64,000 bases of DNA from the sequence record MW650886.1; one strand, 5' to 3'. Positions within the stretch are counted from its first letter, which is position 1. Each line of letters opens with the position of its first letter. This DNA is from Escherichia phage vB_EcoM-ZQ1. The translations under genes were made by a program, and so were the position numbers. Under the pieces are notes generated by a model, which saw nothing but the letters and a program-made list of their open reading frames with translations, ran no database searches and was not told where the DNA came from. Below, piece after piece: positions 1 through 64,000 of this stretch.

Positions 1-502
1 TCGTTAGTAAGTCTACACCCATAACCTTCTGGGACAAAATGTTAACCGCCTCTTGGATGCTCTTCAGGGACATTGTCTCAACAAGTGACGATGCGTCATT
101 ATGCCGGTCGGTTAGGTACATATTGCGCAGATTGTTGTAGTTCGTGCGGTTGATGCACGCAGTGTTCAGTGCTATATTCAGGATATACATCATCTGTTCA
201 ATGGTTATATCCTTTGGTATAGCGTGGATGTAATAGATCGAGCCTTCAAAATAGACGTCTACCAGTTCATCTGGTATCTTGGCCCCACCACCGGCATAAT
301 CTTCGATCATCCTGAACAGAGACTCTGGTTGCTCGCTGGCGATCTTATGCGTAACAGTCGCCGAAAGACCGTCGCCCGGTTTAACAGGCCTGGTGTATTC
401 GGTAAGGAATACATTATGTCCGCCGCCGATGATGTGCTCGGCGAATTTGGAGGATGCCTGAGCAGCGTTCTCCGCATGGTATGAAACGACGACTGTAAAC
501 AT
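1..502 (-). CDS. hypothetical protein, 5' part only; gene runs off the window start
   Basis: Hand-translated open minus-strand frame from ATG at 502-500 (MFTVVVSYHAENAAQ...) with no stop before position 1; TAATG overlap with the stop of the upstream gene. Not in the ORF track because no stop lies in the window. Confidence 0.45.
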   Translation of the reverse strand, partial: MFTVVVSYHAENAAQASSKFAEHIIGGGHNVFLTEYTRPVKPGDGLSATVTHKIASEQPESLFRMIEDYAGGGAKIPDELVDVYFEGSIYYIHAIPKDITIEQMMYILNIALNTACINRTNYNNLRNMYLTDRHNDASSLVETMSLKSIQEAVNILSQKVMGVDLLT

Positions 503-1056
503 TAGAACTCCAGGGTCAGAGGGGTTTCTGCGGACTTGTCGTAATCCGCACCACCAGAAGCACGCAGACGATTGCGATCGTTCTTGCGTTTGTGTGCCAG
601 TATGTAAGTCTCAATGTCGATCTCCATATAAGAACACGCAGACGACAGGAAGAACATGAGAGTCTCAACGCAAGGATCGTTCATGAATTGCCCAAGGCGG
701 TACGTAACATTGCGATGCCCTACAACACCCAAAGCAGATGGGGTGAATTCGCGATTACTAAGGACTTCAAATTCTTCTTCGATCTCACCTTTGGTGCGGT
801 CCACAAGGATGAAGCACAACATGAAGTGTACCACGTCCACCAGCTCATAAACTGCGTTCGTATGGTCAAACCCGATGTCGTTGCCATAGACCTTCCAGTC
901 ACGGGTGGTTTCATCAAGGAACTCTGCCCACTCACGATAGATAGAGTTGATGACTGCGTTCTGACTCCATACATTCTTCCACTCTTCCCCAAAGTAGGCC
1001 ACGTTAGTGGCCTTTTGGAGTTCGAGCAGGCTTTTGATATGTCCTGCTGTGATCAT
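502..1056 (-). CDS. all-alpha NTP pyrophosphatase, dCTPase/dUTPase-like (T4 gp56-like)
   Basis: 184 aa; YELVDVVHFML resembles the ELVDIFHFVL motif recalled for T4 dCTPase; ATGA overlap with the dNMP kinase gene upstream. Confidence 0.5.
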   Translation of the reverse strand: MITAGHIKSLLELQKATNVAYFGEEWKNVWSQNAVINSIYREWAEFLDETTRDWKVYGNDIGFDHTNAVYELVDVVHFMLCFILVDRTKGEIEEEFEVLSNREFTPSALGVVGHRNVTYRLGQFMNDPCVETLMFFLSSACSYMEIDIETYILAHKRKNDRNRLRASGGADYDKSAETPLTLEF

Positions 1057-1622
1057 TTACGTTCTCCGTAGAATTTAACGAACGGTTCCCAACCATCAAA
1101 TGGATTGAGGAATTCGTAGTCCACTTTCATTTGGTCAATGAAAGCCTCTATATCGTCCTCTATGATACCAGCACGGTCGGCCTTTGAAATACGGGTGATA
1201 GGGCATTTCGTACTCAGCGCCCATTCATATTCCTGAGGGGTACGCAGATCACTCACGATATAATGGACGTGGGGGTTCTGCTCTACCAGAGGAAGCTGGA
1301 AGCGCTTGAAGAATGCCAGGAACAGATCGGGTTGTACGTAACGCAAGCCCGTATCGCTGCCTAGATGAAGCCAGATCTGCCGTGGAGTTAAGCCCTTGGG
1401 ATTATCAGGGTGCACGTAAGGAACGTCCTTCACGGCATCCTCTACCTCCGCTGGGAGCCATGGGTAGATGTAGTTGGCTACACGGCGCAGTTCATCAGAG
1501 AAAGAAAGGCGCTGTATGTCCATATCACCCTGTAAGTGGTGGTAACTGATCAGGGACTCCAAACAGAAGTCCTTACCGGAGCGCTTGCGCCCCGTAAAGA
1601 ATTCAAGATTTGGGTACATCAT
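1053..1622 (-). CDS. deoxynucleoside monophosphate kinase (T4 gp1-like)
   Basis: 189 aa; N-terminal FFTGRKRSGKDF P-loop matches T4 gp1 FLSGVKRSGKDT; YIVSDLRTPQEYEWA resembles YIVPDTRQDHEMDAA; start overlaps the stop of the next gene. Confidence 0.7.
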   Translation of the reverse strand: MMYPNLEFFTGRKRSGKDFCLESLISYHHLQGDMDIQRLSFSDELRRVANYIYPWLPAEVEDAVKDVPYVHPDNPKGLTPRQIWLHLGSDTGLRYVQPDLFLAFFKRFQLPLVEQNPHVHYIVSDLRTPQEYEWALSTKCPITRISKADRAGIIEDDIEAFIDQMKVDYEFLNPFDGWEPFVKFYGERK

Positions 1623-2665
1623 ACTACACCTTCCAGGAACTTAGGATCAATGATCTTGCGGTCAACCGGGGAATGGGTGAGCGCGGTGTTCAAGCCATGA
1701 TCCTGAATCAGGTCCAGGTTAATGAGCTTTTCGTTCAGTTTACAGTGCAGACAGTACGCCATCTGTACAATCAGGCCGCGATCCGCATCGTATTCCTTCA
1801 GGTGAGCAACCACAGTTTCCCACGGGCTACCGATATCACAGTGATGAAGCACACCAGTGAACAGATTGCGGATATGGTTCTGGTTGGTCACGTTCGTGAA
1901 GTGAATCATGGAGTTGATGAACCCAGCTTCTACTTTGGTGTCCTTCGTGATCTTTCCCAGCTGCTTCTGGCTGACTTCATTGTTGTAGTAATGAAGATTG
2001 TTAGAGAATAGCTTGTACTGACCGACATCAACATCCAGCACCCGAGCAATCACTTCCTGAAGAATAGAGAACTCAATGAAGTTAATTGAACTCATCCCCC
2101 ACAGAACATCCTGTGAGCGGTTGATGACCGTCAGGTTCAGACGACCTTCAACGATGGCGAACAACAGAGCCAGGTTACACACCATGTCCTTAGTCTTTGC
2201 TTCGCCGCTCTCGCTGAACTTCGCCAGACCAGCATCCGAATCTAGAGCCGGGTCATAGATGGTGAGGTACGCCTGGCGAGTGTTTGGGTTCTTGCGCAGG
2301 CGGTTGATAACGCTATCCAGCTGGCCATGGGCGTACAGACGCGGACCATAAGCAGCTCGCCATGTTACCCCATCATCCGAAAAGTTAGCAGCGCGAGGCA
2401 ATACGCGTGACAGGAACTTTATGTCGTTGCGACCTGACAACACCCAGAAGGTCTCGCCGATGGCAGCGATAGCCGATGAGTTGCGACCTTCAACGGAGAG
2501 CCAGCGGTCACGAATATCGGAAACAGTGATCGTCACACCATCAAGGAAGCGGGTGCTATCAGTATTGATTTCAGCATTACCAGGATCAGATTCGATCCCG
2601 AATTCACGGATAGCCAAGACAGCCTGCTTCAGCATGTCATTGTTGTTAATTGCTTTGATTTCCAT
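1619..2665 (-). CDS. thymidylate synthase family protein (possible deoxypyrimidine hydroxymethylase)
   Basis: 348 aa; core aligns to ThyA (VCNLALLF..RSQDVLWGMSSINFIEFSILQEV..SNNLHYYNNE versus [43 protein letters not shown]) with about 100 extra C-terminal residues; coupled to the flanking kinase genes. Confidence 0.6.
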   Translation of the reverse strand: MEIKAINNNDMLKQAVLAIREFGIESDPGNAEINTDSTRFLDGVTITVSDIRDRWLSVEGRNSSAIAAIGETFWVLSGRNDIKFLSRVLPRAANFSDDGVTWRAAYGPRLYAHGQLDSVINRLRKNPNTRQAYLTIYDPALDSDAGLAKFSESGEAKTKDMVCNLALLFAIVEGRLNLTVINRSQDVLWGMSSINFIEFSILQEVIARVLDVDVGQYKLFSNNLHYYNNEVSQKQLGKITKDTKVEAGFINSMIHFTNVTNQNHIRNLFTGVLHHCDIGSPWETVVAHLKEYDADRGLIVQMAYCLHCKLNEKLINLDLIQDHGLNTALTHSPVDRKIIDPKFLEGVV

Positions 2666-3324
2666 CAGATACTCCCAAAATCACGACAGAGGAATGCCAT
2701 CACAGCCTGGTCTACTGTTAGGCCGTGAGACTTCATCATACCCGCAGCCACCGTAGGGAACAAGTCTTTATGTCGTTGACGATGGTCATGAACTCTCTCC
2801 CACTTCTCGACCACCAGACTTTCATTGAAGTCCACACCGCCGTTACGTGATTTAACACGAGCGATACACGTTTCAAGAGGAGTGTCCATAAAGAGCACAA
2901 CCAATTCACGTGGTGGGCGTGTCAGACGGGGGATCCAAGAACTCAATAATGTGGATGGAATGATACCTTCGAAAATCACATCATATTTCAAGTATTCTGG
3001 TTGGTCAGCAATAGACAACGCGAACAACATCTGCTCAGTGTCCTTCAGGGAATCAACCCCCTTGGACTTCGACTTGTCATATTTACCGATACAGACCACG
3101 TTGAACGAAGGACAGACAGTCAGCATGACCTTGCCGTTATGGGTCACGACATACGCCTGAGGATCCCTCTCCGCCAGCTGAGACGGCACAGTGGATTTAC
3201 CGCTACCATTGGAGCCTTTGACGTAGTAGATTTGCCCTCGTGCTGGGTAGATCCCCTTTACGACGGGTGGTTTAAAGAATGTGTGGACGGGGCGCTTCAT
3301 CAGCCCCTTCAGGGAGTAGGACAT
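2665..3324 (-). CDS. P-loop kinase (nucleotide or DNA-base kinase candidate)
   Basis: Walker A GSNGSGKST; ATG re-set to MSYSLKG because the listed first codon is TTG and an SD (GGAG) precedes the ATG; its stop overlaps the TS-family gene start. Confidence 0.5.
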   Translation of the reverse strand: MSYSLKGLMKRPVHTFFKPPVVKGIYPARGQIYYVKGSNGSGKSTVPSQLAERDPQAYVVTHNGKVMLTVCPSFNVVCIGKYDKSKSKGVDSLKDTEQMLFALSIADQPEYLKYDVIFEGIIPSTLLSSWIPRLTRPPRELVVLFMDTPLETCIARVKSRNGGVDFNESLVVEKWERVHDHRQRHKDLFPTVAAGMMKSHGLTVDQAVMAFLCRDFGSI

Positions 3325-3333
3325 AAACTGCTC

Positions 3334-3368
3334 CAATAAACAAAAGGAGCTGCTATTATAGCAGCCCC
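3334..3368 (-). terminator. intrinsic terminator
   Basis: GCTGCTA-TTA-TAGCAGC hairpin followed on the minus strand by TTTTGTTTATT. Confidence 0.5.
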
Positions 3369-3399
3369 TTCATCTATTGAACAGTTTCTGAACTTAAAT

Positions 3400-4236
3400 T
3401 TACACAGCTTTCGCTTCAGCCAGAGCCTGTGGAAGCCATTCATTGATCGCCTTAACCAGAGACTCAGCATCAGACTCTTTGATCTTCTGACGTTTGGTGA
3501 AGGACTTGCCGTTCACATACAGACTGAAGCCCCAGCCACCGGAAACGATAGGCGCAACGTCGACATACGTATTGGTGCGGGCGTGAAGGTTTTCAGGGTT
3601 AGCCAGTTCGGTGACCGGGAACTGGAACCAACGCATGTCTGGGTTCACGTAGCTCAGGAACACGCTGGGAACAACACCAGCTTCAATCGCCGCCAAGACC
3701 GGACCGTGATCAGAAGCGCGAGCCACGTCAACCATTTCCTCACGTTTGGTGTGACGGCGTTTACGCTCTACCAGCGCCGCCTGCGGGGTCAGGGTCTTAC
3801 CCTTCGATGCTTCTTTCAACATAGAAGACGCCAAGGAACCGATTTTCGCGTCGGACGGCTGATTGCCTTCTTCCAGCGCCGCGTTGACTGCATCTTCAAC
3901 CGCGTCTACCGGGGCGTCGGACACTGAGGCTTCACATGCATCGGCAGAGATCGGTGCTTCAGCATCAATAGTTTCAGCGACTTTCAGGGATACTTCAGCT
4001 TGGGCTTGCTCTTGGGCTTGCGCCAGAGCCTGCTGAGTTTCTTCCTTCTCTTCGGCGCTCAGACCTTCAATCAGTTCGAAGCCGTTGGCAGCCTGAAGAA
4101 CACCTTCAACCATACGGCGCAGGGTAACGTTTCCGATGATCAGACCTGCTTCTTTGATTTCAGCCTGAATAGCAGCAACGTCTTTGCCTTCAATTTCAAT
4201 TTTGGTTCCAGAATCCACATGAAGAATATATGACAT
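3400..4236 (-). CDS. hypothetical protein (acidic, Ala/Glu-rich)
   Basis: 278 aa ORF with ATG and AAAGGG SD; sigma70-like promoter upstream; hairpin terminator downstream. Confidence 0.5.
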   Translation of the reverse strand: MSYILHVDSGTKIEIEGKDVAAIQAEIKEAGLIIGNVTLRRMVEGVLQAANGFELIEGLSAEEKEETQQALAQAQEQAQAEVSLKVAETIDAEAPISADACEASVSDAPVDAVEDAVNAALEEGNQPSDAKIGSLASSMLKEASKGKTLTPQAALVERKRRHTKREEMVDVARASDHGPVLAAIEAGVVPSVFLSYVNPDMRWFQFPVTELANPENLHARTNTYVDVAPIVSGGWGFSLYVNGKSFTKRQKIKESDAESLVKAINEWLPQALAEAKAV

Positions 4237-4305
4237 AATAAAAAACCCTTTCGTTATTAAGACCGTATCCGCGGCATATTGTTGTTCTGACTGTGTAGTG
4301 AGAAC

Positions 4306-4334
4306 ATAATATACTGCATTTTCATAGATGTAAA
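4306..4334 (-). promoter_or_regulatory. sigma70-like early promoter (-35 TTTACA, 17 nt, -10 TATTAT)
   Basis: Hexamers read directly on the minus strand upstream of the 3400..4236 gene. Confidence 0.4.
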
Positions 4335-4426
4335 CTACTTTTTATTGAAAAGAAAGTTAACACCTTAGTGTTATAAGGTGCGCGACCAAGCGGAGCGCGA
4401 ACTTGCGTGAATATTAACTTTCTACG

Positions 4427-4702
4427 TCAATATAGAAAAACCATTTCCGGCGGCCAACAATTTGTTAGCTCGACTTTTGCGAACCGTGGTTGGCAGTACG
4501 CATCAACCGACTCATCAAACAGACAGTGTTCTACATTTGCAATCATCAGATCATCACCCACCACTTCAACAGAATGGACAATGATCTTGTGGTCATACGT
4601 CAGGCAACCGTCTAAATGCATGTTGTCGGCGCGGAGGTGTTGCATGATGAAATACTCTATTATCGACTCAAGGACAGTCGTCAGCTTCAGATAACGTTTC
4701 AT
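4427..4702 (-). CDS. hypothetical protein
   Basis: Listed ORF starts on GTG; re-set to the ATG (MKRYLKL) preceded by GAGAGGTG. Confidence 0.4.
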   Translation of the reverse strand: MKRYLKLTTVLESIIEYFIMQHLRADNMHLDGCLTYDHKIIVHSVEVVGDDLMIANVEHCLFDESVDAYCQPRFAKVELTNCWPPEMVFLY

Positions 4703-4722
4703 ACACACCTCTCACAGTGGAG

Positions 4723-5472
4723 TTATTTGGACAGATAGAAGTTTGGAACTTCAGGGAAATGCTCTGGTAGATATTCCCCTAGAACATCCTGTTTCACCTT
4801 CCCTTCGATATCTTCGCGGATACGACGAATCACGTCTTCCTGTTGTTCTGCTGCCATCACTTCTTCCATGGCTGAGTACAAGTTTTCTAGAATGACACCT
4901 ACGTAGTTGTGGATGGCACGACAGGAGTTCTGATCATACTCCATATCCGGATGAATCGCCAGGTCGACCTGATCACGCCCTACCAGCAGATGTCCAGACA
5001 CCAGATTTATCGGGTATTTGAATACTTCACTAGATTTGACAGCAACTCCGTCGGCTTGCTTCAGCAGAAATTCGGTTTCAGAGAAGCGTTCAAGCAGTTC
5101 CGATGGGAATACCATATCGAGATTCTGACGCTTGCGACCAAAGAAGTATAGACAATGCGCCAGTTTCAGGCATGCATCGGTGGCCATCTTCATGTGTGCT
5201 TTAGCGTGTTCATAACCAGCGATCACATCACGGACATAATCGTACAGGTCGGAATGACCAAAACGGATGTCCTCTTCGAAGCGGATTGCTGTTTCACTGT
5301 CCGGTTTCACACCCAGAACATCGAAAATATTTTGTTCGCGAACGAATCTGCCGTTTCGATCGAAACCCAGAACACAACCTACTTCGAATCCACTCTTTTC
5401 AAAATTTGGGAGTTTCATATCAAGGCGAGCTGGGGTAAACTCTAACCCGAACATACGATAAATTTGTGACAT
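4723..5472 (-). CDS. hypothetical protein
   Basis: 249 aa; ATG with GAGG SD 8 nt upstream. Confidence 0.5.
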   Translation of the reverse strand: MSQIYRMFGLEFTPARLDMKLPNFEKSGFEVGCVLGFDRNGRFVREQNIFDVLGVKPDSETAIRFEEDIRFGHSDLYDYVRDVIAGYEHAKAHMKMATDACLKLAHCLYFFGRKRQNLDMVFPSELLERFSETEFLLKQADGVAVKSSEVFKYPINLVSGHLLVGRDQVDLAIHPDMEYDQNSCRAIHNYVGVILENLYSAMEEVMAAEQQEDVIRRIREDIEGKVKQDVLGEYLPEHFPEVPNFYLSK

Positions 5473-5534
5473 GTTATAGCCTCATCATTTAGGATTACCT
5501 GTTCACGAATTATCCCTCGGAACGGGTTATAGAA

Positions 5535-6239
5535 CTATTTCTTCTTATGCATACGACGTGCATCTTTCCACACAGACATCTGGCTCTGTTTCTGGAAGCG
5601 GGCAGTGCGCATGAAGAGAACGATCTCCCAGTACTGTGGCTCAATCTCGTAAAGCTGTGAACGGAACTGATCGGCGCGGTACAGCTTCACACAGTGATTG
5701 TACAGCGGATGGTTGGCGAAGCGCTTCAGGGCTTCCCAGGTGAGCTTCAGACGCGTCTTTGAGCGGTATGCCCGTTCGTTACGCAACTTGATCAGATCCT
5801 CAAACACCAACAGCCTGAGCTTCGGTGGCAGGTAGTGCATGTTGAGCCCCCAGAGGTATGTCACACCCTTCTCTCCAAAGGTGATACCATCACCCTTGAC
5901 AAAGTTGAAGAAGAACACCAGAGGGTACATATCCCAGTAGGGTAGTTCATTCTTCGTCAGAGCATCATATTTGAAATAGAACATGCGCCCGACTATATAC
6001 CGCACACCTTGTACCGGACGTTTGTGATCAGCAAACGCCTGTTTCATATGGTTGGGACTCAGGTTGGCGTCCTTAGACACACGCTCCATGAACCACACAT
6101 GCGAACGGCGGATGTTACGCTTCGCCTCTGGACCGAAGTGTTGACGGTACTTGCGGATGTAACGCTTGACCAGCTCGGGGGCGTCCATCTCGGCCGGAAA
6201 CAGCAACGGATCTTCTTCGCCAGCTGCATTCTTTGCCAT
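5535..6239 (-). CDS. hypothetical protein
   Basis: 234 aa; ATG with AGGAG SD. Confidence 0.5.
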   Translation of the reverse strand: MAKNAAGEEDPLLFPAEMDAPELVKRYIRKYRQHFGPEAKRNIRRSHVWFMERVSKDANLSPNHMKQAFADHKRPVQGVRYIVGRMFYFKYDALTKNELPYWDMYPLVFFFNFVKGDGITFGEKGVTYLWGLNMHYLPPKLRLLVFEDLIKLRNERAYRSKTRLKLTWEALKRFANHPLYNHCVKLYRADQFRSQLYEIEPQYWEIVLFMRTARFQKQSQMSVWKDARRMHKKK

Positions 6240-6250
6240 TTGTCAACTCC

Positions 6251-6258
6251 TATAAATA
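6251..6258 (+). promoter_or_regulatory. T4-type late promoter motif TATAAATA
   Basis: Exact TATAAATA 34 nt upstream of the start of the 6293 gene; gp55 is encoded in this window. Confidence 0.5.
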
Positions 6259-6292
6259 ATAACAGTTATTTTATTTAAGTGGAGTCCTCACC

Positions 6293-7237
6293 GTGGAAGA
6301 CTATCGCAATTTTATCACACAGATATTACAGCGGGGCTTGTCGCGCAAGAACCGCTTCAGAGTGACCATCCCTCTACCACCAGGGGTCTTTGACTCCAAC
6401 GCCACTCTGGCTAATGACGGAAAGGCGTACAGAACCAATTCATCTTTTGGTGACTTGTTTAAGCAGTCAGCCCGTATTGTAAACGCTTTCTTTGGAGGGA
6501 CAAACCAGACGTCCCGTTCCCTTCAGATGATGTGTATGGTTGCCTCATTGCCAGGGGTTGGTATCGACACCACTCCAATGACAAACAACGGTAATCACAT
6601 CAAGATGCCAAACAACAAGTCCAACGTCGACCTCGACTTGTCATTCTTATTAGCCAATGACTATTATGAGAAGTCTGTGATGGACAAGTGGAAGAGTCTG
6701 ATCTTTGATCCTCACACCACCAAAATGGGATATTACGAAGACTTCGTGACTGACATATGCATTGAACAGCTTGACACCGAAGATCAAGTGGTCCACCGCG
6801 TCTACATCGTCGAGGCTCACCCAATAAATTTCAGTTCTATTGAGCTGGATAAAGGCGCCACAGACCAGTTCAACCAGTACAACATTTCTTTCTCTTACAA
6901 CAAAGTGCTTTCGGAGACAGAATATGAAACACGCAGCCTTTCCAGCGATTTTCTTCCTCTCGGCATTGCTGACGCTCTTACCAGTGGTGACTGGGAAACT
7001 GCGGCCTCAAAAGCTGGACAGCTTTATCGCAAGGTGAAAGAAGGGAACTTCACAGGGGAGGCTCTCCTGGCTTACAAACAGCTTGACCAACTTGTAAACA
7101 ACCTGGCTGGGATAAGCATACAGGACTTCGAGCGCATCTCGGTAGGTATCTCTCGTGACATCATGGGCAACGATAACCTGACGGCGGCGGAGAAGACAAG
7201 CCTGTTGGGAATATTGCAAGACGTGATGGGAAAATAA
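6293..7237 (+). CDS. hypothetical protein, probable late gene
   Basis: 314 aa plus-strand ORF with GTG start and GGAG SD; TATAAATA late-promoter motif 34 nt upstream. Confidence 0.5.
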   Translation: MEDYRNFITQILQRGLSRKNRFRVTIPLPPGVFDSNATLANDGKAYRTNSSFGDLFKQSARIVNAFFGGTNQTSRSLQMMCMVASLPGVGIDTTPMTNNGNHIKMPNNKSNVDLDLSFLLANDYYEKSVMDKWKSLIFDPHTTKMGYYEDFVTDICIEQLDTEDQVVHRVYIVEAHPINFSSIELDKGATDQFNQYNISFSYNKVLSETEYETRSLSSDFLPLGIADALTSGDWETAASKAGQLYRKVKEGNFTGEALLAYKQLDQLVNNLAGISIQDFERISVGISRDIMGNDNLTAAEKTSLLGILQDVMGK

Positions 7238-7257
7238 AAAGCCATCCGAAGATGGCT
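7229..7257. terminator. intrinsic terminator between convergent genes (gene 32 and the 6293 gene)
   Basis: AGCCATC-CGAA-GATGGCT hairpin with a TTTTTATTTT tract on the minus strand; weaker T tract on the plus strand. Confidence 0.55.
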
Positions 7258-7263
7258 TGTTGA

Positions 7264-8274
7264 TCAGTTAGACTTGAGATACTGCTCGAATTCGTCAATG
7301 GAAGCCGTGTTTCTGGCATTCGGTTGAGCCTGAGCCTGCGACGGCGCGGCCTGTTGCTGTTTCAGGCTGTCTTGAGCAGTTGGCTGATGTGTAGTCTGGG
7401 TGCTAGGAGCATGAGCCATCGTGGCTGCACCACCTTCAACCAGAGGCTGGTCATCAGGGATTGCCAAAACTTTGCGCAGGCGCTTTTCCAGGGAGTCGTA
7501 GTCTTTGAAGTTAGCCGGATTGAAGAATTCAAACAGGCTGTGCTCGCGAGACCAGACGTCTTCCATATACGCTTCGTCATCACTCAGAGGGGCAGGGTTC
7601 TCCCACACCACCTTACTGAAGTTTGCCACCAGACCTTCCCAGTTCCCAAACTTCTTCTGCTCGCCAAAGAGCTTCAGGTTCAGGTTGGCACCTTCCCACA
7701 GATCGAACGGATCGAATTTAGGGTCGGTTGGGAACTTAGGATTCTGCGCCTGATCCAGGATTTTCTTGATGGCGTTACCAAATTCCAGCAGGAAGACCTT
7801 GCCGTTGTTTTCCGGTACGTTGACATCTTTGATCACCAGGATGTTAGCGTAGTATTTGGTGTCGGGTAGACGTTTCTTCAGGATGTCCTTCAGCTTTTCG
7901 TCGTTCGTTTCTTTCTGCTGTGTCCACAGCGGACGGTCATGGTCGCGCACCGGATCGTCGTTACCGAACGTCTGAGGTGAGTTCTCAATGTACCATCCAC
8001 CAGGTCCCTGGAACTGATGTTTCATGATCATGGCACAAGGGGTGAGGATCTGATCTTTATCGATCGTCCCTTCTTCCTGTGCCTTGAGGTCTACCAGCGG
8101 GACTGGCAGGAAGCGGATGATGTTCTCGGAGATACCATCTTTATTCCAAGTCCATTTCCAGATGCGAGGATCCTTCTGGAAACCGGACTTCTGGCCTTGC
8201 TGTGCAAGACGCGCCTGCATAGCTTCAGTTTGCTGGCCACGGGACGCTTTCAGACGATCGAATAAATTACCCAT
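7264..8274 (-). CDS. 32: single-stranded DNA-binding protein (T4 gp32-like)
   Basis: 336 aa; IRFLPVP, WYIE, YANILVIKD..PENNGKVFLLEFG and WEGANL match T4 gp32 (IRFLPS, WYIE, YIANILVVKD..PENEGKVFKYRFG, WEGANF); acidic Gln/Ala-rich C-terminus. Confidence 0.8.
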   Translation of the reverse strand: MGNLFDRLKASRGQQTEAMQARLAQQGQKSGFQKDPRIWKWTWNKDGISENIIRFLPVPLVDLKAQEEGTIDKDQILTPCAMIMKHQFQGPGGWYIENSPQTFGNDDPVRDHDRPLWTQQKETNDEKLKDILKKRLPDTKYYANILVIKDVNVPENNGKVFLLEFGNAIKKILDQAQNPKFPTDPKFDPFDLWEGANLNLKLFGEQKKFGNWEGLVANFSKVVWENPAPLSDDEAYMEDVWSREHSLFEFFNPANFKDYDSLEKRLRKVLAIPDDQPLVEGGAATMAHAPSTQTTHQPTAQDSLKQQQAAPSQAQAQPNARNTASIDEFEQYLKSN

Positions 8275-8342
8275 TTCTTGTTTTCCTATGTTTCCGCCCC
8301 TCAGGGCTATTCTGTTACATGTATTTTCAGTTTTCTACAAAG

Positions 8343-8360
8343 CGGGGTAATTATACCCCG
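8343..8360 (-). promoter_or_regulatory. 5' UTR hairpin of gene 32 (candidate translational operator structure)
   Basis: CGGGGTA-ATTA-TACCCCG hairpin followed on the mRNA by about 35 nt of AU-rich sequence before the SD. Confidence 0.4.
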
Positions 8361-8373
8361 ATCTTATATTGAA

Positions 8374-8613
8374 TTAACCTTTAAGCACTTGATTTGCTGG
8401 GTCAATTTCAATAATGTCGAACACGTCCGAAAACGTCTTCTTACCTTCGTCGTGCGTGTGATACTCAACGACATATGAGCGACCATCAGGGGTAACGTAA
8501 CGAATACGATCCGTCTGGTCGGCATTCTCGTTCAGACTACCCACACGCCAGCGCATGGAGCCAGGAAGGAACTCGGAGGCTTTCATTGCGCTGTAAATTG
8601 ATTCTTTGCTCAT
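8374..8613 (-). CDS. hypothetical protein
   Basis: 79 aa minus-strand ORF in the gene array. Confidence 0.4.
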   Translation of the reverse strand: MSKESIYSAMKASEFLPGSMRWRVGSLNENADQTDRIRYVTPDGRSYVVEYHTHDEGKKTFSDVFDIIEIDPANQVLKG

Positions 8614-8620
8614 AATAGAC

Positions 8621-8866
8621 CTACACTAATTTCTTGGACTTTAGCGCGTCTTTGATCAGGCGCGCATCGGAGCACTCAGCTGTCAATCGTGACAACAATG
8701 GTGCTGTAATCATCTTTTTGACTTTGGTCTCGTCTATGTCGTTCTCTTCACAGACAGATGCCAGAGTCTCAAGGATACTATCCTTGGTTTGGGCGGCGCG
8801 TAGTAGGACGATTTCAGAAAATAATTCTGGTGTCATCACAAGCGCTGGCTGTTTTTCGTCAGACAT
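8621..8866 (-). CDS. hypothetical protein
   Basis: 81 aa minus-strand ORF. Confidence 0.4.
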   Translation of the reverse strand: MSDEKQPALVMTPELFSEIVLLRAAQTKDSILETLASVCEENDIDETKVKKMITAPLLSRLTAECSDARLIKDALKSKKLV

Positions 8867-9104
8867 CGATTGTGTTCCCCTTACCCGAACCCTTCTTTAT
8901 CGTACGCAAGACGTCCTTGAAGCCGTCTGGAGCTGATTGTGGTCCCTTCACCCCAGAGACAATCTTGGGAGCACCCACGATCATTTTAATCTCCCCTCCG
9001 CACTCAGTGCAGGGGTTGGATTCAGGCTCGTGGCGATCTGCAATAGATTTACGCAGAGTCATCGCGTTACCACAGCCCTTGCATTGATAATCATACAGCG
9101 GCAT
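8859..9104 (-). CDS. zinc-ribbon protein (CxxC...CxxC)
   Basis: 81 aa; YDYQCKGCG...CTECGG; ATG with G-rich SD. Confidence 0.45.
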   Translation of the reverse strand: MPLYDYQCKGCGNAMTLRKSIADRHEPESNPCTECGGEIKMIVGAPKIVSGVKGPQSAPDGFKDVLRTIKKGSGKGNTIDV

Positions 9105-9405
9105 GGAACACCCCCACGGTTGTCAGTACGAAACGTACCATAATGATAACCAGCAACATCACTGTAGAAAACACTACACGCTTGATCATTTTATCGCGCA
9201 TGTGGATGAACTGATATGAGAGGATAGCCTCGGCCTGTTGATCGGCACGAACGTTCGTGTCACGATGTGGGGACAGTGTGTAGAAGTTGATCTGGTACAC
9301 ATACGCATGAACCAGAGTGAAGAACGACTTCACCCAGACCAAGACAACCACTAACAACAAAGCGAACGTCAGGAAGTTCGCCAACAACCAATAATCGACC
9401 ATCAT
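9091..9405 (-). CDS. small membrane protein
   Basis: 104 aa with hydrophobic segments at both ends; AGAGGT SD; start overlaps the stop of the upstream gene. Confidence 0.4.
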   Translation of the reverse strand: MMVDYWLLANFLTFALLLVVVLVWVKSFFTLVHAYVYQINFYTLSPHRDTNVRADQQAEAILSYQFIHMRDKMIKRVVFSTVMLLVIIMVRFVLTTVGVFHAAV

Positions 9406-9992
9406 ATACCTCTGTTGAAGTCTGGATTATTCTCAATGAAGTAAGAGCCACAAGCCATTATCGCAAACGAATCCACGAGGTCATCGATTGGCTTGGGATC
9501 CTTAACTTCCAACATATCCATTATACCGCGCATGCTAACATTGAACAGCGACTCGAAGTGAGCGATCATGGCGTGTTTATCCGCGTTGCCCTTGTCGGTG
9601 AACATCTTCTTCACATGGGATGGCGTCACGATCTGGAAGTCGAAATTGTTACGGCGCAGGGCTTGCTTCAATAGTGAGGTATTCTCTGCGGTCTGGCATA
9701 TGTTGTTGGAGTTCTTAGAGTTGCCCATAGCATACCCTTCAAGAGCGATCGCATCCGGCTTCTCAGTCAACAGAACAGCCTCAGCCCATTTACAGATATT
9801 ATAGAAGCGTTCTTCTGGGGTCTCCCACTTCGGTTGCTTCATGATAAGGATGTTCTGACGAATCTGAGTGCAATACTTCTCCACAGTATAATATGCGTAG
9901 AAGCGCAGATGATCAAAATCAAGAGGGTCTTTATCATCCCAGAAGCACAGGGATGGACAGCCATAGGAGTAGTCGATTCCGCAATATTTCAT
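9402..9992 (-). CDS. RuvC-like Holliday junction resolvase
   Basis: N-terminal MKYCGIDYSYG (RuvC GIDPG-like) and C-terminal DDLVDSFAIMACG (RuvC D..AD.LAIA-like); listed start is TTG, re-set to the internal ATG. Confidence 0.5.
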   Translation of the reverse strand: MKYCGIDYSYGCPSLCFWDDKDPLDFDHLRFYAYYTVEKYCTQIRQNILIMKQPKWETPEERFYNICKWAEAVLLTEKPDAIALEGYAMGNSKNSNNICQTAENTSLLKQALRRNNFDFQIVTPSHVKKMFTDKGNADKHAMIAHFESLFNVSMRGIMDMLEVKDPKPIDDLVDSFAIMACGSYFIENNPDFNRGI

Positions 9993-10043
9993 GTAAATAG
10001 CCCATAACAAAGTTTCATTGGTGTATGGGCTATTTACGCTGGG

Positions 10044-10535
10044 TTAACGAGTGATGATTTTGCTGTCAGGCAGGATCAGACCAGGGTGGTCCAGGTTCTT
10101 CTGCATCTGTTGGATACTCTGCAGGATCACGGTAGTGTCGATGTGGCGTTTCACTTTGCGCGCTTCATCACCGTAGGAGATCTGCCCCTGAGGATCGATG
10201 TAGTGGGCTGTCACAACCTGCAGATCATAACCACACTTGATCAGGTACTTAGCAATGTTGCTAACTTCGAGAGACAGGGACTCACCGTCCACACCAATGT
10301 TGGCTGAGTAGACGATTACGCCATTTTCTACTGCTTTCGGTTCAAACAAAACCATACCAGCGATCGTCTGGATCAAAGGAACTCCCTCGGTATCGAAAGC
10401 CACCTGATCGAACGCACCGATGAACTCATCCGGCACTTTACCTTCGGCATCAGAAACTGTGTGTTTCATAAGGTCCAGGACGTGTTGTTGTACTTCCTCA
10501 ATCGGAGCACGTTCAACGGGTTTTTCGTTTTGCAT
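10044..10535 (-). CDS. hypothetical protein
   Basis: Start re-set to MQNEKP, which has a GGAG SD 7 nt upstream; the longer listed ORF overlaps the upstream gene. Confidence 0.4.
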   Translation of the reverse strand: MQNEKPVERAPIEEVQQHVLDLMKHTVSDAEGKVPDEFIGAFDQVAFDTEGVPLIQTIAGMVLFEPKAVENGVIVYSANIGVDGESLSLEVSNIAKYLIKCGYDLQVVTAHYIDPQGQISYGDEARKVKRHIDTTVILQSIQQMQKNLDHPGLILPDSKIITR

Positions 10536-11037
10536 TACTTTTCTCCAGTTCATAATCGCGCTCCACAACGTATTGGTAGACACGCATCTTAATATAGTCA
10601 GCACTGCCTGCTGAAGACAGCACCATCCATCCACTACTAAGGGCATTCATCTTATATTGACCAACACCCTCTTGAAAATAACTTTTAATCTGTTCTAGCT
10701 TTCGAACACGATGATAATACGAGATGAGTTCGCCGATGACAATACAATCTGGATAATGCTTTTCCAATGTATTGATGTTGCGGTGAACATATACGGGTAG
10801 AACTTCTTCATCGTCGATAGGGCTGTAGTATGGGTCTACGATGACCACTTGTAGACCATAACGCAGCAGGTCTTTGACACCCAGCCGACAGAACTTATAA
10901 TCTTCGTGTTTCATTGCCACATGGAGGATATTCTCTTTCTTGGCATAATCGGTCAGGAAGATAAAGAAGTCTGTGTTGGGATCGGGATATTGTATAGACA
11001 GTTCTTTGCCTATTTCACTAAAACAAAATCCGCGCAT
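10513..11037 (-). CDS. hypothetical protein
   Basis: About 174 aa; start MRGFCF chosen for SD spacing; divergent from the plus-strand gene at 11087. Confidence 0.45.
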   Translation of the reverse strand: MRGFCFSEIGKELSIQYPDPNTDFFIFLTDYAKKENILHVAMKHEDYKFCRLGVKDLLRYGLQVVIVDPYYSPIDDEEVLPVYVHRNINTLEKHYPDCIVIGELISYYHRVRKLEQIKSYFQEGVGQYKMNALSSGWMVLSSAGSADYIKMRVYQYVVERDYELEKSNAKRKTR

Positions 11038-11086
11038 TTTCATTCCTCGTTATAATTACTCTTACAATATACCGTGGAGATACATT

Positions 11087-11893
11087 ATGAATTTACCATC
11101 ATTGCCCAGAACAGAAAAGACATATAAAAGCGACTTTTGGCCTACTGTGATCAAATATCGCGCCTTTACTGCAGGGCAACAAACTTTATTACTTCAGGTG
11201 TCAGATCCGCAAACGCCGATTGAAGAACGCGCGGCCATGATGGAGAGTCTCTTTAGCGAGTGTGTAAATGCAGGCGCACCTTTCAGTAAACTGCCAATCG
11301 GCGTTGTTGAGGAAGTGTTCATCCGCATGCGCATGATCTCCATCGGTGAATTGATGAAGATTCGCTATAAATGCAATAATCAGATTGAAGAAACGATCGA
11401 TCTGGGAGATGGTCAAGAAAAGCACCAGATGGTTCCCTGTGAGCAGGAACTGACTCTACCTATCCCGTTGAACAACGTCAAATGCATTGCTCAGGACGGC
11501 TTCCGGGAGACGTTTGACCTGCCAGGTGGATATCACCTCAAGATGCGCCAACCTTCCTTCTCGGACGCTACGGCACTGTCTGATGCTGCAAGCGTTGAGA
11601 TGATGCTGGCCACCTTTATCGACTGCCTGTACGATGATGACGGTCAGGTGTGGAAGGTTGAGAATCCTGAAGAAATCGGAATCACTCCGGAAGAGGCTAC
11701 TGAGCGCCGCCGTGTGAAAGAAGCGTTTGTTGAGTGGGTGAAGGATAACATCGAATCAGATGTTATTGACAGCATTACGAAGAACTTCTTCCACAAAATA
11801 CCGCGCATCCACTACAAGAGTTCGATCAAGTGTCCGAAATGTGGTAAGGATCACAAAATCGAATTCAATAGTATTAATGAAATTTTCATTTAA
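11087..11893 (+). CDS. hypothetical protein with C-terminal zinc ribbon, immediately upstream of the gp5-like spike gene
   Basis: ATG MNLPSLPRTEK preceded by GGAG; C-terminal CPKCGKDHK; the listed ORF starts earlier on a non-ATG codon. Confidence 0.5.
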   Translation: MNLPSLPRTEKTYKSDFWPTVIKYRAFTAGQQTLLLQVSDPQTPIEERAAMMESLFSECVNAGAPFSKLPIGVVEEVFIRMRMISIGELMKIRYKCNNQIEETIDLGDGQEKHQMVPCEQELTLPIPLNNVKCIAQDGFRETFDLPGGYHLKMRQPSFSDATALSDAASVEMMLATFIDCLYDDDGQVWKVENPEEIGITPEEATERRRVKEAFVEWVKDNIESDVIDSITKNFFHKIPRIHYKSSIKCPKCGKDHKIEFNSINEIFI

Positions 11894-12042
11894 TGTTTGA
11901 AACTGATTTATTATCCTACTTCGTGATGTGTGATGAATTGAAGTTACACGGCTATAGCATATTTGAAATCAACGAGTCGATGCCATGGCATCTTGACTTG
12001 TTAACCGAAGCCCTCAAGGTCAGGTTGTCTAAGAAACAGTAA
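11893..12042 (+). CDS. small hypothetical ORF (49 aa)
   Basis: TAATG-coupled to the previous gene (MFETDLLSYFVMCDELKLHGYSIFEINESMPWHLDLLTEALKVRLSKKQ), followed directly by an intrinsic terminator; below the ORF-track size cutoff. Confidence 0.25.
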   Translation: MFETDLLSYFVMCDELKLHGYSIFEINESMPWHLDLLTEALKVRLSKKQ

Positions 12043-12066
12043 TCCCGCTTCGGCGGGATTTTTATT
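12042..12066 (+). terminator. intrinsic terminator
   Basis: ATCCCGC-TTCG-GCGGGAT hairpin followed by TTTTTATT. Confidence 0.6.
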
Positions 12067-12112
12067 GTCTTAACTGCAAAATAGGTTAACACGCGTTCTC
12101 TTTACCTGAAAT

Positions 12113-12121
12113 TGCTATAAT
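12113..12121 (+). promoter_or_regulatory. possible extended -10 promoter (TGcTATAAT)
   Basis: TGCTATAAT in the long non-coding stretch upstream of the gp5-like gene; no clear -35. Confidence 0.25.
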
Positions 12122-12277
12122 GGGCTTGTTCCCGAGTCATTTGTTGGTGTTTGTCTGTTTTGAATCAGATTGTCAGTAAAATACCATTTTTCAAGGAGTG
12201 TTCTGGGGTGTACAGTTATTGCCTCGCCCTTATGCCTCCATGGCATTGGAATGGTGCTGCCCGCATAGGGCGGTTTG

Positions 12278-12296
12278 ATGAGCGAAGCGAATAGGA
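12278..12296. repeat. 19-mer shared with 54425..54443 in inverse orientation
   Basis: ATGAGCGAAGCGAATAGGA is the exact reverse complement of TCCTATTCGCTTCGCTCAT; each copy is flanked by ATAAAACAAATA. Confidence 0.55.
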
Positions 12297-12363
12297 TCGA
12301 ATAAAACAAATAAAATGAACGGAAGCAGAGCTTCCTATAGTATATAAGGCAAAATCAGCTGCG

Positions 12364-12371
12364 CATAAATA
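12364..12371 (+). promoter_or_regulatory. late-promoter-like motif CATAAATA
   Basis: 7/8 match to TATAAATA, 34 nt upstream of the gp5-like ATG; same spacing as the motif at 6251. Confidence 0.4.
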
Positions 12372-12405
12372 CCTTCAAATCCTTGTTTGACAACCGGAAC
12401 TCAAT

Positions 12406-14016
12406 ATGTTAGACAATATGAGATGGTTTTACGGCACCGTTGAAGATGTCAACGATCCAGACCAAAACGGGCGAGTTGCTGTTCGCATATATGGCGTACA
12501 CACCGACGATCCCGTCCTCCTGCCTACGGACAAACTCCCATGGGCGAAGGTACTGATGCCTGCTTCAAACGCCTCCTCTGCTGGTTTAGGTTGGTCTCCA
12601 ACGGGTATCATTCCTGGTACTGAGGTTATGGGGTTCGCCCTTGACGAAGCATACCAGAATTTACGCATCACCTGGACTTGGACTGGTTCAAGTCCTACTG
12701 ATGGTGCCGACACAAACCCACTGGCTCTCGGGCAGGTCGTTCAATCTGTGGAACGTCAGGCGTACAACGCCGTCACTGACGTTCCTGTGAAACAAGAAGA
12801 CGAACCACAACCAGATCCACAACCACCTGTTGGCGGGTATGATCCAGAGAAGTGGATGACAATCGCTCGTGGCGAATTGGGTATCAAGGAGTACGCTGGA
12901 AAGTTCAACAACAACCCGCGCATTATAGAATATCACAAGACAACCTCCCTTGGTGCTTCTGAAGATGAAGTGTCGTGGTGTGCGGCGTTCGTGGGTTGGG
13001 TTATGATACAGGCTGGATACACGTCTACACGCTCCGCTCTTGCCCGATCTTACCTTACATGGGGCACTCCACTGTCAGCACCACAATATGGCGCTATCGT
13101 AGTCTTCCGGCGTGGTAACAACCCTACATTTGGACACGTAGCGTTTGTGCAGAAGTTCGATGCAAACTATGTCTGGTGTATTGGTGGCAACCAATCCGAT
13201 TCAGTGAAGGTTAGTCGTTTCAGACGTTCTTCGGTCTTGGGATATCGTTGGCCTGGTCCTGCTAACACAGCCACAGCCGTGCCTGCGCAGCAGAATGGTA
13301 AATGGTCAGAACCTATCCCAGATCGTACTCCAAAGGAACAACCGACTCCGGCTCCTACTGGGCGAGTACAGGATATTGACAACACTGGAGAAACCATGGT
13401 TCCGGCTGCGGGTGGCTCCAAATACCCGTACAATAACGTCATGGTGTCCCGAGCTGGGCATATTATGGAAGTGGATGACACCCCTGGTGGTGAACGTCTT
13501 CATTGGATGCATAAGTCTGGGTCTTACAAGCAAATGTTGCCGGATGGTGATGTGGTCAACAAGTCCGTCAAAGACCACTATGACCTGACGATGTTCAACA
13601 AGCGTTATTATGTCGGCGGGGACCACAACCTGACGGTCAAAGGAACTGAAGTTCAGCGCAAGACAGGTGAGGTCTATCATTTGCATTCCAACAACTACTC
13701 AAATGTGGTTGCGGGCACAGCGCTGATGAAATTCAGTGACCTAGCGGAAATGCAAGCGCAGAATATTCTGCGCATTATCTGCGAGACTCTGGAGGTCGGC
13801 GGGACATTGAAGGTTCCTAAGATTCTAACGACTGAGATCATCGCTGACAAACTGACTGTCGCTCAGACGATCAATGGTAACATCATATATGCCGAAGGTG
13901 CTGGTCGCGCTTCTTCTCTGTCAGGTGCAACCCCTGCATCCCCTACGGGTCCGGGTGAGATTGACATCAAGGCAGAATTAAAAGACAATGGTGGTAATTT
14001 CGGCACCAAAGAGTAA
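12406..14016 (+). CDS. baseplate central spike protein (T4 gp5-like N-terminal OB domain) with cysteine peptidase (CHAP/NlpC-P60-like) domain
   Basis: WFYGTVEDVNDPDQNGRVAVRIYGVHTDDPVLLPTDKLPWAKVLMP matches the T4 gp5 N-terminus; internal SWCAAFVGWV...GHVAFVQ gives the Cys/His peptidase signature; Gly/Ser-rich C-terminus. Confidence 0.8.
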   Translation: MLDNMRWFYGTVEDVNDPDQNGRVAVRIYGVHTDDPVLLPTDKLPWAKVLMPASNASSAGLGWSPTGIIPGTEVMGFALDEAYQNLRITWTWTGSSPTDGADTNPLALGQVVQSVERQAYNAVTDVPVKQEDEPQPDPQPPVGGYDPEKWMTIARGELGIKEYAGKFNNNPRIIEYHKTTSLGASEDEVSWCAAFVGWVMIQAGYTSTRSALARSYLTWGTPLSAPQYGAIVVFRRGNNPTFGHVAFVQKFDANYVWCIGGNQSDSVKVSRFRRSSVLGYRWPGPANTATAVPAQQNGKWSEPIPDRTPKEQPTPAPTGRVQDIDNTGETMVPAAGGSKYPYNNVMVSRAGHIMEVDDTPGGERLHWMHKSGSYKQMLPDGDVVNKSVKDHYDLTMFNKRYYVGGDHNLTVKGTEVQRKTGEVYHLHSNNYSNVVAGTALMKFSDLAEMQAQNILRIICETLEVGGTLKVPKILTTEIIADKLTVAQTINGNIIYAEGAGRASSLSGATPASPTGPGEIDIKAELKDNGGNFGTKE

Positions 14017-14089
14017 GTTGGTATAAGTTTGGTGGTAGAGGGGCAGCACGTCTCTCTGCTCCTTATAGGCATCCTGAGAGGATCGCGAA

Positions 14090-14470
14090 ATGAAAGAGTA
14101 TAAAGATGTCGATCTGAAGTTCGGCATGCATCCAGTGACCAAAGATGTCACCATGAAATCAGGTGTGTATGCTGTCTTACAATCCGTGCGGAATATCGTC
14201 ATGTCTTCAGTCGGGGACTGGCCCACTTATCCTGGGATCGGCGCGGGGCTTTATGGGCTGCTGGGTGAAAACACGACACCGACTATCCAGGTAGATGTGA
14301 AGAACAAAGTAGAGGACGCCATCGCCCTGTATGAACCCAGAGCAGAGGTAGAAGAAGTCACGGTGAGTCTGTCAGAGGATTACCACTCTCTGGGCGTGAC
14401 CATCACATTCTATGTGGTCAACAATCCAGATCCAATAACAGACACCGTGTGGTTGAAAAGGACGAATTAG
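14090..14470 (+). CDS. baseplate wedge protein (T4 gp25 / GPW family)
   Basis: 126 aa; YEPR and NPDPI motifs and size match gp25; directly downstream of the gp5-like gene. Confidence 0.7.
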   Translation: MKEYKDVDLKFGMHPVTKDVTMKSGVYAVLQSVRNIVMSSVGDWPTYPGIGAGLYGLLGENTTPTIQVDVKNKVEDAIALYEPRAEVEEVTVSLSEDYHSLGVTITFYVVNNPDPITDTVWLKRTN

Positions 14471-14557
14471 AATTTCTTCCTGAATGCCGGAGCCACGACT
14501 AACATGAAGTGGGGACTGCCAGCTGCATGCCCAGCTCTTTGTAATCTTGCATGAGGA

Positions 14558-15019
14558 CTACTCCGCCAGGGTGATCACAACCATATTTAAGACTGTGTCG
14601 ATAGCTCGGCCTGTTTCCTCTTCATGGAGGGTTTCGGCGCGGAGGTGCACGTCGGTGATGAAATTGTCGATGTGCATTGAAGTCAGGTACGGGCGGTGCT
14701 GGGATAATGGACGGTTGGCCATCACATAATTGCGCAGTGTGTTGAAGTCCTGATGAGAGCATTCTGTGGTATCGATACGGAGGAAGCGTTCGTTGTGTCT
14801 TGTCTTCAACTCAGTTGCTTTCCCGAGGTAGACCAGAGGTCCATTGCGACCGATACGGAACATGACATCAACAACAGACTTGAAGATTTCGCGTTCAATC
14901 AGTGCGGTGGGTGACCAGCAGATCTCTTCTTTGTCGTCGGCGTACAGGGTGTCGATCACCAGAGGAAGCTGAATGTAACCGAAGTTGTGCAGTGGGTTGG
15001 TAAGTACCTTGTTTGTCAT
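14558..15019 (-). CDS. hypothetical protein (possible GIY-YIG endonuclease, EndoII-like)
   Basis: 153 aa; PLVYLGKATELKTRHNE resembles T4 EndoII ELVYIGKTKNLRKR; weak call; carries the conserved leader/start motif. Confidence 0.3.
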   Translation of the reverse strand: MTNKVLTNPLHNFGYIQLPLVIDTLYADDKEEICWSPTALIEREIFKSVVDVMFRIGRNGPLVYLGKATELKTRHNERFLRIDTTECSHQDFNTLRNYVMANRPLSQHRPYLTSMHIDNFITDVHLRAETLHEEETGRAIDTVLNMVVITLAE

Positions 15020-15068
15020 GATATAGTTCCCGCTTTCAATTTGTGGCGAATGCCAATGAATTACTGGG

Positions 15069-15097
15069 AAGTATAAGCGCAGGGATTATAGAAGTAA
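15069..15097 (-). promoter_or_regulatory. early promoter (-35 TTTACT, 17 nt, -10 TATACT) abutting a hairpin
   Basis: GGGGCTTTACTTCT...TATACTTC; same architecture as the cassettes at 27987 and 61083. Confidence 0.5.
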
Positions 15098-15117
15098 AGC
15101 CCCTCAATGAGGGGCTT
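15095..15117 (-). terminator. hairpin after nrdH (terminator element of a promoter-hairpin cassette)
   Basis: AAAGCCCCTCATTGAGGGGCTTT inverted repeat immediately followed by the TTTACT -35. Confidence 0.45.
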
Positions 15118-15124
15118 TGGCTTG

Positions 15125-15349
15125 TCAGCGTTTAAGGCTGGCGGCGAGTCCATTAACGTCGGTCACGGTCTGGTCAGCGAGAACGATTACAGGCATCGAC
15201 ACGCGCGGCTTACCTGTCAACTGCTGAAGTTCTTCCAGCCGGTAATCTTTGTCCAGCTTGAGGATCTTGTGTTCCAGCCCTTTCATTTTGCACAGATTTT
15301 CGGCTGTTACACACTGAGCGCAACCTTGTTTGGAATAGATCGTAATCAT
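15125..15349 (-). CDS. nrdH: glutaredoxin-like protein (NrdH-like)
   Basis: 74 aa; CAQC redox motif near the N-terminus; sits just downstream of nrdB; AAGGTG SD. Confidence 0.7.
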   Translation of the reverse strand: MITIYSKQGCAQCVTAENLCKMKGLEHKILKLDKDYRLEELQQLTGKPRVSMPVIVLADQTVTDVNGLAASLKR

Positions 15350-15358
15350 TTCTCACCT

Positions 15359-16462
15359 TTAAGCGAATTTGAGGCCATCGGATACCGAACCAGTCAGTAC
15401 ACCCATCAGATAATCAGGAGCTTCCGCTTCCTGCAACGCGTACTGCATTGCCTTATTATCTAGCCAGTCATTAATCCATGGGACTGGGTTCTCCTTGCGA
15501 GGTTCACCGGGATATGGATGCCCGATAGCGCCCATCCGGTGGGTTGCCAGCCAGTCTACCATCTGATGAAGGATCTTGGCGTTCAGCCCCAGGATGGAAC
15601 CGTCTTTGAATAGGTAGTTCGCCCACTCCTTCTCCTGATGGACCACGTCCAGGAACATCTGGGTCATCTCACCACGCAGTTCCTCACGGATGATTGCAAA
15701 GTCGGGGTCCATACCAGGCAGGCGGTTTAGAAGCGTCTGGGTCAGGATCAGGTGATCCTGCTCATCACGGGCGATCTGTCGAATGATTTTGGCATTGCCT
15801 TCCATCTTCTTCTGGAACTGTGTGAATGCCCAAGAGCATGCAAAGGACACGTAGAAGCGGATGCCTTCCAGTGTGTTGGCAGCAAACAGAGCACGCCAGA
15901 ATGCGCGTTTGGCATTCATCAGATCTTCTCGGGTGAAGATGCGTCCGGCCATACGCATGCCACTGTACTGTACCATGTCATCGTAGTACACACTGATCTG
16001 GTGAGCACAGTCCACGATCTCCACAACATCCAGTACGTGGTCAAACACGATACCTGGATCGTTCACAGTATTGCGCAAAATGTGGGTGTACGATAAAGAG
16101 TGAATGGCTTCCTGGCGCGTCCATTCAAGGACAGCAAACTGCATTTCAGGGGTAGACGCCCATGGACCAAACGCCTCGAACGGAGCCGCACCCTGGATAG
16201 AGTCCAGCATGGTCTGGCGCTTCAGGTTGCTGAAGTAGACATGTTTCTCTGCTTCGTTCAGAGTAGCGAAGTCTGCCTTGTCCTTGGTGATGTCCACCTC
16301 TTCAGGACGCCAGAACTGGCTGAGACCTTTCTCATACCACTTCTGTACGAATGGCCAGGCCACGACATCGTAACGCTGGATGCTCACTGGGTCACCGAAG
16401 AACGGTAGACCAGTGTTGTCCGAGCTTGGGTCGAATACGGAGAATTGTTTCTGTTCGCTCAT
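15359..16462 (-). CDS. nrdB: ribonucleotide reductase class Ia small subunit
   Basis: 367 aa; ferritin-like diiron protein with EAIHS-type motif; adjacent to nrdA. Confidence 0.85.
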   Translation of the reverse strand: MSEQKQFSVFDPSSDNTGLPFFGDPVSIQRYDVVAWPFVQKWYEKGLSQFWRPEEVDITKDKADFATLNEAEKHVYFSNLKRQTMLDSIQGAAPFEAFGPWASTPEMQFAVLEWTRQEAIHSLSYTHILRNTVNDPGIVFDHVLDVVEIVDCAHQISVYYDDMVQYSGMRMAGRIFTREDLMNAKRAFWRALFAANTLEGIRFYVSFACSWAFTQFQKKMEGNAKIIRQIARDEQDHLILTQTLLNRLPGMDPDFAIIREELRGEMTQMFLDVVHQEKEWANYLFKDGSILGLNAKILHQMVDWLATHRMGAIGHPYPGEPRKENPVPWINDWLDNKAMQYALQEAEAPDYLMGVLTGSVSDGLKFA

Positions 16463-16532
16463 GTTTCTTTCCTGATTAATAAGGGGTGATCTCTCACCCC
16501 TGATGATATAACGGTAGTAGGTTTAGACCAAT

Positions 16533-18815
16533 TTATACAATACAACTATCACAACCAGGTTCCTCAGCCTGCTTCAGCTCTTCGTCTTCCTTGGCGTCCT
16601 TGTTTGTGTTATAATACAGAGTCTTGCCACCCCACATATAGAACGACAAGATATCCTGCATCATCTTGGCGCGAGGGATCTTGCTGTCAGGATACTTCTC
16701 TGGGTCATACCACGTGTTGGTACTGATGGACTGGTCAACCCAGCGCTGGATGACAGCAGCGGTCTTCAGGTACTCAATACAGTCCAGGTCCCACTTGAGG
16801 TCATACATCGGCCCAAGGGTCTCAACGTCCGGGACGACCTGCTTATAAGTGCCGTCCTTGCTACCCTTGATGCTCACCAAGCCCTTCGGTGGCTCAATGC
16901 CGTTCGTTGCGTTGAGGACCTGTGAGGAGCTTTCGGTAGGGGCTACTGCCAGCAGGGTGGCGTTGCGGATACCATAGGTCTTCAGATTGTCCTTCAACTC
17001 ATCCCAATCCAGCCCATATGCCATCCCTTCTGGCTTCTTGCCATTTGGTAGGATATCAAGTGGAAGCGGCTGAAGGTCGGCGGTGACCTGCCCATTATTG
17101 TGGATGGTTCTGCGTTTACACGCCCCGAACTTCATAGCCAGACGGTTGGACGCCTTGACCAGATAGAAGTGCAGGTGTGCCATCCACGCATCTAGCATTT
17201 CAAGACCAGCTGGTGAGCCATAGCCCGTGAAGTTCTTGGCCAAGAAGTGAGCCACGTTCACGATACCAACACCCAGAGGACGATAGTCTTCAACAGCCTT
17301 GCGAGCCTGAATCGCTGGATAGTCCTGATATTCCAACAGCATGTCCAGCGCAGATACCAACACGAACGCCACGTCTTCCATTTCCGTAGGATCTTCGAAC
17401 GCCGTCAGGTTGAAGGAAGCCAGGGTGCACAGAGCCACGCGCCCGTTTTCATCGTTGTACTGCTCAAACTCACGGGTCGGCAGGGCGATTTCTAAACAAA
17501 GATTTGAAGAATAAATCGTGTCTAGGTTGAATGGACTGTATTCATTCATGTGATCGACAAACGCGATGTAGATGCGGCCTGTGTCTGAACGCTGGTCTAA
17601 CAGCATCTGGAACACCTCTTCTGCCTGCAACTTTTTAGCACGAACCAAACCAGCATCAGCGGCCTTGATCATGTTCTCATACAGAGTACGGAACTTGTCA
17701 ACGTCAGCGAAGTATGCTTCATACATTTCGCGGTTGTCTTTCGGGTCGAACAGATACAGAGGCTGCTTGGCAACAAGGCGCTCAAACATCACGCGGTTGA
17801 TCTGAATGCCATAGTCGATACGGCGTTCGCGGTTTTCTTCAGTACCACGGTTGTTCTTCAGAACAACGACGTCATCGAACTGGTAATGCCACAGAGGGAT
17901 GTACGCTGTTGCTGCACCACCACGAATGCCGCCCTGAGAGCACGATTTGAGTGCCCCAGTGAGATACTTGATGAACGGGATCAGGCCTGTGTGAACCATC
18001 TCTCCGCCGCGAATAGGACTACCAATCCCACGGATTGCCCCGACATCGAAGCCGATACCCGCACGTTTGGACACATAGTCAACGATGGTCTTGGCTGTTG
18101 CGTTGATAGAGTTCAGGGTGTCATCAGTCTTGATTAACACACAGGAACTGAACTGACGGGTAGGAGTACGAACACCTGCCATAATCGGGGTGGGAAGACT
18201 GAACTTGCCTGTGCTGGCATATTCATAGAACTTTTTCACCATCTCCAGGCGGCTGTCTTTGTCCCAGTTAGAGAACAACGCCATGGCGATGCCCATGTAC
18301 ATGACCTGAGGGGTTTCGTAGAAGATCTTGCTGTCTTTCTTGGAACGGTCGCGCAACAGGTACTTCTCAGTCAGCTGACCCATGGCCGCCCACGTGAAGT
18401 TCTTATCGCGTTTGTGATTGATAACATCGTTCAGCTCGTTGAACTCTTCGATCGTGTAGAGATCAAGGAACTCACGATCATACACGCGCTGTTTGATGTT
18501 CTTGATGAAGATGTCCAGCAGGTGAGGCGGCTTGTACTGGCCGTAGACAGCCTTGCGCAGATCATACGACTTCAGACGAGCAGCCACATATTGGTAATTG
18601 GGTTTGTCTACAGAGATCAGTGAAGCCGCAGCCTGGATGAGGATATCCTGAATGCGATCTGTTCTCATGTTGTCGGTGAACTGAATCTTCGATGCAGCGA
18701 TCACCTCTGACATTGACACACCAGACAGGCCATCACATGCGCGGTCTACGACCGTGTGTGGTTTCTCAATATCAAATGGGACAGAAGATCCGTCACGTTT
18801 TATAACGTTAATCAT
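16533..18815 (-). CDS. nrdA: ribonucleotide reductase class Ia large subunit
   Basis: 760 aa; ATP-cone-like N-terminus (VIKRDGSSVPFD), C-terminal redox Cys pair (CDSC). Confidence 0.9.
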   Translation of the reverse strand: MINVIKRDGSSVPFDIEKPHTVVDRACDGLSGVSMSEVIAASKIQFTDNMRTDRIQDILIQAAASLISVDKPNYQYVAARLKSYDLRKAVYGQYKPPHLLDIFIKNIKQRVYDREFLDLYTIEEFNELNDVINHKRDKNFTWAAMGQLTEKYLLRDRSKKDSKIFYETPQVMYMGIAMALFSNWDKDSRLEMVKKFYEYASTGKFSLPTPIMAGVRTPTRQFSSCVLIKTDDTLNSINATAKTIVDYVSKRAGIGFDVGAIRGIGSPIRGGEMVHTGLIPFIKYLTGALKSCSQGGIRGGAATAYIPLWHYQFDDVVVLKNNRGTEENRERRIDYGIQINRVMFERLVAKQPLYLFDPKDNREMYEAYFADVDKFRTLYENMIKAADAGLVRAKKLQAEEVFQMLLDQRSDTGRIYIAFVDHMNEYSPFNLDTIYSSNLCLEIALPTREFEQYNDENGRVALCTLASFNLTAFEDPTEMEDVAFVLVSALDMLLEYQDYPAIQARKAVEDYRPLGVGIVNVAHFLAKNFTGYGSPAGLEMLDAWMAHLHFYLVKASNRLAMKFGACKRRTIHNNGQVTADLQPLPLDILPNGKKPEGMAYGLDWDELKDNLKTYGIRNATLLAVAPTESSSQVLNATNGIEPPKGLVSIKGSKDGTYKQVVPDVETLGPMYDLKWDLDCIEYLKTAAVIQRWVDQSISTNTWYDPEKYPDSKIPRAKMMQDILSFYMWGGKTLYYNTNKDAKEDEELKQAEEPGCDSCIV

Positions 18816-18840
18816 GGTGTTCCTCGGGTTTGTTTACGCA

Positions 18841-18879
18841 GGTTTTATTATACGCCGCCCTCGTAGATTGAAGGCGGCG
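18841..18879 (-). terminator. hairpin after phoH
   Basis: CGCCGCC...GGCGGCG stem followed by TATAATAAAACC on the minus strand. Confidence 0.4.
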
Positions 18880-18898
18880 GGGAGGGTTGGTGAGTTAC

Positions 18899-19741
18899 TT
18901 AAATGTCGTACAGATCGTTGACTTCCAGCATCAGGCGGGTGAAGTCGCCGCGCCCGTTGCGGTCAGACTTGTCGAACTCGATGATACTGAAAGGCTGAAC
19001 CCATTCAGGGTACTCATCACCGACGCCAACACCATCGATCTTCAGGGTTCCGGCCTCCAGCTTGGCGTTGAAGTCGCGGAAGGAACTGACGTACTTTTCA
19101 AGGGCGCTGTCGCGCAGGCGCTTGTTGGACTGTTTGATGTCACCGTTGACAAAGATGTAAGTCGAGTCAGATGCGCGGGTCAGTAGGTTCTTCAGCTGCT
19201 CCATATCACATTCCTGCGCTTCTTCAATGATCAGGAAGGTGTCGTCGAAGGTCATCCCCTTGATGGTCTCCAGATCCTGGATCTCAATGATCCGCTTCTC
19301 CCACAGATAGTTGAAGAAACCGTCGCTACCTGTGTCAGTCTTCAGCACCTTCTTCAGCGTCTGAATCAGGGGCATCAGATATGGCATCAGTTTTTCGTAT
19401 GTGTCGCCAGGGCGGAAGCCTGCAGTCTGGCCTGTTGGCAGCGGAGAGCGCGTGATGACGATCTTACTGACCACTTTATCGATCAGGAGCTTGGCGGCGG
19501 CTGAGGCACCACAATACGATTTACCTGTGCCTGCCGGACCGATTGCGATGGTGAGGTTTTCTTCAAGAGCAGATTGATACGCGAGGTTCTGATTTTCTGA
19601 GAGGCCATTGAACGGAGCGATTCTGAAGTCACCTTTAGAGAACTTCATCCAGTCATCTTCTTTCTGGATTGTCTCTTTCTTGCGTGCTGACTTGGTCTTG
19701 CCCGCTGGCTTCTTACTTACAACTTTGGTGGCAGATTGCAT
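18899..19741 (-). CDS. phoH: PhoH-like ATPase
   Basis: 280 aa; Walker A GPAGTGKSY and overall PhoH architecture. Confidence 0.8.
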   Translation of the reverse strand: MQSATKVVSKKPAGKTKSARKKETIQKEDDWMKFSKGDFRIAPFNGLSENQNLAYQSALEENLTIAIGPAGTGKSYCGASAAAKLLIDKVVSKIVITRSPLPTGQTAGFRPGDTYEKLMPYLMPLIQTLKKVLKTDTGSDGFFNYLWEKRIIEIQDLETIKGMTFDDTFLIIEEAQECDMEQLKNLLTRASDSTYIFVNGDIKQSNKRLRDSALEKYVSSFRDFNAKLEAGTLKIDGVGVGDEYPEWVQPFSIIEFDKSDRNGRGDFTRLMLEVNDLYDI

Positions 19742-19810
19742 GGGAACCTTCCTATATCTCAGGGTGTCATCACCTCTAATTAAGGTGACAACCCCAGCAT
19801 ACCTGAGGAT

Positions 19811-19840
19811 TGGATAAAGAAAAGGCCGTTTCCGGCCTTT
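19811..19840 (-). terminator. intrinsic terminator after the endolysin gene
   Basis: AAAGGCCG-TTTC-CGGCCTTT hairpin followed by TTCTTTATCC. Confidence 0.5.
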
Positions 19841-19843
19841 GAG

Positions 19844-20638
19844 TTAACTGAAACTCTTGTATGCTGCTGCGAGCTTCTTGTCGTACTGGTTCTTGGCATA
19901 CGCCGGACCATTATAGCGCCGTGCAAATTCAGACCAGTTCTTGTCCTTCAGAGCCTTCCAGAGCTTGGCGTCAGCCTTGATGAACTTCACGAATGCCATC
20001 AAATGAGCACGTTCTCCTGTCAGGAAGTCGTTGAACATCTCCTTGGCGTTGGCATATCCACAGACCTGGCAGTTGAATCCCATGATCTGGAAGAGACCGT
20101 AAGAGGCGCTCTCGTACGCACAATCCTCATCGATGTTGATGGCCGCATGAAGTCGATCCAACTCCGCGTCGCCTCCCGTGTACCCGCCTGCGGAAGGACT
20201 GACCAACGTCGGGTACATATGTCCCATGGCATTCGCCCGAGCCTGTCCGAACTTCGCCATCAGCTTCTTATACATGATGTGACGCTCAAATAATGTCTTG
20301 ATCTTACCTGACTTGGTGAAGCCCGTGCCGCGCGACTCAACCTGATTCACCGCCTTGACAGAGGCAAGGTCAACACCCAGATCATTAGCAGCATCAATCA
20401 GGTCTGACTCAGTTAAATGATCCTGATGGGCGTCTCCGGCGTTGCGAATAGCATAGGAGGTCTTTGGACCCACGATACCATCAATGACAAGCCCCGCACC
20501 CGCCTGAACAGTCTTGACGGCGTTCTCTGTTGCCTTACCAAAGATGCCGTCAGCGACGAGGGTGAAGCCGATTTTGTTGAGGCTATCCTGAAGTGCCTTC
20601 ACTTCAGTACCACGGTTGCCAAATTTTAGAATGGCCAT
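19844..20638 (-). CDS. endolysin (N-terminal peptidoglycan-binding domain, C-terminal muramidase-like domain)
   Basis: PG_binding_1-like N-terminus (GNRGTEVKALQDSLNKIGF...DGIFGKATENAVK); listed start is TTG, re-set to ATG MAILKFG with GGAGG SD. Confidence 0.55.
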   Translation of the reverse strand: MAILKFGNRGTEVKALQDSLNKIGFTLVADGIFGKATENAVKTVQAGAGLVIDGIVGPKTSYAIRNAGDAHQDHLTESDLIDAANDLGVDLASVKAVNQVESRGTGFTKSGKIKTLFERHIMYKKLMAKFGQARANAMGHMYPTLVSPSAGGYTGGDAELDRLHAAINIDEDCAYESASYGLFQIMGFNCQVCGYANAKEMFNDFLTGERAHLMAFVKFIKADAKLWKALKDKNWSEFARRYNGPAYAKNQYDKKLAAAYKSFS

Positions 20639-20700
20639 AAGAAAATACCTCCACAATGAATGTAGAGGTATTTAAAGTGAAAGTGAACTGACTTTGAGGA

Positions 20701-21000
20701 TTACATGGTTTCCAGCATAGAATTCAGCTTAACGATCTGCATTTCAATATTTTTCTTTAGACTCAGATACGCTTCAACTGGGGAAGCGGTTGGGCCAGTC
20801 TGATATTTTCCTGCTTGAGCTGACCAACACCGAGTGGCTTTCCAATAAAAGAGGAATACAGTGGATTCAACGCTTTCTATTTCGATAGCACCAACACCGA
20901 GTGGGCAATATTTGCGTATACCGTATCTCCACTGCTTACCAGTCTCTTTTTCCAGGGCTTGGCAAGCAACTGAACCAATTTGTTCTAGAGTAAGTTTCAT
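20701..21000 (-). CDS. hypothetical protein
   Basis: 99 aa ORF. Confidence 0.4.
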   Translation of the reverse strand: MKLTLEQIGSVACQALEKETGKQWRYGIRKYCPLGVGAIEIESVESTVFLFYWKATRCWSAQAGKYQTGPTASPVEAYLSLKKNIEMQIVKLNSMLETM

Positions 21001-21185
21001 CGCACTACCACCACTGGCATGATTTCTCTGAATGACTCGCGCACCTCAGTGTCGTACCCGTATTTCTCAAGGATTGCCATCATCGCCTGCTCAAGTTCCT
21101 CTTGGAACTGAGGAAAGACTTTGTTCGGGATGCGTTCAACAACCCAGAGAGCGCCCGCAGACGCCTGAATGACTGCTCGTGCCAT
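20997..21185 (-). CDS. hypothetical protein
   Basis: 62 aa; stop overlaps the start of the downstream ORF. Confidence 0.35.
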   Translation of the reverse strand: MARAVIQASAGALWVVERIPNKVFPQFQEELEQAMMAILEKYGYDTEVRESFREIMPVVVVR

Positions 21186-21244
21186 GAGGATGGCCTCCTA
21201 CCAAAAACCTGAAAGGAGGGGAGTTGCCTCCCCCTTGCTACCGC

Positions 21245-21733
21245 TTATGCCAGTTTGCTCACCAGAGCTTCAACTGCGTCGGCGCTCAGTTTACCCATTT
21301 TGACGTACTGAGCTTTTGCTTCGCCACCAACAGCTTTCACGATGTCGGTGTTGTCGTACCCCTTCTTAGGGAAGACCATCACAGAGAAGGAACCGTTGTT
21401 CAGCGGGTTCAGCTGGATGCGACCTTTACCGACTACGATGGTGCCGTAAGTTTCGGTGCTTGCTTCGACAATGTGGATGTCGTGACCCAGGTTTTTCAGC
21501 ATACCAACTTTGTCGGCAGTCTTAGCAACCACAGCTTTATCAACCACAACCTGCTCTACCAGGGTGAAGCCGTTAGTCACTTTCACTTTACCGTTCAGCA
21601 GGTTCATGAAGGAAGTTTTACCACCAGTGAAGCCAGCTGCCTGAGCGATGCGGAACATTTCAACTTTAGCAACTTCGGTGTTCAGTTCGAAAGAGATGGT
21701 GCCGTTGGTGATCAGAGTTTTGGTAGTAGCCAT
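21245..21733 (-). CDS. hypothetical protein
   Basis: Start re-set to MATTKTL with AGGA SD; strong sigma70-like promoter upstream. Confidence 0.5.
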   Translation of the reverse strand: MATTKTLITNGTISFELNTEVAKVEMFRIAQAAGFTGGKTSFMNLLNGKVKVTNGFTLVEQVVVDKAVVAKTADKVGMLKNLGHDIHIVEASTETYGTIVVGKGRIQLNPLNNGSFSVMVFPKKGYDNTDIVKAVGGEAKAQYVKMGKLSADAVEALVSKLA

Positions 21734-21806
21734 GATGTAATTCCTCATAATGTAGTTGGTGCGTTTCACTTTTCATTCGGCGGTGTGTTGCCGCCCTATG
21801 TGAACT

Positions 21807-21835
21807 ATAATAGTGCATCATTATTGAAGAGTAAA
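21807..21835 (-). promoter_or_regulatory. early promoter (-35 TTTACT, 17 nt, -10 TATTAT)
   Basis: TTTACTCTTCAATAATGATGCACTATTAT upstream of the 21245..21733 gene. Confidence 0.45.
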
Positions 21836-21867
21836 GTCTTTTTCAATAATTTTTAAAAATTATTTTT

Positions 21868-21901
21868 GAAGTATTTTAAAAGGCCTCGTCGAATGAGGCC
21901 T
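21868..21901 (-). terminator. intrinsic terminator
   Basis: AGGCCTC-GTCGAAT-GAGGCCT hairpin followed by TTTTAAAATAC on the minus strand. Confidence 0.5.
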
Positions 21902-21929
21902 GGAGGGAAGTAATGTGAAGTAAAAAGTT

Positions 21930-22136
21930 TTAGTTCGGGCGAAATCTTACAAACTCGCGAGCCAATTCGGCTTGCTCATCACTGATGGGAACCCCATGGA
22001 AGTCCGCCTGACCATTCTTCCAGCCGTGGATGAAACTCGGAGATTCTTCCCCAGATAAGACATACCCCTCACGAGATTTCAAGTACCCCCGCACGATCTC
22101 TCCGTCGTCCAGTTTGTTCAGTTCTTCTAACGTCAT
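21930..22136 (-). CDS. hypothetical protein
   Basis: 68 aa; ATGA-coupled to the primase gene stop. Confidence 0.4.
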   Translation of the reverse strand: MTLEELNKLDDGEIVRGYLKSREGYVLSGEESPSFIHGWKNGQADFHGVPISDEQAELAREFVRFRPN

Positions 22137-23191
22137 CGCACTTTCCTCAGTTCAGCGAATTGTAATGATGCGGCCATACCTTGGTAAACGTTCTTGGCGA
22201 TCAGCTTCAGGAGGTCTTGTATGGACATGTTGCCCTTTGATGGCATGACCATGTCGTTGATATCCTTCCAAGGAACGTCTGGTGGGAACAGTACAACCTT
22301 GACACCTTTATCTATCATCTTCTGAATACCGTCACACACCTGCGGGTTCCGGTACTGATTATCAGGGATATAAATGTCACCCTTCACGCTCAGTAGATCA
22401 GCGTCGGCCGATGCAAGACAGTTGGGTAGGAACAGGCTGTCAATCGGACCTTCCACAACCAGCTTGGTCTTGTGAATGTTCACCCGGTCTTCACCATACA
22501 CCTTAGTGTCTTCATCCTTGGGCTTGACTGTTGCGTAGCGTAGTGCCGCATTCTTGTCGAATGCACGCCCCTGAACGATCTTCATGCGACCATCCTGAGT
22601 CCAGAACGGAATCACCAGCCGCTCGTCATCGGGGATCTTCAGCTGCTTCTCAGGGTTCGTTTCGAACTGGAGTAGATCCTGGCGGAAGTGTTGTGTGTAA
22701 TACAGGAGGGACAAAGTGCTCTCCGGCAGTCCACGCCACTGTACGTACTGTCGAGCCTTATGGTCAGGCGGTAGCAGATCAAGCCGTAGCATATTGCCGA
22801 GGAGGCTCTCGTCGCGTTTCGCCGCCACTGAGCCAATACGGGCGGTCTGTGTCAGCTTTGGCAGCGGCTTCAGGGAAGGAAGTGGTCTGCCCGACGTATC
22901 ACCCAGCAGACGGAACTTCTCCATGTTGTACTCTGTTGAGAGGCGTTCGTCGAACTTCTTCAGCCAGAACTCAAATGACCAGCCATTCATGTTATGGCAA
23001 TTGTGACATTTAAACCGGAAGCAGTCATTATCTCGATCGAAGAAAAAATAACCTCGTCGCTTATTAGCACTTTTGAGAGAATCTCCACACAGGGGACAAC
23101 GGAAGTTTGCGACAGCACCAACGCGCTCCCACTTGAATTTATCGAGTCTGGGAGCAACGTAATTTATGAATTGTTCATCAAGAAATTTCAT
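22133..23191 (-). CDS. 61: DNA primase (T4 gp61-like)
   Basis: RCPLCGDSLKS..FKCHNCH zinc ribbon matches T4 gp61 RCPVCGDSKTD..IHCYNC; TOPRIM VVEGPIDSLF matches VLEGPIDSLF. Confidence 0.85.
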   Translation of the reverse strand: MKFLDEQFINYVAPRLDKFKWERVGAVANFRCPLCGDSLKSANKRRGYFFFDRDNDCFRFKCHNCHNMNGWSFEFWLKKFDERLSTEYNMEKFRLLGDTSGRPLPSLKPLPKLTQTARIGSVAAKRDESLLGNMLRLDLLPPDHKARQYVQWRGLPESTLSLLYYTQHFRQDLLQFETNPEKQLKIPDDERLVIPFWTQDGRMKIVQGRAFDKNAALRYATVKPKDEDTKVYGEDRVNIHKTKLVVEGPIDSLFLPNCLASADADLLSVKGDIYIPDNQYRNPQVCDGIQKMIDKGVKVVLFPPDVPWKDINDMVMPSKGNMSIQDLLKLIAKNVYQGMAASLQFAELRKVR

Positions 23192-23435
23192 TAGATCTTC
23201 TGCCTCTGGAACACTTCGGTCACAGTATAGTCTACATCACGACTTTGAGCTATACACAGTGCTCGACAAGCCCTCTATACAAAATATTTGTTTACCAGCC
23301 GTGTTGTGTTCGAAGTGGGCGAAGCTGTCCAAGAGATTCATGTAGCTGCGCATGTGACGGGGTAAAGATTTTGCTCATTGTCCTTTCCTTTCGGTGGATA
23401 ATGAGCAAAATTATATGCCTTTATTTTGTATTGAC

Positions 23436-23789
23436 TTACGACAGCTGCTTCAGTTTGTAGATCGTCTGATAGCACAGCGTCTTGATTTCATCAAGTGTGT
23501 TCTGAAGGTGGGAGTCACACTGCTTGTAGATGCCATCTACGTCTATCACCACACTGTTAATATAGGAGATAGGGTCTGGGTTGTACAATTTGATATTCTC
23601 GAATGATGGAACATACTGGCCACCCGCACCGATGTATGCTTCGGTAAACGTGTCCAGCAAGTCCTCTAGATCCCCGTAGAACTCCCCGAGTGCCTTGTGC
23701 TTGGCATAGGACGTTGTAACGAAGTGTAAGGCATGAGAGTGGGCTATAGCAAGCAGTCCACGGTTGATGAAAATACTCGCATTGACCAT
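23436..23789 (-). CDS. hypothetical protein
   Basis: Listed start is GTG; re-set to ATG MVNASIF with GAGGA SD; terminator hairpin upstream. Confidence 0.45.
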   Translation of the reverse strand: MVNASIFINRGLLAIAHSHALHFVTTSYAKHKALGEFYGDLEDLLDTFTEAYIGAGGQYVPSFENIKLYNPDPISYINSVVIDVDGIYKQCDSHLQNTLDEIKTLCYQTIYKLKQLS

Positions 23790-23799
23790 GATGTTGTCC

Positions 23800-23834
23800 T
23801 CAGAAAAAGAAATCCCCCTGTATTTAAGGGGGAT
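23800..23834 (-). terminator. intrinsic terminator
   Basis: ATCCCCC...GGGGGAT hairpin followed by TTCTTTTTCT. Confidence 0.5.
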
Positions 23835-23874
23835 TGTAATCACTGCTTGACAAGAACCATCTTGATGGTTTCAC

Positions 23875-24180
23875 TTAGTCTTTGTCGGCAGACTTGCCAA
23901 AGAAGAATTCGAAACCGTCATGGACAGCAACGACTTCCTGACCTTGGGAGATACCGTGAGTCTGGTCTGGGGTCAGCTTCACCTTGATGGTGTTGCCATC
24001 GGTTAACTCCAGGTTGTAGACATCCGCCTGATTGTCAGGAGTGATCTGGGTCACGGTAGCGCCGGAACACCACTGAGTGCCATCAGCTTGTTTGGTGATG
24101 GATACGGTCTTACCCTGGACACCAGCATGGGTCTGAGGTTTAGCGGCTTGTTCTTTAAAATATTCGATAAACGGTTTCAT
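23875..24180 (-). CDS. hypothetical protein, probable late gene
   Basis: 101 aa; TATAAATA 24 nt upstream of the ATG plus GAGGAG SD. Confidence 0.45.
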   Translation of the reverse strand: MKPFIEYFKEQAAKPQTHAGVQGKTVSITKQADGTQWCSGATVTQITPDNQADVYNLELTDGNTIKVKLTPDQTHGISQGQEVVAVHDGFEFFFGKSADKD

Positions 24181-24204
24181 CTTAATCTCCTCGGGGATTT
24201 AAGT

Positions 24205-24212
24205 TATTTATA
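24205..24212 (-). promoter_or_regulatory. T4-type late promoter motif TATAAATA (minus strand)
   Basis: Reverse complement of TATTTATA, 24 nt upstream of the 23875..24180 ATG, directly after a terminator hairpin. Confidence 0.45.
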
Positions 24213-24229
24213 AGCCCCCGAAGGGGCTT
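24212..24229 (-). terminator. hairpin after the 1096-aa gene
   Basis: AAGCCCC-CGAA-GGGGCTT stem-loop 8 nt past the stop; followed by the late-promoter motif. Confidence 0.45.
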
Positions 24230-24236
24230 TTGATGA

Positions 24237-27200
24237 TCAGATCTTAATCTGCATGTTGCCACCCAGGGACTGCTCGTACTCGCTGTATGCGCCTTCCCCG
24301 TAGTCTCGTGCCCACTGGTCAGACTGCTGGGCGCTATCCAGAGTCATCAGGTTTGGTTCAGTCGGGTTGTAACCCTTGGACTTCGCATCCCGGTACAGAG
24401 TCTGCAGGTACTGGTTGGCGCGGTCAATCTGAGCTTTGAACTCGCGATATGCCCCTTCAGTTGTGTTGCGGCGGAAGGTGATATCCCAGTCCACGTTCAG
24501 AGTCTGACCATCACGGCTTGCATAGATCTGCCAATCCAGGTCGCGGCCTTTTGGTGCGTTGTCGCGGATGGAGTCGGCGTATGCCGCAAGGTCGTCCTTC
24601 GGATTGTGCGACGTGCTTTTCAGAAGTAGTGCATGACCCATACCACCGTTTGGCTCAAGAGACCATTTTCCTGTTTCTCTTCCCAGGCGTTCTATGTTGT
24701 TGAGTTGGTTTATCGACAATTCAGAAGAGTCAAATAATACCACATCACGTTTTTTGGGGGTTCTCACATAAGGGGTGAGATCAATGTCGATCATCCGGTT
24801 TATAAATTCTACCACTTCAGCTTGTTTCTTTGGCAATGTGGTATTGATATCCGGCTTGTTTGCCACTTTCTCTAGGCGTTTATTTTCTGCGCTTATCATG
24901 GACAGCATAATTTGTGTAACTTTGCCGTCAGACAAGTTGTAATCATTCCAAATCACTTCACCTTTATCCGTGATGGTTATATCGTTCAAGAACACCTGGT
25001 TTGGGTTGTATGACTGACTTTTCAACTGTTGGAGGTTTCTGGAAAGATATACCATTTTTGATGAAATCTCATCAATCACACTCTGGACCATATCTTTGTT
25101 TAAAGGAAGTTCATATGTCTTCGGATTGTTCAGGGTACGCCCTTTCTGAGAGACAATTGGGGTGAATGCAACTTTACCTTTGTCGTAGTAATAGGTCACG
25201 TTGGTTATCATAGAAGTACCGGCGTATTTTCCCGTTTCGGGGAAATTGACATCCCACCGAATGGACATGCCGTTGACAGTCTCACCAAACACCATGGCGT
25301 TGCTTGGTATCTTCAGGGTTCCAGAGTTGACCAGATCAGCGCCTTGGGCATTCAGGTCGATAGAACCATAGATAGCCCCGGTAATACGATCTTTCAACAT
25401 CAGGGTCTTGTCGCCCTTCTCTGGGATGATTTCCAGCGGGTGCTTGCCACGCGGAGGTTCTTTGATGAGTTCCAGTAGAGCAGTTTTCCCTGGTTTCACA
25501 CGATTCAGGACAGCGTCGGACACTGTCAGAGTCCAGTTTGCGGTTTCCACATAACCCCAGCCCCGAGAACGGCGAATGGCTTTGATAGGATATGGAGCGC
25601 TTGTTGGCACTGCGCTAATTTCCCATTTGCCAGTGTACTGGGTCTTGGCAACCTCAAAGATGGACGCAATTACTGCATTGGCGACGTCACGGGCGCTACC
25701 TTTGGCCACGTTCTCCTCTTCAGCAATTTCGCTGAAAACTGAGTATTGAACGAAACCAGCGAGGACGTTTGTGAAGTTGACAACGATAACCAACCCGCCT
25801 GCTGTCGTGTAACGACCAGCGCCCACACGACGGATGTTTTCACCAGGAAGAATAGAAGTGTCCAACCCAACGTTGGTATCAATGATACCCAGAACACGAG
25901 CGATGAAACCACTGTCACGTAATTGATCAACACTGGTTGCACCCTCGGTCGAATCCGATGCGGATTTAGACACTTTGTTCAACTTGATAGAGACAAGGGT
26001 TTCCCCGTTGACACCGATGATATCCCATTCAGTACCCTGCTCGTTCGAGGTGCGGGCAATCTTGCGCTTTGAATTGATGGCACCTTCGTAACGCCCGTTC
26101 TTGACCACAACAGAGGCAGTAGCAGCATCAGTCGCACTTGCTGCATTTGAAAAGTCTGGGTCAGAAATACTGATGTCGACGTCACCGTTTTGAGAACGCA
26201 TGCGAACACCGTTTTTGAATCGTTCAACGTTTACTTCTCGAGCACCAAGTCGTTTGGCATCAATAACAGCAGTTCCAGAACCGATAATGTTGGCTGGGTT
26301 ATTTCTGTCTGAACTGTTTTGAGAACCTTTCCAAAATTTTGTAGACGCCATGGTGAAATCATTCAGGATATTGATAGGGACTTGCGGTAATTTCAACTGA
26401 CGAGCAATGAAATCAGCACTTTGCCCACGCACAGGTTTCTCATTCATGTATGCGCCAACATACACGCCCGGCTCATTGTAGTGGGGAGCGATATTTGCCG
26501 TGTTCGTGCGGCCTCTCTCCTTACCAGCCCATAACAACATGGGCTGATCCCCGTTTGAAGTTAATTTCCATCCGTTGCCATTGCTGGTGTCATTGCTGGT
26601 GTCATTGCTGGTGTCAACGTCCACCACCAGAATTATCTGAGCACCTTTCTTGAAAGTGTACTGATCGTACATACCTTTCTTCTGTTTGGTCATGGACGCA
26701 CCGACCAAGTCTTGGTTGGTGAAGCCGCGCTTCATATTCCAAGATACCTCAGTCCCGTCTGGATATTTGTCAAAATCATAACCATAGAATGTGGCTACTT
26801 CTTTCGAACCGCTTATCAGACGGACGTAATTTCCACGAATCGGGTCTCGCCCGCTCTTCAACTCCAGACCAGTGTCCGAGCTGTTGTACCACTCGCGGTT
26901 GACTTCTATTTCAGAAGAACCAGCCCCAACTCCCACATCCGGAGTATTGTTCTGAACCGGAACGTCACCGACTTTGTCTGGATCATCCCAGGTGATACCC
27001 TGCATCTTCGGACCGTCGAATACCTGAGCCGGATCTTTACCCTTACGAACTAGCCACACATAACCACGGTCAGGAACAGGCGCGTAGGTCAGGTCCATGA
27101 CGTTCAGTTTCTGCTTCAGGCCGGACTGGCGGATGATCTTAGGAATCAGGGTCATACCGCGATCCAGCGCTTTCTTAGAGAAGTTGACAGCAAAGCCATC

Positions 27201-27527
27201 GATGGTCTTACCCAGAGGGGTCGCCATGAATTGTTTGGTCGCTTCGATCATGGAAGCGATAACGCGCATTGGGTTCTTGAAGCGAGCGATGGCGTCAGGA
27301 TAGACGGAGCCGCGCTTCTGGCCGATGAAAACCTGACGAACGCTCTTGCCCAGCCCCTGAGGAGTATAGAACTGAATGCGGTATTCCTTATCATCTTCGT
27401 CGACGAAGGTAAAGAACACATCGCCTGCGTTCTTCTTACCCATGGTCAGCTCATACGGAGCGGAGTTGAACGCTTCGTCTAACTGATCTCTTTCCTGCAT
27501 GAACTGGAGGAAACTTAGCTTTGACAT
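24237..27527 (-). CDS. large hypothetical protein (1096 aa) with internal (DTSN)x3 repeat
   Basis: Long uninterrupted ORF with AGGAGA SD; no family recognised. Confidence 0.6.
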   Translation of the reverse strand: MSKLSFLQFMQERDQLDEAFNSAPYELTMGKKNAGDVFFTFVDEDDKEYRIQFYTPQGLGKSVRQVFIGQKRGSVYPDAIARFKNPMRVIASMIEATKQFMATPLGKTIDGFAVNFSKKALDRGMTLIPKIIRQSGLKQKLNVMDLTYAPVPDRGYVWLVRKGKDPAQVFDGPKMQGITWDDPDKVGDVPVQNNTPDVGVGAGSSEIEVNREWYNSSDTGLELKSGRDPIRGNYVRLISGSKEVATFYGYDFDKYPDGTEVSWNMKRGFTNQDLVGASMTKQKKGMYDQYTFKKGAQIILVVDVDTSNDTSNDTSNGNGWKLTSNGDQPMLLWAGKERGRTNTANIAPHYNEPGVYVGAYMNEKPVRGQSADFIARQLKLPQVPINILNDFTMASTKFWKGSQNSSDRNNPANIIGSGTAVIDAKRLGAREVNVERFKNGVRMRSQNGDVDISISDPDFSNAASATDAATASVVVKNGRYEGAINSKRKIARTSNEQGTEWDIIGVNGETLVSIKLNKVSKSASDSTEGATSVDQLRDSGFIARVLGIIDTNVGLDTSILPGENIRRVGAGRYTTAGGLVIVVNFTNVLAGFVQYSVFSEIAEEENVAKGSARDVANAVIASIFEVAKTQYTGKWEISAVPTSAPYPIKAIRRSRGWGYVETANWTLTVSDAVLNRVKPGKTALLELIKEPPRGKHPLEIIPEKGDKTLMLKDRITGAIYGSIDLNAQGADLVNSGTLKIPSNAMVFGETVNGMSIRWDVNFPETGKYAGTSMITNVTYYYDKGKVAFTPIVSQKGRTLNNPKTYELPLNKDMVQSVIDEISSKMVYLSRNLQQLKSQSYNPNQVFLNDITITDKGEVIWNDYNLSDGKVTQIMLSMISAENKRLEKVANKPDINTTLPKKQAEVVEFINRMIDIDLTPYVRTPKKRDVVLFDSSELSINQLNNIERLGRETGKWSLEPNGGMGHALLLKSTSHNPKDDLAAYADSIRDNAPKGRDLDWQIYASRDGQTLNVDWDITFRRNTTEGAYREFKAQIDRANQYLQTLYRDAKSKGYNPTEPNLMTLDSAQQSDQWARDYGEGAYSEYEQSLGGNMQIKI
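26579..26614. repeat. in-frame 12-nt x3 perfect tandem repeat inside the 1096-aa gene
   Basis: CATTGCTGGTGT x3 on the plus strand, encoding DTSNDTSNDTSN on the minus strand. Confidence 0.7.
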
Positions 27528-27602
27528 TTTATATCTCCTGATTGAATTAATGGCGGTTTCTTCTAATTAGCGAAACCAAAAGGGAGCGTCAGCCCCCTTA
27601 TC

Positions 27603-27938
27603 TTATTTTTGAACTTGGGCTACAGACATCGCCCAGAGCGGGAGGGTGTGGGGGTCCAGGGCTTCCAGTAGATATTCGACGCGCTCTGACATGATACCTT
27701 CAGGGAAGTTTACTTCTTCTGGTTCGTTGTTGGCCGTCCAACCCAATGTCAGTCCTTCAGCGTGATGGATGATATAAACGAAGTCGTCTGGTTCGTAGTC
27801 CTTTTCCATCAGGGCGAAGAAATCTTCCATTTCTTCGTCGGAGAAGTAGTAGATGCGAGGTACAGAGCCGTCAGCAAAGTGCTCAGCACCCTGGAAGGCA
27901 AACATGTCATCGGCGGTGAAGTTCTTGAGTTGTGTCAT
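27603..27938 (-). CDS. hypothetical protein
   Basis: Start MTQLK preceded by the conserved leader TTGAAAAGCAGGAACTATATCATG. Confidence 0.45.
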   Translation of the reverse strand: MTQLKNFTADDMFAFQGAEHFADGSVPRIYYFSDEEMEDFFALMEKDYEPDDFVYIIHHAEGLTLGWTANNEPEEVNFPEGIMSERVEYLLEALDPHTLPLWAMSVAQVQK

Positions 27939-27986
27939 GATATAGTTCCTGCTTTTCAAGTTGGTGTCGTACTGCTTATGGAATGA

Positions 27987-28015
27987 AGTATAGGAAAGGA
28001 TATTGAAGAAGTAAA
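27987..28015 (-). promoter_or_regulatory. early promoter (-35 TTTACT, 17 nt, -10 TATACT) within a promoter-hairpin cassette
   Basis: TTTACTTCTTCAATATCCTTTCCTATACTTCATTCCATAAGCAG, near-identical to the cassette at 61083. Confidence 0.5.
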
Positions 28016-28031
28016 GGGGCGAAAGCCCCTT
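28014..28031 (-). terminator. hairpin (terminator element of a promoter-hairpin cassette)
   Basis: AAGGGGC-GAAA-GCCCCTT; T-rich on both sides. Confidence 0.45.
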
Positions 28032-28044
28032 TTATTGAATTATT

Positions 28045-28683
28045 TTACGGCGTCGGATTCACAACCGGAATGTGGGATCGAATACCTGCGATGATGTCCT
28101 TCAGCCGAGGATTCCATCCACCCACCAAACGGGGGAGAGCGATAGCGCCAGGCTGGACCAAAATGATGTCGCTGCCTGTGATATTGTGCTGAGGGAACTG
28201 AGCAAGGTACTGCTCCATGGCGACACCCTCATCAATCAGAACAGGACCGACATCAGATGACGCGTAGGTTGCACCCAGACCGTCAACGCCCCATGCCAAG
28301 ATACCCCAGTCAGGGATGTTGGCTTCAGATGTGATGGTGAATCCAAACACGGTGTTCAGCGAAGTAAAGGAATAGACATCGTGGGTGATGTCATACACCA
28401 GATACCCCTTGGCCAGCATATCGGCAAAGATCGCGTCCGTATCGCCAACAGCCGGAGTCGGCACAGTAAACAACAGCTCGCCATCAGGAGGAGCAGGATA
28501 CGTGCCGAGGGCATAGAGGCACCATGCATCAATGCACTTCTTAATGAACGCCTCTGGCGCGACATAATCAGCAAGGCGAACCGTACCTGAGTACTCTGAT
28601 ACGATAATGCCTTCCTTCGCACCCTGTAGAGCAATGAAGACCAAGATATGTTCATATCCGGCCTGAGATGGAGTGATGTTCAT
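28045..28683 (-). CDS. hypothetical protein
   Basis: Start re-set to MNITPSQ (TAATG overlap with the upstream gene). Confidence 0.45.
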   Translation of the reverse strand: MNITPSQAGYEHILVFIALQGAKEGIIVSEYSGTVRLADYVAPEAFIKKCIDAWCLYALGTYPAPPDGELLFTVPTPAVGDTDAIFADMLAKGYLVYDITHDVYSFTSLNTVFGFTITSEANIPDWGILAWGVDGLGATYASSDVGPVLIDEGVAMEQYLAQFPQHNITGSDIILVQPGAIALPRLVGGWNPRLKDIIAGIRSHIPVVNPTP

Positions 28684-29297
28684 TATCTTGTCCTCTTCAG
28701 TTTCTCTATTGTGTGCTTGTTCATGGCGATCACCTGAGGATCTACCTCGGAGATGGTCCGGCCTTCGAAAGACACACATTTCTGAAGATATTTAGCTTTC
28801 TTCACGACGTCGGCAGCATAAGCGTTCGATGCAGGATTACGGGCGAAGCCAGCATTGTAAGAGGAGAGGGATTTGCGGATATTCTGATTGTGATAGGTCA
28901 GCCAGAACTGCATCTCATCGAGGGCGGCTTGCGCGGCATATTCTTGGTCGGTCAGCAACTTTATGGCGACATTGGCATAGCACTTGCGATTCTTACAACC
29001 TTCGCGATCACCAACTGTCTTCACCTTGTTCTGAAAGGCTCCCATGTTGGCCGCCTTGAGACCGTATCGCATTGACACTACATCTTCACCAGCGCGGCTC
29101 TCTCGCCAAGATATGGCGGCCAGAGTGTAGCCAAGATCTTGTGTCTTGCCTACGTGATAGGCGGTTGCCATCGTATTAAGTTGTTGCTCGGAGAAATTAT
29201 AAACACATTGACTTGTATTTTGGGAAGCGTGCACATTCCCGCTGGCAATGGTAAAGGTCACGGACAAGGCCATGGCCTTCAACGTTGTCATCGTCAT
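28683..29297 (-). CDS. secreted lytic transglycosylase-like protein (SLT domain)
   Basis: Signal peptide MTMTTLKAMALSVTFTIASGNVHA; AISWRESRAG...GAFQ resembles the SLT catalytic ES...GLMQ motif. Confidence 0.45.
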   Translation of the reverse strand: MTMTTLKAMALSVTFTIASGNVHASQNTSQCVYNFSEQQLNTMATAYHVGKTQDLGYTLAAISWRESRAGEDVVSMRYGLKAANMGAFQNKVKTVGDREGCKNRKCYANVAIKLLTDQEYAAQAALDEMQFWLTYHNQNIRKSLSSYNAGFARNPASNAYAADVVKKAKYLQKCVSFEGRTISEVDPQVIAMNKHTIEKLKRTR

Positions 29298-29393
29298 GAT
29301 GGCGTTCCTTATGTTTGTCGACTTGCAGCTCGATTGAGCCTCCTGACAGGGGTTAAAAGATAAAGGGCACGTGATATTTAGTGCCCTTCAGCC

Positions 29394-29678
29394 TCATTCG
29401 TAGATGAGGTGGTAGGATTCCTCGATACACTCCAGCCAGCCATAGACGAACTGTAGAGGGTCATCCCATGCCGTCTTGGTCGCGACGGTAAAGTTGCCGT
29501 CCAGGATCTGCATATCTTGGTACTTGTTGAAAGCGAGTACAGCATCAACCACAATCAGGCCGCCCTGCTCAAGATAACGATTCGGAGTGACGGCCACTTG
29601 GTAACGAGGATTCCTGTGATTCCATATCTCCACAGCAATGTCACAGGAATCCTGAATTTCATCTTTGGTTTCTGACAT
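29394..29678 (-). CDS. hypothetical protein
   Basis: 94 aa ORF at the end of the gp55-gp47-gp46 operon-like array. Confidence 0.4.
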   Translation of the reverse strand: MSETKDEIQDSCDIAVEIWNHRNPRYQVAVTPNRYLEQGGLIVVDAVLAFNKYQDMQILDGNFTVATKTAWDDPLQFVYGWLECIEESYHLIYE

Positions 29679-29988
29679 ACGTTTGTCTCAGGTGTTCAGT
29701 AAAGGATTTACCCAGCTTGCGGAATAGTTTAATACGACCAATGACTTTGACGTAAACATCTCCGTGGCAGGGGCGTGGCTTACACCAGCACCCCAATACC
29801 TTCCCGTCAAGCTCAAGGAGTTCATCCTCGGTGATATCCCCTTCAATCAGGCGCACATACAGGTCTTCTTCAAACAGTTCGATACAGACGCCTCGTCCAT
29901 GGTCTTTGACCTCAAATGGGTTCCCCCATTTACCAGGCCGACCAATGTAGACGTCATATGGCTCCTTCTTGAAGTGGACGACTTTCAT
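29659..29988 (-). CDS. hypothetical protein (DUF4326-like, GNPF / CWCKP..CHGD motifs)
   Basis: 109 aa; YIGRPGKWGNPF and LGCWCKPRPCHGD; family name recalled from memory. Confidence 0.4.
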   Translation of the reverse strand: MKVVHFKKEPYDVYIGRPGKWGNPFEVKDHGRGVCIELFEEDLYVRLIEGDITEDELLELDGKVLGCWCKPRPCHGDVYVKVIGRIKLFRKLGKSFTEHLRQTYVRNQR

Positions 29989-30149
29989 TTCAGGATTTGA
30001 CCTGCAAGTAGATAACAGAACCAGACAGAGAACCCGAGATACCCCAGTGCTTTCAGGTAGTTTTTCCTTTCGACTTCACGAGAAAATGCAATGATGTCAA
30101 TGATGCATGCAAAGACCAGGATTGCGAGTTTAATTTGTTCGTAGTTCAT
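29985..30149 (-). CDS. small membrane protein (54 aa), not in ORF track
   Basis: Hand translation MNYEQIKLAILVFACIIDIIAFSREVERKNYLKALGYLGFSVWFCYLLAGQILK; starts 2 nt after the gp46-like stop and ATGA-overlaps the next gene. Confidence 0.4.
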   Translation of the reverse strand: MNYEQIKLAILVFACIIDIIAFSREVERKNYLKALGYLGFSVWFCYLLAGQILK

Positions 30150-30151
30150 GA

Positions 30152-32497
30152 TCAATCCTTCTTGATAACTTCAGTCAGGCCGTTTCGCAGGCCGTAGCGA
30201 ATGTTGTGTTGGAAGTATTCCTGGAACTCCTGTTCGCGCTGGCTAATAACAAACAGGTTGTTCCCGCCGAACTTATGCTTCAACATCTCAACCGATTCCT
30301 GCACCCCGCGCTCGCTCATGTTCTCAAGGATCTCGTCCAGCACGAACAGGTTACATTGTACAGACGCCTTGAGGTTAGCCACATCGCGCAGAGCTAATGT
30401 CACAGCCAGGTTCAGACGACTGCGCTGGCCAGTAGACAGGGAGAAGATACTCTGTCCTTTGCGGCCTGCTGCGCTCATGGTGATCTCAAAGGTATCGTCA
30501 ACAACGATGTCCAGGAACATGTTGAGGGCTTCAAGATACTCGTTGATCTTGCTATTGAGGAATGGCAGATACAGGGCGATGATACGCGCCTTGGTCTGGT
30601 CATCTTTCAAGAAGAACAGCAGGTGCTGTAAGTCCTGGAGTTCTTGGTCGGCATCCTCGCGGCGCTGGTATAGATCCTCCAGTTCACCTTCCAACGCAGC
30701 GATGGAGTTCTCCAGGTCGGTGGTAGGTGTTGGCTTTACAGCCAGTTTACGCTCCAGATCGGCAATAGACGCCACGAGAGGAGCACGACGGGCTTTCAGC
30801 TCGGCGATCTTATCATCGACGGCTTTAATCCCGCTAACGGCATTCTCTCGCGTCTGTTGCAGCGACGCAGTGATGTCTTCAAAACGAACGTTCATTGCCT
30901 TACGGATGTCAAGGATCTTCTGTTGGCATTCACGGTTCAGCGAATTACACTCAATCGTGGCGACATCATGAAAACCTTGAATATCACGGCGCAGCTGCTT
31001 GATGTTGTCAACGATTTCGTCGGCCTGCTTGCGCATTGCATCAAGTTCAGCATCCAACACAGCAATGTCAGCAACCAGCTTGTCGTCCTGGGCTTTGTGG
31101 TCATCGATCAACACAGTGACTTCGGCGGTGACTTTATCCAGCTGGTCCAGCTTCGCCTGTAGATCCTGAATCCGAGGATTGTACTCGCTTTCAATGCGCG
31201 CCTTGGTATCGTCGGACACCAGTTGGGTACATGTTGGGCAAGTCCCCATGTCGTGGAAGCGCTTGATGGCCGACTGATGCCCCTCCATTTCAGTCTGGAA
31301 CTTGATACGGAAGTTCTCACCCTGCTGGCGGCGCTGAATAGCAGCGTTCAGGGTGTCCAGGTTTGTGTTGCGCTTGGTGAGCAGGGTGTTCTTGCGTTCG
31401 GCCACTGTAAAGGCGCGGTCACGCAAGACCTGAAGTTCATGCTCCGCAGTAGACACTTCGATGCGCTCATAATCATCGGCCTTTTCCTGAGCGGCATCCT
31501 TCACCGCCTGGATCTTGGCATCAAAGTCTTTCTTGACAGCCTCGATCTCTACCATGGATTCATCATGCAGGCGGCTTTCCACCGTCTTCATTTCCTGGGT
31601 GGCTTCAAACTCCACAGCCGTGAGGCGGGTGCGCTCCTCATTCTGCGCGGCAATGTCAGCATCCAGGGAATTCAGGGCTTCCTGTTGCTGTACAAGGATA
31701 TCGGCCGACTGCTGTTGGATCAGGGCGTTGGATTGCTCGATCTGCTGAAGCTGCGTCTTCTTGTTGGTGTGGTCAACAACCTTCAGTGCGCATTCGTTAG
31801 ATATAGAGTCCAGAGTTGCATTTGTCCTTTTGATGGCGGCCTTGACATCTTCGTTCATCAGGCTGAAGAAGCCCAAGTCCCAGATAGTCTCCACCATGGC
31901 GCGGCGGTCGGCTGTGTACATCTCCGTGAACGGAATGAACTTCTCTTTACCCAACACCAGAGAGTTCTCAAACATCTTCTGGTCTACACCGATGAGGTTC
32001 ACGATGTACTTGTTCATGTCGGCTTTGGCTGCTTCGTTATCGATCTGCAACCACTTGCCGTCCACCATCTGGTAGACTTCAACAAAGTCAGGTTTAATGC
32101 CACGGCGAACCTTCCATTCGCTACCACGGCAGGCAAACTCCACCTCACCCACACATTCCTTGCGGCTCTGTGAGTTAACCAGGCCTGCCTTCTTCTCCTT
32201 CTTGCTGTATGTGTCGTTGTACAGTACGAAAAACAGCAGCCATACCAGCATCGTGGATTTACCCGCGCCGTTGTCATCAGACGTGACAAGGGTGGCCGGG
32301 TTGCGCTGATAATCAATCTCCATGAACTGATTGCCGATGGAGCGGAAGTTCTTGGCGCGGCCTTTGCGGAAGGTCAGTTTGTGTGTAACAACGTTACGCA
32401 CTTCAAATGGGACTTCAACCTCGACCGGGGCGTCGGCTTCCTTCAAAAGATTACCAAATTTGGTCAAGATATCTGTGCTCTGAGTCATGTTATGCAT
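30152..32497 (-). CDS. 46: recombination nuclease ATPase subunit (T4 gp46 / SbcC-Rad50-like)
   Basis: Walker A GAGKSTML; long coiled-coil with CPTC zinc hook (MGTCPTCTQL versus T4 GGLCPTCLSQ); the start could instead be the ATG 9 nt downstream. Confidence 0.8.
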   Translation of the reverse strand: MHNMTQSTDILTKFGNLLKEADAPVEVEVPFEVRNVVTHKLTFRKGRAKNFRSIGNQFMEIDYQRNPATLVTSDDNGAGKSTMLVWLLFFVLYNDTYSKKEKKAGLVNSQSRKECVGEVEFACRGSEWKVRRGIKPDFVEVYQMVDGKWLQIDNEAAKADMNKYIVNLIGVDQKMFENSLVLGKEKFIPFTEMYTADRRAMVETIWDLGFFSLMNEDVKAAIKRTNATLDSISNECALKVVDHTNKKTQLQQIEQSNALIQQQSADILVQQQEALNSLDADIAAQNEERTRLTAVEFEATQEMKTVESRLHDESMVEIEAVKKDFDAKIQAVKDAAQEKADDYERIEVSTAEHELQVLRDRAFTVAERKNTLLTKRNTNLDTLNAAIQRRQQGENFRIKFQTEMEGHQSAIKRFHDMGTCPTCTQLVSDDTKARIESEYNPRIQDLQAKLDQLDKVTAEVTVLIDDHKAQDDKLVADIAVLDAELDAMRKQADEIVDNIKQLRRDIQGFHDVATIECNSLNRECQQKILDIRKAMNVRFEDITASLQQTRENAVSGIKAVDDKIAELKARRAPLVASIADLERKLAVKPTPTTDLENSIAALEGELEDLYQRREDADQELQDLQHLLFFLKDDQTKARIIALYLPFLNSKINEYLEALNMFLDIVVDDTFEITMSAAGRKGQSIFSLSTGQRSRLNLAVTLALRDVANLKASVQCNLFVLDEILENMSERGVQESVEMLKHKFGGNNLFVISQREQEFQEYFQHNIRYGLRNGLTEVIKKD

Positions 32498-33605
32498 CCA
32501 GTTTGTTCAGGCGTTGTTGGGCAGCATTATAGAAGTGCTCTGCCAGTTTACAGACATTGTCGGGGCGCTGAATGTTGTTCCCTGCGCGGATATCCTTCTT
32601 CAGGACTTCCACCGCATCGGTCGCCACCATCTCTTCGGTGACCTCAACCTTCTCGGCAGCAACAGTAATCGTCCGGTCGATGAAGTTGTAGTCGATACAC
32701 TTGCAGCGCTTCATGGCATCACAGAACTTTTCATAATGCTTAGCATTGTCGCGGTTCTGTACAATAACCTTAACGATTTGCCCTTCAATACCCAAGCCTG
32801 TGTTCAACCATTCCGGGTCGATCCAATTACCTTCTTCATCAGAGGACAACTTGGTGTAATCATATTCCACATAGCGGAACAGCGTCTGGTGCTCGGCGTT
32901 CGGGATAAAGATCTCACCACCACGCATGTCGTCTACATAGAAGCCACGGTTAGTGCCGTCTTTGTAGTCTTCCCAGTTCAGGTGATATGGAGTCCCAATA
33001 TATTGAATGTTACCTTCCATCGAACGGGTATGGAAATGCCCCGTGTCGACCCTGGTAAACTTGGAAAGCAGAGCAACGTCGATCTGACCGTGATCACAAG
33101 TAGAAGACTGGTACATTTTGAACCCCGCCAGCTCCAGATGCGCAAAACAGTACTCGGCGTCTGTATCTTGTATCGCTTTAATAGACGCATCATAGTTCTC
33201 CTTGTTGATCCAAGGTAGCAGTAGAGTCTTGACACCCTCGATCATCACTTCGGTCGGTTCGCTGTAATAGCAGTACACATCCGGGTCGAGTTCGTTCAGG
33301 TAGGATGGCCAGTTGATGCGGTTGGACTCTTCCAGGGTGATGTCATGGTTGCCCACGATGCCATTCCACTTGATACCAGCCGCTTTCAATGCAGGGGTGA
33401 GTTCATCCTTCAGCCAGTCTTTGTCACGACCGTACATGAATTTGCGGACATCAAACGTATCACCGAACTGCCAGACCTCTTTGATATCAGAGTCGGCAAG
33501 TTCAGGAATGAAATAATTGATGAGATAGTTCTTGATGAAGTCGCGAACGTATCGAGAACCATTACGGCTCCCGATATGCAGATCACCAATTTTAGCAATC
33601 GCCAT
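32490..33605 (-). CDS. 47: recombination nuclease subunit (T4 gp47 / SbcD-Mre11-like)
   Basis: GDLHIG, GDTFDVRK and IVGNHD phosphoesterase motifs match T4 gp47 (GDWHLG, GDIFDVRK, IVGNHD). Confidence 0.85.
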   Translation of the reverse strand: MAIAKIGDLHIGSRNGSRYVRDFIKNYLINYFIPELADSDIKEVWQFGDTFDVRKFMYGRDKDWLKDELTPALKAAGIKWNGIVGNHDITLEESNRINWPSYLNELDPDVYCYYSEPTEVMIEGVKTLLLPWINKENYDASIKAIQDTDAEYCFAHLELAGFKMYQSSTCDHGQIDVALLSKFTRVDTGHFHTRSMEGNIQYIGTPYHLNWEDYKDGTNRGFYVDDMRGGEIFIPNAEHQTLFRYVEYDYTKLSSDEEGNWIDPEWLNTGLGIEGQIVKVIVQNRDNAKHYEKFCDAMKRCKCIDYNFIDRTITVAAEKVEVTEEMVATDAVEVLKKDIRAGNNIQRPDNVCKLAEHFYNAAQQRLNKLDA

Positions 33606-34333
33606 TATTCTGTTTCTCCTTCGGTTTCGTCTAGGCCGAATTGGGTATTGCCGAAGTCCTGATCTAAATTTTCTTCGGCCTGCGCTGGTGTCGTATTCTT
33701 AGCCTGCGCCATGTATTGAAGTATACCTTTCGCAATCTTTTTATTCGATTCTGCGAGACGAGCTGCCTCCACCTTCTCTCGTTCCTTCTGCCTTTGAGCG
33801 TCCTTTTTGTTCTCAAAGTTGCCGATACGTTCACGGAAGTCCATGCCAATTCCTGTAGCATCAACAAAGATCTCTTGTTGGAAGTCGGGGTCATCTGCCA
33901 GGCCTGCGAACCCACCCGCCTCTTCAAATGAGCGCAATTTAATGTACGTGTGCTCTTCTTCGATGTTCAGTTTACGAGCAAATGAGCGATCAGCACACAT
34001 GGTCACCCAAGAAAAGAAGTTGATCTTCCCTTTCTTACCGATGTGGTCGACGTCAAAGGTGTGGAGGTAACGCAGGATGTTGACGATTGCTTCAGAGACC
34101 ATGTCTTCACGGAAGGGATAATCGCGATAGTTGTAGCGGGTACTCATCTTGGTGATGATGCGCTGGACCTGCAGAGCAACATAGTTGGGGATCTTTGGAA
34201 GCCTGGTGCCCTCAGCAAGTGCTTTCTTGCGGGCGGGGATCCAATCACGAAGGATACTAATGACACGCTCGTTGTCTTCGTCCGTGAAATATTTGACGAC
34301 ATTCTCCCCTCTGTCCACGAAGTTCATTCCCAT
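33605..34333 (-). CDS. 55: late-transcription sigma factor (T4 gp55-like)
   Basis: RYNYRDY..EDMVSEAIVN..YLHTFD resembles T4 gp55 RFNFSGY..EMIADGIEA..GLHNFD; directly upstream of gp47/gp46 as in T4; acidic C-terminal extension. Confidence 0.6.
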   Translation of the reverse strand: MGMNFVDRGENVVKYFTDEDNERVISILRDWIPARKKALAEGTRLPKIPNYVALQVQRIITKMSTRYNYRDYPFREDMVSEAIVNILRYLHTFDVDHIGKKGKINFFSWVTMCADRSFARKLNIEEEHTYIKLRSFEEAGGFAGLADDPDFQQEIFVDATGIGMDFRERIGNFENKKDAQRQKEREKVEAARLAESNKKIAKGILQYMAQAKNTTPAQAEENLDQDFGNTQFGLDETEGETE

Positions 34334-34344
34334 TATGATAGCCC

Positions 34345-34872
34345 TCAGATACCGATAAATTCATCAAAAGATCCAACAACCTTCTTCACCGAGATCTTGT
34401 CATTCTCAATCAGGAAGTTGCTGTCGTTTTTGGCTGCTGTAGCCCAGTCATCGGCAAGTTCGTTGCCTTCGTGCCCCGCATGACCCTTAACCCATTTTAG
34501 TTCAACATCACAAATTGAACAAACGAGATCATAGATTCTGAACAGATCTTTGATGAGTTCAACGTTCTTTTCTGGGAAACCCTGATACTCCCACTTCGTT
34601 CGCCATTCAGTGACACTCTTGATGGCATATTGACTGTCAGACCAAATTGTTGCCTTTGGTATTCTGCGCTCACCCTTTCCTGAGAATGCCCACAGTAGCT
34701 TCAATGCGTTGGTCACACCCAACAACTCGGCGATATTGTTAGTGGACGGGGGAGGTAGATGACCGAAGAACACCTTCCATTGCATACCCGTTATTGGCCT
34801 GATGACAAATGCCCAGCCTGCGGCCTGGTTGGTCTTCGGGTTAGAACCCCCGTCAGAATAAATTTCTATCAT
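34345..34872 (-). CDS. rnhA: ribonuclease HI (bacterial RnhA-type)
   Basis: IEIYSDGGSNP...AGWAFVI and C-terminal WVKGHAGHEGNELADDWA match the RNase HI catalytic core; start re-set to MIEIYSD. Confidence 0.8.
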   Translation of the reverse strand: MIEIYSDGGSNPKTNQAAGWAFVIRPITGMQWKVFFGHLPPPSTNNIAELLGVTNALKLLWAFSGKGERRIPKATIWSDSQYAIKSVTEWRTKWEYQGFPEKNVELIKDLFRIYDLVCSICDVELKWVKGHAGHEGNELADDWATAAKNDSNFLIENDKISVKKVVGSFDEFIGI

Positions 34873-34874
34873 GA

Positions 34875-34882
34875 TATAAATA
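34875..34882 (+). promoter_or_regulatory. T4-type late promoter motif TATAAATA
   Basis: Exact TATAAATA 35 nt upstream of the ATG at 34918. Confidence 0.5.
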
Positions 34883-34917
34883 TCCCAAACTGGTTTTATA
34901 GAAAGAGGAATGAAACT

Positions 34918-35685
34918 ATGGCACCCCGCGCATATCGTTTCAGTCTCACCGCCCCGCAGATTGAGCAATTGCTCCTCTCTATCTATGATGCTATCAAGTC
35001 AGAAGATATCATCTATGATTATGCTGCAGGTGGGACTGCTGGACAAGTCGCAGCAGCGTCTGCTGTCAAGAACATGTGGTTGAAGCTCAACGAGATGGTG
35101 ACAGGCCAAGGTCTCAAAGATGCCATCAACGATGCAGAAGACAGCAACGTGTTCACCGACTATTATAAGTCTTTACTGGATCGCGAAGGCTGGAAATTTA
35201 TTGGATCGCCAGCAGATGAACTTCAGCGAGGCGACATCGATACCTCGAACTTCAAAGGTGGTGAGGTCATTCTACTTCAGAAGAACGCTTCGGGCAACCC
35301 AGAATTCCAATACTGGAAGCGAACCCCTGTTGCTGGGGGTGATCCTACCTTTGCATGGGCTTCGGTCTATGAAGGGAACTCCAATGATTCCAGCATAGAG
35401 ATTCCCGTGGTTGGCACCAGCGTACTCAAGGACATCCCCAAGGCACTCTTCCATATGATCGAGTTCAGAGTACATGTCTACGATGAGACACTGGGTCATT
35501 GGCAAGACACCGACGGGAAGGTAGGGTATCGTGGCGAGGATCTGATCTACAGTGTCTACAACCATATTCAGACCAAACCTCTCGCCACCATTGACTTCAG
35601 CCAAGATACGGACAATATGACGGTTTCTGTGACGTCGTTGGAACCGAATGTCAAGTGCCGTCTGTCCTTCGTTGCGGGTTACTAA
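34918..35685 (+). CDS. hypothetical protein, probable late gene
   Basis: ATG MAPRAYRF with AAGAGGAA SD; TATAAATA 35 nt upstream; the longer listed ORF begins inside the divergent RNase H gene. Confidence 0.5.
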   Translation: MAPRAYRFSLTAPQIEQLLLSIYDAIKSEDIIYDYAAGGTAGQVAAASAVKNMWLKLNEMVTGQGLKDAINDAEDSNVFTDYYKSLLDREGWKFIGSPADELQRGDIDTSNFKGGEVILLQKNASGNPEFQYWKRTPVAGGDPTFAWASVYEGNSNDSSIEIPVVGTSVLKDIPKALFHMIEFRVHVYDETLGHWQDTDGKVGYRGEDLIYSVYNHIQTKPLATIDFSQDTDNMTVSVTSLEPNVKCRLSFVAGY

Positions 35686-37400
35686 ACCTCAAACACGGCA
35701 TCAGTGAACCAAGCGGGGAAGAACTCTGGGTTGCGCATCATCAGTGATTCAAAAGAAGAATCAAGGATGTACGTCGCAGCCCAGTCATTCACGCCCCTGA
35801 CCGAACGCCCACACATCTGAACGATACGCAGTACCGCCATCCTGAAGTACGCCGATGGGTCCACACTGTTGACGTGGGCCACCAGAGGATCACCAAGGTA
35901 ATCGTATGGCACCTTGATCAAGATCTGAAATCGACTATAATCGCCTTTGAAGTCATACCCCTCTTCCATGGCCGGACTGGCGATGACACAAGGCGTCTTC
36001 GTCCTGAACGCGTGTTCCATGATGTCCATCAGAGCCTTACGAGTACGAGGAACGTGAATCATATTCCGGTACTTACTGAACTTTTGTAGAGCCAGGGCGC
36101 GGTCATAACTGACTGTGTGAATGATGCCAGACTGTCCAGGGTGGAACGCGATAATTTCATCCACGTATTCAGCCAGCTTCTTCATCTCGTAGTCACCCAT
36201 GTTCGCTGTCATCTTCATGATGGGCATGTAGTTGACTTTCCGGTTCTCAATCGGGATAGGGTTGCCGATCTGTATCTTGTGGTACTCACCCTCGCGGATA
36301 CCCAGTGACCGGGCGTACGAGTCAATCCCACAAATGGTAGCCGACATGTGAACGTGGTAGTCACCCTTGCGGAACAGGCCGAACTGGGATACATCAGAGG
36401 CGATGACAGGCTTGAACTGAATCATACCCTTGTCCTTCTCCTGTACGATGAAAGTGCTGGCGTTGGTCTGCCCCATGATACCGCAGTAGTCACTGAGGTT
36501 GTGAAGAGTATCAATAATATCAGACAGCTTCATCACCTGGGCTTCAGTCAGGCGCTCGTCCTCTACCAGTTCCTCAAGAGTTTCCAACAGGGCTTCAACC
36601 TTGCCGTGCAGTTCATCAAATATCGCATGCATCTCACCAGACAGGGAATACAGCTTGCCCAATTCATAGTTCTCTGTGCGGATGATGATATCCTTGATGG
36701 TCTCCACGATAGACACTCCCTCGGGGATCGTAAGCAACCCTTCCACAGCCTTTATGTTGTATTCCATGATAGTATGCTCTAGGAGCGTAGAGGGCATTTT
36801 ATGACACTCGTCAAGGATCAGCATATCGGCGCGGTTTTCCGGCTTCATACAGATCGTCGTGCACATCTCCACCATCATGGCGGCGTTGGTGCAGCGCAGG
36901 GAGGAGACGTCGGTCCACTGTCGACGCGCCTGAACATATGGGCAACGATTCTTACTACAGTGGCCATCACGGCATGCCATACGGCACTGAATGGCGTTGT
37001 AGTATAGGTCGGGACTGATGTGGCAACGATAGTTCTTCTTGCCCTTCAGGATGTCTATCGCCACGGCTTTCTCTGCTGCATACTGATCCTGTAAACCTTT
37101 GGTCGGCGTCGTGATAGACGTGCGGAACTGACCATACGGGTTGTGCTCAAGAACCAAATGGCGAAGCACGTTATGGATGGTAGTGCCGATGAGGGATTTA
37201 CCTACACCAGTCGGAGCCTCGATGATCACGTGTTTGAATTTCTTATTCACAAGGGCATCAATGGCTTCAACGATGCATTCCATCTGGCCGGGGTTGGCGG
37301 TGTCATACGGGAAGAACTCAGTGGCAAGAGACTTGATGCGGTCTATGCTGACTGGTCCGACGCCGTCAAGCGCCTTGGTATATTGGTTGAATGCTGTCAC
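35682..37400 (-). CDS. DinG/XPD-like (Rad3 family) DNA helicase with Fe-S cluster cysteines
   Basis: Walker A PTGVGKS, DECH box (LILDECHKM), four-Cys cluster CRMACRDGHCSKNRC; GTG start with strong SD AGGAGGAAG. Confidence 0.7.
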   Translation of the reverse strand: MTAFNQYTKALDGVGPVSIDRIKSLATEFFPYDTANPGQMECIVEAIDALVNKKFKHVIIEAPTGVGKSLIGTTIHNVLRHLVLEHNPYGQFRTSITTPTKGLQDQYAAEKAVAIDILKGKKNYRCHISPDLYYNAIQCRMACRDGHCSKNRCPYVQARRQWTDVSSLRCTNAAMMVEMCTTICMKPENRADMLILDECHKMPSTLLEHTIMEYNIKAVEGLLTIPEGVSIVETIKDIIIRTENYELGKLYSLSGEMHAIFDELHGKVEALLETLEELVEDERLTEAQVMKLSDIIDTLHNLSDYCGIMGQTNASTFIVQEKDKGMIQFKPVIASDVSQFGLFRKGDYHVHMSATICGIDSYARSLGIREGEYHKIQIGNPIPIENRKVNYMPIMKMTANMGDYEMKKLAEYVDEIIAFHPGQSGIIHTVSYDRALALQKFSKYRNMIHVPRTRKALMDIMEHAFRTKTPCVIASPAMEEGYDFKGDYSRFQILIKVPYDYLGDPLVAHVNSVDPSAYFRMAVLRIVQMCGRSVRGVNDWAATYILDSSFESLMMRNPEFFPAWFTDAVFEV

Positions 37401-37449
37401 TTTCTTCCTCCTATGGGATTCGCCTATAGTTTACCCGATCCCCAAGAAC

Positions 37450-37478
37450 GAAAAAGCCGGAGCATTGTACTCCGGCTT
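37450..37478 (-). terminator. intrinsic terminator after the HU gene
   Basis: AGCCGGAG-CATTGTA-CTCCGGCT hairpin followed by TTTTTC. Confidence 0.55.
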
Positions 37479-37529
37479 TCTCTTTTGCCATGCCCTGTAA
37501 TGCAGAGCCTGGCCGCGCGTCAGATAGAA

Positions 37530-37808
37530 TTACTTGCCGTTGGCAGCGTTCTTCAGACCTTCGCCCACTTTGAATTTCACAACGTTTTTCGCCGCGATCT
37601 GAATGGTCTGGCCATTCAGAGGGTTGCGACCTTCACGCGCTTCTTGGTGTTTCACTTCGAACGCACCGAAGCCGACCAGCTGTACAGATGCGCCTGCAGC
37701 AACTGCAGTTTTAACACCGTCGATAAAGGATGCCACTACTTTCTCCGCTTCGCCTTTGGTGATGTTCTGGGTCGAAGCAATGTGGGCAACAAATTCAGTA
37801 CGATTCAT
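37530..37808 (-). CDS. HU/IHF-family DNA-binding protein
   Basis: 92 aa; GFGAFEVKHQEAREGRNPLNGQTIQIAAKNVVKFKVG is typical of HU. Confidence 0.8.
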   Translation of the reverse strand: MNRTEFVAHIASTQNITKGEAEKVVASFIDGVKTAVAAGASVQLVGFGAFEVKHQEAREGRNPLNGQTIQIAAKNVVKFKVGEGLKNAANGK

Positions 37809-37933
37809 CTGGATTTCTCCGTTGAGTTAATGTTTACTTTCATGTTCACTACAAGAGGACTACATCTTACCTAACAAAACATATTGAATAAAGCGAAATT
37901 ATTAGCCTTTCACCACGATTACAGTCTTTGTGC

Positions 37934-38374
37934 TCATATTTGCTCCGTTTGTTTCTCAACGCCCAGTGCGGCGGCATAGATACCACGAGCCATGCGATCA
38001 TCACAAAATCCATGCGTGAATAATCCAGCAATGGCATCAAGGCGTTCCTGTGTTGGTGTGACAGGCACAGACACCGTTTGAACTTCAGTCTTTTCGGTGC
38101 CTTCCGGCTTCATCAAGACCTCCATTTCTTGACGGCTAACAATAATGGTTTCTACCTTATCTTCATCGATCAACATTTCGTTCAGAAGATCGTATCCCAA
38201 CACTTGTGTATCGCCGATATATGTCTTCGCGTTCAGTTGTGCTTCGATACTTAACACCCTCTGAGCTGTAAGACCACCAGAGGAGAACGGTACTGGATAG
38301 AAGGCGGAACGCACTTGGGCACACCCATTTACGCTGTAACGAACCAGCAAGACATCACACCATACGCCAGCCAT
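37934..38374 (-). CDS. hypothetical protein
   Basis: 146 aa; GGAGGTG SD. Confidence 0.45.
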   Translation of the reverse strand: MAGVWCDVLLVRYSVNGCAQVRSAFYPVPFSSGGLTAQRVLSIEAQLNAKTYIGDTQVLGYDLLNEMLIDEDKVETIIVSRQEMEVLMKPEGTEKTEVQTVSVPVTPTQERLDAIAGLFTHGFCDDRMARGIYAAALGVEKQTEQI

Positions 38375-38375
38375 A

Positions 38376-39038
38376 TTACACCTCCACCGCGTGAGACTTC
38401 AGGAGTTCATCAATCTCTTTCTGTCCCATGTATGAGAACGGGGTGCGCTGGTAGAACGCCCAGAGTACTAACTGGACAACAGCACGGGAACGGGTTTCGG
38501 CCGTCATCACCAGGCCACTGAAATGAGGAGACTCAGCTGTCCATTGTATATCTTCGCCCAGGTCTTGATTACAGGTCACCGAGATGCGGAACTTGTTGCA
38601 CAGATTGTCGACTTCTTTGTACGCATCGGTAGACACACGAAGTTGTTCCGCATGTACCCACGGAGTTGTGATGATTCTTTCACCCAACGTCTTTTCTGAA
38701 ACGAACCAATCAATAGATTGGGTAAACTCGCTGAAATGGTCGATACGATAAATGCAGTCTCCCCCTTCCATAGAACGCATGGCATGATAGCGAGCGTCGA
38801 TTTCGTTGTTGTGCATCGCGTTGAAGTCGATGAACACGCGACGCGCCAGCACAACATCTTCTGGTTGAAGTGCCAGGAAATCGTTCAGGCGGCTATAATG
38901 GAGGATATTGGAACCGTCGTGGCCACGTGTGCAATATGCGTAATGGCTACCGATACGGGCGTGGGCAATATAAGACAACGGGGCGAAGAATAATCCGTCA
39001 GGATCAGGACCGACGATAATAGAATAAAGTTTTTCCAT
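38376..39038 (-). CDS. hypothetical protein
   Basis: Start re-set to MEKLYSII, preceded by the conserved ACTATATCATG start context. Confidence 0.45.
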   Translation of the reverse strand: MEKLYSIIVGPDPDGLFFAPLSYIAHARIGSHYAYCTRGHDGSNILHYSRLNDFLALQPEDVVLARRVFIDFNAMHNNEIDARYHAMRSMEGGDCIYRIDHFSEFTQSIDWFVSEKTLGERIITTPWVHAEQLRVSTDAYKEVDNLCNKFRISVTCNQDLGEDIQWTAESPHFSGLVMTAETRSRAVVQLVLWAFYQRTPFSYMGQKEIDELLKSHAVEV

Positions 39039-39094
39039 GATATAGTCACTCAAATGAAAGGGCAGCTTTATGATAAGCCGCCCGAGGTTATTGA

Positions 39095-39964
39095 TTATTG
39101 GAAATCGCCAACATACATGTTCAGCTTGTCGTCCCAATTCAGAACGACACGGATCGTTCCGGTATCTTCTGGGAAGGTCAGTTTGTCGCACATGGCGCGA
39201 TTAACATAAGTCCCACTCTGGTTCACGTTGTAGTCCTTGCCTTGCATGATACCGAAACGCTTGAAGTCGCGAGTGACCATCATGTTCAGAGTTGTCCAAG
39301 GGATTGCATCGCGCAGGGCTTTGCACAGGACGATCTTGCCATCCGACCTGAACGACACAAACAGCTCGTTGGCGACACGACGGCGAGTAGGCGGTTCAAG
39401 TTCACGCAGGGAAATGAATTGTGAATTCTTTACCTTTTCTGCCAGCGCCTGTACTTCTGTTGGATCCGGCTTGAACGGCTCCACTGAAGAGTCAGACTTC
39501 ATCACAACGTCACCCTTGCGCTTCTCAACCAATTGCTCCACAGCCTTTTGACTCACGGGCGGGAGGTATTTGGACTCAGGAACAACCGCTGGCTTGATGA
39601 CAGGGCTTGCATCTGGTTTCGCCTTTGGGGTACTCCGAGCCGCACGCAGCTTTTCCTGGGCTTCCAGAATGCGCTCTTGACGAGAAAGTGGAGCCTTTGG
39701 GGTGATCTTCGTACTGAAGTCAGAAACGCCGACCCAGTCACCCTGGTCATTACGCTTGGCGACCAGAGTCAGTTTGTGAATGATACCCTGAAGTTTGCTC
39801 TCACGTAAGTTGTCGGCATACCAGAACTTCGCGCCCATCTCGAACTTCTCGGCGAAGATCACGCGAGCGTCTTCGTGTACCAACATAACTTTGGCTGCGT
39901 TGGGGGCAAAAGCCTTATTCTTTTCGATAATCGCCGCAGCGATTGTTTTGGTCAGGAGCATCAC
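39095..39964 (-). CDS. hypothetical protein
   Basis: 289 aa ORF. Confidence 0.5.
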   Translation of the reverse strand: MMLLTKTIAAAIIEKNKAFAPNAAKVMLVHEDARVIFAEKFEMGAKFWYADNLRESKLQGIIHKLTLVAKRNDQGDWVGVSDFSTKITPKAPLSRQERILEAQEKLRAARSTPKAKPDASPVIKPAVVPESKYLPPVSQKAVEQLVEKRKGDVVMKSDSSVEPFKPDPTEVQALAEKVKNSQFISLRELEPPTRRRVANELFVSFRSDGKIVLCKALRDAIPWTTLNMMVTRDFKRFGIMQGKDYNVNQSGTYVNRAMCDKLTFPEDTGTIRVVLNWDDKLNMYVGDFQ

Positions 39965-40000
39965 GGTGTATTCCTTCAGTTCACAATGTAGGGCTAAATT

Positions 40001-40330
40001 TTAACCCGAAACTTTATTTTGAAATCCGACAAAGTCCTGGGCAATCCCCCGGCAATACATCAGGTCTTTCTTCGTTTGTGGACTGTTGTCAGCCGCAGTC
40101 AGCATCATGGGAAGGTCCAGCGCATTCTCTATCTGATCAACACTGAACAGATCAAGGCGCTTCAGCTCTCCCTCGAAGTCAGACAGTAGGATAGATGTGT
40201 CTTTGTCATCTGGGTGGAACTGCTGATACGTCTCCATCCATGCCACACATGTGTTCAGTTTGGACGGTGGCGCGGCGTTTACACACCCGGCTATCAGTAC
40301 CAACAAGAGCAGGATTTTACATTTCATCAC
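40001..40330 (-). CDS. lipoprotein
   Basis: N-terminal MMKCKILLLLVLIAGC lipobox; ATGA-coupled to the upstream gene. Confidence 0.5.
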   Translation of the reverse strand: MMKCKILLLLVLIAGCVNAAPPSKLNTCVAWMETYQQFHPDDKDTSILLSDFEGELKRLDLFSVDQIENALDLPMMLTAADNSPQTKKDLMYCRGIAQDFVGFQNKVSG

Positions 40331-41013
40331 TCGTTCTCCTTCATCATATTGTCGCAGTCAACACGAGTCTGCTGGAGTTCGCGCGACATGCGGGGATCAT
40401 CAAGGTTCACGCTCAGATTCGTGGCCAGGTCTTTCAGACCGTTCTGAACCCTGTCTTCAAAGTAATAATCGTTCTCAACCAGCCAGGCTCTGAGACCAAG
40501 AGCGCGGGTGCGCCATTCCTTCTTCAGGACGCGATCAGAGGTCTGCGTAGCGCTGTATTCGAATACTTTGACGCACTGGTTGCCATCGTTGATGAGGTTC
40601 AGGTGGCGGCGACCAACCTGCACACCCTTCTGTAATGCCGGAGAAGGGAGCGAACGGCACTGTCTTACGGTCATTCGGCCTTGGGTGCCCATTCGGCCAG
40701 TCATGATTAAATCGCCAGCCTCCATGCCTCCACGGTTAAATTCGTCGTCATTGAGGTAGCCCTTGAGGTTATAGGCTCCCTGTTTGTAACGGTTGAACTC
40801 AATTCCGGCATTGACGACAGCAGTGGAGACGTTGCCTGTGTTCCAGAGTTCAGCGAAGTTCTCTATGGAACCAGACTTGTCGATGGCAACCGCCTGGGAG
40901 AACCCAGCACAATAGGAAAGGTCGGACCACAGTTTATCACCTGTGGAGTTCAGCTTGGCAGCGGCGGGTAATGCCAGACCAGCCAGCACAACCCCGAGGA
41001 TTAAACGTTTCAT
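40327..41013 (-). CDS. secreted protein (signal peptide)
   Basis: Start re-set to MKRLILGVVLAGLALPAAA with AGGAGA SD. Confidence 0.5.
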   Translation of the reverse strand: MKRLILGVVLAGLALPAAAKLNSTGDKLWSDLSYCAGFSQAVAIDKSGSIENFAELWNTGNVSTAVVNAGIEFNRYKQGAYNLKGYLNDDEFNRGGMEAGDLIMTGRMGTQGRMTVRQCRSLPSPALQKGVQVGRRHLNLINDGNQCVKVFEYSATQTSDRVLKKEWRTRALGLRAWLVENDYYFEDRVQNGLKDLATNLSVNLDDPRMSRELQQTRVDCDNMMKENE

Positions 41014-41092
41014 GGCGATTCTCCTTATTTCATTGGATGAAATGATAGGCGGCTCACCATGATGAGTAAAGGGATTCAATAAACTATCGTAT

Positions 41093-41542
41093 TCAGAAAC
41101 GGGTATCGCTGACCGTTCTGTATCGCACACCCTGAAACTGTTTAGCGAGTCTAACAAATTCCATCGCTGGTAAATCAACTTTGTAGACCTTCATGCGCTG
41201 TTTGCCGTCCATGTTCAACGCAGCGACAAATCGGTGAGAACCGTCAACAACGTAATTGTCAGAAGACACCCAAACTCGACCCATAGGTTTCTTATTTCTG
41301 ATCTGCTTCATAATCTTCCAGACCTTCATTTTATTGATTTCGTTCTGGGTAAGACGAAGCATTTTGATGGGCACTTGCGCAGCATCTATGGACACGCCGT
41401 TGTCTTCAAGATATTTGTGAAAATCTTCTTGTTTGTCGGCATCGATTTGCGGCATAGAAGAACGAGAAAGCCCGAGGTTCCCAACAGGGATCCTCAGGCC
41501 GTTAATGATGTTCAACCAGTCAATAAAGGATGTAAGGAACAT
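41093..41542 (-). CDS. ParB/sulfiredoxin-like nuclease domain protein
   Basis: 149 aa; NYVVDGSHRFVAA resembles the ParB-like DGxHR motif; GAGGTG SD. Confidence 0.4.
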   Translation of the reverse strand: MFLTSFIDWLNIINGLRIPVGNLGLSRSSMPQIDADKQEDFHKYLEDNGVSIDAAQVPIKMLRLTQNEINKMKVWKIMKQIRNKKPMGRVWVSSDNYVVDGSHRFVAALNMDGKQRMKVYKVDLPAMEFVRLAKQFQGVRYRTVSDTRF

Positions 41543-41574
41543 GACACACCTCGGGATATAGGGTTATCCCTTAG

Positions 41575-41766
41575 TTAGCGCATCCATCGATCCTTTCTCT
41601 CTTTCTCCTTGCGTTCGCGACGTTTCTGGTCGGATCGGAATAACCAATAGAAGAAGTTCCCACCCAAGATGAAAACCACCGCGATTATTACTAGGACACC
41701 CTTCACAATTTCCCAAACCAATTCTTTATCCAAATTATACCTCGTCTTCTTCAGGTCCACCGTCAA
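41575..41766 (-). CDS. small membrane protein
   Basis: 63 aa; one hydrophobic helix followed by a basic tail. Confidence 0.35.
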   Translation of the reverse strand: MTVDLKKTRYNLDKELVWEIVKGVLVIIAVVFILGGNFFYWLFRSDQKRRERKEKERKDRWMR

Positions 41767-42022
41767 TCAGGATACGAGCGGTGTCGAAAGTTTCCCCGCC
41801 CGTGTTCAGCAGCTTGGTTAGATCATCAAGAGTACCGACAGGGCCAAGATCAGATGACCGCGATATAAACTCCAGCATGCCATACAACGCTGTTTGGAAT
41901 CGGCTGTTGTCGATATCGTTCTTTATTACCATCAGGCGCAAGATGTTCTCTGACTGAGTATGGCCAACACACGCCTTGTCTCTGATCATCTCCTTGATAG
42001 AACTTCTCTCTGATGGTGTCAT
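41735..42022 (-). CDS. hypothetical protein
   Basis: 95 aa ORF. Confidence 0.35.
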   Translation of the reverse strand: MTPSERSSIKEMIRDKACVGHTQSENILRLMVIKNDIDNSRFQTALYGMLEFISRSSDLGPVGTLDDLTKLLNTGGETFDTARILIDGGPEEDEV

Positions 42023-42393
42023 AACGTACCCCCGACAGAGATCAAGAACTCTTCTTGCATGGTCTTGACCGGGTGGTGGTTGCGGGTTTCGAACATGAAG
42101 CCCCAGCCACCGTCGGCGACGTTACCAAAGGTCTTGACACCAAAGGACTTCGTCCCGTTGGAGCAGGAATAGATGTCCAGGACGTATGGGCTACCCTGAT
42201 TGTCGATCCCACGATTCACGTCGTCTGATACACAGCGCTCAATCATCTTCCCGTTCTTATACAGAACGAGGTCTTGACCATACGCCTTGAAAGCATAAAC
42301 ACCGTTGGTAGACACTCCGGTGATGACAGGAGGGGCGGAAACAGCAGCAAAGGAAGCGCCTAGCAGGGCAACAGCGAGGATTAACTTTTTCAT
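42019..42393 (-). CDS. secreted protein (signal peptide)
   Basis: Start MKKLILAVALLGASFAAVSA preceded by the conserved leader motif. Confidence 0.45.
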   Translation of the reverse strand: MKKLILAVALLGASFAAVSAPPVITGVSTNGVYAFKAYGQDLVLYKNGKMIERCVSDDVNRGIDNQGSPYVLDIYSCSNGTKSFGVKTFGNVADGGWGFMFETRNHHPVKTMQEEFLISVGGTL

Positions 42394-42445
42394 GATATAG
42401 TCTCTTGGTTTCAAATGGGCGGGGTATGATTACCCCGCCGTGGGT

Positions 42446-42952
42446 TTATAGGGTAACAAGTGATACGGTAAAAACCATCGTCCCGTCTGTTGCCATTTTT
42501 CTTGAAACTGGTATGACGCGAGGCTGGCAGAATATCCATTCTTTCTCCATGGACGCCAAGTCCAGCATATCCATTTCTGATTCATCGCCTTTGTTCACAA
42601 ATTTTTCTAGAGAACCATAGACATTAAGCCCCTCCGGGAGTCTGTTTCGATGTTTGTAACAAATGCGGGCAACAGCTTTGGTTCCGTACGATTTAGAAAA
42701 TTTTTTGGCCACATGCTTCAGTTCACTGAAGCTAAGACAAGAATCCCATGTCTGGAACATGTCGCCTCGTTCAAACATCATCTCTAAACGCGCAACGTCC
42801 TCTTTAGGCAGCCCGCGATAAAGTGTGGTCGTCTGTGGTTCGCGCAATTCTTGCACCAGATCACGGACGGCAGGGGAAACAGTACCGGGGCGCATGATGT
42901 GGGACTTATCATGGACGAGGTAAAATAAATCTTGAATTTGTTGATCAGTCAT
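42446..42952 (-). CDS. hypothetical protein
   Basis: Start MTDQQIQ with AGGAACTATATCATG context. Confidence 0.45.
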   Translation of the reverse strand: MTDQQIQDLFYLVHDKSHIMRPGTVSPAVRDLVQELREPQTTTLYRGLPKEDVARLEMMFERGDMFQTWDSCLSFSELKHVAKKFSKSYGTKAVARICYKHRNRLPEGLNVYGSLEKFVNKGDESEMDMLDLASMEKEWIFCQPRVIPVSRKMATDGTMVFTVSLVTL

Positions 42953-43011
42953 GATATAGTTCCTGCATTTCAAATAGACGGGGTAATCATACCCCGCCCA
43001 AAGTTATAGAA

Positions 43012-43251
43012 TTAGCTGATATGCTTCAGAAGAGCGAAGAGGATCACGGCCTTGGCCTTTACCTTTCCTACGATGCCTGTCTCGACATCAACTTCTTCAG
43101 CAACCCACTCTTTTCCCTTCTTGCTGATGATAACGTCACGACGCTGTGCGTAGACTTCTTTGGTCGCATACACACGACGGAACCCTTTAGCGCGGAGCAA
43201 TCCCCAATTGCGATCAATCTCTACTGAAGTTTCGACCATTTTGTTCTTCAT
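43012..43251 (-). CDS. hypothetical protein
   Basis: 79 aa; promoter-hairpin cassette upstream. Confidence 0.4.
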   Translation of the reverse strand: MKNKMVETSVEIDRNWGLLRAKGFRRVYATKEVYAQRRDVIISKKGKEWVAEEVDVETGIVGKVKAKAVILFALLKHIS

Positions 43252-43302
43252 GATATAATCTTACCTTTCAACCCGGTGAACCCATCGTTCGCCAGTTATT
43301 GA

Positions 43303-43331
43303 ATAATAGGACATTCCTTAGAGGAAGTAAA
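43303..43331 (-). promoter_or_regulatory. early promoter (-35 TTTACT, 17 nt, -10 TATTAT) after a repeat hairpin
   Basis: GGGGTTTACTTCCTCTAAGGAATGTCCTATTAT. Confidence 0.45.
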
Positions 43332-43367
43332 CCCCTAAAAGTAAAAATCCCCAACGTTTGTTGGGGA
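43324..43367. repeat. 44-bp direct repeat, copy 1 (contains an 11-bp-stem hairpin)
   Basis: GAAGTAAACCCCTAAAAGTAAAAATCCCCAACGTTTGTTGGGGA, identical to 43683..43726. Confidence 0.7.
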
Positions 43368-43384
43368 TTTAATAAAAGTTATGC

Positions 43385-43609
43385 CTATTTAATTTCTCGG
43401 CTTGAATTTTCTAGTTCTAATTTTCTTATAGCAGAAATTCTGCCTTCATCAGTTGCGGGAAACTCCCAAACAGCACGACGCCCGTTGTTGGTATCACAAC
43501 TTGCCAGCCAGCAGAAATTAGAGGGGTCCTTAAACAAGACCAATTTAGGGTTAGCAATATTGTTCAGGCAAAATGGGGTGAGGTCAACAACACATGATAT
43601 AGCAGACAT
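43385..43609 (-). CDS. hypothetical protein
   Basis: 74 aa; promoter-hairpin cassette upstream. Confidence 0.4.
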   Translation of the reverse strand: MSAISCVVDLTPFCLNNIANPKLVLFKDPSNFCWLASCDTNNGRRAVWEFPATDEGRISAIRKLELENSSREIK

Positions 43610-43668
43610 AATATATACCTTCTTTCAATGAACGGGAACGCCCCGCTCTATGAATTCAATAATACGCA

Positions 43669-43697
43669 TTTACATTATAGAAGTAAACCCCTAAAAG
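43669..43697 (-). promoter_or_regulatory. early promoter (-35 TTTACT, 17 nt, -10 TATTAT) after a repeat hairpin
   Basis: GGGGTTTACTTCTATAATGTAAATGCGTATTAT. Confidence 0.45.
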
Positions 43698-43726
43698 TAA
43701 AAATCCCCAACGTTTGTTGGGGACTT
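43683..43726. repeat. 44-bp direct repeat, copy 2
   Basis: Identical 44-mer 359 bp downstream of copy 1; each copy precedes a small gene. Confidence 0.7.
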
Positions 43727-43729
43727 CTG

Positions 43730-44053
43730 TTATTTGCGCAGGGCAACCACGAGTTCAGCGAGTTCACCCATGGTCGGGTCATCGCCTTTACTACCCAGCC
43801 AACCGTCGTCGATTTCGACCTGAAACTCTTCTTCTAGTTCCATTACGATTTCGATGGCATCCAGTTCGTCACCACCGAGGTCTTTCTTGGTACGGAGGCC
43901 AGCCAGCTTGTCCAGGGCGTCCTCGTTCTGAGATGCCACGTCGTCCAGCAATTTGCGCTTGTCATCGTCACGCCACAGATCCATATTCAGATTGTCAGTG
44001 GCGTACTGAGCCAGATGACGCATGACTTCAACATATGTTGGTTTACTGCTCAT
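43730..44053 (-). CDS. acyl carrier protein-like protein with Ser-to-Glu at the phosphopantetheine site
   Basis: DLGGDELDAIEIVMELEEEFQVEIDD aligns with E. coli ACP [26 protein letters not shown]; the DSL serine is Glu here. Confidence 0.55.
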   Translation of the reverse strand: MSSKPTYVEVMRHLAQYATDNLNMDLWRDDDKRKLLDDVASQNEDALDKLAGLRTKKDLGGDELDAIEIVMELEEEFQVEIDDGWLGSKGDDPTMGELAELVVALRK

Positions 44054-44060
44054 GTTATTA

Positions 44061-44086
44061 CTCCAAAGAAAGGCGGGTTGCCCCGC
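44061..44086 (-). terminator. hairpin after the vWA gene
   Basis: GGCGGG-TTGC-CCCGCC followed by TTTCTTTGG. Confidence 0.45.
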
Positions 44087-44094
44087 CCGTTGGA

Positions 44095-46296
44095 TTAGAT
44101 TTTGATTTCTTTCTCTGTCAGTTCGGCAGTGACCTTGTACTTCACGCCATCCACTTCAACTTCCATGGTGGACTCTTCCAGGTCGAGATCGGTGAACCAG
44201 CCATGGCCAGCAACGATACCATAAACCACTTTAGACAGCGTCTTGTTCAGGGCACGGACTTCGGTGATGGCCGCCTTGGCAGCAGCGTCGATCCAGTTTT
44301 CGATCAGCTGTTTCTGTAAGGCTTCAGGCACGGCAGTGATCATAGGAGACTTCACGAATGCTTCGTACTCCTTCAGCGCATTGGCGATGAACAAGTCACC
44401 AGCATTGAGTTTCTTGTTCTCGGCAATCTTCTTCTGTACCGCTGCGATAGACGGTAGAGATGAAGCGCCAGCGATCTTCACGTTCAGCTCACGGCTCATG
44501 TAGAAGTCGGTAGACTCTTTGGTCTCAGTCTTCGGTGAGAATCCGTAATCGCGGATGCCGTAGGAGGACAGGAACTCGGCCGCCTCAGCGCCGTACTGTA
44601 CTGCCAGGCCTTTGGCGTTACCCTTACCAACCAGGGCGTCTCGATAGAACTTCAGCACCTTCTGCTTGCCTTTCAGGGCTTCCAGACGGACATTATCCGC
44701 AAAGAACTGAGCAGCACTGATGTTCTTGACCATGGCGCGGTTGACCAGCGGTACGCTTTCCAGGTTCAGGACAAACACTTCCGGACCACCAAACACGTGG
44801 ACGCCCATTTCGATCAGCTTCTGTACAACTTCGATATCAGCCTTGAACGGTAGAGTCTTCACGTTAATGATACCGTCTTTGACGATGGTGTAGTTGCGCC
44901 ACTGGAAAGTATCCAGTTCTTCAGGCAGGCCAAACTTCTTCTGTGCGAATTCAGGCACAGCCACAGTACCGTGTTGAATTGTACGCACGCTGATGTTCGG
45001 GCGCTCGGAGTTATAGACCAAATCGCTGATTGGCACAACACCCAGGTCGTTGGTAGGTTCGAACGTCGGGTTCCACTCTTCGTGTTCTGCCAGCTTGAGA
45101 GCCAGGGCTTTACGCTCTTCTTTGGACTGAGCATTCGCGATCTGTTCTGCCAGCTTGTCTTCGGTGTCGTCGGTTTTCTGCACAGTACCGCGCCCGATGC
45201 TCTTATAGGAGAACATCGGATGCTTGGTAGCAACAGGCACACCAGCTTCAGCCAGGTACGTCAGCACGTCAACGACGGTCGTCGCATCTTCAGCCGGAAC
45301 CAGGTCATAGTCAATACCGTCAACGCCGCGCAGCTGGTCATCAACGATGGCCTGGGTCAGATCGTTCTTGATGTTGGAGTAGTCCTGCTTGGTGAAGCAG
45401 TTGCTGTACTGTTTGATGAAGCGAACGTCGCCCGTCTTCTTCAGCGCAGCCCAAACCAGATCTGCGTCCATAGTGTGTACGCCGTAGAACGCCAGCACAT
45501 ATGCCGCCTGGATGTCCGTCAGGCTATCCATCTGGTCGATCATGTTGGGGTTTACAACCCACAGCTTGGTGACGCTCTCAGGGATGCTCACGTGGCCGAT
45601 AGGATGGTCTTCATCCGGCTGTACCGCCAGCACAGTTGCTACGCCGTTTTCAACATAGATGGCGTGGGTGTATAGCAGAGGCACATCAACAACCACCTTC
45701 GGCACTGATGACTTCAGCACGTTTTCCAGTTCGGTCTGGTATTCGGTCTGACCTTCGGCAAACACGTGAGTTGCGCCAGAGCGCTCGGACATCTGCGCCA
45801 GCAGTTCACGGTTACAGTGCCAGCCGTATTCGATGAAAGTAATGTTATCGAACGCGGAAGGAAGTTTTTCGGCGGTATCCAGGATTTCATTGGAGTGCCA
45901 GCAGTTGTCATAACCATCGGTCATGAATGCCAGGTTGTTGACGTAGCCAGGTTTCTTCAGGTCACGCGCAGTATCCATCGCCAGTTTCAAAGGCTCAACA
46001 AAGCCAGTACATCCGGACGGTTGCAGGAAGCGATCGATCAGTTTGTTCAGCTCGCTCAGGTCAGACGCAGCACTAACCTGGCGGCCAGCGAACACAGTAC
46101 CAAAGTCTCCTTTGGAGGAGAAATACAGAACGCTCACAGTGTCTTCCGGTTTCACCAGGGAAGGCAGGTTCTCCTTCAGATGCTTACGGACTTCAGGGAG
46201 CGCACGGTACATAGAGCCGGAAATGTCTACAACGATTACATGGTTGGACGGAGCAGCAGTCGCAACCGCATTCTTAAATTCTAATGATTCAATCAT
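44095..46296 (-). CDS. von Willebrand factor A (vWA, MIDAS) domain protein
   Basis: N-terminal VIVVDISGSMY (DxSxS MIDAS) ... MTDGYDN; start re-set to MIESLEF. Confidence 0.6.
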   Translation of the reverse strand: MIESLEFKNAVATAAPSNHVIVVDISGSMYRALPEVRKHLKENLPSLVKPEDTVSVLYFSSKGDFGTVFAGRQVSAASDLSELNKLIDRFLQPSGCTGFVEPLKLAMDTARDLKKPGYVNNLAFMTDGYDNCWHSNEILDTAEKLPSAFDNITFIEYGWHCNRELLAQMSERSGATHVFAEGQTEYQTELENVLKSSVPKVVVDVPLLYTHAIYVENGVATVLAVQPDEDHPIGHVSIPESVTKLWVVNPNMIDQMDSLTDIQAAYVLAFYGVHTMDADLVWAALKKTGDVRFIKQYSNCFTKQDYSNIKNDLTQAIVDDQLRGVDGIDYDLVPAEDATTVVDVLTYLAEAGVPVATKHPMFSYKSIGRGTVQKTDDTEDKLAEQIANAQSKEERKALALKLAEHEEWNPTFEPTNDLGVVPISDLVYNSERPNISVRTIQHGTVAVPEFAQKKFGLPEELDTFQWRNYTIVKDGIINVKTLPFKADIEVVQKLIEMGVHVFGGPEVFVLNLESVPLVNRAMVKNISAAQFFADNVRLEALKGKQKVLKFYRDALVGKGNAKGLAVQYGAEAAEFLSSYGIRDYGFSPKTETKESTDFYMSRELNVKIAGASSLPSIAAVQKKIAENKKLNAGDLFIANALKEYEAFVKSPMITAVPEALQKQLIENWIDAAAKAAITEVRALNKTLSKVVYGIVAGHGWFTDLDLEESTMEVEVDGVKYKVTAELTEKEIKI

Positions 46297-46459
46297 CGTT
46301 ATTGCCTTCTTCAGGGTTGTCTTCGGCCTCACCTTCCGGCTTGGCCAGCATATATTCAAGGAAGTCGCGATTGAGTTCAATCTGACTCATCAGCGTTTCG
46401 CTCGGTTTAAAGCTGAGGTCGATGGTGTCTAGACCAGCTTTCTTGAATGGTTCTGTCAT
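46289..46459 (-). CDS. small acidic hypothetical ORF (56 aa)
   Basis: Hand translation MTEPFKKAGLDTIDLSFKPSETLMSQIELNRDFLEYMLAKPEGEAEDNPEEGNNDD; stop overlaps the vWA start; below the ORF-track cutoff. Confidence 0.25.
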   Translation of the reverse strand: MTEPFKKAGLDTIDLSFKPSETLMSQIELNRDFLEYMLAKPEGEAEDNPEEGNNDD

Positions 46460-46552
46460 GGTTAGTCGACCTTCACTTCAGTAACACCAGGTATTTCACG
46501 GACATGGGCCAGGCCTCTGTTTGTTAGTCATGGCGTATTATACTGCGAAGGG

Positions 46553-46798
46553 TTAATTGAAACGCCCAGCATTTACGCTGGACGTTATTGATATTGAAAA
46601 GGTTTTGACAAACTCAGGATTTGGAGGAAGCACCCTTCCATGTCTGCCGTCGCCATGGGCATGGCAACCGACACGGGCATCACATGGAGTGCACACCCAG
46701 AACTTCAGATTGCGGAGGTCAGGGCGATGAGGGTAGAGAACATCACCACCGACGAATTCGGCTGGGAGGCCACAGTAATCACATATAACAGGTTTCAT
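46553..46798 (-). CDS. zinc-ribbon protein
   Basis: CDYCG...CTPCDARVGCH; start MKPVICDY chosen because the longer listed ORF begins inside the upstream terminator hairpin. Confidence 0.4.
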   Translation of the reverse strand: MKPVICDYCGLPAEFVGGDVLYPHRPDLRNLKFWVCTPCDARVGCHAHGDGRHGRVLPPNPEFVKTFSISITSSVNAGRFN

Positions 46799-46804
46799 AT
46801 TCTT

Positions 46805-46836
46805 TGTCCAAAAGAAACCCCGCACATGGCGGGGTT
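46805..46836 (-). terminator. intrinsic terminator
   Basis: AACCCCGC-ACATG-GCGGGGTT followed by TTCTTTTGG. Confidence 0.5.
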
Positions 46837-46858
46837 GCTCAGGCCGAGGCCAACAGGG

Positions 46859-47230
46859 TTATTTCAGCAGCGCTTCCAGTTCTTCAACAGATTTGCTTTC
46901 CAGCTCTTGCTGTTTCTTACGCTGGATCAGCTCCAGGATAATCTGGTTGTTCGCCTTACGCTCTGCCGCTTCTCTGCTGTCGTCACGTTCTTTCAGCTTA
47001 ACGCCGATGATGTGCTTGACAACGTCGAAGCGCAGCTGCAGTTCGGAGTCAACGTTGCTTTTGGTGCCAATGAAATCTTCTTCATCGGTTTCTGCTGCTT
47101 TCACCTGACGGCTCAGACCTTTCGCCATTTCGTTCAGGGCAGTCAGGCTCAGGTCCCAGACCTGCTCAACAGACAGCAGACCTTTGTTAGACTCGAAGCG
47201 CAGTTTCATACGGGTTGCTTTATCAAACAT
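46859..47230 (-). CDS. hypothetical protein
   Basis: 123 aa charged helical protein; GAGGA SD. Confidence 0.5.
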   Translation of the reverse strand: MFDKATRMKLRFESNKGLLSVEQVWDLSLTALNEMAKGLSRQVKAAETDEEDFIGTKSNVDSELQLRFDVVKHIIGVKLKERDDSREAAERKANNQIILELIQRKKQQELESKSVEELEALLK

Positions 47231-47274
47231 TTTACTATCCTCAATGATGAATGGGTTACAATTTCAAATCAGGT

Positions 47275-49293
47275 TTAGAACACAACTTTCACAGTGCGGT
47301 TGAACGAACCGCTCACCTTCACGAACACGTGGTTGCGTTGGGTGGTAGAGAAGCCCAGACCGGACAGCTGCTCAGTGCTTGGCTGTACTTTAATCTTACC
47401 ACCTAACATTTCAAAAACCTTGCGGTGTTTATCAAGTTCCGGCTTCAGATATTCGTTATAGAAACCACGGGTGCCGACAGGGTTAGCACAACCTTCCAGG
47501 ATGAAGAACACGTGCTTGTTGCCAGTCTGCTCGCCGTCCCAATGGTTTGGTGAGTTCAGAACCAGCTGTACCTTCTGGAAGACGGAGGTCTTGATACCCC
47601 AGATTTCCTGAGAGCGAGCGTCGTCTTTCAGGGTAGAACTGATGTCAACCACCTGACCAGCGCGAACCTGAACCACAACAGCCAACGTGCGATCTTTGTT
47701 ACCCAGGCCAGGGTGTGAGAAGCGCTTAGTCTGACCTTTGTATTCAACTTCGATTTCGAAACCAACGTCACAGGTTTCACGCTTGTTGAAGTTGGTGACA
47801 TAGAACTCATAATTCCCGTCGCGCAGCTTGCTTTCATCGCTAAAGAAGATGTTCTCCACCGGACGGCGGTTTGGATCAATGCCGTCCATACCGTTCATGT
47901 CGATGTCCAGAGTTGCGCCAGTTGACGAACGACGGTTGCGAAAATATACGTGGTTGTGAAGAGGATCGTTCATGCTCAGATCCAGGTCGTCGTTGTTATG
48001 CCAAGCCAGTGACACGCGGAGGAAGCTGTCGACATTGCCGCCTGCGGTCTTCACGCGCTCTTTGATGGAGTCGGCCACTTCGCCATTGTACGACCAGCTG
48101 AAGCCGTTGTTCCACTTGAACAGGTTAGGAGCGCCTGCGGTAGCCGGAGCGATCAGGGACATCAGGTTGCCAATGTGAGAGTTTTCAACCAGTACTTCCA
48201 GGGAATGCGCCTTTGGCAACACGTTGGTCAGGAAGTCGTCGATCGTGATCTCTTCAACCTTGTCCAGGGACTTGGTCGGAGTCTTCACTTCAGACGCCAG
48301 CTGAGCAAACGGGTCCATCTTCTTCTGAGCTGCCAAATCGGCGAACAGAACGTTGTTGATGGTCAGATCGTCATACACGGCATAACGGCGACCCAGTGAA
48401 TCAGTCAGACCCAGCGCTTCGACTTCTTTCTGCGCGTTTTCAATCATCGACTTCGTGACCAGCGCGGTTGGGCGCTTGTAGTTCGTCGGAGCGACTTTGG
48501 CTTCAAAGGACTTCACGGCGGTTTCCAGATCCCGGCCTTCATTGAGGTCTACCAGCAGAGAGCCAATCACGGTATTACGAATGCCGTGAGGGATATGACC
48601 GTTTGCACGGTAGCCAGTGCGCCAAGCCCACAGAGCGCGTTTCTCTTCTGCAGTTTGTTCGTACAGGGTCTTGTTCACCACGAACGCCTGCACTGCCGCT
48701 TTGTGCTCTTCACCGCGATACAGAGAATTCTGGTCAATCAATTCCAGAACGATTTCAGCCGATTCCAGAGACAGTTCACGCAGGCCGCGCTCAAACACTT
48801 CAATCGCCTGGCGGATTTCACCCTTCTTAGAAGCGATGGTATCTGCCCGCAGAACATAGCTACCCAGCAGGTCGGTGTGGAAGTGGTTGTAGGTGCGGAC
48901 AATACCGTCTTTCATTTCGTGATTCGACCCAACACCAACTTTCTTGGTGTCGTTGAAGTACACATCGACGATTGCGTGCTGCTTAACATATGCTGACAGC
49001 GCCGCAGCGACAACGTCGTATTCGTTACCCAACTGAATGTTATCCCAGATAGAGATCACGTTCAGGTCGGAGTCGATGGTGACCACACCGCCGATATTAC
49101 GGATGAATTGTTTACAGCAGGTACAGTCGTGCTCGGTACGCTCACGATAAAGCGGGTTAGTGCCAGCAGGGAAAGAAGACAGATACAGATCCCACAGAGC
49201 ATCTTTATCGATGTTGGTCATGAACAGACCAGTTGCTGACATGGCCAGCACGTTATTGTTGACAGCTACTGCGAAGGGCTTAAAATCTGACAT
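47275..49293 (-). CDS. large hypothetical protein (672 aa)
   Basis: Long ORF with GGAAG SD; no family-B polymerase motifs (DxxSLYPS, YGDTDS) seen on inspection. Confidence 0.6.
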   Translation of the reverse strand: MSDFKPFAVAVNNNVLAMSATGLFMTNIDKDALWDLYLSSFPAGTNPLYRERTEHDCTCCKQFIRNIGGVVTIDSDLNVISIWDNIQLGNEYDVVAAALSAYVKQHAIVDVYFNDTKKVGVGSNHEMKDGIVRTYNHFHTDLLGSYVLRADTIASKKGEIRQAIEVFERGLRELSLESAEIVLELIDQNSLYRGEEHKAAVQAFVVNKTLYEQTAEEKRALWAWRTGYRANGHIPHGIRNTVIGSLLVDLNEGRDLETAVKSFEAKVAPTNYKRPTALVTKSMIENAQKEVEALGLTDSLGRRYAVYDDLTINNVLFADLAAQKKMDPFAQLASEVKTPTKSLDKVEEITIDDFLTNVLPKAHSLEVLVENSHIGNLMSLIAPATAGAPNLFKWNNGFSWSYNGEVADSIKERVKTAGGNVDSFLRVSLAWHNNDDLDLSMNDPLHNHVYFRNRRSSTGATLDIDMNGMDGIDPNRRPVENIFFSDESKLRDGNYEFYVTNFNKRETCDVGFEIEVEYKGQTKRFSHPGLGNKDRTLAVVVQVRAGQVVDISSTLKDDARSQEIWGIKTSVFQKVQLVLNSPNHWDGEQTGNKHVFFILEGCANPVGTRGFYNEYLKPELDKHRKVFEMLGGKIKVQPSTEQLSGLGFSTTQRNHVFVKVSGSFNRTVKVVF

Positions 49294-49407
49294 GATGTAA
49301 TCTTCCTGTTTCAGTTCAAATGTGCGCCCCGTTTGCCAGGGCGCTTCGTTTAAGTGAGGTCAATATACGCTGGATTGAGTTATTGAAGAACGAAGTAAAG
49401 GGAATCT

Positions 49408-50628
49408 TTATTCAGGTTTCTTCAAACGGTCCAGCAAATTGACGGAACCACGTTTGAGCACGACTTCATCACAGCGCTTTTTGTATTCCCCACCGCCGTC
49501 ATATCCAACCTTCCCGCGCGGTTTTTTACCTTGCTGTATGGCCTCTACACAACGAGTATATTTCGACAATTCACAAAAGTGGTTTTCTAATTGTTGAACA
49601 TTCATACACTGATCCCAAGGCTCTTCCGCAGACCAAAATTCTTCCCTGTTATACCCAAGAGGGCCATAAACCGCGTCCTGATTGTCCCGCAACCAGAAGA
49701 TGCATTCTTCATGCGTCATGCCATCTTTGTCCTGGAACATCAGGTCGATCCCTGCGCGACAGCCTGGTCCAGCAACCGTGAAGTGGTTCTCACTGAAAGG
49801 ATATTCAGGAATGTAAGTGAAGTCAACCCATATCTGATAGGCCAGGAATGGGCCAAGCCCTTCGATGTCGTCATACATGCGCTGGTATACTTCCAAAGGA
49901 GTACCAAGGCGCAGCAGGTCATGGAAATAATTTGGATACTTGTTGACGAATGCCTTCAGGGAGCGGATGACACGCATTGGCATGTACGGTTCCCAACCTT
50001 CGATGGTGTAGAAGTCCGGCTCTGCTTCGGCTATCGCCTTGGCTTCTTTATAATCCATGTTCTGGGTTGAACCGTCTTTACAGATCAGATTCACCATCAT
50101 CCCACCGAAGCGCTGCTCCTTGTGGTTGACAACCATCTCAGGGAAAGCCAGGCATTGCTTCAGGCCGCCCGTGTTGAAGGCATTGGTGAATACCTTACCA
50201 CCGTCGGCCTCGAACTTCTGAAGTCGTTCGCGGGTTGCATCGAGGTTGATCTCGGCGAATTCTTTGATCGTCATCGCGCCGCCGATAGCCTGGATTGGAT
50301 CCCAGAGGTTGAACATGCGGAACAACACGCAGTTGAACATCTTGTCGGCCATACCCAGAGCATCATTCTTGGCGATGTTGTTGATCAGGTTGAGAGACTG
50401 CCTGTCGTGCTCTCTCCGGACGTTACAGAATTTAACCTGGCGTAGTATGGGATTATCAGTCCAAGGAGCAGGAAGGCGCTGGACGTCCTTCTTGACGTGG
50501 ATCTGATAACGATCGCGCATCCATTCGTAAGACAGGCGGGTATGGGTCGGGCTGAGAACCGGTTTGGCCGACTTTATCTTTTCTTCACGGACACCGCAGT
50601 ACGGGACGTCCAGGGCTTTATCTTTCAT
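49408..50628 (-). CDS. hypothetical protein (406 aa)
   Basis: AAGAGGA SD; terminator hairpin just upstream. Confidence 0.55.
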   Translation of the reverse strand: MKDKALDVPYCGVREEKIKSAKPVLSPTHTRLSYEWMRDRYQIHVKKDVQRLPAPWTDNPILRQVKFCNVRREHDRQSLNLINNIAKNDALGMADKMFNCVLFRMFNLWDPIQAIGGAMTIKEFAEINLDATRERLQKFEADGGKVFTNAFNTGGLKQCLAFPEMVVNHKEQRFGGMMVNLICKDGSTQNMDYKEAKAIAEAEPDFYTIEGWEPYMPMRVIRSLKAFVNKYPNYFHDLLRLGTPLEVYQRMYDDIEGLGPFLAYQIWVDFTYIPEYPFSENHFTVAGPGCRAGIDLMFQDKDGMTHEECIFWLRDNQDAVYGPLGYNREEFWSAEEPWDQCMNVQQLENHFCELSKYTRCVEAIQQGKKPRGKVGYDGGGEYKKRCDEVVLKRGSVNLLDRLKKPE

Positions 50629-50640
50629 GGTATCCTCTTA

Positions 50641-50673
50641 GAATACGAAAACAGAGGCCATTATAGCCTCTGT
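50641..50673 (-). terminator. intrinsic terminator (loop contains TATAAT)
   Basis: ACAGAGGC-CATTATA-GCCTCTGT followed by TTTTCGTATTC. Confidence 0.5.
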
Positions 50674-50696
50674 TGTTTAGTGAATAACCGTATATC

Positions 50697-51569
50697 TTAA
50701 TCGATACGGGTCAGTTGGGTGATAGATGATTGCACTGGGCTGGCCACATAGATACGGACGTTGGCTTTCCATTCACCCCAGATCAACGGTAGAGTTGGGA
50801 AGTTGTCTTCATTGAAAACAAACACGGGAATGTAGCTCTCGACTGTTTCGCCAGAGAACGCCTGGAAGCCCATCTTGGTGTATCCCATGATCTCGTCAAT
50901 AAAATCGAACGGCGCGTAGGCAACACCAGCATGTTCGTTGCATCCGAGTCGACCTGGGGTAGCCGTGCCTGTCAGAATGATTTCGGTGATCTGGCGCTTA
51001 GGCTCGGTGGTCAACATATCAGAGAAGTCAGGCTCTTTGAAGGTTGCCATGTTCTTCAGGAACTTGCCAGCCGGGTATTCTTTACCGTCGACGGTGATGG
51101 TGTCTACTACTTTGATGCACGCCTGAGGGAATTCCCCTTCGATGCGCAGACTTTCGCGTGGGAAGCCTTTGTTGTAGTAGTAATCCAGTGCTGGCACAAC
51201 TTCACCTTCATTACGGATGAACTTGCTCATGTTAGAGGCATACACGCGCTGTAGGCATTCGTCACCGTCGAAACCAGCAATATGAGCCACGCCGTCGTTG
51301 ACTGTTGTGATGTCACCCTGGGCATCCATGATCTGGCGCATAATGTCTTTGATGTCGACAACAACGGGTTCTTTCAGGACTCGCGGAGATGCAGTGAACT
51401 CAATTTTCACCTCGTGGTCGAAATACGCCGCTTCCAGCAGTTCACGGGTTTCTTCCAGCACCAGTTTCGCCTGATTGCGGATCTTACCAAAGTCGGGCGA
51501 TGTGACGTCGCCCTTTGCATTACCGAAAGCCAGATTCAGATTCACGTTCTTGGAAAATGTAGTTGTCAT
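50697..51569 (-). CDS. hypothetical protein (290 aa)
   Basis: GGAG SD; directly downstream of regA, where T4 carries gene 43. Confidence 0.5.
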   Translation of the reverse strand: MTTTFSKNVNLNLAFGNAKGDVTSPDFGKIRNQAKLVLEETRELLEAAYFDHEVKIEFTASPRVLKEPVVVDIKDIMRQIMDAQGDITTVNDGVAHIAGFDGDECLQRVYASNMSKFIRNEGEVVPALDYYYNKGFPRESLRIEGEFPQACIKVVDTITVDGKEYPAGKFLKNMATFKEPDFSDMLTTEPKRQITEIILTGTATPGRLGCNEHAGVAYAPFDFIDEIMGYTKMGFQAFSGETVESYIPVFVFNEDNFPTLPLIWGEWKANVRIYVASPVQSSITQLTRID

Positions 51570-51585
51570 GATTTAGCGACTCCAG

Positions 51586-52050
51586 TTATTCGCTTTTTGC
51601 CTTCGTAGGCCGGATGATGTATTTTGGAACCAGTTTCCATTCAGGAACCTGATCGTGTTTAACCACTTTAATGCGAGACATATCGGCTGCTTCAGTGACC
51701 TGCTCAGGATGAATGACCTTCACCATGTTCCACTGCTCCAGCAGCTTGATGATGCGGTTCATCCTCAGGACATCTTCGCGGTTAAATCCGTTGTAATGCC
51801 CGTCCAGCATAAATAGATGCTTAAAGTGGACGATATAATACTTACCACACTTATGAAGAATATGGCAAGTCTGATACAGAGTATTCGGCTCTTGGCGCGT
51901 GTTTACCCCAATTCGACTCAGTGTTTCCTTGATCCCCAGGAATATACCTGGCCGATCTTGGTTCAATTGAACTTCAACCATACAATCAACGATGCTGGCC
52001 TCATCGTTGACTGCTGAAATATTCAATATGTCTAGCGTATTACGCGCCAT
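51586..52050 (-). CDS. regA: translational repressor RegA
   Basis: LYQTCHILHKCGKYYIVHFKHLFMLDG and EWKLVPKYII match T4 RegA (LYQSCHILQKKGLYYIVHFKEM, EWKLVPKYTI); the start may be the internal MVEVQL. Confidence 0.7.
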   Translation of the reverse strand: MARNTLDILNISAVNDEASIVDCMVEVQLNQDRPGIFLGIKETLSRIGVNTRQEPNTLYQTCHILHKCGKYYIVHFKHLFMLDGHYNGFNREDVLRMNRIIKLLEQWNMVKVIHPEQVTEAADMSRIKVVKHDQVPEWKLVPKYIIRPTKAKSE

Positions 52051-52079
52051 GACTCATTCCCCTTTTACAATAGTTTGAA

Positions 52080-52502
52080 CTATTTAGCCTTGCGCGGTTT
52101 CGCTTTGGCGTTCAGCTCAGTGCGTCTCATCTTCTCGCGTATCTCGGCCAGGACTTCCTTCGGCAAGAAACGGACGTACTCCGATGCCTTCTCCATGCTG
52201 ATGTAGAAGTACTCTGAGAGTAACTTCACGTCAGGATCAATCGGACCTTTCTTAGACCATTTGTCGTAGCGTTTCCGAGCCGGAATGGTGTAAAAGGCAT
52301 ATGACCATTGCATCCATGGAGTGATAGCATGTAGCTTATTCATCTGTTGCGCAGCCACTAGAGTGTCTTTGCTCTGAGCTAAACCACGCCGCGTCATAAA
52401 CGGGTCGAATCCTTTCAACACTTCTGGGTCATCAGACCGCAAAAGGTTTTCTTTGCTGCTGTTCAGAGCAGCCAGGTAATCGAACAATCCAAGGGCGGCC
52501 AT
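52080..52502 (-). CDS. 62: clamp loader small subunit (T4 gp62-like)
   Basis: PARKRYDKWSKK resembles T4 gp62 PRGKRYGKWAK; sits between gp44 and regA as in T4; start re-set to MAALGLF with GGAAGTGA SD. Confidence 0.6.
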   Translation of the reverse strand: MAALGLFDYLAALNSSKENLLRSDDPEVLKGFDPFMTRRGLAQSKDTLVAAQQMNKLHAITPWMQWSYAFYTIPARKRYDKWSKKGPIDPDVKLLSEYFYISMEKASEYVRFLPKEVLAEIREKMRRTELNAKAKPRKAK

Positions 52503-52506
52503 AATA

Positions 52507-53493
52507 TCACTTCCACTTGATGTTGAGCATGACATTGGTCAGGAAAAACACAGCATGCAGCCAGACATCGCCGACTTGACGGTGTTCAATCTGAGACTGA
52601 CCACATACGCATACCAGATCCGGGATAGACTCATTCTGAACCAACATTTGCTTCTCTTTATCCTGTGGTACACAGAACTGGAAGAAGCGGGAATAGAAGT
52701 CTTCAGTGATATAGTTCTGGTTGTCGGTCACCCACTGCTTCATCCCAGCCCAGTCATTATCCTTCAACATATTCACCAACATACCCATATCGGCCGATTT
52801 TAACACAGCCAGTGCACGTTCGTCGATCTTGCCGTAAGTGGTGACGTTATCCTGTAGAACACCCATGATGCGGCGGTTATCAGGGAAATGGCGCTTGACA
52901 ATAGCAGCCAACACAGGAGGGTCATACTCAACACCTTCGCAGCGAAGGATTTCAGCACAGCGGCGCATGAACTGAAGTTTTACCTCATCAGCCTCAGCCT
53001 CATTCCAGATAAAGTCGATTTCACGGCAACGAGAGCGCAGAGGTTCGTTCACACGTTGCTTGGCGTTGGTGGTCAGGATGAATGAACAGTTCTTGGAGAC
53101 CTTCTCCACAATACCCTTCAGCGACTCCTGTGCCGCCATAGACAGACGCTCTACTTCGTCGAGGATAACGACTTTGCGACCACCGAATACGCTCACACCA
53201 GTAGAGTACTGAATCACGCGGTCACGGATAACGTCGATGCTGTTGTCCAGGGATGCGTTGATCATCAGTGGTTGCTTACAACCGATTTCATTACACACGG
53301 CCAGGGCGGAGGTAGTCTTGCCAGTACCAGGCTGAGGGGAGTAGAACAGCATAGACGGGATGTTGCCGTTGCCGCTGGTGATGTAGCCATGGATTTTAGC
53401 GCGGACGTCTTGAGGGATGATAATCTCGTCCAGGTTGTCAGGGCGGTACTTGTTTTCCCATGCGTACTGGTCGGAAACGATAGTAATATTAGA
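52507..53493 (-). CDS. 44: clamp loader ATPase subunit (T4 gp44-like, AAA+)
   Basis: ENKYRPDNLDEII, PGTGKTT, ILDEVERL and SRC motifs match T4 gp44; start re-set to MSNITIV. Confidence 0.85.
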   Translation of the reverse strand, partial: SNITIVSDQYAWENKYRPDNLDEIIIPQDVRAKIHGYITSGNGNIPSMLFYSPQPGTGKTTSALAVCNEIGCKQPLMINASLDNSIDVIRDRVIQYSTGVSVFGGRKVVILDEVERLSMAAQESLKGIVEKVSKNCSFILTTNAKQRVNEPLRSRCREIDFIWNEAEADEVKLQFMRRCAEILRCEGVEYDPPVLAAIVKRHFPDNRRIMGVLQDNVTTYGKIDERALAVLKSADMGMLVNMLKDNDWAGMKQWVTDNQNYITEDFYSRFFQFCVPQDKEKQMLVQNESIPDLVCVCGQSQIEHRQVGDVWLHAVFFLTNVMLNIKWK

Positions 53494-53576
53494 CATTTCA
53501 GCCTCGTGTAGAAGAATCATTTCAAATAGGCGGGGAACGCCCCGCCCACACATTATAGCATCAGGCTGGAGATTGA

Positions 53577-54245
53577 TTACTCAATCTGTGCGCCGACGAA
53601 GTAATTGATCGTCGCGTCGGATGATTGGAAGTTCACCATCTGTAGATCAGCACAGGCACGCAAAGTGTAGTTGCCTTCGATCATTTTCAGGTTGGCAACA
53701 TCCAGCGGCATTACGAAGTCCGGCAGCGCGGTTTCGCCCAGCTCAACAGTGTAGTTGTTGGAGTTGTCCAGGGTAGTAGTGGTTGCAACCAGGCGAGTTT
53801 TGCCACCCTGAGCAACCAGGCGCACAGTCTTATGTCCGAGGGTAGAACAGGCGCGGGTCAGTTCTTTCATCTTCTCTGGAGTGATGATCGCTTCAAAGTC
53901 GACAGACGGCAGTTCAATAGTATCAGCCGGGACAACCGTGAGTTCTTTAGCAGAACGCCAGAATTGCAGCTGAGAACTTTCGCCCTTCAACAGGATGTAG
54001 TCCTGATGGAATTCGGCTTTGGCACCTTTAAAGGAAGGTAGGCGCTGGATAGCCAGAAGTTTGGTCAGGTCCAGAATCGGGAACTCAAACGGGAAGTCTT
54101 CTTCGATCTGCGCCACGGCGATCACAGTAGAAGAATCATTAATACTGCGCAGCATCTTGCCCGGTGTCAGAACGATAGATGGGTTGATGGTCTCAAAGTT
54201 GGCCAGCAACTGAAGTGTACGTTCGGAGAGAGTGATCTCTTGCAT
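53577..54245 (-). CDS. 45: sliding clamp (T4 gp45-like)
   Basis: 222 aa, the size of gp45; two-domain beta-rich protein directly upstream of gp44/gp62/regA in T4 order. Confidence 0.8.
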   Translation of the reverse strand: MQEITLSERTLQLLANFETINPSIVLTPGKMLRSINDSSTVIAVAQIEEDFPFEFPILDLTKLLAIQRLPSFKGAKAEFHQDYILLKGESSQLQFWRSAKELTVVPADTIELPSVDFEAIITPEKMKELTRACSTLGHKTVRLVAQGGKTRLVATTTTLDNSNNYTVELGETALPDFVMPLDVANLKMIEGNYTLRACADLQMVNFQSSDATINYFVGAQIE

Positions 54246-54377
54246 TTGTATGTATCCTCAAAATATAGTGGGGGTTCAAGTCATGTTTGACGCAATCTAG
54301 TATCGCTGTGTTTTGCTTATAGAACAAGTGGCAAATTGCGCTACGCGTTATTAATAAATGCCTTCGGCATTTATGGA

Positions 54378-54424
54378 CTTTATTAAAGATAATAACCTTT
54401 ATTAAAGATAATAATCTTTATTAA
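54378..54424. repeat. tandem repeat, about 2.5 copies of a 19-bp AT-rich unit
   Basis: CTTTATTAAAGATAATAA(C/T) repeated in the divergent gp45 upstream region. Confidence 0.6.
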
Positions 54425-54443
54425 TCCTATTCGCTTCGCTCAT
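54425..54443. repeat. 19-mer TCCTATTCGCTTCGCTCAT
   Basis: Exact match to the reverse complement of 12278..12296. Confidence 0.55.
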
Positions 54444-54457
54444 AAAACAAATACTCG

Positions 54458-54487
54458 TTGTTCGCTAACGCTCACAACTCGTATAAT
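54458..54487 (+). promoter_or_regulatory. sigma70-like promoter (-35 TTGTTC, 18 nt, -10 TATAAT)
   Basis: Read directly on the plus strand upstream of the 54607 gene. Confidence 0.4.
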
Positions 54488-54606
54488 ACCACGCCATTGT
54501 TCAACAAGAAAGCAGTTTTTATTCAACAGCAAAATTAATTTATTTGGTCTAAACATGCACGCGAAATAATATGTATGTCATGTTAACCAACATACGAGAG
54601 TAATAT

Positions 54607-54978
54607 ATGAAACAGTTCGTAGGATTATACGCAGTTGGGTGTAGTAAACCAGACGCCAAGCTCACCACAGATCAATTTACCACAGGCACCCCAGTTTATC
54701 TGACACAGCTGGCGTCAGACAAGAACTTACCATCGGAGCCGCGATTTGTCCCTCTGGGGTTGATGACAGGTCTGAAAGTTGGTCTGTATGTCGGTGTGGT
54801 GACGTTTGAAAATGGCGTCGAAGCGAAAGTTCTGCCATTCAAATTGGGCAGCGAAGAAATGCTGAAGGATACGATCAGTGAACACCTGAACTCACAATGT
54901 CTGGCTTCTCTGGACAAATTGTTCGGTGTAGTAACTGATGAAGGCGAGGCCACCCCCGCCTATGTGAATCAAGATTAA
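54607..54978 (+). CDS. hypothetical protein
   Basis: 123 aa plus-strand ORF, divergent from gene 45; sigma70-like promoter about 120 nt upstream. Confidence 0.45.
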   Translation: MKQFVGLYAVGCSKPDAKLTTDQFTTGTPVYLTQLASDKNLPSEPRFVPLGLMTGLKVGLYVGVVTFENGVEAKVLPFKLGSEEMLKDTISEHLNSQCLASLDKLFGVVTDEGEATPAYVNQD

Positions 54979-56483
54979 TCGTGATTACCCAGCGCCACCT
55001 TCATGAACTCCACAGGGTGGCGCTCTGCCAGGTAAAACTTGTAACGCTCGTGAGAGTGCCTAAGAGCGTGGTTCGTGCTGGCGTTGTACGATGCATCATC
55101 CACTAAGTCCCATATCCACGCGACGTCCTTAGAGGAGTGCTGACGCATCAGACGACCCAATGTCTGTATGACGCGGATATATGACTTGCTCGGGTGTGCC
55201 AGTACAAGGTGGTGTAGCTTCTTGATCGACACTCCCTGCTGCATTGTCCCGTATGAAGCCAACAACGTGATATCTTCTCCATCCTCCATCGCTTTCTGTA
55301 TGCGGCGGCGGTCTTCGATCTTCACTTCCCCGTTGATGACAAACACGTTGGGCTTGACTGCGCTCAGCATATCGTACACAACCATCATGTGGGCGTCAAT
55401 ACGCTCGAACATGATGGCCACGTTCCCTTTCAGATTCAGTGCCATCTTGGCGATCAGTTCGTTGCGGGACTGGTGTGTGATAAGGTATTCTATTTCCTTG
55501 GAATAATCCCCGTCCAGACCAACAGCATCCGCCGGAGTGTGCTTCAGCTGAATCATCTTCACTTTGATGTCAGTGGCGTATCCGAGATTGATAAGATCGC
55601 GAGCCGTGATGATCTTATGGTACGCCCCGAAGTGAGCCACCACCTGAAGCCCGGCAACTTTGGTATTCGCCAGCGTACCTGTAACCCCCAAGCGCTGGTC
55701 GGCATAGATGCAGTTGTTTAGGATGTAAGACAGTTTCTCAGACTTGGAGGTGTGCACTTCATCCACCACGATATCACCGAACTGGTGGAACCATTCCTTC
55801 GGTTGATCTTGAATGCCTTGCCATGTACTGATGACGATTGGTTTGCTGATCTCCTTTGTCGCGCCCTCAAAAATCAGCTGGGTGTTAACAACGGGCTTCC
55901 AATCACTGCCATGCGCATACTCTTCGAAGTTGTCGTACAGCTGAGTGACTAAGTGGATTGACGGCACCACGATAAGCGTCTTCAGAGGACTTTCGAGAGC
56001 TTCTCTGCGCCGCCTGTAGTACCGCGCCATGACATACAGAATAAAGGACTTACCGGCACTCGTAGCCAGTTCACAGACGCATCTGGTTTGACGCATAGCC
56101 TTGGCGATGGTGTCGTACTGGTAGTCACGAGTCTCGGCATCGATATATTCGTGATTTTCGGTGCGGATCTTTGGATGCAGACTGTCGATGAAGTCACGGA
56201 TTTCTTCATCTGGGATGTCCTGAATGTACTTCAGCGCCGGATCCAGTTCAATGGTGTATCCGTTGTTCTTACAGAACTTAAATACCTCAAACAGCAGACC
56301 GATATCGATTAGACCAGATGACTTGGTAAATAGGCGGACAACCCCGTCCCATTTAGAGAAGGGGTTGGGAACGAAGTTCGGGTCTTCGAATTTGAAGTAG
56401 TCATTAAGTTCTTCCCTGATAGAAAGATCTGCGATGCAACGCATGCGGACTTCGTTAACCTTAACAATCTGAATGTCTGCCAT
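54975..56483 (-). CDS. uvsW: UvsW-like SF2 helicase
   Basis: N-terminal VKVNEVRMRCIADLSIREELNDYFKFEDPNF..WDGVVRLF and ATSAGKS resemble T4 UvsW; length about 502 aa from ATG MADIQ (GGGAGA SD). Confidence 0.8.
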   Translation of the reverse strand: MADIQIVKVNEVRMRCIADLSIREELNDYFKFEDPNFVPNPFSKWDGVVRLFTKSSGLIDIGLLFEVFKFCKNNGYTIELDPALKYIQDIPDEEIRDFIDSLHPKIRTENHEYIDAETRDYQYDTIAKAMRQTRCVCELATSAGKSFILYVMARYYRRRREALESPLKTLIVVPSIHLVTQLYDNFEEYAHGSDWKPVVNTQLIFEGATKEISKPIVISTWQGIQDQPKEWFHQFGDIVVDEVHTSKSEKLSYILNNCIYADQRLGVTGTLANTKVAGLQVVAHFGAYHKIITARDLINLGYATDIKVKMIQLKHTPADAVGLDGDYSKEIEYLITHQSRNELIAKMALNLKGNVAIMFERIDAHMMVVYDMLSAVKPNVFVINGEVKIEDRRRIQKAMEDGEDITLLASYGTMQQGVSIKKLHHLVLAHPSKSYIRVIQTLGRLMRQHSSKDVAWIWDLVDDASYNASTNHALRHSHERYKFYLAERHPVEFMKVALGNHD

Positions 56484-56511
56484 ACAAAATCTCCCAAGGA
56501 TTATGGGGTAT

Positions 56512-57258
56512 TTAGTGATCCGGCCAGACTCCGTTTTGTTCTTTATCCATGCGATGATACAGACGAACACGCTCAAACATCTTTGTCAGAATGTCATCAC
56601 GGTTGAACTCAATGACGGTTGGTAGAGGGGAAGACTCGTTGGCAATCACGTTGATGAGGCGGGTGATCTTGACGCCGAACATCTGCTGGAACATGACCGA
56701 ATATAAGCACAGCTGGATACTGTAATCCTCGATCATGCCCCGCGTCTTCATGGTGTTCGATGTCTTGAAGTCGATGACAGCAGGTTTACCCTCATAAACC
56801 CCGATAAGGTCTACACGACCTGCAAGACCAAGCACCTCGCTATATAATGGGATCTCCTGAGCATAGATCTTTGTCATCTTGTTCAGGTAAGGGAACAGCT
56901 GCTTGAACATGAACATGTATTCGCCAGCCGCTTCCAACACTTCTTTCATTGGGCGGTTCTTTAGATACAGTTCACACGCAAGGTGCAGCTTCTCCCCTCG
57001 GTCAGCACAGCGCATGGTCTCAAGGTCAGCGGCTTCTGCGCCCAGCTTCTTCCTCCAAGACTCAAGCCATTCATGATCTCCAGTGCGTCCCAGCATAGTC
57101 GTGACGGATGTCAGTTTAACACCAGACGGTGAAACATAATGACGACCATTCTCCGTCGTAACACATTCCAGTTCCTTATGAGGAAGTTCGTATTGCTGGA
57201 ATGTGTAATGGCGGTTTTCGAAGTCATTCAGCTTGCGTAGATCCTGGAGAGATGCCAT
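56512..57258 (-). CDS. PD-(D/E)xK family nuclease (RecB/Cas4-like)
   Basis: VDLIGVYEGKPAVIDFKTS and QLCLYS resemble the D...E.K / QxxxY nuclease core. Confidence 0.45.
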   Translation of the reverse strand: MASLQDLRKLNDFENRHYTFQQYELPHKELECVTTENGRHYVSPSGVKLTSVTTMLGRTGDHEWLESWRKKLGAEAADLETMRCADRGEKLHLACELYLKNRPMKEVLEAAGEYMFMFKQLFPYLNKMTKIYAQEIPLYSEVLGLAGRVDLIGVYEGKPAVIDFKTSNTMKTRGMIEDYSIQLCLYSVMFQQMFGVKITRLINVIANESSPLPTVIEFNRDDILTKMFERVRLYHRMDKEQNGVWPDH

Positions 57259-57273
57259 TATGTGTGATCCTCG

Positions 57274-57726
57274 TTATACACCATCAATATATTTTCTCCA
57301 CTCAATAGCATTTTTCACTTCGTATCCCAGTTTGTTCAGGCGATCCAAACAAGTCTCTATGAACTTGACTTTTGCTTTTTGTTCTTGTAACAGAACAGAC
57401 AACTCCACATAGTCATCGTCTGCTTTGACCCATGTATCTAGGTCAGACTTCAGGGGGCGAACCTTCAGGGGGCGCTCTGCGTAGATGTTAGGGGGTAACT
57501 CCCCTGCATAGTAGCGGCGCAGATAGAGATCGATCTGGCGGAAGCGCCCGTTGAGAAATTCAAGATAACGTCCCTCGCGCAGATAATGCCGCTGTACAGC
57601 CATCCAAGAGCGCCCGATTTTCAGTGAGATCTGGTCAAGGTTCATGTCTTCTGGGTCCACTGTGATCAGCGGCTCCAGTTCGTTCATGATGTCCTCGGTA
57701 GCCATTGTCTGTAGTTGTTCTTTCAT
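57274..57726 (-). CDS. hypothetical protein (possible UvsY-like recombination mediator)
   Basis: 150 aa, next to uvsW as in T4; weak resemblance only (LRRYYAGE versus LDYYSG). Confidence 0.3.
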   Translation of the reverse strand: MKEQLQTMATEDIMNELEPLITVDPEDMNLDQISLKIGRSWMAVQRHYLREGRYLEFLNGRFRQIDLYLRRYYAGELPPNIYAERPLKVRPLKSDLDTWVKADDDYVELSVLLQEQKAKVKFIETCLDRLNKLGYEVKNAIEWRKYIDGV

Positions 57727-57768
57727 AAAATATCCCAGCTTGTCAATGTCATAGAATTATACCGCATT

Positions 57769-58269
57769 TCATGGATTAGAATCAATCGCCTTCCCACCAG
57801 ATAGTGGAACCAGCTGTTGGAACTTGAAGGTCACTGTTGTCACCAGCTGAGGTACAGCCGCGTCTACGTCCACCAGTACGTTGTCCAAAGCAGTCGGGCG
57901 GGCTTCCTCCAGCACGAGAGTGAGGCCAATCGGTCGGTTGAGGTTATCCAGCAATTCAATGGTAATGTCCTTGCTGACAGGCAAATCCTTGCCGACGTTG
58001 CTGGTAATCCATTGGTGGATCTGTAACCATGATTTCCAGTCCTCGTCTATAACGAAAGTAAATACGACGGGATCATAGGTTAAACGCTCTGAAGGTATAG
58101 AAACCAACACGTCACCAGGAGACGGACCATCGATGCCTTCGGAGTACACTCCTGGTATACTGAAGTCGTGGATGTTACGGGTTAGGAGTACAAGGTCTCC
58201 GATAGTCAGACGCCACTTATCGGACGCCGCGAAATTAGGGTTTTCGTTCTTGAATTGTACGTTGGACAT
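57769..58269 (-). CDS. hypothetical protein (possibly tail-tube/baseplate-tube family)
   Basis: Start re-set to MSNVQFKNE with AAAGGTG SD; 166 aa, close to T4 gp19 size; DEDW...HQW pattern weakly resembles it. Confidence 0.3.
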   Translation of the reverse strand: MSNVQFKNENPNFAASDKWRLTIGDLVLLTRNIHDFSIPGVYSEGIDGPSPGDVLVSIPSERLTYDPVVFTFVIDEDWKSWLQIHQWITSNVGKDLPVSKDITIELLDNLNRPIGLTLVLEEARPTALDNVLVDVDAAVPQLVTTVTFKFQQLVPLSGGKAIDSNP

Positions 58270-58468
58270 AATAGCACCTTTGCTGTGGAGATATTTTGTG
58301 ACCCTGATGCGCGGGATCAGTAGATTGTTGTTGGCATGCTCGATGCTCTTGTTTACGAGCTGTCGAATCTTTGTCACGCCAATAATTTCTGTTTCCGAAT
58401 TCTGGAACCCAGAAGTGCGCACTGTACCTGTGACGTTGTCGGCCAGCGTTCCCACTTGTAACAAGGGT

Positions 58469-58948
58469 ATGCTGGACATCATCGTGCAAGAGTTCCAGCC
58501 CTTCCAGAAGCTCGTACCTTTAGGTTGCTTTGATGAGAACATGAGCACCCTCAAGCCATACTGGAAGACCACAATTCCTCTCCTGCGGCATGGCGATGAA
58601 GGGAAGATTCCATACATTTCAGCAAGTATTTATTACTCTCAGAACAACAGCATCATTATCACTTTTAATCCATCATTCTACGCCAAGCTGAAGCAACAAA
58701 TGGTTGGACGATTGGGTGCAACATCGGATATAATCGTGACGTTCAAGATCATGAATGACACAGATAAACCAGTACGAATCGCAACTCAGAGTGTGTTCGT
58801 CAACAATGACGCGGTTGGAAATGGGATGAGCATCTTTGAAGTTAACCCAGGGGGAACGATCTTGATCAGACTGAGTAATGTGGGTGTGAACTCCCTGCTG
58901 TTGGATGGCATCGAACCAGTGGGAGTTCTTCCGGCGCGGGAGCACTGA
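58469..58948 (+). CDS. hypothetical protein (coding strand uncertain)
   Basis: Plus-strand ORF in a gap between minus-strand ORFs; convergent stop with the downstream minus-strand gene; weak SD. Confidence 0.3.
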   Translation: MLDIIVQEFQPFQKLVPLGCFDENMSTLKPYWKTTIPLLRHGDEGKIPYISASIYYSQNNSIIITFNPSFYAKLKQQMVGRLGATSDIIVTFKIMNDTDKPVRIATQSVFVNNDAVGNGMSIFEVNPGGTILIRLSNVGVNSLLLDGIEPVGVLPAREH

Positions 58949-59674
58949 TTACTTCAGCGCGTTCTTCAGATTATCGGAACCGATGCTGTTGATGACACCT
59001 CCGGCGCAGATATCTTTCGCCCACTCTGAGATCACGTTGGCAAAAGAGAAGTTAAGACACTTACCAACCATGTCTTGGATATGGGCTAACTCTGCTGCAA
59101 TACCGTTCGTGATGTCTTGAGCAATAGAGGCTACTGATGCGACAGCAGTGTCGATGGCTTGAGTAACTTCAGCAGCCAGTGCCCGAATAGCATCAAGACC
59201 AGCACTGACACCCTGAGCTACCAACTCAGCCAGCTCATTCATCTTGTTTGTGATAGTTGTGAGAACACTTTGCATGGTGTTGATCCACTGTTTGCCGAGG
59301 TTCTGAATAACCCCAAATGCATTATTGATCAGATCACAGTTGTTCGGTTCTCGACCTATAGACTTCAGGGCGGACTTATAAGACACAGATGTACCGATGC
59401 GGGAATATGCCTCGTTCACTGACTGGTCGCCATAGTTGTTCAAAGTAGTGATGCTGTTGTTGGCTGAGTTGAACATTGCTGTAGATTCGTTGAGTTTGGC
59501 TGTAGTCAACCCACCTGCCGTCAGCGCTTCCTGAATCTGCGCATTTCCGGTGTTAGCCAGTGACGCTGTAGTCGCCTTACCACTGGTGATTAACCCCTGT
59601 GAGGCGCTGCTGAGGGACGGGAGAGGATTGGTAAATGCGTTGCCCTGCGATAGGGCGTCATAGATCTGTGCGTT
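58949..59674 (-). CDS. hypothetical protein (Ala/Asn/Thr-rich)
   Basis: Start taken at MNAQIYD, downstream of an 11-bp-stem hairpin; the listed longer start lies inside that hairpin. Confidence 0.4.
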   Translation of the reverse strand, partial: NAQIYDALSQGNAFTNPLPSLSSASQGLITSGKATTASLANTGNAQIQEALTAGGLTTAKLNESTAMFNSANNSITTLNNYGDQSVNEAYSRIGTSVSYKSALKSIGREPNNCDLINNAFGVIQNLGKQWINTMQSVLTTITNKMNELAELVAQGVSAGLDAIRALAAEVTQAIDTAVASVASIAQDITNGIAAELAHIQDMVGKCLNFSFANVISEWAKDICAGGVINSIGSDNLKNALK

Positions 59675-59676
59675 CA

Positions 59677-59705
59677 TAAGAAAATACCCCCATGGATGAT
59701 GGGGG
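59677..59705 (-). terminator. hairpin with 11-bp stem
   Basis: AAATACCCCCA-TCATCCA-TGGGGGTATTT followed by TCTT. Confidence 0.4.
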
Positions 59706-59715
59706 TATTTAGGGA

Positions 59716-59925
59716 TCATGGTAGTTTGTAAACGAAGTTGGACCAGAACTTACGAACAAACTTCTTGACATAAACCATTCGGTTGGCGTATTCCCCATCC
59801 TTCAGGTCATTGTAGGTCTCGATCCCTACCGCGCCCAAGAAGTACGCCGTGAAGATATAGCAGAACAGATTGATGACGACAAACATGATGTATCTCCGCT
59901 GTGTGTTGAGTTTAATAAATACCAT
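59716..59925 (-). CDS. small membrane protein
   Basis: 69 aa hydrophobic ORF; uncertain. Confidence 0.3.
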   Translation of the reverse strand: MVFIKLNTQRRYIMFVVINLFCYIFTAYFLGAVGIETYNDLKDGEYANRMVYVKKFVRKFWSNFVYKLP

Positions 59926-59966
59926 ACAATGTTTTCCGCGAACCAGAAGCCGAACGGGTAGTCACA

Positions 59967-60350
59967 CTACAGGTGTCCCTCCGGAGCTTTCTTGCAACGG
60001 TTGATCATGTCCAGGGTGCCAGTGGACGAACCATCCCACATCGCAATCGGATACACTTCCAGCTTGGTCTGTCTGACGAGATCCAATGCCTTGTCTAACA
60101 TGTCCTGATTGCGTTTGTTGCCCATCCCTTTCCCATACTTTTCATAATAGCTCGGAGGGATCGGCATGGGGGTGATATGAACATAATTGATTTCAGCCCA
60201 GTCACGGCAAATCTTGTCTACACCAGAGGCTTCACCCTCAATCAGTGTATAGACTTCATGAGGATCGAGGAGTTCGTCCAGCTTGGCGAATACCTTATCC
60301 CGCTCGGTGATTGAGCGGGAACCCGTAATGAGAACGATATACTTCTTCAT
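59967..60350 (-). CDS. hypothetical protein (possible SLOG/DUF2493-like Rossmann protein)
   Basis: MKKYIVLITGSRSI N-terminus resembles the GSR motif of SLOG-family proteins. Confidence 0.3.
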   Translation of the reverse strand: MKKYIVLITGSRSITERDKVFAKLDELLDPHEVYTLIEGEASGVDKICRDWAEINYVHITPMPIPPSYYEKYGKGMGNKRNQDMLDKALDLVRQTKLEVYPIAMWDGSSTGTLDMINRCKKAPEGHL

Positions 60351-60355
60351 AGAAC

Positions 60356-60700
60356 TCACAGCGCCCCAAGATTGCCGATTACGTACAGGGAGCACAGAGG
60401 AGTGCCTGACGAACGCGGTTCGATCGTCATCCCGCTCAGGCGGATCAGTTCCAGTAAGCCGTCAGTGGTCTGATACGCGCGTGTCGAGCCGTTCGGTCGA
60501 TATAGCTCCAGCTCAGTTCGCCCTTCCTTTATTGCATTTCGAATGCGAGTGAACACGCTGTGGTCGCCGAACTTCTGTTTCAGAATATCCAGTTTGGTGG
60601 TCAGGCAGCGCGTTTTGCGTGGCTTGCGCTCACTCGGCTTTTCGAATTTGACGATGTGGGGGATCTCCACGGATTTGTTCAGTTTGGTGTCTGCTGCCAT
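60356..60700 (-). CDS. hypothetical protein
   Basis: 114 aa; GAGGA SD. Confidence 0.4.
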   Translation of the reverse strand: MAADTKLNKSVEIPHIVKFEKPSERKPRKTRCLTTKLDILKQKFGDHSVFTRIRNAIKEGRTELELYRPNGSTRAYQTTDGLLELIRLSGMTIEPRSSGTPLCSLYVIGNLGAL

Positions 60701-60759
60701 GGTAAAGTCCTCTATTTGTAGGGGATAGGGTATGCGGTTAACATACCCCGTTCAAAGGT

Positions 60760-61041
60760 TTAGAACAAATGCTCGCCTTCCACATGGTATGCTAACACGC
60801 CGTCAGAACATTCAAAATACATGTTATCATATTCCCACAGAGCGGTGATTTCTTCACCCTGGCAAACCACCGAAAACTTCGGCTGGCTGGCCTTAACTGG
60901 AAATTTTTCAGGGGAAGAGATTGGGGTGAATTTGGCATTTCTGACGGCCATACCAACAAATTGCTGCAATGTTACTTTGTAACGAGAGTGGGTGATAGTG
61001 CCAGCATTCAGGGCTTCGATCAATTGCGCTTTAGTTGTCAT
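60760..61041 (-). CDS. hypothetical protein
   Basis: 93 aa; conserved leader/start motif and promoter-hairpin cassette upstream. Confidence 0.4.
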   Translation of the reverse strand: MTTKAQLIEALNAGTITHSRYKVTLQQFVGMAVRNAKFTPISSPEKFPVKASQPKFSVVCQGEEITALWEYDNMYFECSDGVLAYHVEGEHLF

Positions 61042-61082
61042 GATATAGTTCCTTCATTTCAGAGTCAGTGTTGTGCTGCTTA

Positions 61083-61110
61083 TGGAATGAAGTATACGGG
61101 GTTTATTGAA
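61083..61110 (-). promoter_or_regulatory. early promoter (-35 TTTACT, 16 nt, -10 TATACT) embedded in a hairpin
   Basis: ACGGGGTTTACTTCTTCAATAAACCCCGTATACTTCATTCCATAAGCAG. Confidence 0.5.
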
Positions 61111-61143
61111 GAAGTAAACCCCGTATTCAACTTTTTATTGAAT

Positions 61144-61380
61144 TTATTTAAAACGGTCAGGAAGGGTGTCGTGAACCTCGGCGCTCAGCACCAGAAACTT
61201 ACCATCCGTCGTTGGGAAGCAATAGTCTTTCTTGATGTGACGCAAGTGTTCAGCTACAGCTGCCACGCAGTCATCTGTCACGTCGGTCTTCTCACCAACC
61301 CACATGCTGGTTTTGGTGTTCAACCTGCCCTGGAATATAGTACCAGTGAGAGGACTTGCGCCGATCTTTTTGATAATCAT
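61144..61380 (-). CDS. hypothetical protein
   Basis: 78 aa; GAGG SD. Confidence 0.4.
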   Translation of the reverse strand: MIIKKIGASPLTGTIFQGRLNTKTSMWVGEKTDVTDDCVAAVAEHLRHIKKDYCFPTTDGKFLVLSAEVHDTLPDRFK

Positions 61381-61388
61381 GTTTGACC

Positions 61389-61829
61389 TCAGTTGTTAAC
61401 GCGGAATGCCGCCGGATACCCACCTGGATGCCCTTCTCCGGTCACGAAGACCTCGTACCGGGCACCTTTAACCAAACCGGGCAAATTGCCTGAGTCGAGT
61501 AGATATCGGATTTTATCCATAGTCTCCATCCAGGACTTAGCAGGTTCAGCTTCAGCCTCCCCACGGTTGATTTTGATCACACCCTCTGAATAATACTTCC
61601 CACTGTCCTTCATGTAGTACAGCTTGACGTCGATAAACTGTGGGGATGGAACTTCTGTCCAACCCTCATCGTTCAAATCCTGGCGATCATTGTCGAAACT
61701 CTGAAAATCAACATCACCGCATGCCAGGCGATAATCTTTGAATTTACGGAAACCTTCCGCCTTGTCCCCAACGGAGCTACGGAAGAACTGTTTCTTGGCG
61801 GGACTAATGAAAATGAAATTCTTGTCACA
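61389..61829 (-). CDS. hypothetical protein
   Basis: Start MCDKNFIF with AGGATCTATATCATG context. Confidence 0.45.
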   Translation of the reverse strand, partial: CDKNFIFISPAKKQFFRSSVGDKAEGFRKFKDYRLACGDVDFQSFDNDRQDLNDEGWTEVPSPQFIDVKLYYMKDSGKYYSEGVIKINRGEAEAEPAKSWMETMDKIRYLLDSGNLPGLVKGARYEVFVTGEGHPGGYPAAFRVNN

Positions 61830-61849
61830 CATGATATAGATCCTTCCTT

Positions 61850-62074
61850 TCAAAGAATGTTGTGTTCGTCGATATCGGACTGCGTTGCAATCTCCCAGCG
61901 GACGATGTTCTCGGTTGTGATGAAATCACGGTTCAGGTGAGAGGCTGGAACATACACCATCGTGTCGACCATGAAGTAACACTGCTCATTGTTACAAGAA
62001 TCAACGTAAACCTCGATGAGGCACACCTCGGCAACACCGGCTTTCGGCTTCTTCACGATCTTTTTCAAGTACAT
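61850..62074 (-). CDS. hypothetical protein
   Basis: Start MYLKK with GAGGG SD. Confidence 0.4.
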   Translation of the reverse strand: MYLKKIVKKPKAGVAEVCLIEVYVDSCNNEQCYFMVDTMVYVPASHLNRDFITTENIVRWEIATQSDIDEHNIL

Positions 62075-62137
62075 GGTACAACCCTCGGATAGTAGACGGG
62101 GCAATAATACCTCTCGCCCCGTTATTGAAATGTTCTT

Positions 62138-63610
62138 TTAGTTCAAGACATATTTGATCAGTCCACAATTCCAAATCCTGACCAACCCGGCTTCGGTTGC
62201 TAACTGGCTTTCTGTTTTGCCTTCTACGTCATACCCCATGCGAGCAAATGAACCTTTTCTGAAACCGAATTTGTGCTCACGCATAAATGTGCCAGGCTTG
62301 TGATATTTGTAGTCTGGCTTCTGTACTTCCTCTTCTACGAATCCGTGGGATAGGTAAATGTTGGACAACCTGCTTACAACACACCTATCCCCAAAGGAAT
62401 AGATTTTGGTGTCGGCAAATTTTCTTCTGAAGTGTGAAAGAAGTTTACTGAATGCCCCGTGGCAATCATTAGAGGCAAATCTGACTAATTCCAGGCCATC
62501 TTTCCTTTTAGTGAATAGCATCACGGCTTGTATGACCTCACTCTTGTCAATTAACGACAAATGGTGGGTAGAAGAAACGGAACCTTGTATGTGGTGGTTG
62601 TCTAAAAACTCCCTCAAGCCGCTTATATTCCCCCAAACGACTTTGTGTTGGCGAGCATATGACGCAGGCGTTTTAATGCCAAGTTTAGCTTTCAGAAGAG
62701 ATTTTACCACTTCCTGTTTCTCAACCCATTCATCTTCCCAGATGTGGACCAACTGGATACCCTGAGATTCACATATTTCAGTCTTTTCCAGGTGATAATG
62801 TTTCTCTTTAAAAACTTCTGAATGCCAGTACAGGCCATTAAATTCAATCGCCAATTTGTGTTCAGGGCAATAGATATCCAGTTGTTTACCGGATAATATA
62901 CTGTAATCAGAAACAGTGTTTACAACTCCCATTGAGGTGAGAAACTCGGATATTTCCTTTTCATAAGAAGATTTCTTGTTCCTGATAGAACCATTGCTGA
63001 ACAACGCACGTTTTAGTATGTTCGAGTTTTTCATAGGGTTGTCAACACCATAACGTTCTTGTAACGTTGCCAACGCCTTCTCCCTCACACCAGGTAATTG
63101 TAGTGTGGAGCAGCTTCCGTATTTGGATATATTCGAAGTCTCTATGGCTTTCCGACCAATACCACCTTTACACATAGAAACCTGATAACATTCTTCAGAA
63201 CAATATGTTCTGTAATCTTTATTATTGATGTAAAAGTTGGTTTCCTTGGAACACACCGGGCATATTTTCACGGTTCTATTGTACATCCAAGCTGTGACTT
63301 TACAAGCCAAATCTTGTAGGGTGTTGTGGGCATTGGCGAACACTAAAAGGTCTACATTGATGTGCTTCATAAGCAGTTCAGATTTGCATTTTTGGATATC
63401 CAATTTGTTGTTCTTGGTAAACATATATTTGTAGAAAAATTGGCGATATGATTCCTCGTCAGACAATTCATTCACTGCTTCAAGGAAACCTTCCGGGAGG
63501 TTCTTTAGGGTGTTCGATGCGAAGGTCTTGCAAGCATCTGAACAAAATTTCTTATCTTTCCTGGATGCTTTGAACTGTTCATGGCAGACACTACAGATTA
63601 CCTGATACAT
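62138..63610 (-). mobile_element. putative freestanding homing endonuclease gene (zinc ribbons plus Vsr/DUF559-like nuclease domain)
   Basis: 490 aa; two CxxC pairs (CSVCHEQ..CSDAC and CPVCSKE..CSEEC); KLAIEFNGLYWHSE resembles the Vsr-like AIFVDGCFWH core; the gene looks more AT-rich than its neighbours. Confidence 0.4.
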
Positions 63611-63660
63611 AATTATTCTCCTCCATATGGTATCTAGTATAACCTGTTCGATAATATGAA

Positions 63661-63689
63661 CAAATAAAAACCCCGCCGAAGCGGGGTTT
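63661..63689 (-). terminator. intrinsic terminator
   Basis: AAACCCCGC-CGAA-GCGGGGTTT followed by TTTTTATTTG on the minus strand. Confidence 0.55.
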
Positions 63690-63715
63690 GTTTAGGGTTA
63701 AGGACAACTGTTCTA

Positions 63716-64000
63716 TTAGAACAGGCCTTTGATCAGCCCTTTACGGAAATATACGTTGGTGTCCTTGGCGATACCATCCGCAGTCACATAGACCTGTGGA
63801 TCCTGGTTCGCTGGGATCTGAACGAATGGGTTAGCACAAATCCCGTAGCGGGTCTTGAATGCCATACGTGGTGCGAAGGTGGTTTCACCCTGGGTGCGGT
63901 ACATTTCCAGCGGTACATACGGTGCGAAGAAGATACCAGCGTCCAGTGCGGTTGCGCCTTTGTATGCTAGGGTGATGTATTCTGCTACTGCATACGGGTC
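63716..64000 (-). CDS. hypothetical protein, 3' end only; gene starts beyond the window end
   Basis: Open minus-strand frame continues to the window edge; the listed 62-aa ORF is its C-terminal tail. Confidence 0.45.
   Translation of the reverse strand, partial: DPYAVAEYITLAYKGATALDAGIFFAPYVPLEMYRTQGETTFAPRMAFKTRYGICANPFVQIPANQDPQVYVTADGIAKDTNVYFRKGLIKGLF

Follow-up and report, generated by a model that had tools for sequence, protein, structure and literature searches.

Gene Organization of the Locus

The stretch analyzed here, 64,000 nucleotides in full and hereafter called the window, comes from an Agtrevirus-like phage of the Ackermannviridae that shares 98.5% nucleotide identity with the E. 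coli phages RPN242 and YX22 and 92% with Ag3. At its left end lies a chain of genes, all on the minus strand (Table 1), of which an earlier sequence-only reading had recognized four overlapping members; all four could be read from the sequence where that reading had placed them, while a fifth member, an ACT-like gene joined to the chain by TAATG at 502, had been missed. The span had also been drawn to 3336, where an in-frame TTG does exist, but the kinase ATG at 3324 has a GGAG motif 7 nt ahead of it, and annotations of relatives place the start there. Junctions had been described as TAATG or ATGA, which holds for TS homologue/dNMP kinase and dNMP kinase/pyrophosphatase (both ATGA) but not for kinase/TS homologue, where the sequence reads TGATG with a 1-base overlap. 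A GGAG or AGGTG motif stands 6-11 nt ahead of the ATG at every junction. Because the stop and start codons overlap, each with its own Shine-Dalgarno motif, the arrangement suggests that all five genes are expressed in a coupled and balanced way. Upstream, a terminator-like hairpin lies 19 nt ahead of the kinase start codon, and no promoter-like site was found between the two, so that the operon is probably transcribed by read-through from upstream.

Table 1. Genes and other features of the window discussed in the text (lengths in amino acids; kinase counted from its ATG).
Feature	Position	Strand	Length	Remarks
Phage ACT-like domain protein, fifth chained gene	1..502	-		ViI Vi01_057c orthologue; 3' end past the left edge of the window
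All-alpha dimeric-dUTPase-family NTP pyrophosphatase, T4 gp56 family	502..1056	-	184	ViI Vi01_058c orthologue
Deoxynucleoside monophosphate (dNMP) kinase, T4 gp1 family	1053..1622	-	189	ViI "dnk" Vi01_059c orthologue
dUMP hydroxymethylase (predicted), thymidylate-synthase (TS) fold	1619..2665	-	348	ViI Vi01_060c orthologue
5-hydroxymethyl-dU DNA kinase (5-HMUDK, kinase 1; predicted)	2665..3324	-	219	ViI gp67 / Vi01_061c orthologue
Terminator-like hairpin	3343..3371	-		13 pairs, then TTTTGTTT; pattern match only
ViI gp160 orthologue (aGPT-Pplase clade 1 / "HMUDK helical domain" protein)	49408..50628	-	406	tblastn, PF18723, phrog_2396
MazG-like nucleotide pyrophosphatase	50697..51569	-		adjoins the gp160 orthologue

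The Kinase and the Thymidylate Synthase Homologue

The kinase matches Pfam PF18748 (HMUDK_HMUD1) with E 1.5e-108 and 361 bits (cut-off 27), covering positions 1-195 of the 196 in the profile, and the P-loop GSNGSGKST, already picked out in the sequence-only reading, forms its Walker A motif at residues 37-45. It is 88% identical over 219 aa to gp67 of phage ViI, an enzyme that acts in vitro as a kinase on the 5-hmdU of DNA (Lee 2021, PMC8989533); ViI has a second 5-hmdU kinase in gp243, and each of the pair is active in vitro (PMC8989533). No ordinary thymidylate kinase (Tmk) match was found for the protein, the thymidylate-kinase PHROG phrog_761 reaching only E 1e-6, and sequence searches returned no PDB relative. 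Its profile match places the protein, over its whole length, in the 5-hmdU DNA kinase family.

In the TS homologue, the TS core ends at about residue 235-250 and is followed by a C-terminal extension of about 100 aa, which the earlier reading had noted and which is helical in the model. PF00303 is matched at E 1e-15, and the PHROG ranking runs from phrog_3676 (E 4e-183) through the SPO1-like phrog_5131 (E 8e-59) to phrog_160, the family of T4 gp42 and TS (E 1.5e-25). Identity to the ViI counterpart is 77%, and to the SPO1-type enzyme of CampHawk about 34%. The nearest PDB relative by sequence is the CMP hydroxymethylase MilA (E 1.4e-17), and an AF2 model (pLDDT 93.8) matches the MilA fold over the full length, C-terminal helices included (TM 0.71/0.77). 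Conserved residues are C163, R183, D186, H225, Y227, E71, Y106, and N195. Asn195, invariant across 62 members of the family, aligns to ThyA Asn177, where MilA and T4 gp42 have Asp; since its loop is one residue longer than that of ThyA, the equivalence of the two Asn residues depends on the alignment. Judged by its SPO1-type homology and Asn195, the TS homologue is a predicted dUMP hydroxymethylase. Assignment as ThyA was rejected, since the highest score with the NCBIfam ThyA equivalogs is 57.8 bits, where the cut-offs lie at 108-427. A tblastn search of the window and the retrieved parts of RPN242 detected no canonical thyA.

The sequence-only reading was too pessimistic in holding that the substrate of the TS-fold enzyme and the target of the kinase could not be decided from sequence; both can be settled by profile searches together with the specificity residue. 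Neither member of the pair it had set against a modification module, a canonical ThyA and an ordinary Tmk, is encoded by these two genes, given the sub-cut-off ThyA scores and the identity of the kinase as 5-HMUDK. It had proposed a non-canonical pyrimidine module with two options, of which the one leading through a TS-homologue hydroxymethylase and an added P-loop kinase to 5-hmdU and thymidine hypermodification is borne out by the PF18748 kinase, Asn195, and the 88% and 77% identities to ViI.

Nucleotide Pool Enzymes and the Fifth Gene

The dNMP kinase carries the motif GRKRSGKD at residues 11-18, of the form GxKRSGKD that it has in common with T4 gp1, and falls into phrog_139 (E 1.2e-47), to which T4 gp1 also belongs (E 1.8e-65); it is 91% identical to its ViI orthologue and had no match in Pfam or in PDB sequence searches. 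The pyrophosphatase scores 36.9 bits against PF08761 dUTPase_2 (cut-off 22.9) and falls into phrog_173 (E 5.8e-40) together with T4 gp56 (E 5.8e-39), its nearest PDB relative being the Campylobacter dimeric dUTPase 1w2y (E 1.3e-3) and its identity to ViI 61%. The gp1-like and gp56-like labels given earlier therefore hold at the level of remote families, in the sense of shared PHROGs, direct similarity to the T4 proteins being confined to motifs. Chance is excluded by far for the PF18748 and PF00303 assignments as well as for PF08761 (E 6e-9), and likewise for phrog_139 (E 1e-47) and phrog_173 (E 6e-40). The fifth gene is 55% identical to ViI Vi01_057c over window positions 502-5 (tblastn), and its full-length orthologue in AV101 matches PF24021 ACT_phage at E 2.6e-79.

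Remaining Genes of the 5-NeOmdU Pathway

Farther along the window lies an orthologue of gp160, one of five ViI proteins used for reconstitution of 5-(2-aminoethoxy)methyl-dU (5-NeOmdU) (PMC5889632), with 82% identity over 407 aa (tblastn) and a PF18723 match at E 2e-80. The adjoining MazG-like protein has no Pfam match, is 60% identical to ViI Vi01_131c, and matches phrog_2144 "MazG-like pyrophosphatase" at E 3.5e-133; a pool-sanitising role is possible, and any connection with the pathway is conjectural. Orthologues of gp226 (91%), gp243 (82%, PF18747), and gp247 (88%, PF18724 amino acid:DNA transferase) lie outside the 64-kb window and were found in the nearest relative, RPN242; a dCMP deaminase gene is likewise present in the relative.

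5-NeOmdU has been measured in ViI, CBA120, CBA6, and Vibrio phage 1.255.O (PMC5889632), and in a Taipeivirus (bioRxiv 10.64898/2026.05.19.726188). Ag3, SKML-39, and LIMEstone have been listed as 5-HMUDK phages and predicted carriers of 5-NeOmdU (PMC5889632), and the same genes have been described in Agtrevirus SW16-7 (PMC10458263).

A Proposed Pathway

We consider it very probable, at roughly nine in ten, that the operon represents the pre-replicative half and the first post-replicative step of a ViI-type thymidine hypermodification pathway. In such a pathway, the dimeric-dUTPase-family pyrophosphatase would hydrolyze dUTP, and possibly dTTP or dCTP, to the monophosphate, which would supply dUMP and keep unwanted triphosphates from the DNA. 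The TS homologue would then pass the methylene group of CH2-tetrahydrofolate to C5 of dUMP via Cys163, with hydration in place of reduction, giving 5-hmdUMP, a step that we infer from homology and the active-site residues. The gp1-family dNMP kinase would produce 5-hmdUDP and the host NDP kinase 5-hmdUTP, and, by analogy with the ViI and SPO1 literature, the phage DNA polymerase would place 5-hmdU opposite A. Within the DNA, the P-loop kinase would transfer phosphate from ATP to the hydroxymethyl group of 5-hmdU, giving 5-PmdU, a reaction demonstrated biochemically with the 88%-identical ViI gp67. Finally, the orthologue of gp247, a serine:DNA transferase, would convert 5-PmdU to O-serinyl-T, and that of gp226, a PLP decarboxylase, would yield 5-NeOmdU, both genes being present in the near-identical relative. 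Orthology thus points to 5-NeOmdU as the likely end product in this phage.

Alternative Readings

One alternative keeps the same route to 5-PmdU and assigns the gp67-type kinase and the gp160-type clade-1 protein to a separate branch, for example one turning leftover 5-hmdU into canonical thymine or acting on a sequence-context-specific subset, while gp243 and gp247 make 5-NeOmdU. ViI-type genomes do keep two kinase and two aGPT-Pplase paralogues, and SP10 fuses a kinase-1 domain to a clade-1 domain (PMC5889632, the latter in its Table 3), both domains being spanned by phrog_800; the gene for kinase 2 is three genes away from that for the serine transferase gp247, identity of the gp160 orthologue to its ViI counterpart stands at 82%, and the literature assigns neither a role to gp160 nor a route from 5-hmdU to T. 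Yet both kinases phosphorylate hmdU DNA in vitro, a single kinase suffices for the modification of M6, and the whole reading, including a link of clade-1 proteins to thymine formation, comes from gene context only, so we regard such a branch as improbable.

A T4-style route to hydroxymethyl-cytosine, which the sequence-only reading had kept in play, would make the TS homologue a dCMP hydroxymethylase and the pyrophosphatase a dCTPase, with the dNMP kinase acting on hm-dCMP and the extra kinase unrelated. It could draw on the PHROG families shared with T4 gp56 and gp1 and on MilA, the nearest solved relative of the TS homologue, being a cytosine-nucleotide hydroxymethylase. However, the invariant Asn195 is that of ThyA and of SPO1- and M6-type enzymes rather than the Asp of T4 gp42 and MilA, the TS homologue shares only 22% of its residues with gp42 over a stretch of 145 aa and scores the SPO1-like PHROG above that of gp42, and its neighbor is a 5-hmdU DNA kinase. 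Moreover, relatives carry modified T, not modified C, and the dCMP deaminase of the relative drains dCMP to dUMP. Such a route is unsupported and most improbable.

That the genes simply supply dTTP for unmodified DNA, through a divergent functional thymidylate synthase, a thymidylate kinase, and a dUTPase, is hardly credible: many GenBank/RefSeq records do carry the labels "thymidylate synthase" and "dUTP diphosphatase," and the dUMP-binding TS catalytic residues are kept, but ThyA equivalog scores lie 6- to 25-fold under their cut-offs, tblastn with E. coli ThyA misses the gene at E<=1, the kinase gives E 1e-108 for 5-HMUDK against 1e-6 for the thymidylate-kinase PHROG, a MilA-like helical extension replaces the ThyA C-terminus, and relatives contain 5-NeOmdU.

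Comparison with Known Systems

The ViI system comprises the dUMP hydroxymethylase Vi01_060c, the 5-HMUDK gp67, gp160, gp226, gp243, and gp247 (Lee 2018 PNAS; Lee 2021 NAR). The operon is collinear with Vi01_057c-061c, in the order ACT-like protein, NTP pyrophosphatase, dNMP kinase, TS homologue, and kinase, with uvsX downstream; its enzymes are 61-91% identical to those of ViI and belong to the same Pfam families, with the pyrophosphatase (61%) and the ACT-like protein (55%) the most diverged. Each of the five reconstitution genes has an orthologue, one of them within the window and the rest in the 98.5%-identical relative. ViI is a Kuttervirus, whereas the present phage is Aglimvirinae/Agtrevirus-like.

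The same pre-replicative logic is seen in the 5-hmdU pathway of Bacillus phages SPO1 and SP8, with dUMP hydroxymethylase gp29, dNMP kinase, dUTPase/dTTPase, and dCMP deaminase; the TS homologue matches phrog_5131, and the CampHawk enzyme shares its specificity Asn and C-terminal extension. In contrast, the literature describes SP8 DNA as completely substituted with 5-hmdU and does not count SPO1 among the hypermodifying phages.

The hm-dC module of T4 (dCMP hydroxymethylase gp42, dCTPase/dUTPase gp56, dNMP kinase gp1, and the alpha/beta-glucosyltransferases) has the same architecture of pool-sanitising pyrophosphatase, TS-fold hydroxymethylase, dNMP kinase, and post-replicative decoration, with the gp1 and gp56 PHROG families in common; in each of the two genomes, uvsX and gp41 are downstream of the hydroxymethylase gene. 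The T4 module differs in its base, which is cytosine there and would be uracil here (Asn195, not Asp), in its decoration by glucosylation instead of phosphorylation and amino-acid transfer, and in pairwise protein similarity at the level of motifs only. MilA, the CMP 5-hydroxymethylase of mildiomycin biosynthesis (PDB 5b6d, 5jnh), superimposes on the TS homologue over about 350 columns and shares the helical extension at the C-terminus, which is absent from canonical thymidylate synthases, but its substrate is a cytosine ribonucleotide, its base-reading residue is Asp, and identity is only about 20%.

In relatives, about 16-40% of T is replaced by 5-NeOmdU and many restriction enzymes are blocked. 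The module is the known ViI-type thymidine-hypermodification operon, ordinary for the Ackermannviridae and already described in publications on the family and the genus (Lee 2018, 2021; SW16-7 2023).

Operon organisation and transcription

The sequence-only reading had proposed a chain of four consecutive minus-strand genes with overlapping stop and start codons, encoding in order of transcription a P-loop kinase, a thymidylate synthase (TS) homologue, a dNMP kinase and a pyrophosphatase, and this arrangement is borne out by the ORF list and the sequence. An in-frame TTG at 3336 accounts for the end coordinate that it had given, the kinase ATG lying at 3324. Of the junction types expected, ATGA occurs twice, but the junction between the kinase and the TS homologue, at which the two genes share one base, is TGATG rather than TAATG. 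A fourth junction, TAATG at 502, starts a fifth gene that leaves the window on the left, and every start codon of the chain is preceded at 6-11 nt by GGAG or AGGTG.

Genes of the chain and further pathway-related genes in the window
Gene product	Position	Strand	Basis	Identity to ViI orthologue
P-loop kinase, 219 aa from ATG	2665-3324	minus	ORF list and sequence	88%
TS homologue, 348 aa	1619-2665	minus	ORF list and sequence	77%
dNMP kinase (gp1 family), 189 aa	1053-1622	minus	ORF list and sequence	91%
Pyrophosphatase (gp56 family), 184 aa	502-1056	minus	ORF list and sequence	61%
ACT-like protein, fifth of chain	1-502, continuing past left window edge	minus	TAATG overlap at 502	55%
gp160 orthologue, PF18723	49408-50628	minus	tblastn	82% (to gp160)
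MazG-like pyrophosphatase, adjoining gp160 orthologue	50697-51569	minus	phrog_2144	

A strong, terminator-like element, made up of a hairpin of 13 pairs and then TTTTGTTT, lies at 3371-3343 (minus), 19 nt 5′ of the kinase ATG. A search between this hairpin and the ATG found no sigma70-like site, and a motif search of the window found no T4-type late promoter TATAAATA near the operon. Further upstream there is a sigma70-like site (10/12) at 4334-4306 (minus), 5′ of the gene for a 278-aa acidic protein, and with no promoter between hairpin and ATG we infer that the operon would be transcribed either by read-through from this site or from an unrecognised middle promoter. The acidic protein, which precedes the hairpin, belongs to phrog_3905. 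Elsewhere, an exact TATAAATA stands at 6251-6258 (plus), 35 nt 5′ of a gp54-like baseplate gene (6293-7237, plus); the window holds three matches to this motif, with 0.83 expected by chance.

The predicted 5-hmdU DNA kinase

The kinase matches PF18748 (HMUDK_HMUD1) with 361.2 bits (cut-off 27; E 1.5e-108) over positions 1-195 of the 196 in the profile, against a weak match to a thymidylate-kinase PHROG (E 1e-6). Its Walker A motif is read in the translation as G37-SNGSGKST-45, and it aligns over 219 aa without gaps, at 88% identity, with gp67 (YP_004327432) of ViI (Vi01), the Salmonella phage in which the pathway to 5-(2-aminoethoxy)methyl-dU (5-NeOmdU) has been characterised. ViI gp67 has been assayed as a 5-hydroxymethyl-dU (5-hmdU) DNA kinase, yielding from hmdU DNA the phosphorylated nucleotide of 418 u that is also obtained with M6 gp54 (PMC8989533). 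The kinase gene overlaps that of the hydroxymethylase, and the genomic context includes a clade-1 protein (the gp160 orthologue) and, beyond the window, a clade-2 transferase (PF18724) in RPN242, an E. coli phage of 98.5% nucleotide identity to the window that serves here as a stand-in for genes outside it. Profile, P-loop, orthology and context all agree in making the 219-aa protein a predicted 5-hmdU DNA kinase (5-HMUDK). A sequence search of the PDB gave no meaningful relative of it.

The label "terminase small subunit", which this kinase bears both in phrog_800 and in a number of RefSeq entries (Vi01, SKML-39, MK-13), is an annotation error. The ViI counterpart is Vi01_061c (8204-8866 of the Vi01 sequence, L002). 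The phrog_800 profile comprises 511 positions, of which the kinase and the helical-domain protein match separate regions, and true small terminase genes are found elsewhere (Vi01_162c, RPN242_gp152).

Class and substrate of the TS homologue

The TS homologue matches the general family PF00303 with E 1e-15, but all seven NCBIfam ThyA equivalogs are missed, the highest score being 57.8 bits where that model has a cut-off of 327 and the set has cut-offs of 108-427; the protein is therefore not a canonical thymidylate synthase, and a reading as a plain enzyme of dTMP synthesis was dropped. Known hydroxymethylases are closer to it than true thymidylate synthases are: among solved structures, the hydroxymethylase MilA ranks first by sequence (E 1.4e-17), the best TS reaching 3.5e-9, and among the PHROGs the SPO1-like phrog_5131 (8e-59) scores ahead of phrog_160, the gp42/TS family (1.5e-25). 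The protein is 100% identical to that of phage YX22.

Much of the active site is common to ThyA. The nucleophile Cys163 aligns with ThyA C146, and R183, S184, D186, H225, Y227, E71 and Y106 correspond in the alignment to ThyA R166, S167, D169, H207, Y209, E58 and Y94. Other sequence stands in place of the Trp80/Trp83 segment and the C-terminus of ThyA, which is the only hint in the sequence on hydration versus hydride transfer. As to the base, ThyA Asn177 is the residue that reads O4 and N3-H of uracil. In HMMER alignments Asn195 of the TS homologue pairs with Asn177, where MilA has Asp, although the loop has one more residue than in ThyA, so that this equivalence depends on the alignment. A 16-sequence alignment places Asn in that column for the ViI-like, M6-like and SPO1-like enzymes and for ThyA, Asp for MilA, and Asp179 of T4 gp42 one column away; Asn195 itself is invariant in 62 of 62 homologues.

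The sequence-only reading had considered the choice between dCMP and dUMP beyond decision from sequence, leaving room for a T4-type pathway to hydroxymethyl-dC. Similarity to the dCMP hydroxymethylase gp42 is not close, at 22% identity over 145 aa (E 5e-5), the specificity position carries Asn instead of Asp, and this alternative was rejected. Taken together, the uracil-type Asn195 and the PHROG scores strongly favour dUMP as the substrate, and the protein is predicted to be a dUMP hydroxymethylase.

Members of this hydroxymethylase-like TS branch with the invariant Asn195, 330-590 aa long (homologues P0058, P0063, P0066 and P0077), also occur in bacterial records of Klebsiella pneumoniae, Rhizobium rhizogenes, Paenarthrobacter and Herbiconiux, some of them on megabase contigs.

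The C-terminal extension was examined in an AlphaFold2 model built on a 62-sequence alignment (pLDDT 93.8, pTM 0.93), which gave TS and MilA fold matches and in which residues ~262-338 form five helices. In a Foldseek search of the PDB the model aligns with MilA over ~350 columns (TM 0.71/0.77), whereas canonical thymidylate synthases cover just 240-275 columns (TM ~0.52-0.55), MilA being the only full-length fold match. Given this match to MilA, and since the SPO1-like and M6-like enzymes are likewise 351-383 aa long, the extension is common to the hydroxymethylase branch, which rules it out as a novel domain. By sequence, the Ackermannviridae version is confined to Ackermannviridae, with 272 records matching at least 80% of the protein.

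The dNMP kinase, pyrophosphatase and ACT-like protein

The labels "gp1-like" and "gp56-like" given in the sequence-only reading stand at the family level, because T4 gp1 and gp56 share their PHROGs with the two proteins concerned. The 189-aa protein matches phrog_139 with E 1.2e-47 (T4 gp1, 1.8e-65), and its glycine-rich loop GxKRSGKD reads GRKRSGKD, where T4 gp1 has GVKRSGKD; it is a member of the T4 gp1-type dNMP kinase family, with hmdUMP as a possible substrate. The 184-aa protein matches phrog_173 with E 6e-40 (T4 gp56, 6e-39) and PF08761, the dimeric dUTPase family, with 36.9 bits (cut-off 22.9), and is a member of the dimeric all-alpha dUTPase/T4 gp56 family that may act on dUTP, dCTP or dTTP. 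By BLASTP, T4 gp56, gp1 and gp42 gave motif-level matches only, and PDB sequence searches with the dNMP kinase and with the ACT-like protein yielded no meaningful solved relative.

The fifth gene, which occupies the same position in ViI, belongs to PF24021 (phage ACT-like domain), the full-length orthologue of phage AV101 matching with E ~3e-79. ACT domains are usually binders of small-molecule effectors, and the ACT-like protein, chained as it is to the operon, could on this ground exert allosteric control over the nucleotide branch leading to hmdU.

Comparison with ViI and T4

ViI carries a chain of the same order, namely Vi01_057c (unknown), 058c (NTP pyrophosphohydrolase), 059c (dnk), 060c (thyA) and 061c (orf00067, i.e. 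gp67), with uvsX downstream. A megablast search with the first 8 kb returned 272 phage records, with Enterobacterales as hosts in all but a handful; the closest relatives are the E. coli phages RPN242 and YX22 (98.5%), followed by AV101 (97%) and Shigella phage Ag3 (92%), and the AV101, RPN242 and Vi01 records are assigned to Ackermannviridae. T4 (L007) and the present phage (1-3324) both have the hydroxymethylase gene upstream of those for uvsX and the gp41 helicase. The T4 order is 42, beta-gt, segA, uvsX, 40, 41, and that of the present phage is HMUDK, TS homologue, dNMP kinase, pyrophosphatase, ACT-like gene, uvsX, one small gene and a gp41-like gene; in both, decoration of the hydroxymethyl group in DNA begins with an enzyme whose gene adjoins that of the hydroxymethylase.

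The published 5-NeOmdU pathway and orthologues of its genes

In the published pre-replicative route, a TS-homologue dUMP hydroxymethylase produces 5-hmdUMP from dUMP supplied by a phage dCMP deaminase, phage dTTPase and dTMPase deplete the thymidine nucleotides, and 5-hmdUMP is phosphorylated by the phage dNMP kinase, the host NDP kinase and phage polymerase completing incorporation (PMC8989533). After replication, the kinase forms the phosphorylated 5-PmdU, gp247 transfers serine, joined via the oxygen of its side chain, and decarboxylation of the product by the PLP enzyme gp226 yields 5-NeOmdU (PMC8989533). The window contains the orthologue of gp160, whose family PF18723 is named "5-hmdU DNA kinase helical domain" and whose type is aGPT-Pplase clade 1. 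The orthologues of gp226, gp243 and gp247 lie beyond the 64-kb window and are present in RPN242 at 91%, 82% and 88% identity; there, gp226 matches PALP below threshold (30.4 bits, cut-off 35), gp243 belongs to PF18747 and gp247 to PF18724, "amino acid:DNA transferase". RPN242 also has a dCMP deaminase and an annotated 5′(3′)-deoxyribonucleotidase that matches the NT5C family. A tblastn search of the window and of all but ~8 kb (structural genes) of RPN242 found no canonical thyA.

In RPN242 (L006, 36440-40622) the DNA polymerase is divided between the ORFs gp175 and gp178, which jointly span the single ViI polymerase and are separated by a gap of ~1.1 kb with two small ORFs; this gap is probably an inserted mobile element.

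ViI-type phages have two kinase/aGPT-Pplase pairs. In phage SP10 a kinase-1 domain is fused to a clade-1 domain (PMC5889632), and the kinase 2 gene lies beside the serine transferase gene, which together suggest two functional pairs. These might have different jobs, the gp67-type kinase and the clade-1 protein converting non-hypermodified 5-hmdU to canonical thymine, or setting which sequence contexts are modified, and gp243/gp247 making 5-NeOmdU, a scheme that we regard as unlikely.

Significance

The second alternative of the sequence-only reading, 5-hmdU leading to thymidine hypermodification, is supported by the PF18748 kinase, Asn195 and the orthology with ViI. 5-NeOmdU has been measured in ViI, CBA120, CBA6 and Vibrio phage 1.255.O at ~40% of T, Ag3, SKML-39 and LIMEstone are among the ViI-like 5-HMUDK phages, for the whole group of which the modification was predicted, and 5-HMUDK co-associates with dUMP hydroxymethyltransferase (Lee et al., 2018, PMC5889632). 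The pathway genes are conserved across Ackermannviridae according to a 2024 review, the same genes are listed for Agtrevirus SW16-7 (PMC10458263), and in one Taipeivirus 5-NeOmdU was measured at 16% of T (2026 preprint, bioRxiv 10.64898/2026.05.19.726188). The operon is therefore a correct rediscovery of an already known, published system, and is of little importance beyond correct annotation: the database labels "thymidylate synthase" for the TS homologue and "terminase small subunit" for the kinase are wrong. Partial substitution of the virion DNA by 5-NeOmdU is very probable. Many restriction enzymes would then fail to cut it, in line with the broad resistance of ViI and phiHS2, and its behaviour in sequencing may differ from that of unmodified DNA. 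The phage also offers a further source of 5-hmdU-pathway enzymes.

Follow-up and report, generated by a model that had tools for sequence, protein, structure and literature searches.

The four boxes flagged in the DNA of Escherichia phage vB_EcoM-ZQ1 are very likely -10-type late promoters of an Agtrevirus phage. They would belong to a set of around a dozen such sites in the window (the whole stretch of 64,000 nucleotides that was analysed) and some 27-30 in the genome. Judged from the sequence, the flagged boxes are very probably real late promoters, but they have already been predicted and annotated in close relatives, and the finding is a correct rediscovery of a published computational prediction. 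The sites give a usable map of predicted late transcription units; otherwise, they offer little beyond annotation. The first-pass annotation had taken the boxes for late promoters served by a gp55-like sigma factor and marking late or virion genes. Comparative and statistical evidence supports this reading, and the late timing is what we infer from it.

Genome context and comparison set

The window is a segment of an Agtrevirus (Ackermannviridae, ViI-like) genome, and related records in the same match set are classed as Ackermannviridae. The stretch of about 9 kb around the flagged sites is 99% identical to Escherichia phage LHE287; its identity to the ViI-like Shigella phage Ag3 and related phages is 92-93%. 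Base 1 of the window corresponds to approximately base 48,864 of LHE287 on the same strand, and the gene annotation was moved from LHE287 to the window by BLAST. Most of the window's genes are held by the minus strand. The plus strand holds eight, namely gp54, gp26 along with a 49-aa ORF, gp5, gp25, the 255-aa gene and two further unknown genes.

The LHE287 genome was assembled to 148,863 of its 149,485 bp, and words enriched upstream of its genes were sought without any preset motif. Conservation was followed in the syntenic regions of Kuttervirus BSP101, Klebsiella phage Bullseye, Serratia phage IME250 (Taipeivirus) and Dickeya phage LIMEstone1, where the 75 nt upstream of each orthologous start were lined up. 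The locus of Vibrio phage K475, a distant relative, is not syntenic and was excluded from this comparison. A search of the window against Rfam returned no known RNA family.

The core hexamer and its placement

The most enriched hexamer upstream of LHE287 genes is TAAATA, found in 24 of the 105 upstream regions (1.2 expected); its commonest extended forms there are CTAAATA, ATAAATA and TTAAATA. In this genome, 27 of the 60 copies of the hexamer stand 18-45 nt upstream of a start codon on the same strand, a zone that makes up 1.7% of positions and in which 1.0 copy is expected (p=1e-31). Similarly, 10 of the 24 copies in the window fall within the same zone (1.9% of positions; p=1e-11), and 12 of the 24 are intergenic, non-coding DNA being 7.9% of the sequence (p=6e-8). 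It had been stated beforehand that a motif equally frequent inside coding regions would speak against promoters; such a distribution was not found, and the placement of TAAATA is strongly biased towards upstream positions in both the window and LHE287. The hexamer is not depleted from the coding sequence of the window (24 found against 17 expected), and no avoidance is claimed.

By number, the octamers give less. Exact TATAAATA occurs three times in the window against 0.83 expected, a mild enrichment that 2 of 100 shuffles reach, and CATAAATA occurs twice against 1.33, which is not significant. The second copy of CATAAATA (51808) falls within regA, on the strand opposite to the gene, and is seemingly fortuitous. 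Thus, the count alone is insufficient for a promoter claim, and it is the position that gives the signal. All three copies of TATAAATA fall in the non-coding 7.9% of the window (p=5e-4), and four of the five exact copies in the LHE287 genome are intergenic, at 24-35 nt from a start codon.

The positions of the flagged motifs and their distances from the start codons (34, 34, 35 and 24 nt) had been given correctly in the first-pass annotation. The fixed spacing of 34-35 nt that was read from them is, however, too narrow: the genome-wide band is 20-42 nt with a median of 32, and the values 34, 34 and 35 lie at its mode. In LHE287, 24 of the 28 intergenic copies stand 20-42 nt from a start, against 8.6 expected from uniform placement within the gaps, and none stands closer than 20 nt. 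Such a band fits a promoter, since a promoter must leave room for the start site and the ribosome-binding site.

In a logo of the 27 LHE287 sites, only TAAATA is invariant. Positions -13/-12 are AC in seven sites and TA in four, and the core is preceded by C in 12 sites, A in seven, T in six and G in two. The T4 octamer had been proposed as the recognised element; its core is indeed shared, but what is recognised here would be only the six or seven bases (c)TAAATA. With the T4 octamer as the query, only about one in seven of the family's late promoters (4 of 27) is found, while TAAATA combined with the distance rule of 20-42 nt finds most of them. Upstream of the motif (-15 to -1), no position exceeds 0.3 bit, so there is no -35 element. 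Downstream, the second to fourth bases are rich in C and T (C in 15, 10 and 11 of the 27 sites), and at the sixth base, 18 of the 27 sites and all four flagged boxes have A. As the T4 box spans -13 to -6, this A is the predicted +1. The one-base variants TAAGTA and TAATTA are modestly enriched in the upstream zone of LHE287.

The flagged boxes and further sites in the window

The boxes, the genes that they precede and the factors that may act on them are collected in Table 1.

Table 1. Predicted late promoter boxes, downstream genes and late transcription factors in the window
Feature	Position	Strand	Relation to gene, or basis of assignment	Remarks
TATAAATA	6251-6258 (core TAAATA 6253-6258)	+	gp54; 34-nt gap (6259-6292) to GTG 6293	predicted +1 = A 6264; 29-nt leader
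CATAAATA	12364-12371	+	gp5 (hub/lysozyme); 34-nt gap (12372-12405) to ATG 12406	predicted +1 = A 12377
TATAAATA	34875-34882	+	255-aa gene; 35-nt gap (34883-34917) to ATG 34918	predicted +1 = A 34888
TATAAATA	24205-24212	-	101-aa gene; 24-nt gap (24204-24181) to ATG 24180	predicted +1 = A 24199
TAAATA	6272-6277	-	32 nt upstream of gp2 start (6239)	back-to-back with the predicted gp54 promoter; missed in the first-pass annotation
TAAATA	10031-10036	-	38 nt upstream of RuvC-like resolvase gene (9402-9992)	5' hairpin arm
TAAATA	20669-20674	-	30 nt upstream of endolysin gene (19844-20638)	in 5' arm of 13-bp hairpin (20643-20673)
TAAATA	23821-23826	-	31 nt upstream of 117-aa MobD.6-like gene (23436-23789)	loop of CCCCCT/AGGGGG hairpin
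TAAATA	52081-52086	-	30 nt upstream of regA	overlaps 3' end of gp62 gene
TAAATA	56509-56514	-	25 nt upstream of uvsW	overlaps stop codon of preceding gene
TATAATTA	11051-11058	+	28 nt upstream of gp26	one-base variant; three other genera have TATAAATA there
gp54 gene (314 aa)	6293-7237	+	LHE287 annotation; PHROG 3629 'tail tube protein', E=8e-177	LIMEstone1 orthologue confirmed structural
gp5-like baseplate hub gene with CHAP domain	12406-14016	+	Pfam Gp5_OB and CHAP; LHE287 annotation	
255-aa gene	34918-35685	+	92% identity over 255 aa to LIMEstone1 ORF093	
101-aa gene	23875-24180	-	94% identity over 100 aa to N-terminal part of 189-aa LIMEstone1 ORF080; PHROG 4048, positions 1-100 of 189	
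gp55-like late sigma factor gene (242 aa)	33605-34333	-	PHROG 234 'late sigma transcription factor', E=1e-51; annotations of relatives	
gp33-like late-transcription co-activator gene (81 aa)	8621-8866	-	PHROG 254, E=3e-20; LHE287 annotation	
gp45-like sliding clamp gene (222 aa)	53577-54245	-	PHROG 223, E=1e-64; LHE287 annotation	

The sites are not special to plus-strand genes. At least six more are present on the minus strand, upstream of gp2 and of the RuvC-like resolvase, endolysin, MobD.6-like, regA and uvsW genes, together with the variant at gp26. A later Agtrevirus paper cites CTAAATAcCcc as the extended motif of the family ('Viunalikevirus'). Compared with this motif, the four flagged boxes all have the core, and their flanks match only partly: the base before the core is A in every one of them, and the core is followed by 'cc' at gp5, 'tccc' at the 255-aa gene, 'ataa' at gp54 and 'actt' at the 101-aa gene. 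The box at 24205-24212 comes directly after a GC hairpin (GCCCCTTCGGGGGC). For the 255-aa gene, the start at 34918, and not that of the longer ORF from 34759, agrees with the annotation of the 99%-identical LHE287.

Conservation across genera

The gp5 box, CATAAATA, is kept in all four genera, in two of which its flanks are unalignable. At gp54, TATAAATA is kept in three of four genera, including Kuttervirus and the Taipeivirus-like phage, and LIMEstone1 has TATAAGTA, with TAAGTA as its core. The TAAATA of gp2 on the opposite strand is likewise kept in all four, and the 15 bases that separate the gp2 and gp54 boxes vary. The box of the 255-aa gene is kept in four of five phages, Kuttervirus BSP101 having TAAGTA; that of the 101-aa gene is TAAATA in three of five and CTAATTA in the two Taipeivirus-type phages. 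At the MobD.6-like gene, whose LIMEstone1 orthologue ORF078 is a confirmed structural protein, the box is kept in five of five phages.

A motif that is kept while the neighbouring bases diverge is the pattern expected of a functional element. The presence of TAAGTA in one genus each at gp54 (LIMEstone1) and at the 255-aa gene (Kuttervirus) counts against the late-promoter reading.

Downstream genes and their products

Among LHE287 genes preceded by 25 nt or more of non-coding sequence, the motif is present in the upstream zone of 13 of 19 structural genes vs 3 of 19 recognisable early genes (p=0.0025). The structural genes with the motif are gp2, gp4, gp48, gp54, gp5, gp22, gp19, gp18, gp14, a VriC-like gene, two tail-spike genes and gp6. 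The endolysin gene also has it. The early-type genes that carry it are those for DNA polymerase, regA and uvsW, and these count against the late-promoter reading. Structural genes that lack it often have a one-base variant in the expected position, which is TAAGTA for the major capsid gene and TAATTA for the portal, gp26 and 1096-aa genes. With TAAGTA at the capsid gene and TAATTA at the portal gene of LHE287, the definition of the motif is incomplete.

It had been claimed that the 314-aa, 255-aa and 101-aa products are late and likely virion proteins. For the 314-aa protein, the virion type stands; it is, however, not an unknown protein, being gp54, the baseplate tail-tube initiator. The claim also holds for the other two through their LIMEstone1 orthologues, which were confirmed by mass spectrometry: ORF093 is annotated as 'unknown structural protein; confirmed structural protein' and ORF080 as 'confirmed structural protein'. 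The predicted promoters also speak for a virion role of the 255-aa and 101-aa products.

Late transcription factors and the proposed mechanism

The gp55-like call of the first-pass annotation is confirmed by its PHROG match (Table 1), and homologues of gp33 and gp45 are encoded in the window as well. A Pfam scan and a search of PDB sequences gave no match for the gp55 homologue.

By homology with T4, we infer that after the onset of replication, TAAATA is recognised by the host's core RNA polymerase with the phage gp55 as its sigma factor, and that the gp33 co-activator and gp45 sliding clamp homologues assist late initiation. In the numbering of the T4 late box, the hexamer would occupy positions -11 to -6, and a -35 element is lacking. 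The A found six bases after the hexamer would serve as the transcription start, which gives the four predicted start sites of Table 1, and the resulting leaders of 19-30 nt would contain the ribosome-binding site. The late transcripts are expected to encode virion parts, namely gp54, gp5 and the 255-aa and 101-aa proteins. Each of the three plus-strand genes would need a promoter of its own, as they lie antisense to the surrounding early genes.

Alternative readings of the boxes

The boxes could also be -10 elements of early promoters used by the host sigma-70, a reading for which the gp54 site speaks. There, the box overlaps a sigma-70-like TTGCCA-16 nt-AATAAT (10 of 12), and TATAAATA itself contains a near-consensus, as TATAAA matches five of the six bases of TATAAT. 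However, no sigma-70-like match was found at the other three flagged sites. Even at gp54, AATAAT is not kept in other genera, which have AATATC or AATACC, whereas TAAATA is kept, and TTGCCA is simply the beginning of the gp2 gene as it reads on the other strand. No -35 conservation is seen across the 27 sites, the family's early promoters are of another type (TTCAAT-N14-TATAAT, as upstream of nrdA), and the genes downstream of the boxes are baseplate and virion genes. Use as early sigma-70 promoters is, therefore, highly unlikely. Still less credit can be given to the view that the boxes are chance A/T-rich strings in short spacers, or terminator tails, devoid of promoter function. It can appeal to the modest octamer count (3 against 0.83) and to the chance-level frequency of CATAAATA, one copy of which is in coding sequence. 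The box of the 101-aa gene also sits in the A/T tail of a GC hairpin that could be simply a terminator, and several TAAATA copies are hairpin arms. Chance does not account for an enrichment that is specific to strand and distance (p=1e-31 genome-wide, with no copy below 20 nt), nor for the finding in LHE287 that the upstream zone shows no enrichment of most other hexamers that differ by one base and have an equal A/T content. The motif is, moreover, associated with structural genes and kept while the adjacent spacer varies.

The hairpins have also to be weighed in another way, as TAAATA might be mainly a signal at the level of RNA or termination, its hairpin arm ending upstream transcripts or hiding the ribosome-binding site. 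In 15 of 27 leaders vs 11 of 78 controls, the motif region pairs with the Shine-Dalgarno (SD) or start region; the endolysin hairpin is conserved in five phages, and LIMEstone1 carries a terminator annotation there. Against this, the sites at gp5, the 255-aa gene and the 101-aa gene show little or no pairing, below the threshold of 5 bp, and the pairing at gp54 is borderline (5 bp) and runs through the inverted gp2 motif. SD accessibility barely differs between the long and the late RNA at all four flagged sites, and 12 of the 27 sites are without a hairpin. A purely RNA-level role is thus very unlikely. As a T4 late promoter sits inside the same kind of hairpin, such a role would complement the promoter function and not replace it, and late promoters remain the preferred reading of the boxes.

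Relation to T4 and to earlier predictions

The sites resemble the late promoters of T4 (TATAAATA, -13 to -6) in having an A/T-rich -10-type box, no -35 element and homologues of gp55, gp33 and gp45. As in T4, the boxes directly precede virion and lysis genes of both strands, with a purine six bases downstream, and some of them lie inside hairpins, as at gene e and I-TevI. They differ from T4 in that only TAAATA is fixed here, AC or C being commoner than TA before the core. The segment right after the box is C-rich here, whereas it is AT-rich in T4. Further differences are the variants TAAGTA and TAATTA at the capsid, portal and gp26 genes and a sigma factor of 242 aa; the T4 late box itself, according to a T4 review, tolerates single deviations. 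The variant of Aeromonas phage Aeh1 described in the T4 review, with (a/g)C at -13/-12, resembles the commonest form here, ACTAAATA or CTAAATA, although Aeh1 belongs to another phage family and infects another host.

The extended family motif CTAAATAcCcc probably goes back to the 'Viunalikevirus' paper of Adriaenssens and colleagues from 2012. The GenBank record of LIMEstone1 (HE600015; Adriaenssens et al. 2012) contains -10 signals labelled 'putative late promoter', which are computational predictions. LIMEstone1 shares the gene order of the window and has the same hexamer at gp2, the RuvC-like gene, gp26, gp5, the endolysin gene, ORF078, ORF080 and ORF093. The hexamer marked in the record is TAAATA at the orthologues of the 101-aa, 255-aa, gp2, gp26, RuvC-like and endolysin genes; the mark at gp5 is CATAAA and that at ORF078 is AAATAC, each being one or two bases off the core. 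LIMEstone1 differs from the window in that no promoter is annotated for gp54, where it has TAAGTA, and in that the 101-aa gene of the window is a shortened ORF080.

In Shigella phage Ag3, which belongs to the same genus and shares 93% DNA identity, Anany et al. (2011) used the T4 octamer with up to one mismatch as their query and listed putative late promoters in their Table S2. Their Porf072, 'tctttgccatttgtcaactcctataaata' (29 nt), is exactly window 6230-6258, the gp54 site, and Porf084, 'tataaggcaaaatccgctgcgcataaata', equals window 12343-12371, the gp5 site, with one difference. The Ag3 paper assigned Porf072 to gp2 (orf072), though on that strand the site reads towards gp54, and did not single out promoters of the 255-aa or the 101-aa gene. 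In the same year, according to Kutter et al. (2011), the late recognition sequence of the ViI-type phages had yet to be identified. A 2024 review of Ackermannviridae leaves promoters and transcription unmentioned, and a literature search for transcript 5' ends, transcriptomes and time courses of Ackermannviridae phages found none.

Hairpins at the boxes

As a lead, the motif makes up the 5' arm of a hairpin at many sites, and the ribosome-binding site or the start codon is enclosed in the 3' arm. With pairing defined as at least 5 bp between the motif region and the SD/start region, the excess of TAAATA leaders over controls in LHE287 has p=5e-5. In the long RNA, the accessibility of the ribosome-binding region is also reduced (median probability of being unpaired 0.37 vs 0.53; p=0.006). 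In the endolysin hairpin, AAATACCTCTAC pairs with a 3' arm that contains the Shine-Dalgarno sequence GGAGG; five phages from four genera retain this hairpin, one pair showing a compensatory change and two a wobble change. The leader of the RuvC-like resolvase gene has a similar hairpin, the 3' arm of which abuts the ATG, a plus-strand TAAATA at 9994-9999 being the other arm. As LIMEstone1 annotates a terminator on the endolysin hairpin, such hairpins could also act as terminators.

It was considered whether hairpin sites are limited to co-directional genes exposed to read-through. This was dropped, as 9 of 19 co-directional sites have the hairpin vs 6 of 8 divergent ones. In divergent pairs, the pairing arises from two inverted TAAATA boxes.

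The arrangement matches that of T4 gene e and I-TevI, where early read-through RNA keeps the ribosome-binding site hidden and late transcripts begin within the hairpin. The gp55 of Ackermannviridae may, as a tentative and rather doubtful extension, read a looser box, TAA[A/G/T]TA, with no requirement at -13/-12 and with C-rich sequence downstream. Over half of these boxes would be built into the 5' arm of silencing or terminator hairpins, such that only transcripts starting inside the hairpin are expressed. T4 gene 49 works like gene e and I-TevI. If the extension is true, it would be a genome-wide use of the trick known from these three T4 genes, clearest at the endolysin and RuvC-like genes.

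Leader hairpins and predicted late promoters

In the genome of the 99% identical Escherichia phage LHE287 (pieces L001-L003), the predicted late promoter is paired with the ribosome-binding region of its own gene in 15 of the 27 leaders that carry the TAAATA core 18-45 nt upstream of a same-strand start, as against 11 of the 78 other leaders, which served as controls. Such pairing in LHE287 is also seen outside the genes that are exposed to upstream read-through.

The leader of the endolysin gene (see the table) forms a hairpin with the late-promoter core in its 5' arm and the Shine-Dalgarno sequence GGAGG in its 3' arm. The hairpin is kept in five phages of four genera, with one compensatory pair, and its layout is the same as that of the T4 lysozyme gene e. 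In the annotation of Dickeya phage LIMEstone1, it is recorded as a terminator.

A long hairpin lies upstream of the RuvC-like resolvase gene and ends at the ATG of the gene; it is reminiscent of the regulation of T4 gene 49. Compared with the other genera, one arm in the window has one G more and the other arm one C more. On sequence comparison this is apparently a paired insertion; the columns of the extra G and C are scored as broken in the alignment made by the tool.

Features of the window, with coordinates and strand
Feature	Position	Strand	Remark
RuvC-like resolvase upstream hairpin	9994-10036		gene 9402-9992 (-); arms are two inverted TAAATA copies
gp26 upstream box	11051-11058	(+)	gp26 start 11087
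Terminator-like hairpins in gp5 upstream gap	12041-12060, 12123-12138	(+)	
Terminator-like hairpin in gp5 upstream gap	12335-12321	(-)	
Non-coding gap upstream of gp5	12043-12405		363 nt
TTCAAT-N14-TATAAT upstream of nrdA	18847-18872	(-)	copy of the other conserved motif of Ackermannviridae
Endolysin leader hairpin	20643-20673	(-)	13 bp; gene 19844-20638
CTAATTA upstream of 1096-aa gene (large structural protein)	27564-27569	(-)	kept in all genera examined
256-aa ORF start region	59677-59719	(-)	annotated start 59719

Variants of the TAAATA core and other upstream motifs

The fourth base of the late-promoter core seems to be variable, since CTAATTA stands upstream of the 1096-aa gene and, in LHE287 (L002), CTAAGTA precedes the major capsid gene gp23 and CTAATTA the portal gene gp20. 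Upstream of gp26, the box reads TATAATTA in the window and LHE287, and TATAAATA in Kuttervirus, a Taipeivirus-like phage and Limestonevirus. TATAATTA is either a variant that is tolerated or one that weakens the promoter.

Upstream of nrdA there is presumably an early promoter, predicted from the TTCAAT-N14-TATAAT motif. Its TTCAAT box is flanked by a GC-rich inverted repeat (GCCGCC...GGCGGC) that extends into the spacer, and this region is kept in all five of the phages compared. Within the gap upstream of gp5, no Rfam matches were found.

Gene models and gene content

The start of the 256-aa ORF, as annotated, has TAAATA (59706-59711) downstream of it; next come a hairpin of 12 bp and, at 59677, an ATG in the same frame. 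This ATG may be the true start, with a predicted late promoter of its own. In the region 23790-24180, the 101-aa gene is a shorter form of the 189-aa virion protein gene of LIMEstone1 and Kuttervirus; ORF079, the small gene that comes next there, is absent from the window and LHE287.

When the window at around 46296-46553 is set against LHE287 at 94072-97000, the LHE287 genes for nicotinamide phosphoribosyltransferase and ribose-phosphate pyrophosphokinase are without a counterpart in the window. Two small ORFs at 20701-21185 are extra in the window. The 1096-aa protein differs from its LHE287 version over the N-terminal two-thirds.

Follow-up and report, generated by a model that had tools for sequence, protein, structure and literature searches.

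We propose, at a probability of roughly 0.6, that the 99-nt intergenic region 8275-8373 is a transcriptional and post-transcriptional control region of gene 32, in which a promoter of a type shared across the phage family would be interleaved with a GC-rich hairpin and followed by a leader of about 69 nt. All functional statements made here are drawn from sequence, conservation and analogy with known systems, and "the window" denotes the whole stretch of 64,000 nucleotides of Escherichia phage vB_EcoM-ZQ1 that was analysed. The phage belongs to the family Ackermannviridae. Its gp32 is 99.7% identical to that of Escherichia phage AV101, and the gp32 region shares 97-98% identity with Escherichia phages A221, LHE287 and AV101, 91-94% with Shigella phage Ag3 and its relatives, and 88% with Dickeya LIMEstone-type phages. 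The earlier note on this DNA had called the gp32 gene correctly, as confirmed by a profile match (Pfam PF08804, E 2e-56). The genes around the control region are as follows.

7264..8274, minus strand: gene 32, encoding the gp32 single-strand DNA-binding protein of 336 aa (Pfam PF08804, E 2.3e-56).
8374..8613, minus strand: ORF of 79 aa (orf79; PHROG 4100), co-directional with and upstream of gene 32.
8621-8866: gp33, upstream of orf79.

The orf79 gene is kept between gp33 and gp32 in all relatives examined, and the phage encodes both gp55 and gp33. The papers on Ag3 and LIMEstone and the corresponding GenBank records hold no annotation upstream of gene 32, and no map of transcript 5' or 3' ends for any Ackermannviridae phage was found in the literature searched. 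On the minus (mRNA) strand, the elements of the region follow one another in the order stop codon, TTCAAT, 12 nt to TATAAT, hairpin 1, AU-rich tract, small hairpin, Shine-Dalgarno sequence (SD) and ATG. The TAA stop codon of orf79 lies immediately 5' of the TCAAT box, and the gp32 ATG at 8274 directly abuts the intergenic region 8373-8275, which contains the following features.

8373-8361, minus strand: TTCAAT-ATAAGAT, the box and the start of the spacer.
8368..8373, minus strand: TTCAAT box, the putative element at about -30 of the gene 32 promoter, 12 nt 5' of TATAAT (from TCAAT conservation, the published motif and enrichment).
8343..8360, minus strand: hairpin 1, CGGGGTA-TAAT-TACCCCG, a stem of 7 bp (5 GC) that brackets the -10 (plus-strand letters CGGGGTAATTATACCCCG).
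8350..8355, minus strand: TATAAT, the predicted -10 hexamer, within the invariant block GTATAATTAC.
8341..8345, minus strand: predicted transcription start, about 7 nt past the -10, giving a leader of about 69 nt (from sigma70 geometry; compare phage T2).
8308..8342, minus strand: AU-rich tract CTTTGTAGAAAACTGAAAATACATGTAACAGAATA, 35 nt, 74% A+U and 49% A, predicted to be unpaired.
8307-8296, minus strand: small hairpin GCCC-TGAG-GGGC.
8293..8310, minus strand: gp32-specific module AUA-GCCC-UGAG-GGGC-GGA, with invariant stem and flanks and a variable loop.
8295-8275, minus strand: SD region GGAAACATAGGAAAACAAGAA, 21 nt, A-rich, predicted to be unpaired.
8284..8287, minus strand: Shine-Dalgarno sequence AGGA, 9 nt ahead of the ATG and in A-rich surroundings (GAGGA in relatives).

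Most of this anatomy had been anticipated. The three hairpins reported to carry TATAAT in or across the loop are real at the coordinates given for them, that at 8343-8360 exactly and the other two as the cores of longer stems, and the second small GC hairpin before the gp32 start is present at 8307-8296. The AU-rich stretch of about 35 nt also exists, but it had been placed after the second hairpin and actually sits between the two hairpins. Folding of the gene 32 leader, which had been suggested as a check, gave hairpin 1, the small hairpin and unpaired tracts, and no pseudoknot. The predicted leader is 42% A and folds less than its shuffles do, with a minimum free energy (MFE) of -7.4 kcal/mol against a shuffle mean of -10.1 (z +1.1).

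Conservation of the leader in relatives, on which the earlier proposal had been made to depend, takes the form of conserved blocks in 11 distinct leader sequences from the four genera Agtrevirus, Limestonevirus, Kuttervirus and Taipeivirus. The invariant blocks of this alignment are TAAnTCAAT, GTATAATTAC, ACAGAATAGCCC, GGGGCG and the SD. Between them lies variable AT-rich sequence that includes the spacer and the downstream part, and the 35-nt AU-rich tract differs between genera in both sequence and length. The TCAAT and TATAAT of gene 32, intergenic and on the gene strand, match the Ackermannviridae motif TTCAAT[N14]TATAAT, which the EspM4VN paper quotes as one of a pair of regulatory motifs found only in this group of phages (PMC7283392). 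Our sites resemble the motif in having the two boxes, conserved and intergenic, in the same direction as the gene that follows, and differ from it in their spacers, which are 12, 15 and 13 nt at gene 32 and at the two further hairpin sites (sites 2 and 3, described below) versus the published 14.

The pattern TTCAAT.{12,16}TAT[AT]AT is enriched about 100-fold over Markov simulations, occurring six times in the window versus 0.06 expected and 13 times in the AV101 genome versus 0.10 expected. In the window, all eight TCAAT-N12-16-TAT(A/T)AT sites share a strand with the non-structural genes and are found 31-240 nt upstream of a start codon; they precede gp32, nrdA, gp44, the thyA operon, the gp33 operon and others; the sites in AV101 also include rIIA and further genes. 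The following site lies upstream of gene 32 on the same strand.

9520..9545, minus strand: TTCAAT-N14-TATAAT inside a RuvC-like ORF, the likely promoter of the membrane/Zn-ribbon/gp33/orf79 operon.

Genome-wide, the spacer between box and TATAAT measures 14 nt at 11 of 17 sites, 15 nt at three, and 12, 13 and 16 nt at one each. N14 predominates whether or not a hairpin is present at the site, and the N14 sites share the consensus TTCAAT-AA-N8-GGGG-TAT(A/T)AT. The spacer is 14 nt in the Taipeivirus gp32 orthologues as well, and the 12 nt found at gene 32 here, against the usual 14, would be an odd tolerance for a rigid bipartite promoter, which counts against the promoter reading. A canonical -35 at 17-18 bp was sought and gave no consistent match. 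With a box at about -30 and a good -10, the geometry is like that of T4 middle promoters (Mot box plus -10) and unlike a -35/-10 pair. At the gp32 loop, TATAAT gives way to the T4 late consensus TATAAATA in Serratia phages (3M, phiMAM1 and Kevin), which also lack the TCAAT box; this replacement of TATAAT plus box by TATAAATA without the box would look like a switch of promoter type. Because the loop sequence gives way to the T4 late consensus in Serratia phages, and because the motif is conserved and enriched, we read TATAAT as a -10 element and consider this assignment probable.

Hairpin 1 is stable in RNA, where the 34-nt region folds at -13.9 kcal/mol (z -3.7 against dinucleotide shuffles), and as DNA (-7.3 kcal/mol, z -3.8). 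Of seven lineages, six keep a stem that brackets the -10 of gene 32, with arms that differ between lineages as follows.

Agtrevirus and Limestonevirus: CGGGGTA / TACCCCG.
Taipeivirus, two variants: GCGGGGGTA / TACTCCCGC and GGGGGTA / TACCCCC.
Erwinia Bue1: GCGGGAT / ATCCCGC.
Serratia: GCGGGTAT / ATATCCGC, extended in Kevin to TTGCGGG.. / ..CCGCAA.
Vibrio K368: GGGGTAT / ATGCCCC.
Kuttervirus (decayed): CGCAGTA / TACACCG.

Folding energies of the six kept stems run from -11.8 to -17.8 kcal/mol (z -2.2 to -5.7). Kuttervirus retains TATAAT and TCAAT, but its decayed stem folds at -2.8 kcal/mol (z -0.2). Within the four-genus alignment, 96% of the cells of hairpin 1 pair, and covariation amounts to one compensatory change, from C-G to G-C, seen in three sequences; in two Taipeivirus sequences the stem is longer by two pairs. 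The compensatory change, the stem extension and the different arms in each lineage thus provide the covariation across relatives for which a check had been proposed. An invariant 10-nt block of loop plus closing pairs within a covarying outer stem would also look like a protein-binding RNA hairpin. A conserved U-tract after the gene 32 hairpin was not found: the stem is followed by CUUUGUAG in the window, whereas relatives have CUGUAAAU, CUGUGAAA or CUACAAAC there. Since CUUUGUAG is a poor U-tract and is not conserved, termination cannot explain why the gene 32 hairpin is retained, even after the switch to TATAAATA, and this leaves room for a role at the DNA level.

Two further candidate functions of hairpin 1 were considered and rejected. 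A duplex of its 3' arm AAUUACCC with gp32 codons 1-4 GGGUAAUU, together with GAUCGG:UCGAUC, dominates the MFE structure of the 131-nt fold and might have been taken for a conserved structure that sequesters the ribosome-binding site (RBS). This long-range duplex is strong only in the window and in AV101 (-18.4 kcal/mol, z -3.3), is broken by a synonymous change in CAU_YEP3, and is missing in the Taipei, Erwinia and Serratia lineages. A terminator for the antisense strand was likewise set aside; the tails are only moderately T-rich, and a bidirectional terminator is already present at 7239-7258.

The gene 32 hairpin belongs to a recurrent arrangement, of which the window holds the following other cases.

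3343..3381, minus strand: site 2, TTCAAT-N15-TATAAT with a 13-bp hairpin (3371-3343) and the -10 in the loop (from the fold and conservation in four genera).
50650..50684, minus strand: site 3, TTCACT-N13-TATAAT with an 11-bp hairpin (50674-50650) and the -10 in the loop (from the fold and conservation).
42976..42999, minus strand: sibling hairpin GGGCGGGGTA-TGAT-TACCCCGTCT with the same core stem as hairpin 1, TATGAT in the loop and TTCTAT-N14 before it.
62096..62129, minus strand: TTCAAT-N14-TATTAT, with a stem ACGGGGC/GCCCCGT around the -10.

On the minus strand, the hairpin of site 2 reads GAAGGGGCTGCTA-TAA-TAGCAGCTCCTTT and continues into TGTTTATT. The T-run TTTTGTTTATT comes directly after the stem, and an SD (GGAG) and the start codon of an ORF resembling thymidylate kinase, itself located upstream of thyA, come next; the hairpin's core 3349-3365 is part of the 13-bp stem (-19.7 kcal/mol, z -5.8 against dinucleotide shuffles). 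The hairpin of site 3 reads AACAGAGGCTA-TAA-TGGCCTCTGTT and continues into TTCGTATTCT, with the T-run TTTTCGTATTCT directly after the stem and an SD and an ATG beyond it, and its core 50651-50673 is part of the 11-bp stem (-15.8 kcal/mol, z -5.4, again against dinucleotide shuffles). Each lies on the gene strand with a stop codon on one side and the next SD on the other, and each combines a GC-rich stem-loop with an immediate U-tract, as intrinsic terminators do. Both are kept in all four genera, T-runs included, and in Erwinia Bue1 the box, loop and T-run of site 3 keep this layout around a stem of unrelated sequence, GGGGAGC/GCTCCTC. From the conservation of sites 2 and 3, the covariation of their stems and their conserved T-runs, we infer that they are superimposed terminator/promoter cassettes, with putative promoter and terminator activity in one segment.

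TATAAT in a strict hairpin occurs two to three times in the window versus 0.07-0.09 expected, and four to five times in the AV101 genome versus 0.15 (Markov-1 simulations). About nine of the 18 box promoters of AV101 have the -10 in a hairpin loop, each directly 3' of the stop codon of a co-directional gene; at other members of the class, a GC hairpin wraps the box (nrdA) or comes after the -10 (gp44). A conserved T-run follows the hairpin also at AV101 positions 14205 and 17042. The idea that hairpins with TATAAT in the loop link a terminator to a -10 element is thus well supported by comparison, with an enriched co-directional motif, covarying stems and T-runs at two of the three hairpins. 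As a separate and anecdotal observation, some breakpoints between the window and AV101 adjoin cassettes (49415; 46300-46641), and one loop is inverted.

We envisage the following working of the gene 32 region. Promoters of the class, with a TTCAAT box, N12-16 and TAT(A/T)AT, would serve the pre-replicative genes rIIA, nrdA, gp44, gp33, thyA and gp32. A GC-rich inverted repeat would fill the spacer with its 5' arm and the discriminator with its 3' arm, which places TATAAT in the loop. The promoter-like site at 9545-9520 would feed the gp33/orf79 operon, and RNA polymerase arriving from this operon would transcribe both arms, so that its transcripts run into hairpin 1 and the hairpin forms. At sites 2 and 3, with their conserved T-runs, the hairpin would be expected to act as an intrinsic terminator of upstream transcripts. 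At gene 32, because no conserved T-run follows, it would be at most an attenuator, or would protect the 3' end of the gp33/orf79 message. The embedded promoter is predicted to start transcription about 7 nt past the -10, within or just after the 3' arm (around 8343); its RNA would lack the 5' arm, and thus neither form the hairpin nor terminate. The constraints on the two signals are complementary, stem and T-run for the terminator, box and loop for the promoter, which would allow them to be interleaved and to share about 45 bp. The resulting gene 32 mRNA leader of about 69 nt would be unstructured and A-rich except for the invariant small hairpin module.

The earlier note had further held that the layout matches the autogenous operator of T4 gene 32, and this comparison does not stand. 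In T4, a pseudoknot that starts some 67 nt before the AUG is followed by an unstructured, A+U-rich tract of UUAA(A) repeats that overlaps the RBS (PMC3014915). The T2 leader has TATAAATA and TATAAT, a pseudoknot at -67..-34 and then UUAAUUAAAUUAAAAAGGAAAUAAAA, with TATAAT ending 7 nt before the pseudoknot at -67. The region studied here shares with the T4/T2/RB69 operator (PMC3014915; PMC535899) a gene 32 leader of about 70 nt from the proximal promoter and a structure ahead of a long stretch, A/U-rich and weakly folded, extending to the RBS; in T2, TATAAT and TATAAATA immediately precede the structured element. The elements found here at 8373-8275 lie directly upstream of the gp32 ATG. It differs in several respects. 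Folding and enumeration of interleaved stems found no H-type pseudoknot in the leader, only hairpins with 4-nt loops, and the enumeration gave only 4-bp candidates that compete with the hairpins, with none in Kuttervirus. UUAA(A) repeats are absent from 8342-8275, while T2 and Vibrio K368 have them, and the predicted unpaired A+U tract (35 nt plus the A-rich 21 nt) is split by the invariant GC hairpin. Moreover, hairpin 1 overlaps the promoter, and with a predicted start at about 8343 it would probably be missing from gene 32's own transcript. Given the missing pseudoknot and UUAAA repeats, the split AU tract and a hairpin 1 outside the proximal transcript, the region cannot be counted among T4-type operators.

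A functional version of the same idea, in which gp32 would nucleate at the 5' structure formed by hairpin 1, spread cooperatively over the leader and its AU tract and so cover the RBS, is in our judgement very unlikely. It could appeal to a leader of about 69-86 nt with a 5' structure at -86..-69, akin to the T2/T4 pseudoknot, to the A-richness, weak folding and conservation of the region, and to read-through transcripts from upstream, which would include hairpin 1. Besides the structural differences, it has to contend with a loop that is accounted for by a promoter motif found at at least 17 other sites unrelated to gp32, with the loss of the stem but not of TATAAT in Kuttervirus, and with the same hairpin design in front of genes that gp32 has no reason to regulate. 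A different operator may nevertheless mediate autoregulation of gp32, given the long, A-rich, weakly folded leader and the gp32-specific small hairpin. The latter, AUAG-CCC-N4-GGG-CGGA, lies 22-33 nt before the AUG; its blocks ACAGAATAGCCC and GGGGCG are invariant across four genera with four loop variants, and neither the window nor the AV101 genome of 157 kb has a second intergenic copy. Serratia phages carry two copies and Erwinia Bue1 three, with stems GCCG/CGGC, GCC/GGC and CGGG/CCCG but unchanged flanks; the final copy overlaps the SD GGAG. We regard it as a better candidate than hairpin 1 for post-transcriptional control of gene 32. That the AUAG-stem-loop-CGGA module and its flanking A-rich single strand form a post-transcriptional element of a non-T4 type is a tentative suggestion, compatible with the promoter explanation; the module might serve gp32 or another repressor as an operator, or stabilise the 5' end once processing has exposed it. 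The conserved flanks and stem, the occurrence at gp32 only and the multiple copies in Serratia phages and Erwinia Bue1 favour such a role, as does the finding that the stability of T4 gene 32 mRNA is due to a 5' structure left by RNase E cleavage (PMC3014915). True covariation is scant, however, the stem being invariant within the four genera; the module has no match in Rfam, where permissive thresholds gave sub-threshold chance matches only, and it is absent from the Vibrio K368 gp32 leader. A scan of the collection for a mis-specified pattern ending in GCCCNNNNGGGGCG, where GGGCG was intended, gave no match and is uninformative.

The other alternatives concern the loop and the stem at the promoter itself. 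T4 gene 32 also has a late promoter, and TATAATTA at gene 32 matches the T4 late consensus TATAAATA at seven of eight positions. Late promoters of the T4 type have TATAAATA about 6 nt ahead of the start and require no box further upstream. Use of TATAATTA as a T4-type late promoter (gp55/gp33/gp45), alone or besides early or middle use, is a minor possibility. The phage encodes gp55 and gp33, TATAATTA occurs just once more in the window, 29 nt before the late gene gp26, the Serratia orthologues have the exact TATAAATA in the same place without the box, and T2 has TATAAATA and TATAATTA in tandem before gene 32. Yet late promoters do not feature an invariant box such as TCAAT at a set distance, and the sequences at sites 2 and 3, TATAATAG and TATAATGG, match the late consensus poorly. 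Alternatively, the inverted repeat might act on DNA, either as an extruded hairpin or cruciform with a single-stranded -10, as in the early promoters of phage N4, or as a binding site at which a dimeric repressor would cover the -10. In favour of this, the gene 32 hairpin persists where no U-tract follows and outlasts the change of promoter type, and DNA hairpins across the sites are stable (-7.3 to -10.6 kcal/mol, z -3.8 to -5.3). Against this, the stems are wholly different between sites and genera and thus offer no conserved site for a sequence-specific protein, they are short for cruciform extrusion, and the T-runs after several sites point to termination at the RNA level; we consider such a mode of action highly improbable. 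A more particular proposal is that the stem acts on the promoter as an extrudable DNA hairpin with its -10 single-stranded, which gp32 could sense in transcriptional autoregulation, and that the one to three copies of AUAG-stem-CGGA form a translational operator of gene 32 of a new kind, lacking a pseudoknot. A stem that is kept without a U-tract and survives the switch to TATAAATA would fit a promoter-acting extrudable hairpin, but the proposal as a whole remains doubtful. Chance pairing of AT-rich loops, which are frequent in hairpins, with GC stems is refuted by the 2-5 cases observed against 0.07-0.15 expected, by conservation across genera and by stem covariation. A family-type promoter interleaved with a hairpin stays our preferred reading of the gene 32 region.

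Several known systems resemble this arrangement in part. In phage N4, the single-subunit virion RNA polymerase of the phage recognises an extruded hairpin promoter itself. The sites described here share with the N4 promoters a short GC stem and a small loop at the promoter, and differ in having a sigma70-type -10 as the loop and in that a stem is absent from half of the class. The PeSL and PmSL of T4-like phages are short intergenic cassettes of a stem-loop (terminator), a promoter and an SD, with a -30 box paired with the -10 in PmSLs (PMC2839356, PMC4122927). The unit of intergenic stem-loop, promoter and SD found here is alike. In those cassettes the stem-loop is described as lying just upstream of the -35 or Mot box of the promoter (PMC4122927), whereas here the stem is interleaved with the promoter and the -10 lies in the loop; the box is TTCAAT and not TTGACA or a Mot box. 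The window also carries classical PeSL-like units, in which a hairpin is followed by TTTACT-N17-TATnnT. In the T4 genes e and soc, a late promoter lies inside the 5' strand of an inhibitory hairpin, and as here both arms are present only in upstream transcripts, so that transcripts from the embedded promoter escape the structure (PMC3014915). There the hairpin hides the RBS, whereas here it is terminator-like and lies 25-70 nt upstream of the RBS. The literature searched on the Ackermannviridae motif (PMC7283392) makes no mention of a GC stem bracketing the -10, which is found at about half of the sites. Comparative evidence supports the link between terminator and -10 as a conserved design throughout the family, one that would vary the known promoter-terminator cassettes and builds on a promoter motif already in print.

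Phages of the ViI, CBA120, LIMEstone, Ag3 and AV101 types find wide use in biocontrol and phage therapy, yet transcription in the Ackermannviridae is essentially unmapped. The results provide a testable regulatory grammar for this family, in which predicted TCAAT-box promoters precede pre-replicative genes and about half of them are interleaved with a terminator-type hairpin, an arrangement more compact than the PeSL cassettes of T4-like phages. It may aid annotation and engineering, for example in the design of insulated expression units of 60-75 bp. Conservation of the T4 gene 32 operator does not extend to this branch of the T4 superfamily, which has a different, gp32-specific RNA module in its place. 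For the long-standing question of gp32 regulation in phages other than the T-even ones, this module is a candidate answer.

In the strand carrying gene 32, the 3' arm of hairpin 1 (8345-8352), the stem-loop upstream of gp32 with a predicted TATAAT -10 element in or across its loop, is perfectly complementary over 8 bp to gp32 codons 1-4 (8265-8272). This pairing is lengthened by GAUCGG:UCGAUC and dominates the minimum free energy structure of a 131-nt fold; its conservation is confined to the closest relatives. At its other end gp32 runs towards gp54, and the two convergent genes are separated by AAGCCATC-TTCG-GATGGCTT (7239-7258), a bidirectional terminator that has a T-run on each strand and is annotated as such in the related phages Ag3 and LIMEstone1.

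The gp32 leader of Vibrio phage K368 (L012 770-900) keeps the TATAAT-loop hairpin and lacks the AUAG-stem-CGGA module, the small gp32-specific hairpin with conserved flanks, in whose stead UUAAA-type repeats (CUUAAAAUG, CUUAAAUUGAAAUUGA) occur within a long stem. The T4 operator is nearer in composition to this repeat-containing leader. Upstream of environmental T4-like gp32 genes (loci L032-L097; 33-40% identity), the preceding gene ends in TTGACA-N17-TA(t/g)AAT, with a spacer that often contains a small hairpin, e.g. TTGACAAAACAGGTTCCGACCTGTAGAAT, and the gp32 leaders contain repeated ACAAGCCAAAUC units.

The window contains several other signals. Exact TATAAATA late-type promoter sequences are found upstream of gp54 and two other genes, and TATAATTA, besides its copy at gene 32, occurs just once more in the window, 29 nt upstream of the late gene gp26 (baseplate hub). 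Also directed toward gp26 is a perfect sigma70 consensus, TTGACA-N16-TATAAT, at 10874-10901(+) within a minus-strand ORF. Classical units resembling PeSLs, the stem-loop terminator and promoter cassettes of T4-like phages, consist of a terminator hairpin whose T-run extends into TTTACT-N17-TAT(A/T)(A/C)T, identical to the consensus of T4/PST early promoters. Several small genes share the near-identical translation initiation region (A)GGAACTATATC-ATG.

Recurrent signals in the window
6251(+), 34875(+), 24212(-), 11051(+): late-type promoter sites, TATAAATA/TATAATTA
15020-15124, 21734-21929, 27939-28047, 41014-41092, 43252-43729: classical PeSL-like units
15020-15124, 27939-28047, 39039-39094, 42394-42445, 42953-43011: (A)GGAACTATATC-ATG initiation regions

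A GC-rich hairpin with (C/T)ATTTGAA(A/C) as its tail is repeated at 42394-42445, 42953-43011, 53497-53576 and 49294-49413 (minus sense). Since this tail is not a U-tract, the combination could mark a site of processing or be a signal specific to the phage.

Comparison with the close relative AV101 revealed an identical stem, GGCGGGGTA/TACCCCGCC, at window 42418-42439 and AV101 93811-93832, enclosing a 4-nt loop that is inverted between the two, TGAT in AV101 and ATCA in the window. The difference resembles a flip of the loop within an inverted repeat; with it, the window lacks the TATGAT -10-like hexamer. The genomes also differ in gene content: AV101 contains two segments that are absent from the window, one of 3.7 kb (97338-101040; window 46300-46641) with NAMPT, PRPP synthetase and small ORFs, the other of 1.27 kb (103815-105088; window 49415) with two ORFs. 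Both junctions adjoin cassettes of the family's TCAAT-box promoter motif, an arrangement that, by analogy, is reminiscent of PeSL-mediated shuffling.
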